DNA of 26,800 nt from Paramoeba atlantica (taxonomy: Eukaryota > Protista > Discosea): contig CDRNVI010000146.1 in the NCBI GenBank assembly GCA_977017575.1, positions 1-26,800 on the forward strand, read 5' to 3'. The notes beneath the pieces are model-generated. The model ran no database searches. It worked only from the letters and a program-made list of their open reading frames with translations, and was not told the origin of the DNA. This document shows, one piece after another, positions 1 to 26,800 of this stretch. Numbering within the stretch: the stretch's first letter is position 1; the number at the start of each line of letters is the position of its first letter. Position numbers and translations under genes: made by a program.

Positions 1-2
1 AT

Positions 3-358
3 AAAGCAGAGAAGAACACATTCACATCTGTCTCAGCTTATGATGTCTGGGGGGTTGGAATTTTCATGGCCAAGCAGATTTTTAGTCCTTGTGGTTGGGT
101 TCCTGGGCTTCTTGAGTTTTTACTGTTGGATGATATTCTTGAAGGCAATCAAAAAAGTGCCAAAAAATTTTCTTTAAAGCAAGAGAGGATTCAAATCAGT
201 CGAAGGGGCATACTTTGTTGGGAGTCACATTCACACTTCCGTGTCTTTGACCGCTCGAAAAAATTGATATGTTGCAATTAATGATGAAAATTTCCCCCCT
301 GGATCGACCTTCGACTTCAGATTTATTGAGACATCCTTTTCTCCAGGAGGCTCTTTGA
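3..358 (+). pseudogene. Partial protein-kinase-like C-lobe (5' end outside the window), apparently frameshifted
   Basis: Frame 3 gives YDVWGVGIF (DVW at 42-50), resembling kinase subdomain IX DxWSxG. Frame 2 gives IDMLQLMMKISPLDRPSTSDLLRHPFLQEAL* (stop 356-358), resembling subdomain XI 'xRPxxxxLLxHPF'. The two frames join only with a 1-nt shift near 245-252. It could be a pseudogene, an unseen intron or a consensus error. Confidence 0.45.
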
Positions 359-1043
359 GAAACCAAGAAGTTCCCAAAAAAAAAGGGGTTGGGAAAAAGA
401 AGGCTCATTTTGCTCTGGGTTCTTTTTTTATTTTTTTGAGAGAAGAAAAGAGAGTTGAAGGACTTTAAAAAAAATGAAAAGGGGAAGAAGAGAAAGAAAG
501 AAAAAGAGATAGAAAAGAAAGGTAGAATGGTCATGTGGTCTCTCATTGAAAAGGACCTTCGTTTCTGAATTTTTCGAGAAAAATCGAGGTGACCCAGAAC
601 AGGTATGTGATAATGTGTTTTGTCGTGTTGGCAAAGGTTTTTTATTTTTCGTTTTCTTTCATCTTCTCTCCTTTTTATCCCCTATCTTTTTATCTCCTCC
701 TCTCTTCAAAAAACAATTCCAAGCTGCGGATGTTCCTCCTTTTTGGGGAACCACTTTGTTGAATAATTTCTCTGATTTTTGTCTCTTTTGGCCAGCACAC
801 ATCTATTTGGGAGATGGGAGGTTTTATTTTCTTTTTTTTTTTTTGGAAATCCCTCTCAGATCTGGATCTTTAAATTATTAACATCAAAAATCTCAGGAAA
901 AAAAATAAAAAAACCCGCAAAAAAAACAGCATTGCCCGAGATTTGGTCTGGCGATGCCCATTTTTGGAGCGTTCCGTTTTTCTTTTTTCGCGGTCACCAA
1001 CGAAGAGTTGATCACTTTTTTTTGATCCTTGGAGTTCATCAGG

Positions 1044-2959
1044 ATGATTTTCTTTCTCTTTTTGGTTCCTCTCCTCTTTTTGGGGGCTTCTTGTAATGAA
1101 GATTTTGGTCGTGGGAGTTCACCTCACATTATCTTTCTTATTGCTGATGACTTGGGTTACAATGATGTCGGGTTTTCCCTTGCTGGGAACAGCGGGATCC
1201 CCACTCCAAATCTCGATCAACTGGCGAGGGATGGTGTGGTACTTGACCGTCAGTACACTCAACCTTTCTGTTCTCCAACTCGATCAACTTTGATGACTGG
1301 TTCGTTTCTCCAGATCAGAAAAGAAAAGAAAAGAAAAAAGAAGAGAGTTGTGTTGTTCATAATTTTTTTTTTTTCATAGGACGATATCCTATTCGTACTG
1401 GAATGCAAAGAGGTGTCGTTTTGCCTCCAATGCCTTGGGGTCTCCCTCTCGAAGAAATTTTACTCCCTCAACTCTTAAATGAAAATCATGGCTATGCAAC
1501 TCATTTGGTTGGGAAATGGCATCTTGGGTATTATCAACCTGGTTACACTGCAGTGCAACGTGGTTTTCAGACTCACTATGGATCTTATTTCTCCACCAAC
1601 CACGTTGACCACATGAAAGTAAGGACGTTTACTGGTAAAAATTGGGCTCGAGACACCACTGAGGGTTTTTCAAACGACAATGGAAGAGGGTACTCAACAG
1701 CAGATTTGACCATCGAGGCGTTGAACATTTTAGATGCTCATGACCCTGAAACTCCAATGTATCTTCAAATGGCATATTTGGCTCCACACAGTCCGTTGGA
1801 GATTGACGAAGACCATAAGGCCCCTGCTTGTGCTGATGAAACTCTCTTTCCTTCCTCTCAAAGGAGGGTCCTTTGTACAATGGTGAATGGAGTTGTAAGT
1901 TTTTTGTTTTCTTTTTTGATTGACATTTTTTTAAAACCCGTTTTTTTTTTTTTTTTTTTTAAAAAAAAGACTAAAAATTACATCTTCTTTTTCCCTCATC
2001 CTAGGATGATTCAATTGGACAACTCATCGCGAAATTGAAAGAGAAAGGGATGTACGACAACAGTGTCATCGTATTCATCAGCGACAATGGTGGTATCCCA
2101 TCTCAAGCATCCAACTACCCATTGCGAGGTCAAAAAAGTTCTCTTCTCGAGGTAAAACCTTTTCTCAAAAATTATTAAAATCCCCTCCTTTGCTTTTTTC
2201 CCTTTTTGTCAATTCTTCCTTTTGTGTGTGTGTGTGTGTGTTGTGTGGTTGAAAAACTTAAAACAGGGAGGTGTTCGAGTTCCTGCTCTTGTGGTAGCAC
2301 CTGACCGAATCGAGAATCCAGGAGTCCGTCTCTCCGGCCCAATTCACTCTGTTGATTGGTTCACAACTTTGTTAGCATTGGCTTGTGGGAAAGGTCATTA
2401 TGAGACCACATTCCAAGATTCTGAAAATATCTCTGATTTTATTTCGGGAGAACGTTACCAAGAAACTTTCAAGCGAAGAGCCATTGATGGAATGAATGTT
2501 TGGCCATATATCTCTCAGAAAATCCCTTTCTCTCCTCGAAGCGAGGTTTTGATCAACATCGACAACAAAGTCTTTGGAGTTGGGATGGGAAATCATTCAG
2601 CAATTATTGTGAAAAACAAGTACAAGTACTTTTCCGGAGATCCTGGGTTTGTCCAAGGACTGAACTGTAATTGGGGTGATGGCCATGCCCCTCCTTTAAG
2701 TACTCCCCAGCAATTTTGTCCTTTTCCTTTAAATGGTAATCGAGAGGCGTTGATTGATCTTGAAGCTGATGTTGGAGAGACAACCAATATCATTGATGAT
2801 CATCCAAAGATTGCTAAATATGCACGAGAACGAGTGGCGCACTTTCAGAAGAAGTCTGTTGACTTTTTATATACCACTGAGGCTGACCCAAATAGCAACC
2901 CAGATTTGCATGATGGTTGGTGGACTGTTTGGGATTTCCCTGGAGGTGAACAAAATTAA
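1044..2959 (+). CDS. Secreted arylsulfatase (formylglycine-dependent, ARSB-like), ~536 aa, 4 exons
   Basis: Exons 1044-1299, 1380-1894, 2005-2151, 2267-2959; all introns are GT..AG and the frame is kept (1611 nt). Hydrophobic N-terminus MIFFLFLVPLLFLGASC. Motifs: PHIIFLIADDLG (metal ligands), CSPTRSTLMTG (CxPxR formylglycine motif, 1269-1283), GYATHLVGKWHLG, YLAPHSP, FISDNGG, SNYPLRGQKSSLLEGGVRVP, DWFTTL, IDGMNVWP. Confidence 0.95.
2223..2240 (+). repeat. (TG)9 microsatellite in sulfatase intron 3
   Basis: tgtgtgtgtgtgtgtgtg read directly from the sequence. Confidence 0.9.
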
Positions 2960-3472
2960 ATATTTCTTTTGTTAAGAATCAAAGATCAACAACTAAATTC
3001 CAAATCGAATTTCGAACATGTTCTTTTTTCAAAGCTCCTCTCAAAAGTATCACAAGAGGACTTTCCATGTCGGCCTGGAACCATAAAAAATCTCTATTTT
3101 CAAGAAATAATTTTTTTCAAGTTTACATTTTTCACAAACCCACATACCTCACAAACAAATACTCAAAAAGGCTCAGTCTCTTAAATCCAGAAACCAAAAT
3201 GAAATCAACAGAAACAAAATCAGTATCATTGCCAAAACAAGTCCCCAAACAGAAGCCAAATCCCCCCACCAGCCGCCCAGAGAGACCATTCGAACACAAA
3301 ACATATTCAACCCTCAGCAAAGAAGAGAAGTTGTTACAATCAAACTCCAGTGGAACCAAGAGAAGGAAAAGGAAGAGTAGAGCGAAGAGACCCACACCGA
3401 GACACCATCGTAGAGACGAAACTGACACACCCAATTGAGAAACAAAAGCGCATCCCCATCCAAGAAAAAAAA

Positions 3473-3515
3473 GACAGCATATTCGACTGGTCATTCACCA
3501 GTCGAATATGCTGTC
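3473..3515. repeat. Perfect inverted repeat: 19-bp arms, 5-nt loop
   Basis: gacagcatattcgactggt (3473-3491) - cattc - accagtcgaatatgctgtc (3497-3515); the arms are exact reverse complements. Confidence 0.95.
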
Positions 3516-3648
3516 CCAAAATCGAAATAACAAAAAAAGAAAAGTGACCCCCCCTCGAAGCCTTTTACACTCCTCTTCCCTCTTGTCAAAATGGACGGAC
3601 TTTTATCTATTGGGATTTCCCCTGACCTGCAAAAAACGAGGAAAATAG

Positions 3649-3867
3649 TCAGAAAAAGACCATGAGTGCAGTCATTTTAACACCCCACAGTGCAAACCCC
3701 ACAATAAAGACCTAACTCCTGTGATAAACACTCCGCCCAAGTCCTGGAATCATAAAGTCCGGACTTCGAAATTTGTAGAAAGCCTCGACGACAAATGTAG
3801 ATTTGGATGTAATGCTAGAGAAACGCATTACCACTATCTAGAATGCCCTTACAGACGGAGTGTCTAG
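3649..3867 (+). mobile_element. Possible relic of a non-LTR retrotransposon ORF2 C-terminal zinc knuckle
   Basis: Stop-to-stop frame reads ...KSWNHKVRTSKFVESLDDKCRFGCNARETHYHYLECPYRRSV*. CRFGCNARETHYHYLEC (3796-3846) resembles the LINE C-terminal C-x1-3-C-x7-8-H-x4-C / 'CxxCxxxETxxHxxxxC' motif, but the H-to-C spacing is one short. No RT domain is visible nearby. Confidence 0.45.
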
Positions 3868-4738
3868 ATAAAAAATGGAATCTAAACCAACCAAAGAAAC
3901 GAAGAAAACAAGCGAAAAGAAACGTAGAACCCCATCATTGACCAACCATCAGCGATAACGCCAAAAATGAACCGAAAACGACGTTGCATACTCATCTCTG
4001 AAGAAGATAGTATCTTTGACTGGACACAAATTCCCAAATCGAAACCAAAGAAGAAAAACCACCCCCCCCAGAAAGTATCGAATCGCCAAGAAGCCTCTTC
4101 TCTGTGAGCCAAAGAGGCAGTTGCCTTTTTGAAATTGAGACAAGAGAATCACGTGAATTTTTTCCATAACACCAGCATCAAGTATAATTCCGGGAGGTGG
4201 CAAAAGAGGCTCAAGGAGGCCAGGAAGTTCTGCAGTGAAAGTGGAGATAGAAACGTTTTTATGCAAAAATACAAATATAAAAAATCTCTTTGAGTGTGCA
4301 TGTTCGAGAAAGGGATTTGTCTTACATCCTCCGTTCAAGACATAACGAATTTCGGATTGAAAGATTACTTCATCACTGATTTCAACCAGTATTTTTTCGC
4401 CACAATAGAGATTGCCAATCTGCAGAACGGATAATTGGTAATATCGACACGATCACCTCCTTCACGAGCACCAAAAGTGGTGTTTGGGTTTGCAGGAACA
4501 CAGGCACAGAGCTTCAGAGATTGGGGTCTGCAGCAGCTCATCAAATTATTGAGAGAAAAAAACCCAAAAATGAACGTAACTTTTTAGAACCGTATTTTTA
4601 GAGCAAAATGATTTTCTTTTCTCTCGCTCTGAATTTCTCATTTTTTTATTTCCTTCTGCTTCACTCTTTCCTTTTCTCCATCAGTTTCGCTTCAAAAAGT
4701 AGATTGGAAAGGAAAACAGAACAACACAGAGATGGCTG

Positions 4739-4833
4739 ATGGCTCAGAAAAGATTCTTTTGGGATGCAATTGAAAAGAGATCAATGAAAGAGATTCTCAA
4801 ACACAAGAAATCGATCTTAACTGCAAAGATGAG
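4739..4833 (+). pseudogene. Possible orphan ankyrin N-cap exon (frameshifted)
   Basis: MAQKRFFWDAIEKRSMKEILKH then, after a 1-nt shift at ~4804, QEIDLNCKDE followed by a GT donor (gtttct, 4834). This is the same repeat position as the phase-0 introns of the ankyrin gene at 17.9-21.6 kb. No downstream ankyrin exon was found. Confidence 0.3.
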
Positions 4834-4889
4834 GTTTCTCTTTTGTTTTTTAAAGGTCTTTTACTTTTTTTTTGTGAGGTTTTGTAGTG

Positions 4890-5450
4890 GGGAGTGAGAA
4901 GAGAGGAGAAGAAGAAGAGAGAGGAGAAGAGAGAGGAGAAGAGAGAGGGGAAAAGAGAGGAGAGAGAGAAAAAAATGAACAAAAAGTTTTTTCGATCTTT
5001 GGATTGTCGCGACCAACAACAATTTCAAAGATCGAAAAAACAAAAACAAAATCGAATCGAATTTTTCTCTCTCTCTTTTCTCCTCTCTCTTTCCCTCTCT
5101 TTTCTTTTCTCTTTTCTCCCTCTCTCTTCTCCCTTATTCTTCTTCTCTTTTCTCTCTCTCTTCTCCTCTATCTTCAAATTCTTTTCTGTGGATCTTCACT
5201 TTTTCTTTCTCTCTTTCTTTCTCTCTCCCTGCTCCTTTTGTTTGTTTCTTGGGTCGAAAAATTCTTCGGCCTGAAATGAAAGAAGGAGAGAAAAGCAAAG
5301 AAGAATGGAAAAAGGAGAAGAGAGAGAAGAGAGAAAGAGAGAGGAGAGAAGAAAGAGAGAGGAGAGAGAAGAAAGAGAGAGAAAAAGAGGGAAGAGGAGG
5401 GGAGCGAGAGAAAAAAAGAAAGGGAAAAAGGAAAAAAAAAGAGAAAAAGT
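4890..5450. repeat. Low-complexity alternating purine (GA) and pyrimidine (CT) tracts
   Basis: GA-rich ~4890-4980 (gagaggagaaga-like units), CT-rich ~5060-5240, GA-rich ~5275-5450. These explain the many E/R/K and S/L/F spurious ORFs. Confidence 0.85.
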
Positions 5451-5788
5451 GGGCCAAATACGCGTTTGCAGGCCGAAAAAAAAATTTGCATGCCACGTCA
5501 CCTTAGGAGAGGTCGCAAGATGGACCAAAAATGGAATTATTTTCAATATCCAATCAAAAAAAGACACGTCATCAAAGATGACGTCACCTATTTTTTGGCC
5601 GGCTATTTTGGGGAGATCCGAGTTAAAAAACACCAAAAAAAAGACCGGAAAAAAGGCAATGAAAAACGATGCAAAAAATTTTTGGCGAAAATAAGGTGTC
5701 ACGGGTTAGACAAAATTAAGGAGGAAGAACGTTTTTCTTTTTTTTTTTTTTGCTGACTCTTTTGTTTTTGTTGGTTTGGATTCCAGCA

Positions 5789-8700
5789 ATGAAGAACATT
5801 GGTTTGTTGCTGTTTTTTTCTTCTTTTGTTGTCGGATGTTTTGCGGTTCGTCCGGAACTTGTGGACAAGAAGATGTGGTTTGTGAATGATACAATCTTAA
5901 ACGTTGACTATGAGATGGCTGTGCTTGAGATGGAGTTTGATCAAGACCTTTACCTTTCCGGAGAAACTTTTCTGTGTGGGCGAGCTGAGCAAGATTGTCC
6001 AGTGACTAGTTGTACTCCTTGTGATTGGTCGTCTCAACAGGTTTTTTTTAATCCGCACACTTTTCCTTTTTTTTTTTCCCTCTTTTTTCAATTTTTTTCT
6101 GTTCCTGTTCAAATTAAAACTTTTTTTTTAAAGCCGTCCGGGTGCGATAATGTTAATTGCTGTGGTCCAGCCCAAGTTGGTGGATCGGCTTTGGATCAAG
6201 TCAATGATTGGTGTGAACCTTCCTCGACTCCTTATCATTCTTTGACGCTGAATGAAAAATCGCCAATCTTTACCGTTGAACCACGAGAGACATCCTATTT
6301 TCGTTTTTTCATTCCAGAAGAAGCCCATTGTAAGCCATTTCAAATTTTTATTCGTCCCTTCTATGGAGCGCCCACTTTCTCTCTCTCGAATCTGTATGCT
6401 TTTCCGACGACTGAAACTGCGCAGTGGAGAAAGGGGAGAGTCCCACCGAACTCTGGATGGGCCCAAAACTCGTTCGCGGTTTGCCCAAATGCCCATGCTG
6501 ATTATCAATTGGGAACTTACTCTCTCGCTGTTTTTTCTTGGTACAGTTCGTCTTTTTATGTTGAAGTCGTTGTTTCTCCCCAGGACTATCCCTTGGTCCC
6601 TCCTCCTGATAGAATCCTTTGTGCGGATGTTCCTGCTAGTGAGTTAACCGACGCACAAGCTGGGAGTAGTGAACCTGTTTTCTGTCTCCAGGATACTGAG
6701 TCGCTCCAATTGGATTATGATGAATCTCACGCAGGGGACAGGAATCAATTTGTTCTCCCACTCACGCCAGGTTTTTCTTACTTTTTCATTTTTTTTTTTG
6801 AACCTCAAAACTACTTTTTCTCTTTTTTTTTTGGGGGGGGGAGGGAAATTTTCTGAAAAAATTATTTGACTTGCTTTCTTTTTTGGGATACTAATTTTTT
6901 TTTTCCACAAAACAAGGGTGTCACCAAGTTTCATTTGCTGTCACCGGAACAGAGCCTGGTACCGATACGGATATCAATTGCCTCCCCAAAGACATCACAA
7001 GCACTGTTCTTGGTGCCAACTCCATGATTACACGAATTACTACAGGAGATGATCGTTTTACTTTCTCAGTGTGCTCTGAAGATGTTTCTTATCTACGATG
7101 TGCAGCTCAATTTTGGGTTCCAGGACCATCATCTTTGATTTTTTCCACAGTTTCTATTCCTTATCGGGTTCCTTTGGCCCCGACTACAACTACTCCATCT
7201 GCGGGAATAACTTATCAAGAAGGCATAACTGCTGTATCCTCTGGTATTTTTGGGATAGGGAGTTCCCCATGCTCAGATTTCAATTCTGTCTGCAAAGAGT
7301 GGATTGTACCTCCAATTTCTGACCCTCTGATCTTCTGGCCTCCTCCTCCACAGATCCCAAAAATTGACACTGAAAATACAAATGTCTATCAAGACTATTT
7401 CGATGCAACAAATGCCCAGCCACTCGACAACACTTTAATTATTGTTCTTACTTTAAAAGCTGGGACACAAGTGATCTACGAACGCTCTGAACTGGACAAG
7501 GTCGCTATGGCAATTATGTATGTCACCAACGAATTTGGTGAGCCTCCTCTACTTCCCAACAATGCAATTGATCTCAACGAGAAGACTCAAGCCTCGCCGA
7601 GTCAGTACTTATCAACAATTTCGCTCTCTTCCTTCCCGGTCGTTAATCTTGCAGAACTTTGTGATCAAACGAGTTATGACACACTCCAAAATGTTGTGAA
7701 TTCACAGTTAACGGAAATTCTCGAGTCAGATTCACCACAGACCATTGAATTTCATAAAGTTTGTTTATTTATTTATTTAAAAATAATAGAGAAACAACTG
7801 ATTAACTTACTAAATCAAAATCATTTCTTCCTTTTCTCCACACACAACACACACACAACACACACACACACACACACAGTATGTTTTGGACATCTTAAAT
7901 GCTGGGATTGCTGGTACTTCTTGCACACAGGCTGCAATCGAAGCGATGAATGTTCGTCTTGAGAATGTCACCCTCGTGGATTATGATATTTGTCCACCGA
8001 CCGAAATCGAAAGAGAAGAGGAGCAGTTTACAACTGCAGATGTTTCTACATGTGGCGTCCCTGAATGTGCTGAGACATATTTTGAAGATCTTGCACAAGC
8101 TTTAAATAATGTGGATAATCTTGCTCAAGGGTGTTCCTCTGGTGTCCAGGTCTTTTTTCTGTTTCCTCCAATTTTTCTTCTTCGTTTCAAGAATTTCTTT
8201 TTCTATTTGACTTCATTTGAATTTTTCTAACGTTTTGTTCTCTTCCTGCAGGATATTCAATTTGAGTTAGCCTCTGTCGTAGAAAAGCAATTGGAGAGAG
8301 TTGTAAGAGATTGTCTCAATCAAGTGGGGCTTGGCGGTATGTTTTGAATTGTGTTTAACCCATCCTCTCAAAAAAAAAAAAAGAAAACTAATCTTCAAGT
8401 TAATTTTTTCCCTCTCTTTCTTTTGTGACACAGATGATTTCATGGGGATTGATTGCTCAGCTGATTTTGAGTGTGCACAATGGTCTGGGAGGTGCAATCA
8501 TCAAACAAAAAAATGTGTGATTGGAACCTTATCAGAAGTTGAAGATGCTTACCTTCAATGTTACATCTCTAAAATGACTTCCTCATTGGAGGACTATCTG
8601 CGTCTCAATGTCCTTCCTCCAGAAGCAGCTTCTGCACCTACTGATTCTGAACTATTTTTTCTGGGATTAAAATCTGCTGCTTTAGTGGATGATTGTATTA

Positions 8701-11681
8701 CAGCGAACGATCCCTTGGATATTTCCTTGCGATCACAGTATGTTTGGACTGCTTCAGTTACATGCAAAGCAGGCATTCTTGGCCTTCCTGCGGATGATGT
8801 GGAAGGTGTCAATGCTCTCTGTCCTCCTGGATATTGTCTTGGAACGTCTTGCAGACAGAGCACAGCACAATGTTATCGATCTTGTGAACCACTTTATATC
8901 TATCACCCATCGTCTGAGGCTGAGTGTGATTTGTCCTCGACTGTTTGCCCAGTGACAGAACTTCCTGCTGGTACTTGTGACGGGAACTATTGTGTGTATT
9001 GCCCTGGAGAAAACGAAGAAGATTGTCAATATGTGCCTGGTAATCAAGATTTTTGTGAGAATACAGTGGCTTGTGAATTGGAAGATGGTTCAGTTGTCTT
9101 TGGATTGACTGAGAGTGAGTGCGATGCACAAACTGGGTATTGTTCTGTTGACTGTCCAGGGGAAAGCTGCCGCTCTTTGGACGGATTGGATGGTACCTGC
9201 TTAGCGACTGTCAGTTCTGAGAGTCTTTGTGATGACATTAATAGTATTATTGGGGTTGATGCTATTTGGTATGAAGATACTATTTGTGTTATTTCTGCTC
9301 AAAGTGAATCCACTTGTGCTCAGGTTTCAATTTTTCTTTTCAAAAGTTTGTCTCAAAAACAAACAAAAAAGAAACTAGTTTCTTTCTCTTACCTTTTTTT
9401 TTAAAAAAATTCATTAATTCATCCTCTGCAGTTATCCTCGACAATTTCTGCCCCTACAACTTGGGAAACATGCGAGTCCCTCTCAACAACAGAATGTGAT
9501 GGAAGCGATCCATACCAAAGATATTTGAAATGTTACGTTGATTTATGGCACACATGCACTTCTCGAGAAGAGTGTGAAGGTTCTGGGCAATGTACTGATC
9601 AGTCTTGGACAACAATTGTTCGATCTGCTGAACACCCTATTGATGTTCAATTTGGGGCGTGTTTTATATCTGGATTCATTGTGCAAGCGGGTTTGGGAGG
9701 TATTTTTTGTTTTATTTCAACGGATCGCCCTGGAATTGGATGTCGACAGCATGCTGTTCTGGCTCCTGATGCTTGTTCTGGAGCTTCTTTCTATCAGTAT
9801 GCGTGGCTCACTCCAGCGATGAGTGAAGCGGAATGTGTGAACAAAAATCAGGGTCGTTATGGATGTCAGATGCCAGAAACCGAGAGTAGTTTAGTTTGGT
9901 ACGATGATGATGAGTGTGAGTGTCAGGGTGGAATTCCTATGTATAGGTGGGACTGGACGGATGGTGTTTGGAGTAATGGAGTCTCGCGAACACTTCAATG
10001 GAGGGAAATAATTCAACCAGTTCAAAAGTATGAATGGTCTCCTTCCTTGTCTTTTGAACTTTTACAGACATGGTTGGAAAAAAATGAAGAGCAGAGATTT
10101 TCTTTTGCTGTGAAATCAGAGGTGATTTGTGAAAATGGGTATGTTTCGTCTTCTTTGAATACTTTGGTCTGTGATTGTTTTGGTTCCAATGAGACGACGC
10201 AAGGACATAATTCCCAATGCTATGATCAAACGGGCGATCAAGTGGAAGAGTTAGTTGGTCTCTCTGGTGCCTGTTTCCAAGAACAATCTTTTCTAAAAGG
10301 TCCATCTTCACGACTTTCTTTTGGGATGGATAGTATTAGTAGTGGATGTTCGTTGGCGAATCTATCGATTGTCTCAGAAGCTTGGTTTGCTGTTCCTCCA
10401 CCTCGCCCAAGTGTTTCGTTTCAATTTGAAAAGAAACCACAACGGGGAATTGTATTGAATAAGAAGGGTGCAACGGTTGGTGTTCTTCGTGGGGATGGGA
10501 GTGTGTTTAGCTTTTCCACTTTGGAAAATGTGGTTTCTTTTTCTGTCTGCCTTCTGATTAGTGATAATCAGACAGATACCACAAGCTACCCAATCCAGGA
10601 CTTTGGTTATTCAAACAAGCCCATTGGAACTATTTTTCCCCTTGGATTGACAGATATCAATTCAACAATCGTCATTGGTTCTCTGTTTTGGTGCGGGACT
10701 ATTGTTGTTGATGATGTTCCCTTAGATGGAAACAATATTCGATTGTTTCCAATCCAACGAACCGAAAACTATGAAACTGAGGAAGAAGATTATACTTCTC
10801 GGAAAACACGTGCTTTGATGTATACATTGGGAGTGTGTTATTGCATCTGCTTTGTCTTACTCTCTTTCTATTTGATTAACTGCATTCGAAATCCTACCAA
10901 AGGGCAAATGTTGATGATCATCTCGGCTTTGTTTGTCATCCTCTGTGTCTTCCGTGCTGTTTTCATGTTTGGATATCCCAATGGAATTTTTGAAGGAAAC
11001 GAACTTGCAGAGTTTGTTGTTTTTGAGATTCCAACTTTCCTCCTTTTCAGTGTGGTGATTGCGTCGATCTTTTTCTGGAAAAGGCTTGCGAGTAGAAGCA
11101 AATTTTTTGGAGGAGATTCTGCCAAATTACGAGGAGCGATTGTTTTAGGGTTGTTGTTGGTATGGTCTCTCTGGGTTGTTGTTACAATTATTTACTCTGA
11201 GGTGATTCTTGAAGAAAATACGGAATCACCTTGTCCTGGACGAGTTGCCCCTTCTTATGAACAACAAGAAAAGGATACTCGAACGTTGACCATCATTTAT
11301 CAGTCGTTAATCATTTCTGTGACGTTTGTTCTTGCTGCTATTTTCTGCTTTTATTCATATTCTTTGATCTCTCTTTCGAAGAGAGTCAGTCGATCGAAGC
11401 GGTTTGTGATGGTGATTGGAGGAACTATTGTTCTTTCTTTCTTTGTTCGATGTGTTCTCTTTATTATTATTTTGGCGGTGGAGTTTGTTTCCTCGGTTTA
11501 TATGTTTCTCACTTTGATGATTACGGAAGTTCTTCTCCTCTTCTTCTTGCAGCTTCAATTTAACTCCAGTAATTTCCGATCTCTCTTAGGAGGGTCATCA
11601 ACTGGATCTACACTGAATGATACAGTTGGACGTACAACTGGACATGTGACCAGTAAAGGCGGATCTCTGATGGATGATTGA
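5789..11681 (+). CDS. Large Cys-rich cell-surface protein with C-terminal 7TM domain (TOM1/THH1/GPR137-like), ~1741 aa, 7 exons
   Basis: Exons 5789-6040, 6134-6770, 6917-7758, 7880-8149, 8252-8336, 8434-9323, 9432-11681; all GT..AG with consistent phases (5226 nt). Signal peptide MKNIGLLLFFSSFVVGCFA. Seven hydrophobic segments lie at ~10812-11556. TM3 'VFEIPTFLLFSVVIASIFFW' and TM6 'LSFFVRC' resemble the plant TOM1 / DUF1084 patterns 'DLPxLLFFSxYxLLxLFW' and 'CFLIRC' (family assignment from motif recall, not a search). Confidence 0.85.
7839..7878 (+). repeat. Imperfect (CA)n microsatellite at the 3' end of 7TM-gene intron 3
   Basis: cacacacaacacacacacaacacacacacacacacacaca runs into the cag acceptor at 7877-7879. 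Confidence 0.85.
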
Positions 11682-12319
11682 TTTGAGAGGTGGTGTGTGT
11701 GGAGGCAATTGAGAGAGAGAGAGACAGAGAGAATTCTTGTGGAAGAGAGAGAATTTTATTTGGTTTTTGGGCAATTTATTTGGCTCTGAAACTAATTTTT
11801 TTGATTAAATTTAATTTTCATTTTTTATTTTTATTTTTTTGTTTTTGTGCCAAGGGTCTCAGAGAGAGAGTTTGGAGAAAAAGAGAGAGAAGAAAGAAAG
11901 ATGAAAGGGAGTCCAAAGCATCCACTGAAAGAAGAGAGACATTGTAGAGAAAGAGAGATTGGCAAGAGAAGATCAAGAGAAGAGAGAGGTTGAGGGAGGG
12001 AGTTTAAAACAAACCTTTTTGCAAGCCAATTATTTTCTTACTCTTTTTCCAAGACAGAAAATGGAAGAGCTGGCGAGACAGAAGAAAAGAGAGAGAAAAA
12101 AGAAGAAGGGAGAAATAGAGCAAGAAGAAAAAGGGGGAGAGGGAAAAGAAAGGGAAAGGAAAAGGAAAAAGAAATAGAGATTTAGAATATTCCAGGAATT
12201 TCAAAGAAAGAGAAAGAGAGAAGAGAAAACCACAAGAAAAAAAAACCACAAGGACAAAAAAGAAACGGTCAGGATAATGAGGATCTGGGCTCTTCCAGTT
12301 GGAACCCCTGCTGAATCCT

Positions 12320-12365
12320 GATCTCCCAAATTTGATCCCCAAATTTTGATCCCCAAATTTTGATC
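12320..12365 (+). repeat. 14-bp minisatellite, ~3.3 copies
   Basis: gatctcccaaattt / gatccccaaatttt / gatccccaaatttt / gatc, intergenic. Confidence 0.8.
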
Positions 12366-13312
12366 TGGAAACACTTCTCTCTTCAACTCCTCCCAGAGAA
12401 ACCAACGAGAGGTGACGACAATGGGGGAACAAGAGTTCAAGAGATGGAAAAAAGATCGACCAAAGCCAAAGCCCAAAACACAAAACCCAAAACACACAAA
12501 AAATGGGGTTCTTTTTTAGATGTTTTTTATGATAGTTCCGAAAAGGTGAATAATTTTTTTTTCAGGCTCTTTAAAATTTTTGCGGACCCACATTTTTATC
12601 GCATTTTTTTCGGCCCGAATTTTTATCGACAGAAGCACATTGGTACCAAAAAAATCAAATCTTGTTGTTTTTGCTGTCTTCTCTTTTTTCCCCAGTTCAA
12701 TCTCAGGAACCACCCATTTTCACTTCTCTTGCCCACTTCCTCAGCTGTTCAGTTTCAGGAGAGGAGTTTTCAGACACATCATCTTTTCCGCATAAAAGAC
12801 AAATTCATTCAAATCAAAATTCATTCAAATGAAAAAAACCTATGATATCGACGTGAACAAAAAAATAAATGTGAACGAAACCATTTTCAAGAAAGATCAC
12901 CAATTTCTTTTTTCTGTTTCTTTTTTTTCTAATCTTTCCAATTCACCAATTTTAAAGAGAAAAAAACTTAAACAACCCCAAAAAAATCTTCAAAAAACGC
13001 AAAAAAAGTCGTTACATTTGAGTTCTCAAAAGGGAAAAGATCTTCACAATCGAGACAACCGAAAATTTTTCGGTTGTCTCGATTGTGAAGTTTGGATTAG
13101 GGCGCCATTTTACCGCGAATTAGCCACGAAAAATCTGGCCGAAAAAAATAGTTTCGCTGAAAATGAGGGACGGACGAATTTTGTGACTCCTAAGGACCCC
13201 CGTACTTTCAGCTCAAATATTTGTCGGAAAGTCCATACCGACGTCACAGTAATTCACAAAAAACAAAGCCCAATTTATTAGAAAACAAAAAACGAAAACA
13301 GAAAATCAAACG

Positions 13313-16104
13313 ATGAAACCGTTAGACGACGAGAGTGGAACGGACTTCAATGAAGAAGCTGGGACTCATTGGACTCTGAGATTGTCGAAGAAGTATGTCC
13401 TTACCGGCGCCATCTTCTTTGTTCTTTGTTCTTGTGTGGTTCTTGTTGTTGTTGCTGGCGTTGGCCGTCAACATGACGCTCAACCACAAAATGACGCAAA
13501 GTAAGATATTCTTTTCTCTTTCTCCCTTGTAATTCAGTTCTGACAAATTGATTACAGAGATTTATCGACAACCTGGAATGACCATGATGAGGATGGCGAG
13601 GAGGAGGATGATGACCGCGAGGATGATGACCGTTATGGTGGTGGCCATGGTGGTTGGCGCGATCGTGAAGGAAAGTACCGAAATGGAGCGGTTGCTTCTG
13701 AGTCTCCCCTTTGTTCTACTATGGGAGCTGAGATCATGGAAAACGTATTTTTTTCTTTCTTTCTGTTCACCCCAAAAGAGGAAACTGATTTTTTTTTCGA
13801 AAGGGAGGAAATTCAATCGATGGAGCGGTAATGACTGATCTCTGTCTTGGAATCGTCCATTGTTTTGCCACTGGTGCAGGAGGTGGTGGTGTTATGTTAA
13901 TTCTCCATGAAGAGTAAGAATTTTTTTCTTTCGGATTTTTTTTTTTCAGAAAACTAATTTTTTTTTTCGAAAAAGTGGGAAAGCTGAGGTATTGGATTAT
14001 CGAGAAACTGCACCTGGACTTTCAACTGCTGATATGTACGTTGTCAATGAATGGTCTTCTACTGTGGGTCCTCTTGCTGCTGGTGTTCCTGGTTCTCTTC
14101 GCGGACTGAAAGCAGGTTTTTTATTTGCGTTTTTGAATCACAAAACACACACACAAAACATACAAAAACGTCCTCCTTAGCAAAATTCGCAAAATTTTTT
14201 GTCTTTTTTCTCACTTTTTTTGTTGTCCTTTTTTGTGTGCAGTTCACGATCGTTATGGAACCACTTCTTGGGAAAGTTTGCTTCTCGCTGCTTCTGACTT
14301 GGCCGCTTCTTTTCCTGTTGATTCCTTGCTTGCTTCCCGCCTCCAATCTTCGGTTTGAATTTCTTTTGTTTTAAGATCGAGGTTGAAAACAGAAAAACTC
14401 ATTCGAACAACTCTCACAGGAAGAAGCCGTCTTGAGTGATCCTGGTTTTGCTGGAGTGTTTGCCCCAAATGGTGTTCTTTTACAAGAGGGAGAAACTTGT
14501 CATTGGACTTCTCTTTCTGAGACTTATGCGACTATTGCTCAGGATGGACTTGAAGCACTTTATGGGTTTCTTTTTCTCTCTCTTCTCTCTCCCCTCTCCT
14601 CTCTAATACTTTTTTCTAATTTTTTTTTTTGCAGAGGAGAGGTCGGTGAAAAGCTGATTGAAGATATGATTGCCAAGGATCCTGAATCTATTATGACTCT
14701 TGCTGACCTTGAGGTTTTATCTCTTTCTTCTTTCTCTTGCTTCTCTTTCTCTCTTTAATCGAAGATGAAAAATAGGGTTATGAGCCCGTTTGGAGAGATC
14801 CAATCGAGAGCACATACAAAGGCGACAAGGTTTATGGCGCTCCTCCTCCATTTACTGGTGGTGTCATCAATGCCCAGGCGTTGAATATCTTAGAAACTAT
14901 TTCTCTTCGCAGAACTGTAAGATCTGAACATTATTGGATTCAAAGTCTTTTGTTTGGATACAGTGATAGAACTGGTTTTTTTCTCTCTTTTTCTCTCTTT
15001 TTTTTTGTTCTTTTTTTTGTTCTTACTTTTCTTTTTTTAGGATTGGGAGATCCAGCCAGTGCTTATAATATTGAGAATAATATGTCCACTTACATTGTAC
15101 CAACAATGACAAAGAAGTGTCATGCTGCCGATCTTCGTGATCGTATTTCTCCAACTCAGACTTTCCCAGTCGAGTATTATGAAGATTTGGTGCCCCTTCA
15201 AGCTGTTGTTGAAGATCATGGCACTTCTCACTTCAGTGTTTATCAGAAAAGAGTTTTTATTTTTATTCCTTTTTTTTATTCCTTTTTTTTTATTCCTTCC
15301 TTCTTGTTTTTGAACACAATATTAACTTTTTCTTTCAAGGGGAAATCTGTTGCACTCACTTCAACTGTTAATTTCGCCTTCGGTTCAAAATTTATGAGTC
15401 CTCAGACCGGGATTATTCTTAACAATGAAATGGATGATTTTAGTACCCCTGGTGCTTCCAATGCTTATGGTTACCCACCTTCTGAAAGTAATTTCCCTGC
15501 CCCTGGTTCATTTTTCTTTTCTTTTTCCTTTCTTTTTCCCTCCCCCCTTTCTCACATTCTCCAAAAAATATAGGACTTCGCCCAGCATCTTCCATGTCCC
15601 CCTCAATTATTGCAACCACAAAACGAGACAAAACAATCCCCCGTTTGATCTATGGAGGAGGAGGTGGTAGTATGATCATCTCTGGCACCTTGTCCGTGGC
15701 TCTTCGTCATTTGGAGCTGGGATTTAAACTTCAGGATGCCATCAATACTCCTCGTCTTCATGTTCAGTTGCTTCCAGATTTTGTTTTTTGGGAACCTGGT
15801 TTTTATTTTCCCCTTGCTCTCTCTCTCTCTCTCCTCTCTCTCCCCTTAATTATTGAATTATGATTTTAATTTTAAACAAATAGATTATCCTGAACAAAAT
15901 AGGGACCGCCTCGTTGAGTATGGGTACAACTTTTACCCTTTTCCTTTTGGTGGTGCTGTTGTTCAAGCAATTTCCTTTAATGGTTTTTTTTCTTCTTCTC
16001 TCTTCCCTCTCTTCTCTTTTTCTCTTTTCTCATAAAGATAAACAGGATACACTATTACTGCTGCGTCTGATAAACGAAAGAATGGTAAACCAGCTGGTTA
16101 TTAA
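13313..16104 (+). CDS. GGT: Gamma-glutamyltranspeptidase / glutathione hydrolase (type II membrane anchor), ~639 aa, 13 exons
   Basis: Exons 13313-13500, 13558-13744, 13804-13913, 13976-14115, 14243-14352, 14420-14565, 14635-14713, 14776-14974, 15041-15252, 15340-15505, 15574-15798, 15884-15982, 16046-16104 (1920 nt, in frame, all GT..AG). Motifs: GAVASESPLCS, GGNSIDGAV, GAGGGG, DYRETAP, VPGSLRG, SDRTGLGDP, autocleavage/nucleophile Thr in G|TSHFS (15223-15225), TSTVN, NNEMDDFS, RPASSMSP, PRLHVQ, ASDKRKNG..AGY*. Single N-terminal TM segment YVLTGAIFFVLCSCVVLVVVAGV. Confidence 0.95.
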
Positions 16105-16583
16105 ATAACCCCTATTTTTTTCAAAAAAATAAAGAGTTTTGATGAATAAATAAATACTATTTCAAAAACCCTGTTGTTTCTTTCTTTCCCTTTCTTTCTC
16201 TCTCTCTGTGAAGGTGGTTGAGGTTTGATTTGTACAAGAAGAGGAGAGAGAGAAAAGCAAAAGAAAACTGGAAAGTAATCTCCAAAAGGAGGTACATCCT
16301 TCCAAGACCAAGATGCGACAATTTCAAAGAAGAATTTCCGTCATTAACCAAAAACACAGAGCAGTGGCGAAAAATCATCAAATGGGGAGGAGCTGGAATT
16401 AATATTTCATCAATAAAATCAACACAAGGAAGAATTCCAATGAATAAAAATTCATGCAAGAGCAGGGAATTTGAGAGCAAGCGAACATCCCCAAAGAGGT
16501 TCACCAGCATACATTCAGATTCGAAAAGTACTAATTCAATCCAGAATTACTTCAAAGAATATCAGGACTATCAGAGCAAATGT

Positions 16584-16626
16584 ATGACTGTTGTAAATAA
16601 AAAAAAGAATTATTTACAACAGTCAT
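16584..16626. repeat. Perfect inverted repeat: 17-bp arms, 9-nt loop
   Basis: atgactgttgtaaataa (16584-16600) - aaaaaagaa - ttatttacaacagtcat (16610-16626). Confidence 0.95.
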
Positions 16627-17881
16627 CCAATGGCAACCATAAATTGAATCAAAAGAGGAAGGTTGATCAGGGCTTATCTCAGTTTCAACAATAAAATCTG
16701 TAAGCGTGAGGCGAACATCAACAAAGACTAATTGAAATAACAAGAGGAATCACGAATGATTTGCAAATAGAGTCATCAATCACAAGATCCGTGCAAACAG
16801 TGAAAAATGTCTAAATGACATCACATGAAGCAAATGATATTGAATGATAAATGGTGATGAGAAAGCTGAAATTGTCCAAAATGTTAATTCCAAACAATTT
16901 GCTGTTCCAAAGCAGAACCAAAGAGAAAGAACCAAATCAAAAACGAGAGAGGAGACTGAATCAATTACCAACAAAAATAAAGCATGGAAATTATCAGGGA
17001 AGCGTCTCGAGCGAACCAAAGGACAGAGAATCCAAAATCTGGAATAGAAAGCAGTTGGCTGAAACAGATTATCTTGTCTGACATACAGGGGGAAGTTGTC
17101 TTTTTCCCAGCAGCCTCATCTTCCGGTGGTGTCTCCCCTGATATCTCCTCCCTTCTCAAATCGCTTGCTTTAATCACTCTACAGAATGGGAAGGTCATGG
17201 ACAGCAATCCATTGCAGCTCTTCTTGAAGACAGCCAAAGAGGAAGATATCAGCTGCTTTAATGAAAGCAATGGCTGTCCACATGGCCAAGGTGCGAGAGG
17301 CACTAACCCCAGCAGATTCGAATTTGTGGCATCACTCTTTCTCTTTCACTTCTTGCATCAATCCCAACAACATATTTCAACCCCTCCCTCTTCTTTCCCA
17401 AATATAATTCCCCCTTTTTCTTCTCACCCTGCAGTTCCTTCTTCCAGTGAAGGAGGCCCAAGGAAATGCCTGATCGCAGTATGATTCTCAGACCCCCAAA
17501 AAAAGAAGAAAAAAAGAAAAGGTGACATCACCAACAATTTTTGAACATTTTTGTTCTCTCCTCTTCAGGTCACCCAAACCAAAACTGTGATCAACAAAAA
17601 ACCACAAACCAATCATCAACAGCACCCCCCCCCTCTCTCCCTTCTTCTCTTTCTTCCCCAAACCAAGCTTCTTCTTCTTTTTCTTCTTTCTCTTTCTCTT
17701 TTTTCCTTTTTTTTTCCTTTTCCAGTTGGAAGTCACTTTTTCGATCGAAACCTTCTGTTGTTCATAACAGGGAAATGTTAATTTCTCTGATCTGAATTGT
17801 TCGTCTGAAAGAAAGAAAAGAGAGAATAACAAAATCTTGAACAAGAAAGAAAGGAAAGAAAGAGAGAAAGAGAGAAAGAGA

Positions 17882-20800
17882 ATGGAAGAAGAAAACCGAA
17901 AAAGGAAGAGAGAAGAGGGTTTTTCCCAAGATACAAAACAAGTTCGAAAGGGGAATAAACAGATTGGAGAAGAAGAAGAAAGAGAAGAAGAAAGAGAAGA
18001 CGAAGACGAAAGAGAAGACAAAGACGAAAGAGAAGACAAAGAAGAAGAAAGAGAAGAAGAAGAAGAAAGAGAAGATGAAGAAGAAGAAAGAGAAGACGAA
18101 GAAGAAGAAAGAGAAGATGAAGAAGAAGATTCATTTCTGGTTCATTGAACTTTTTTTCTTTCTTTTTTCTTTCTTTTTCTTTTTCTTCTTTCTTTTTCTT
18201 CTTTCTTTTTTTCTTGTTCAAGAATTTGTTATTTTCTCATTTAAGTTTCATTTTTAATTTTTATTTCAATTGAAAAAAACAGAAAATACTTGAAAATTGT
18301 TTGCAAAAAAGTGTTGAAGAAATTTCTTCCAAAGAATTGGAAATGGTTCATTTTCAAATCGAAAAAGAAATCGAAAAAGAAAGAGAAAAAGAACAATCTT
18401 TTCAGATTTTCAACACTCCTTTGAATCATGTTTTTCTTTTTTTCTTTTTTTCTTTTTTTCTTTTTTTCTTTTTTTCTTTTTTTCTTTTTTTCTTTTTTCT
18501 TTTTCTTTTTCTTTTTCTCTTTATTTCATTGTTTTTTTTTGAAACTTTTTCCTTTCCAAAGGGTGGAGAAACTCCTCTTTATGTTGCTGCTAAAAATGGA
18601 CATAAACAAATTGTTCAACTTTTATTGGAAAAAGCACACCCAAATGTTAATCTTGTAAATAATGTACTTCTTCTTTTTTTATTATTATTTTGAATTTGTT
18701 TTTTGGATTTTGGATTTTCTTTTTCTTTCTTTTTCACTTTCTCATTTTTCTTTTTTCTTTTTTCAATGTAAAGAATGGAACAACTCCTCTTTTTATTGCT
18801 GCTCAAAATGGATATGACCAAATAGTTCAAATTTTATTGGAAAAAGGAAAACCAAATGTTGATCTTGCAAATAAGGTTCTCTTCTCATTGTGATTCTTAT
18901 TTATGAAAAAGAAATTTCTTTTCTTTTTCTTTCTTTTTTTTCATTTTTTTTTTTTCATTTTCTTATTTTTTGCTTTTTTTTTTATCTCAAAGAAAGAAGC
19001 AACTCCTCTTTTTATTGCTGCTCAAAAAGGACATGAACAAATTGTTCAACTTTTATTGGAAAAAGGAAACCCAAATGTTGATTTTGCTGTAATGGTTCTT
19101 CTATTTTTATTATTATTTTTTTGAATTTTGTTGATTTGGTTTTTTTTCTTTTTCACTTTTTCTTAAAAAAACATTTTTTGGGTTATTTTTTTTTTCATTT
19201 TCTTTCTCTGTTTTTTGGTCTGTAGGAATATGGACAAACTCCACTTGATGCTGCTGCTTTTCGAGGACATCATCAAATTGTTGAACTTTTATTGGAAAAA
19301 GGAAAAGCAAATGTCAATTCTCAAAGAAAGGTTTTTTTTATCTTTTTATCTTTCTTTACTTTTCTTTTTTTTTTTCTTTTTGAAAAATAATTTTTGAATG
19401 AAAGAGAGTTTTTTTTTTGTTTTTGTGATGATCAAAAAAAGAAAAAGAAATCAAAAAAGACAAATATTTGAAATATTTTTTGTGTCCAACTTAAAAAAAA
19501 ATACTTTTTTCATTTTTTTTCCCTTTTTTTTCCTTTTTTTTTCCTTTTTTTTTCCTTTTTTTTCCTTTTTTTCTTTTTTCTTTTTCTTTTTTTCACTTTT
19601 CTCTTTTTTTTCATCAAAAGAATGGGGCAACTCCTCTTAAAATTGCTGCTCAAAAAGGACATGAAAAAATTGTTCAAATTTTATTGGAAAAAGGAAACCC
19701 AAATGTTGATCTTACAGATGAAGTTCTTTTTTTCTCTTTATTATTATTTTCATTTTATTGATTTTAGTTTCTTTTTCTTTTTACTTTCTCATTTTTCGAT
19801 TTTTTAATGTAAAGAATGGAGTAACTCCTCTTTATATTGCTGCTGAAAAGGGGCATGAACAAATTGTTCAAATTTTATTGGAAAAAGGAAAACCAAATGT
19901 TGATCTTGCAGATCAGGTTATTTTATGTATTGCTTCTTTTTTTTTCATTTTCTTTCATTTTCTCATTTTTCTATTTTTTAATGTAAGGAGGGAATAACTC
20001 CTCTTTTTATTGCTGCTCAAGAAGGACATGAACAAATTGTTGAAATTTTATTGGAAAAAGGAGAAGCAAATGTTGATCTTGCAACTGAGGTTATTTTGTT
20101 GATTGCTTTCTTTTTCTCTTTCTTTTTCTTTTTCTCATTTTCTCATTTTTTTCTTTTTTTTTTTTTAAAAGAATGGAGCAACTCCTCTTTTTATTGCTGC
20201 TCAAGAAGGACATAAACAAATTGTTGAAATTTTATTGGAAAAAGGAGAAGCAAATGTTGATCTTGCAACTGAGGTTATTTTGTTGATTGTTTCTTTTTCT
20301 TTTTTCTTTTTCTGTTTTTTTTTCACTTTTTCATTTTTCTATTTTTGAATGTAAAAAGGATGGAGTAACTCCTCTTTATATTGCTGCTCAAGGAGGACAT
20401 GAACAAGTTGTTGAAATTTTATTGGAAAAAAGAGAACCAAATGTTAATCTTGCAGATCAGGTTATTTTGTTAATTGTTTCTTTTTCTTTTTTTTTTTTTC
20501 ACTTTTTCATTTTTCTATTTTTTGATGTAAAGAATGGAGTAACTCCTCTTTATATTGCTGCTCAAGGAGGACATGAACAAGTTGTTGAAATTTTATTGGA
20601 AAAAGGAAAACCAAATGTTGATCTTGCAAATCAGGTTATTTTATTGATTATTTCTTATTTTTCTTTTTTTTTTTTCACTTTCTTATTTTTTTATTTTTTT
20701 TAATGTAAAGAATGGAGTAACTCCTCTTTATATTGCTGCTCAAAATGGATATGAACAAGTTGTTGAATTATTATTGGAAAAAGGAGAACCAAATGTTGAT

Positions 20801-21635
20801 CTTACTAATAAGGTTCTTTTGTTTGTTTTTTTTTCTTTTTTTTTTTTACTTTCTCATTTTTTTTTTTTTTTTTTTTAAATGTAAAGAATGGAGTAACTCC
20901 TCTTTATATTGCTACTCAAAATGAACAGAAACAAATTATTGAATTATTATTGGAAAAAGGAAAAGCAAATGTTAACCTTGCAACTAAAGTTATTTTGTTG
21001 ATTGTTTCTTTTTCTTTTTCTTTTCTTCTTTTTTTTTTAATTTTTTTTGATTTAGAGAGGCTGGACTCCTTTTCACAGAGCTGTTTCCAGTGGTTTTGAA
21101 GAAATTATAAAGATTTTGATTGACCATAGAGCCAACATTAATATTCAAACCAAAGTTTTTATTTCCTTTTTTTTGATTTCTTTTTTTCTTTTTATTTGTT
21201 TTTTCTCATTTTCTTTATTGTTATTATTGATTATTGGTTGTTCTGAGGTGATGAAGGAAAGTCTTAATTTCCTTTTGATTTTTTTTTTGATTTTCAACCT
21301 TTTTTTTACTGTTGTTTTGTTGATTTTGTGATTAAGGGTTGTAGAAGAGTGGTTTTTTGTTGAACTTTCTTTTTTTTTTTGTTTAGAGTGGTAAGACAGT
21401 TCTTGATGTTGCCACAAATCCAAAAATTGTTGATTTGATCATTCAATTGAAGGTTTGATTTTTTTTTTCTATTTTTTTTAAGATTGTTCTTTTTTTTTCT
21501 TGCAATTTCTTTTTTTTTAAGTTTTGTTTGATGTTTTTCTTGAATAATTGAGTGTGAACTTTCTCTCATTGTTTTTTTTTTTTTTGATTGTAGGGACAAA
21601 CTATAAAACCAGCCCAAACAAAAAAAGGAACTTAA
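17882..21635 (+). CDS. Ankyrin-repeat protein, ~612 aa, 17 exons, one ankyrin repeat per exon (13 full repeats + C-cap), acidic N-terminus
   Basis: Exons 17882-18139, 18283-18429, then repeat exons 18562-18663, 18774-18875, 18993-19094, 19226-19330, 19621-19722, 19815-19916, 19988-20089, 20172-20273, 20359-20460, 20533-20634, 20711-20812, 20887-20988, 21056-21154, cap 21387-21452, tail 21594-21635 (TAA). All 16 introns are GT..AG, phase 0. Consensus NGxTPLYIAAQxGHEQIVEILLEKGxPNVDLAxx. Linkage of exons 1-2 to the repeats is less certain than the repeat exons themselves. Confidence 0.9.
17969..18130 (+). repeat. Coding GAA/GAT-rich repeat (E/D-rich tract, REDEEEE-like units) in ankyrin-gene exon 1
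   Basis: 54 codons, of which 44 are E/D, 8 R and 2 K (hand count). Confidence 0.85.
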
Positions 21636-22068
21636 CCCTTTAGTGAGTGGCCTAGATCTAGGCATTCAGTGTTATTTTTGCCTTTTGACAGTTTGTCCTG
21701 AAAATTCCATCAAAAACACTATCAAAAAGCTTAACAAGACACCAAAAGACCTTTAGAGAGATTGAAAGCACTGGCTCAAATACCTCTTAGCTACCAAAAT
21801 TAACAAATAAAGAAGTGGTCCAACAACTCTGAGGTTGCTAACCTCTTGGTGACTGAAATGAATGTTAGTGATATATTTTCTGCAATTTTTGAATCTTCTC
21901 TCTGACTTGAACTTAAGCTGAGTCTTCAATGCACCACTAACATCAAAGCCTCAAAGAGATCCCCCTGATCACTTTGATCCTGACCCACTTGGTTCTGATG
22001 ATTCTTCTGGCTTTGATGATTCTGGCAATTCTTTTGATGAATTTTCATCAGATGAAAATGAGATTGAG

Positions 22069-22650
22069 TTGTACCCTCAAAAAGTCTATAAAGATCTGAT
22101 GAAGGAGCAATACCCCTTTGATGGAACCAAGAAGAAGTATTGGAAATGGAAAGATGACATCACAAATCATTTGGATTCATATGGTTTAACAGAGTATCTA
22201 CTCATTCCAGTTCCTCAAGTCCACTGCATGCAATTGGCAATGCATTTTAATGCAAAGAAGGTCTATTGCTTTCTGTTTGTTTGTCTGCAGCAGAATATAA
22301 AATTCAAGATTGCTATGCTCTTTTACAAGCATAAGCCCCACTGTGTTTGGCTCAAGTTGGAAGACAAGTATAACAAGAAAACAATGGCATCTTTGCTGGA
22401 CCTCATGAACAAGTTGATGACTTTGAAAAAGAAGGAGAATGAAACTGTTAATAACTATGTATTCTGAGGTATGACTCTTGCAAAAGAATCTGCTGAGAAT
22501 GATGAACCTGTTTCTGAACACCATATGATGGCTCTTCTTCTTCAAAGCCTTGGTTTTGAGTTCCAACCCATGGAGACACTCAAATATCTTTTGTTTTCAT
22601 TTGTTTATGTTGGAAGAAAAGAAAGAGTTTTAAGTTCTGTTCAAAGCTAA
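22069..22650 (+). mobile_element. Degenerate Ty1/copia-type LTR-retrotransposon gag fragment
   Basis: PFDGTKKKYWKWKDDITNHLDSYGLTEYL (FDG at 22117) resembles the copia gag N-terminal 'FdG.nY..W...m...L...gL..yl' motif. VWLKLEDKYNKKTMASLLDLMNKLMTLKKKENETVNNYVF*GMTLAKESAENDEPVSEHHMMALLLQSLGFEFQPM resembles Retrotran_gag_2/UBN2. There is an in-frame TGA at 22465-22467. No pol or LTR was recognised. Confidence 0.75.
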
Positions 22651-23609
22651 AAAAAAAATTAGGTTGGTTCAAAGAGACTTTTCTTGTCCAATCTGATTTT
22701 CTTTTCTTCACCCACCATGTTGGTGAAACCCTGCTTAGTTGAGTGCTTCAAAGAAATTTATTATATCTAGTGGAAAGAGTACATCCTCTTCCCTTAAGAA
22801 CTCTCAGTATGGGTCCCACTCCTCCTTGTATTCTAAGAATGAACAAAAAAATGCAAATCAAAGTGAAAATTCTAAAGAAATCCCAACTAAATCAATCTTA
22901 AAGAAAGTGTTTGAGGAAGGATGGTGGTCATGAGTTGAGAAAGAAATACCAAAGACCTTGTTTCATTGTTAGGTTGTGAGAGTGTTTTGACTCTCAAAAA
23001 TGCTTCTTGATTTGGTGTTGTTTTGTTGTTTCCTCTGCATTTTCCCAATTAAGGAGCATTTTGTTTTGTCCAAATTTATATTTTATTATGAATTTGGTTT
23101 GTATTGCTTTTGTTGTACTTTGAGCAGAAGTTGTAGATATCATAGTAAATTTAGGAAATTTAAACCAATCTATTTCCTTGTTCTATTTGTATTAGTAGTA
23201 GAGATGCACCACTCTGTACTTTCATATTGGAACTGAGGTTAACCCTATGAAGAACAATACAACAATTCACTCCATTTTTGTAATGAGTTTCTTTTGGTTC
23301 TATGAGGAAATGCCAAACTATTAGAGAGCAATGGCCACACTCAATAAAGTTCCAAAGCTGAGAGGGAACTTTCTCTTGCAAGTTATGAAAGGTCATCTCA
23401 ATGTGGTCACATTCAACAAAGAAGTGTGTGAACCTTTGGAGAAAGTTATTTTAGAAAATGGTTCCTTCCTTGCAGTCAGTTTTGGAAAGCCTTTTGTCTG
23501 AAGAAACAACTAGGATTGAAATTTATGGAGTTTTAAACTTTGTATTCCCTTTTTAATCAAAGGAAAGAATCTTTTGCTTGAAAAGATAATTTTTTTTTGT
23601 TTTTTAAAA

Positions 23610-23707
23610 CAAACTTTATTCAATTAGTAATTTTTAATTTAAACCATTTGAATTACATTAAATTATGTTTGTTTTTAACTTTTAACAAAAGGTGAAGTTT
23701 TAAACTT
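23610..23707 (+). repeat. 98-bp direct repeat, copy 1 (copy 2 at 25814-25911)
   Basis: Ungapped manual alignment, 91/98 identical. Confidence 0.95.
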
Positions 23708-25813
23708 CAACTTATAACAAGAGTTTTTATCAGATCCATGGGAGTTATTCCATATCTAGCAATTTTTTAATAAAAAAGAGTGAGTTAGGGCATTAAAATA
23801 AACAATAGTGTCCTTGGTGTTACTTTTAGAAAGTTAAAAATTTTATTTAAAATAAAATATAGTCCTCTAAATTTTTGTTAACTTTTCTTTTTCATTTTTC
23901 ATCTCTCTTTTCCTCATTTTTGAATTGCTTTTTCTTTCTGTTTTAACAAAGAACTTTCATCAATTTCTTGTTTGTTAGTACAATTGAGTGGATTGAAATC
24001 AAGTGTCTTCACTGTTGTTTCAGTTTGGTTTCTTCAACATCCATCATAGTCAGGACAGCCAAAGGTTTGCTTGAATCAACTGGTGAAATCCCACTGGAAG
24101 CAAAAGAACTCTTGATATTTTCTTCAGAACATGCAAGATATAGAGAATAACAATATTTACAAAGGATTTGTTTTTATTGCTCATTTTTTGTGACCCTATT
24201 GATTTTTTTTCACTTCTTCTTAAGTTCACTTTTGAAAACTTTGAAGACTGTCTGATCAAGTGGCTGGAGAAGGTGCAATGTGTGAAATAGCATTGTAAGC
24301 ACAACAACATTGTTTTTTTGCAACAATTCAATAGTCTCAGGATTTCCACAGGAACTGTGGCTATCAAAAAGGAAGAGAGCACATTTATTTGGCTTGTGAA
24401 ACTTTGATCAGCACTGCTTTAGATCTGAGAGAAAAACTTTTTTGATTATTTCATAGAAGATCTTCTCATTAATCTAACCTTTTGCTTGTTTTAACTAATG
24501 AAAACTCTTTATGATTTTATTTGAGAGAAAAGGTCAATTTTTTAAAGGGAGAACCACTCCAGAAATACTATAACTTTCATCAGCCCAAATGAATTGGAGT
24601 AAGGTAATGTGTTTTTTATTTTGAATTATCTTTTTGATAACTCTCTTCTTATTATGTGGTGAAATCACTTGAAACTTTTGTGTCTCTATACATTGTAAAA
24701 AATTAATGAATTTTTTTGAAAAATTTATGAATTAAATCAATTAAGGTGATGATTCTATCCGAAAGAGACGAAAAACATCAAAGTATAAGGTGTTAAAAAA
24801 GAAACCTTTTGTTTTTTTTTGATTTTTTCAATTCTTTCTTTTGATTGTGGATAGAAAAGTGAAATAATCAATCCAGTGGTGTTGTTTTTAATAGTTTGTG
24901 AATAAAGAAAAAAGAAAAAAATAACAAACTAAAACATTCACTTGAAATATAGAATAAAAAAGTTCATTGGTAAATCAAACAATCTATCATGTATCTTTCC
25001 AAACCTTTCAACTCTTCTTTTCTTTCAATTTCTTTCTTTTCTCTTTTTGTTTTTCTGTTTTTTTCTCACTTGCTGTTTTTTTTTCCAAAAAAGAAAAAAA
25101 AAATCCAATTCCTAATCAAATATTGCTACATTATCTATTTTTTTTTTCTTTTTTTAGTTTTTTTTTTTGGTTTTTTATTTTGAATAGTTTTTTTTTTCTT
25201 TTTTGTTTGTGAGAAAGAAAGAAAAAAAGAAAAAAAAAGAGAAAGAGAAAGATTCAACAAAAAAGAGAAAAAAACAAAAAAAAATAAAGAAAAAGGATTG
25301 TATGACCAAAATTGATTGAAAAGATCCAAATACAAACCAAAAATAAGATTAAAGAAGAAAAAAAGAAAAAAAATTGAATTTATATTGGTCCTATCTTGAT
25401 GGAAGCTTGAACAACTAAGAAAAAACAAGAACATTTGAATTCTTTTTCACCTCTTTGCCAAATTTCAAGAAAAAAAATCACATCCAAAATAAAAATCAAT
25501 TTTTTGGCAAAAAAATTTTTCTTTTTTGTTTTTTGTTTTTGTTTGATTTTTATGTTTGGTTTTTGTTTTTTGAAAGATGAGAAAAATAGACTTTTAGAAA
25601 TCAAGAGTTTTTTGATTTTTTCAATGTATCACTTTTATATTAAGAAAAAGAAACAAAAAACTAATCGATTTTTTGTAAAGTGAAAAAAATAAAAGAATTC
25701 ATAAAGTTTATCGAATGATTCAATTCTTCAAGGTCTCTTCTTTCTTTTCTTTTTTTCTTTTTTTTCCTATTTCTTTTTTTCTTTTTTTCTTTTTTTTTTT
25801 TTTTTTTTTGAAG

Positions 25814-25911
25814 CAAACTTTATTCAATTAGTAGTTCTTAATCTAAGCCATTTGAATTACATTAAATTATGTTTGTTTTTAACCTCTAACAAGAGGTGAA
25901 GTTTTAAACTT
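25814..25911 (+). repeat. 98-bp direct repeat, copy 2 (telomere-proximal)
   Basis: Ungapped manual alignment to 23610-23707, 7 transitions. Confidence 0.95.
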
Positions 25912-26027
25912 TAGTTTAGTTCAGTCAATCTTTATGCTGAACTTTTAGAACTTCTGCAAGTTCAGGCTGGAGGATGCACATTAGAAGGGAGAATAATCCA
26001 AAGCTCCTTCCAAGGGAATTTATCTAA

Positions 26028-26800
26028 TTAGGGTTTAGGGGGTTAGGGTTTAGGGTTTAGGGTTTAGGGTTTAGGGTTTAGGGTTTAGGGTTTAGGGTTT
26101 AGGGTTTAGGGTTTAGGGTTTAGGGTTTAGGGTTTAGGGTTTAGGGTTTAGGGTTTAGGGTTTAGGGTTTAGGGTTTAGGGTTTAGGGTTTAGGGTTTAG
26201 GGTTTAGGGTTTAGGGTTTAGGGTTTAGGGTTTAGGGTTTAGGGTTTAGGGTTTAGGGTTTAGGGTTTAGGGTTTAGGGTTTAGGGTTTAGGGTTTAGGG
26301 TTTAGGGTTTAGGGTTTAGGGTTTAGGGTTTAGGGTTTAGGGTTTAGGGTTTAGGGTTTAGGGTTTAGGGTTTAGGGTTTAGGGTTTAGGGTTTAGGGTT
26401 TAGGGTTTAGGGTTTAGGGTTTAGGGTTTAGGGTTTAGGGTTTAGGGTTTAGGGTTTAGGGTTTAGGGTTTAGGGTTTAGGGTTTAGGGTTTAGGGTTTA
26501 GGGTTTAGGGTTTAGGGTTTAGGGTTTAGGGTTTAGGGTTTAGGGTTTAGGGTTTAGGGTTTAGGGTTTAGGGTTTAGGGTTTAGGGTTTAGGGTTTAGG
26601 GTTTAGGGTTTAGGGTTTAGGGTTTAGGGTTTAGGGTTTAGGGTTTAGGGTTTAGGGTTTAGGGTTTAGGGTTTAGGGTTTAGGGTTTAGGGTTTAGGGT
26701 TTAGGGTTTAGGGTTTAGGGTTTAGGGTTTAGGGTTTAGGGTTTAGGGTTTAGGGTTTAGGGTTTAGGGTTTAGGGTTTAGGGTTTAGGGTTTAGGGTTT
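26028..26800 (+). repeat. Telomere, (TTTAGGG)n, G-rich strand on +
   Basis: TTAGGG TTTAGGG GG TTAGGG (26028-26048), then 107 perfect TTTAGGG units + TTT from 26049 to the end of the window. Confidence 0.99.

Follow-up and report, generated by a model that had tools for sequence, protein, structure and literature searches.

The closest described counterparts of the locus analyzed here are the ROCO-LRR and NB-ARC-TPR genes of the brown alga Ectocarpus, in which each repeat is encoded by one symmetric exon, repeat number varies between recent duplicates, recombination takes place both within and between genes, and the repeats undergo diversifying selection with birth and death (Zambounis et al., PMC3341825; Teng et al., PMC11378527). 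Fungal NLRs, including those encoded by Podospora het-d/het-e, carry repeats with high internal conservation, ankyrin repeats among them, that combine hypervariable concave-face sites with length polymorphism (Dyrka et al., PMC4986451). A further class, attributed to Street et al. 2006 in PMC4585158 and PMC3995336, consists of repeat genes that arose by local duplication of intron/exon modules. DARPins are engineered ankyrin proteins with a constant, self-compatible framework, caps, and variable paratope positions (PMC8683736). The repeat-receptor strategy itself is already known from fungi and brown algae; the locus described below is an amoebal example of it.

The window (the whole stretch of DNA analyzed, 26,800 nt of Paramoeba atlantica DNA ending in a telomere array) contains a predicted gene with 17 coding exons and a 612-aa product that consists of a basic and acidic N terminus, an ankyrin array, and a tail encoded by a tiny exon ('IKPAQ') (Table 1). 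As the first-pass annotation had described, 13 consecutive exons within 18562-21154, all with AG/GT ends, each encode one ankyrin repeat (eleven of 102 nt, exon 4 of 105 nt, and exon 13 of 99 nt), and all 12 introns of the array are in phase 0 (67 to 290 nt, with all but one in the range of 67 to 131 nt; GC content, 12 to 20%). The exons were searched individually against databases, and single exons matched the Pfam Ank family at 35.6 and 36.7 bits (cutoff, 21.1). With tandem repeats of ∼33 aa that match this family and with DARPin matches in the PDB, the product belongs among the ankyrin repeat proteins. The distance from the stop codon (21633-21635) to the telomere array is 4,393 bp, in agreement with the earlier figure of ∼4.4 kb. 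The description of the 13 exons as interchangeable cassettes was accurate with respect to one repeat per exon but not with respect to their number, as only about 10 units are generic; exon 13, which has 30% identity to exon 6, is a cap, while exons 1 and 4 each represent a special type, the latter with one extra codon at its 5' side.

Table 1. Coordinates of the predicted ankyrin gene and of neighboring features in the window
Feature	Position	Strand	Remarks
Segment common to window and L003	16291..23627	.	Upstream context (genes) differs between copies
Tract near-identical to L003	17476..21775	.	10 substitutions in 4.3 kb; sharp edges; covers just the gene
Coding exon 1	17882..18139	+	Start codon, basic cluster RKRKR (NLS-like), then Glu/Asp run
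Coding exon 2	18283..18429	+	49 aa, charged, probably helical; without known domain; 94% nt identity to L004
Ankyrin exon 1	18562..18663	+	First-position type; 95% nt identity to first repeat of L004
Ankyrin exons 2, 3	18774-18875, 18993-19094	+	
Ankyrin exon 4	19226..19330	+	Distinctive 105-nt cassette; common to L008, L010, and L011 genes, including part of 3' intron
Ankyrin exons 5-8	19621-19722, 19815-19916, 19988-20089, 20172-20273	+	In ∼176-bp exon-plus-intron tandem array (19621..20988)
Ankyrin exons 9-12	20359-20460, 20533-20634, 20711-20812, 20887-20988	+	In ∼176-bp exon-plus-intron tandem array (19621..20988)
L003 extra unit site	20359..20634	+	Between exons 9 and 10
Ankyrin exon 13	21056..21154	+	Divergent C-terminal capping repeat, 33 aa
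Terminal half-repeat exon	21387..21452	+	22 aa; kept in all family genes examined
Last exon, tiny	21594..21635	+	GQTIKPAQTKKGT-stop, 13 aa; KPA-type tail found family-wide
Decayed copia-type LTR retrotransposon piece	21900..23627	+	gag at 22069-22467; CpG-free
Decayed pogo-type DDE transposase piece	23929..24684	-	88% to DDE_1 locus in L004
Telomere array TTTAGGG	26028..26800	+	

Four coding exons lie outside the set of 13, and the paralogue in L004 lends support to them. In the first of them, 50 of the 86 residues are Asp or Glu; its start and its end are identical in placement in the paralogue L004, and it differs from the corresponding exon of L003 by a 21-nt in-frame indel. The non-repeat exons, end exons included, matched no Pfam family. 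No hydrophobic leader or segment was seen when the exons were inspected by eye for a secretion or membrane signal, and a secreted or membrane receptor was rejected for this reason. The predicted product may work like an adaptor. However, membership in the SOCS-box and F-box adaptors (ASB, ANK-F-box/PRANC) was rejected, as the tail is a 13-aa KPA peptide that follows a half repeat and has no Pfam match.

The predicted donor and acceptor sites of the ankyrin gene resemble those of the adjacent 7TM gene, whose introns are confirmed by a transcript from the same organism, whereas the ankyrin introns are predictions. The closest named relatives of the 7TM gene (5750-11681) come from Paramoeba aestuarina, and its exons agree at about 100% with a JGI transcript. 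Within the ankyrin array, the introns align with one another, and the whole array is a ∼176-bp tandem repeat. Since the introns are homologous, their common phase and position reflect a single ancestral intron that was copied, rather than 12 events. Module duplication is a known route to repeat genes (PMC4585158, PMC3995336), and thus the shared phase needs no special explanation; phase 0 as a sign of design was rejected. Furthermore, any crossover between aligned exon-plus-intron units keeps the reading frame, whatever the phase. The units are 75 to 95% identical in DNA, with exons 6 to 11 differing at 5 to 15 of 102 nt, and unit duplication is recent and ongoing.

Homologue searches recovered read-through ORFs of related arrays on about 60 contigs of differing length, as would be expected from the prediction that paralogues exist. 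The source of the paralogues, ENA assembly ERZ24900291, is most likely from the same culture as the window; its contig L001 equals window positions 1-16398 (99.95%). Exons were extracted from nine paralogous contigs that were retrieved, and 19 arrays were counted, with 3 to 43 exons per array across the family. Units that are off frame or contain stops occur in 6 of the 19 arrays, some of which could be errors of a low-coverage assembly. The family genes examined open, where readable, with a basic and acidic exon, and their tiny final exon follows the pattern GQT[IRV]KPA[QR]..KK... Minus-strand matches at other family loci are separate genes. The L004 gene, the closest paralogue apart from the L003 copy, resembles that of the window not only in coding exon 2 and the first repeat but also in its capping exons (85%) and tail (98% nt identity), and yet its middle of ten internal units is different. 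None of the six retrieved family loci examined reached a telomere repeat, and the arrays of L004 and L008 sit 20 to 40 kb inside contigs of 95 to 100 kb. Thus, family members also occur away from chromosome ends, and a subtelomeric position, which had been put forward as a factor in diversification, is not supported as a requirement.

The sequence marks that had been proposed for the family, a 34-aa length and TPLY/F, proved not to be exclusive to it. Repeats of 33 aa make up 18 of the 154 family repeats and TPLH occurs in 8, while both 34-aa spacing and TPLY/F are common in 150 unrelated ankyrin proteins. However, the motif LLEKGxPNV is absent from those 150 proteins. A profile search of 1.84 billion representatives matched only long generic ankyrin proteins, a family-specific DNA pattern had no match in metagenome contigs, and a protein scan of such contigs recovered only unrelated intronless arrays. 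Within the searchable literature library, no paper on Paramoeba ankyrin families was found.

Repeat number, which had been predicted to vary, differs even between near-identical copies. A second copy of the window's gene (L003) has 14 repeat exons rather than 13, the difference being one additional 174-bp exon-plus-intron unit. Neither a lack of paralogues nor a constant repeat number was therefore found. The extra exon is a hybrid whose beginning resembles exon 10 and whose end resembles exon 9. Since the two introns that flank it differ at 2 sites, the extra unit is not an assembler's duplicate. The simplest history would be the loss of one 174-bp unit from the window copy through a crossover between near-identical exons; a gain in L003 is less simple because the introns would then have had to change twice afterward, although the rest of the tract is only 0.2% diverged. 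The comparison of this tract, like most of the other local comparisons, leaves out 18730-18772. Both flanks of the tract have 32 to 36 substitutions per kb, and the two copies are most likely separate inherited loci, since they also differ by point changes and by 3.5% in the flanks. In the downstream flank, 58 of the 63 differences are transitions in the CpG-free copia relic, which may reflect methylation-driven decay. The upstream flank has an ordinary substitution spectrum, which would favor either recent conversion of a tract the size of the gene or the exchange of several blocks in a patchwork.

Discordance between exon trees and gene trees had also been predicted, and it was seen for at least one cassette. 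In the exon tree, exon 4 forms a clade with exons of L008, L010, and L011 (support, 99), with which it also shares a 3' intron motif. In contrast, the window groups with L004 (97/97) in a tree built from the two concatenated C-terminal exons, for which a clade of the four exon-4-bearing genes is rejected (AU test, p=0.002). This conflict suggests that the cassette may have been swapped between genes, although one gain and two losses could instead account for its distribution. Among 163 exons, the nearest neighbor was in the same gene for 42% and in another gene for 58%. As only 10% would be in the same gene by chance, local duplication and either mixing between genes or convergence on common alleles both act. 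Resolution of the exon tree is poor, and a single clade of all the exons in the window could not be rejected (AU test, p=0.17). Recombination also cuts inside exons. Linkage among variable segments decays with distance, with near ones linked and distant ones not, and a PHI-type recombination test was significant for L005 (32 units; p=0.0005), whereas the 12 exons of the window, taken by themselves, gave no significant result. Diversity thus also arises below the exon level, and whole-exon shuffling is only a part of it, so that the view of the phase-0 cassette as the unit of diversity is not supported.

The variable residues of the repeats occupy exon positions 1, 3, 7, 11, 12, and 32 to 34. 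There were 153 distinct peptides among 154 repeats and 150 distinct binding faces among 154 units. The variable positions belong to the beta-hairpin and the inner helix, which form the ankyrin binding face (PMC4986451). The positions randomized in DARPins correspond to the variable positions of the array; consistent with this, DARPin chains among the PDB matches vary at positions matching 3, 11, and 12. A fixed-site codon model with one shared silent rate gave omega values for binding positions of 5.61 in the window, 4.58 in L010, and 3.99 for 30 other units (p<=1e-7), compared to 0.45, 0.28, and 0.34, respectively, for the core, tests that recombination inflates. Core omega was below 1 in L010 (p=0.002) and in the family (p=0.0002). 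Residues that would grip a ligand change ∼5-fold faster than silent sites in the window (omega, 5.6). Fits with separate partitions do not share a silent rate; single-ratio fits gave omega values of 1.45 to 1.6 with F3x4. Binding pN was 0.32 to 0.42, versus 0.07 to 0.14 for intron p and 0.06 to 0.07 for pS. Silent variation at binding codons was ∼2-fold that of the framework, and silent sites are not saturated, since Leu codons are position specific. Within the reach of codon models subject to this recombination caveat, diversifying selection is concentrated on the binding face and the core is conserved. The proposal of a modular binder library is consistent with this pattern.

No spliced family transcript was found in homologue and metagenome searches, which are weak negatives; the two homologue searches returned genomic read-through ORFs. 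Among the sequencing runs on record, four contain 22 to 71% of the sequence words, and none is an RNA data set. The array is nearly CpG-free, as in methylated repeats: the CpG observed/expected ratio is close to 0 in both the array and the transposon relics but 0.5 to 0.6 in neighboring genes, and the same dip was present at other family loci. Together with the predominance of C/T transitions among the flank differences and the broken units in other arrays, these observations would fit a view of the arrays as mostly silent, methylated DNA of a minisatellite type that drifts in subtelomeres rich in transposons, with a pattern that reflects conversion and mutation bias rather than function. However, the 612-aa frame and its 16 GT-AG introns are intact in both copies, the 5' exons keep their CpG, core codons have omega values below 1, and the variation consists of first- and second-position changes at structurally defined sites. 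It is thus quite unlikely that the arrays are nonfunctional DNA of this kind.

Protein diversity might instead stem mainly from combinatorial alternative splicing, in which symmetric exons are skipped, a mode reported for the LRR exons of brown-algal ROCO genes (PMC11378527). All exons of the array are multiples of three in phase 0, and another acceptor of exon 7, also in frame, lies 3 nt downstream of the first. We nevertheless consider this explanation very unlikely, given that unit duplication alone yields exon symmetry, that the introns are short, that pairing elements were not found except for low-complexity A/T matches, and that genomic diversity in the binding faces is already near saturating. 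Furthermore, exon skipping is comparatively low in amoebozoans, in which intron retention dominates (PMC6142364). Programmed somatic assembly, in which cassettes would be rearranged within a cell lineage as in VLRs or in the targeted recombination proposed for Ectocarpus, is most improbable: two versions one unit apart in what appears to be one culture and a gene-sized homogenized tract would fit it, but the two versions are most likely separate inherited loci, the variation is not adenine specific and hence not that of a DGR, and neither inverted or orphan cassettes in introns, nor signal-like repeats, nor a recombinase or reverse transcriptase linked to the gene was found.

The window's gene is probably an intact representative of a large family of ankyrin binders that act inside Paramoeba cells, and the best reading of the family is a large inherited intracellular repertoire in which unequal crossover, gene conversion, and selection generate diversity. 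As the homologous introns show, an ancestral repeat that carried a single phase-0 intron was amplified as a tandem exon-plus-intron unit of ∼175 bp. Misaligned recombination between units, within the gene and between paralogues, leads to gain or loss of whole units, as the window and L003 show in one case, and may swap cassettes between genes, as the tree conflict suggests. Crossovers or conversion inside exons make patchwork repeats, as shown by the statistical tests in the family, and homogenization would hold the framework, silent sites, and introns alike. At beta-hairpin and inner-helix positions of the binding face, selection appears from the codon models to favor amino-acid change. The changes would be inherited through ordinary mitotic or meiotic recombination, with no dedicated machine, since no recombinase, reverse transcriptase, or signal sequences were seen. 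Given the basic cluster and the lack of a visible signal or membrane segment, the predicted protein is most likely intracellular and probably nuclear. It would grip fast-changing foreign proteins of viruses, bacteria, or a symbiont and might hand them to a shared putative partner through the KPA tail.

We regard a role of the family in conflict as about as likely as not. A bolder version, which is speculative and unlikely as a whole, is that the family supplies variable recognition for an undescribed amoebal intracellular defense system. In this version, numerous 'natural DARPins' in the nucleus would be directed against proteins of giant viruses, bacteria, or the symbiont and would be renewed by ectopic conversion of whole genes as well as by gain and loss of units. 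The KPA tail would connect each of them to a single common effector, and turnover might be so rapid that clones from one culture differ. If expressed, the family would offer a ready natural collection of ankyrin paratopes and a way to study how viruses and symbionts are recognized by free-living amoebae. The locus also appears to catch the process in action, with gain or loss of one unit, a gene-sized homogenized tract, and a cassette that crosses gene lineages.

DGR diversification was rejected, as the window has no reverse transcriptase ORF and change is not adenine specific (change per consensus base: A, 0.13; C, 0.155; G, 0.107; T, 0.054). With respect to VLR and V(D)J systems, the window gene is complete, and neither recombination signals nor donor cassettes were seen; a recombination-signal system was rejected, and a VLR-type locus is unlikely on present evidence. 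Membership among the NLR or ROCO proteins was rejected in the absence of a ROC-COR, NB-ARC, or NACHT domain.

In the Paramoeba family, an amoebozoan follows the same evolutionary scheme as the candidate immune receptors of fungi and brown algae, applied to a binder without a known signaling domain. The likeness to the Ectocarpus genes extends to all of the features listed at the outset. However, the repeats are ankyrin rather than LRR or TPR, the introns are short and homologous, the host is an amoebozoan, splice variants are a feature of the algal genes, and no ROC-COR or NB-ARC domain accompanies the array, the non-repeat exons having no Pfam match. Inverted or orphan repeat exons inside introns, another Ectocarpus feature, were not seen in the window array. 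With fungal NLRs the family shares highly conserved repeats within a gene, hypervariable concave-face sites, and length polymorphism, but each repeat has its own exon, and in place of a NACHT or NB-ARC domain and an effector domain there is a stand-alone binder with a basic and acidic head and a KPA tail. The resemblance to DARPins is one of structure, not descent: both have a constant framework, caps, and variable paratope positions, whereas the Paramoeba protein is natural, is built from a 34-aa unit with 12 internal repeats, and varies at the TPLH histidine position itself. The gene has the characteristics of the Street class, with exons that are exact repeat multiples and homologous introns at one position, and it differs from that class in that duplication is recent and ongoing and goes together with strong diversifying selection across a large family.

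CpG dinucleotides were completely absent from window positions 19799-24759, a stretch of ~5 kb that spans the end of the ankyrin array, the copia relic and the DDE relic, compared to an observed/expected ratio of 0.5-0.6 in the genes upstream. A similar dip was present at other loci of the family of Paramoeba paralogues with one ankyrin repeat per exon. This depletion of CpG, in the window array and relics and at the other family loci, suggests methylation-driven decay of repeats.

Transitions accounted for 58 of the 63 differences between the transposon relic at window positions 21901-23627 and positions 11660-13378 of L003, the contig with a second copy of the ankyrin gene. They occurred at former C in the contexts CC, CT and CA, with CC over-represented. 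The relic is hypermutated outside CpG. The two window copies of a short element end differed mostly by C/T and G/A changes; a longer copy is present on L003 in the opposite orientation.

Features of the window and related contigs
Feature	Sequence	Positions	Remark
Sulfatase gene	window	1029-2959	ordinary neighbour
Cysteine-rich extracellular + 7TM (TOM1/THH1-like) gene	window	5750-11752	1741 aa; transcript-confirmed
Gamma-glutamyltranspeptidase gene	window	13313-16105	ordinary neighbour
Stop-ridden stretch	window	16157-17500	left edge of L003-shared block
Last exon of ankyrin gene	window	21594-21635	carries KPA-type tail
~120-bp element end, two copies	window	23590-23715; 25795-25920	
Single array, 43 ankyrin exons	L005	8530-16032	
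Ankyrin exons, then faint RING-finger match	L003	1-2404	minus strand

The stop-ridden stretch, for which there was no Pfam match, is probably a decayed gene or element. An ENA contig matching the left part of the window stops at 16398, the junction of two versions. Other ENA contigs carry ~18 close relatives of the 7TM gene.

The KPA-type tail was found in all family genes whose end is readable. In the 43-exon array of L005, a contig with family arrays, four exons were off-frame by 1-4 nt, which reflects either real decay or assembly error; a 15-exon array of a 33-aa subfamily adjoins it. The ankyrin-RING arrangement on L003 is possibly a ligase gene adjoining the family gene. Ankyrin arrays without introns were observed in metagenomic sequences (L012, L016 and L028-L031). 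Their 33-aa consensus resembles that of the family, with the same positions variable.
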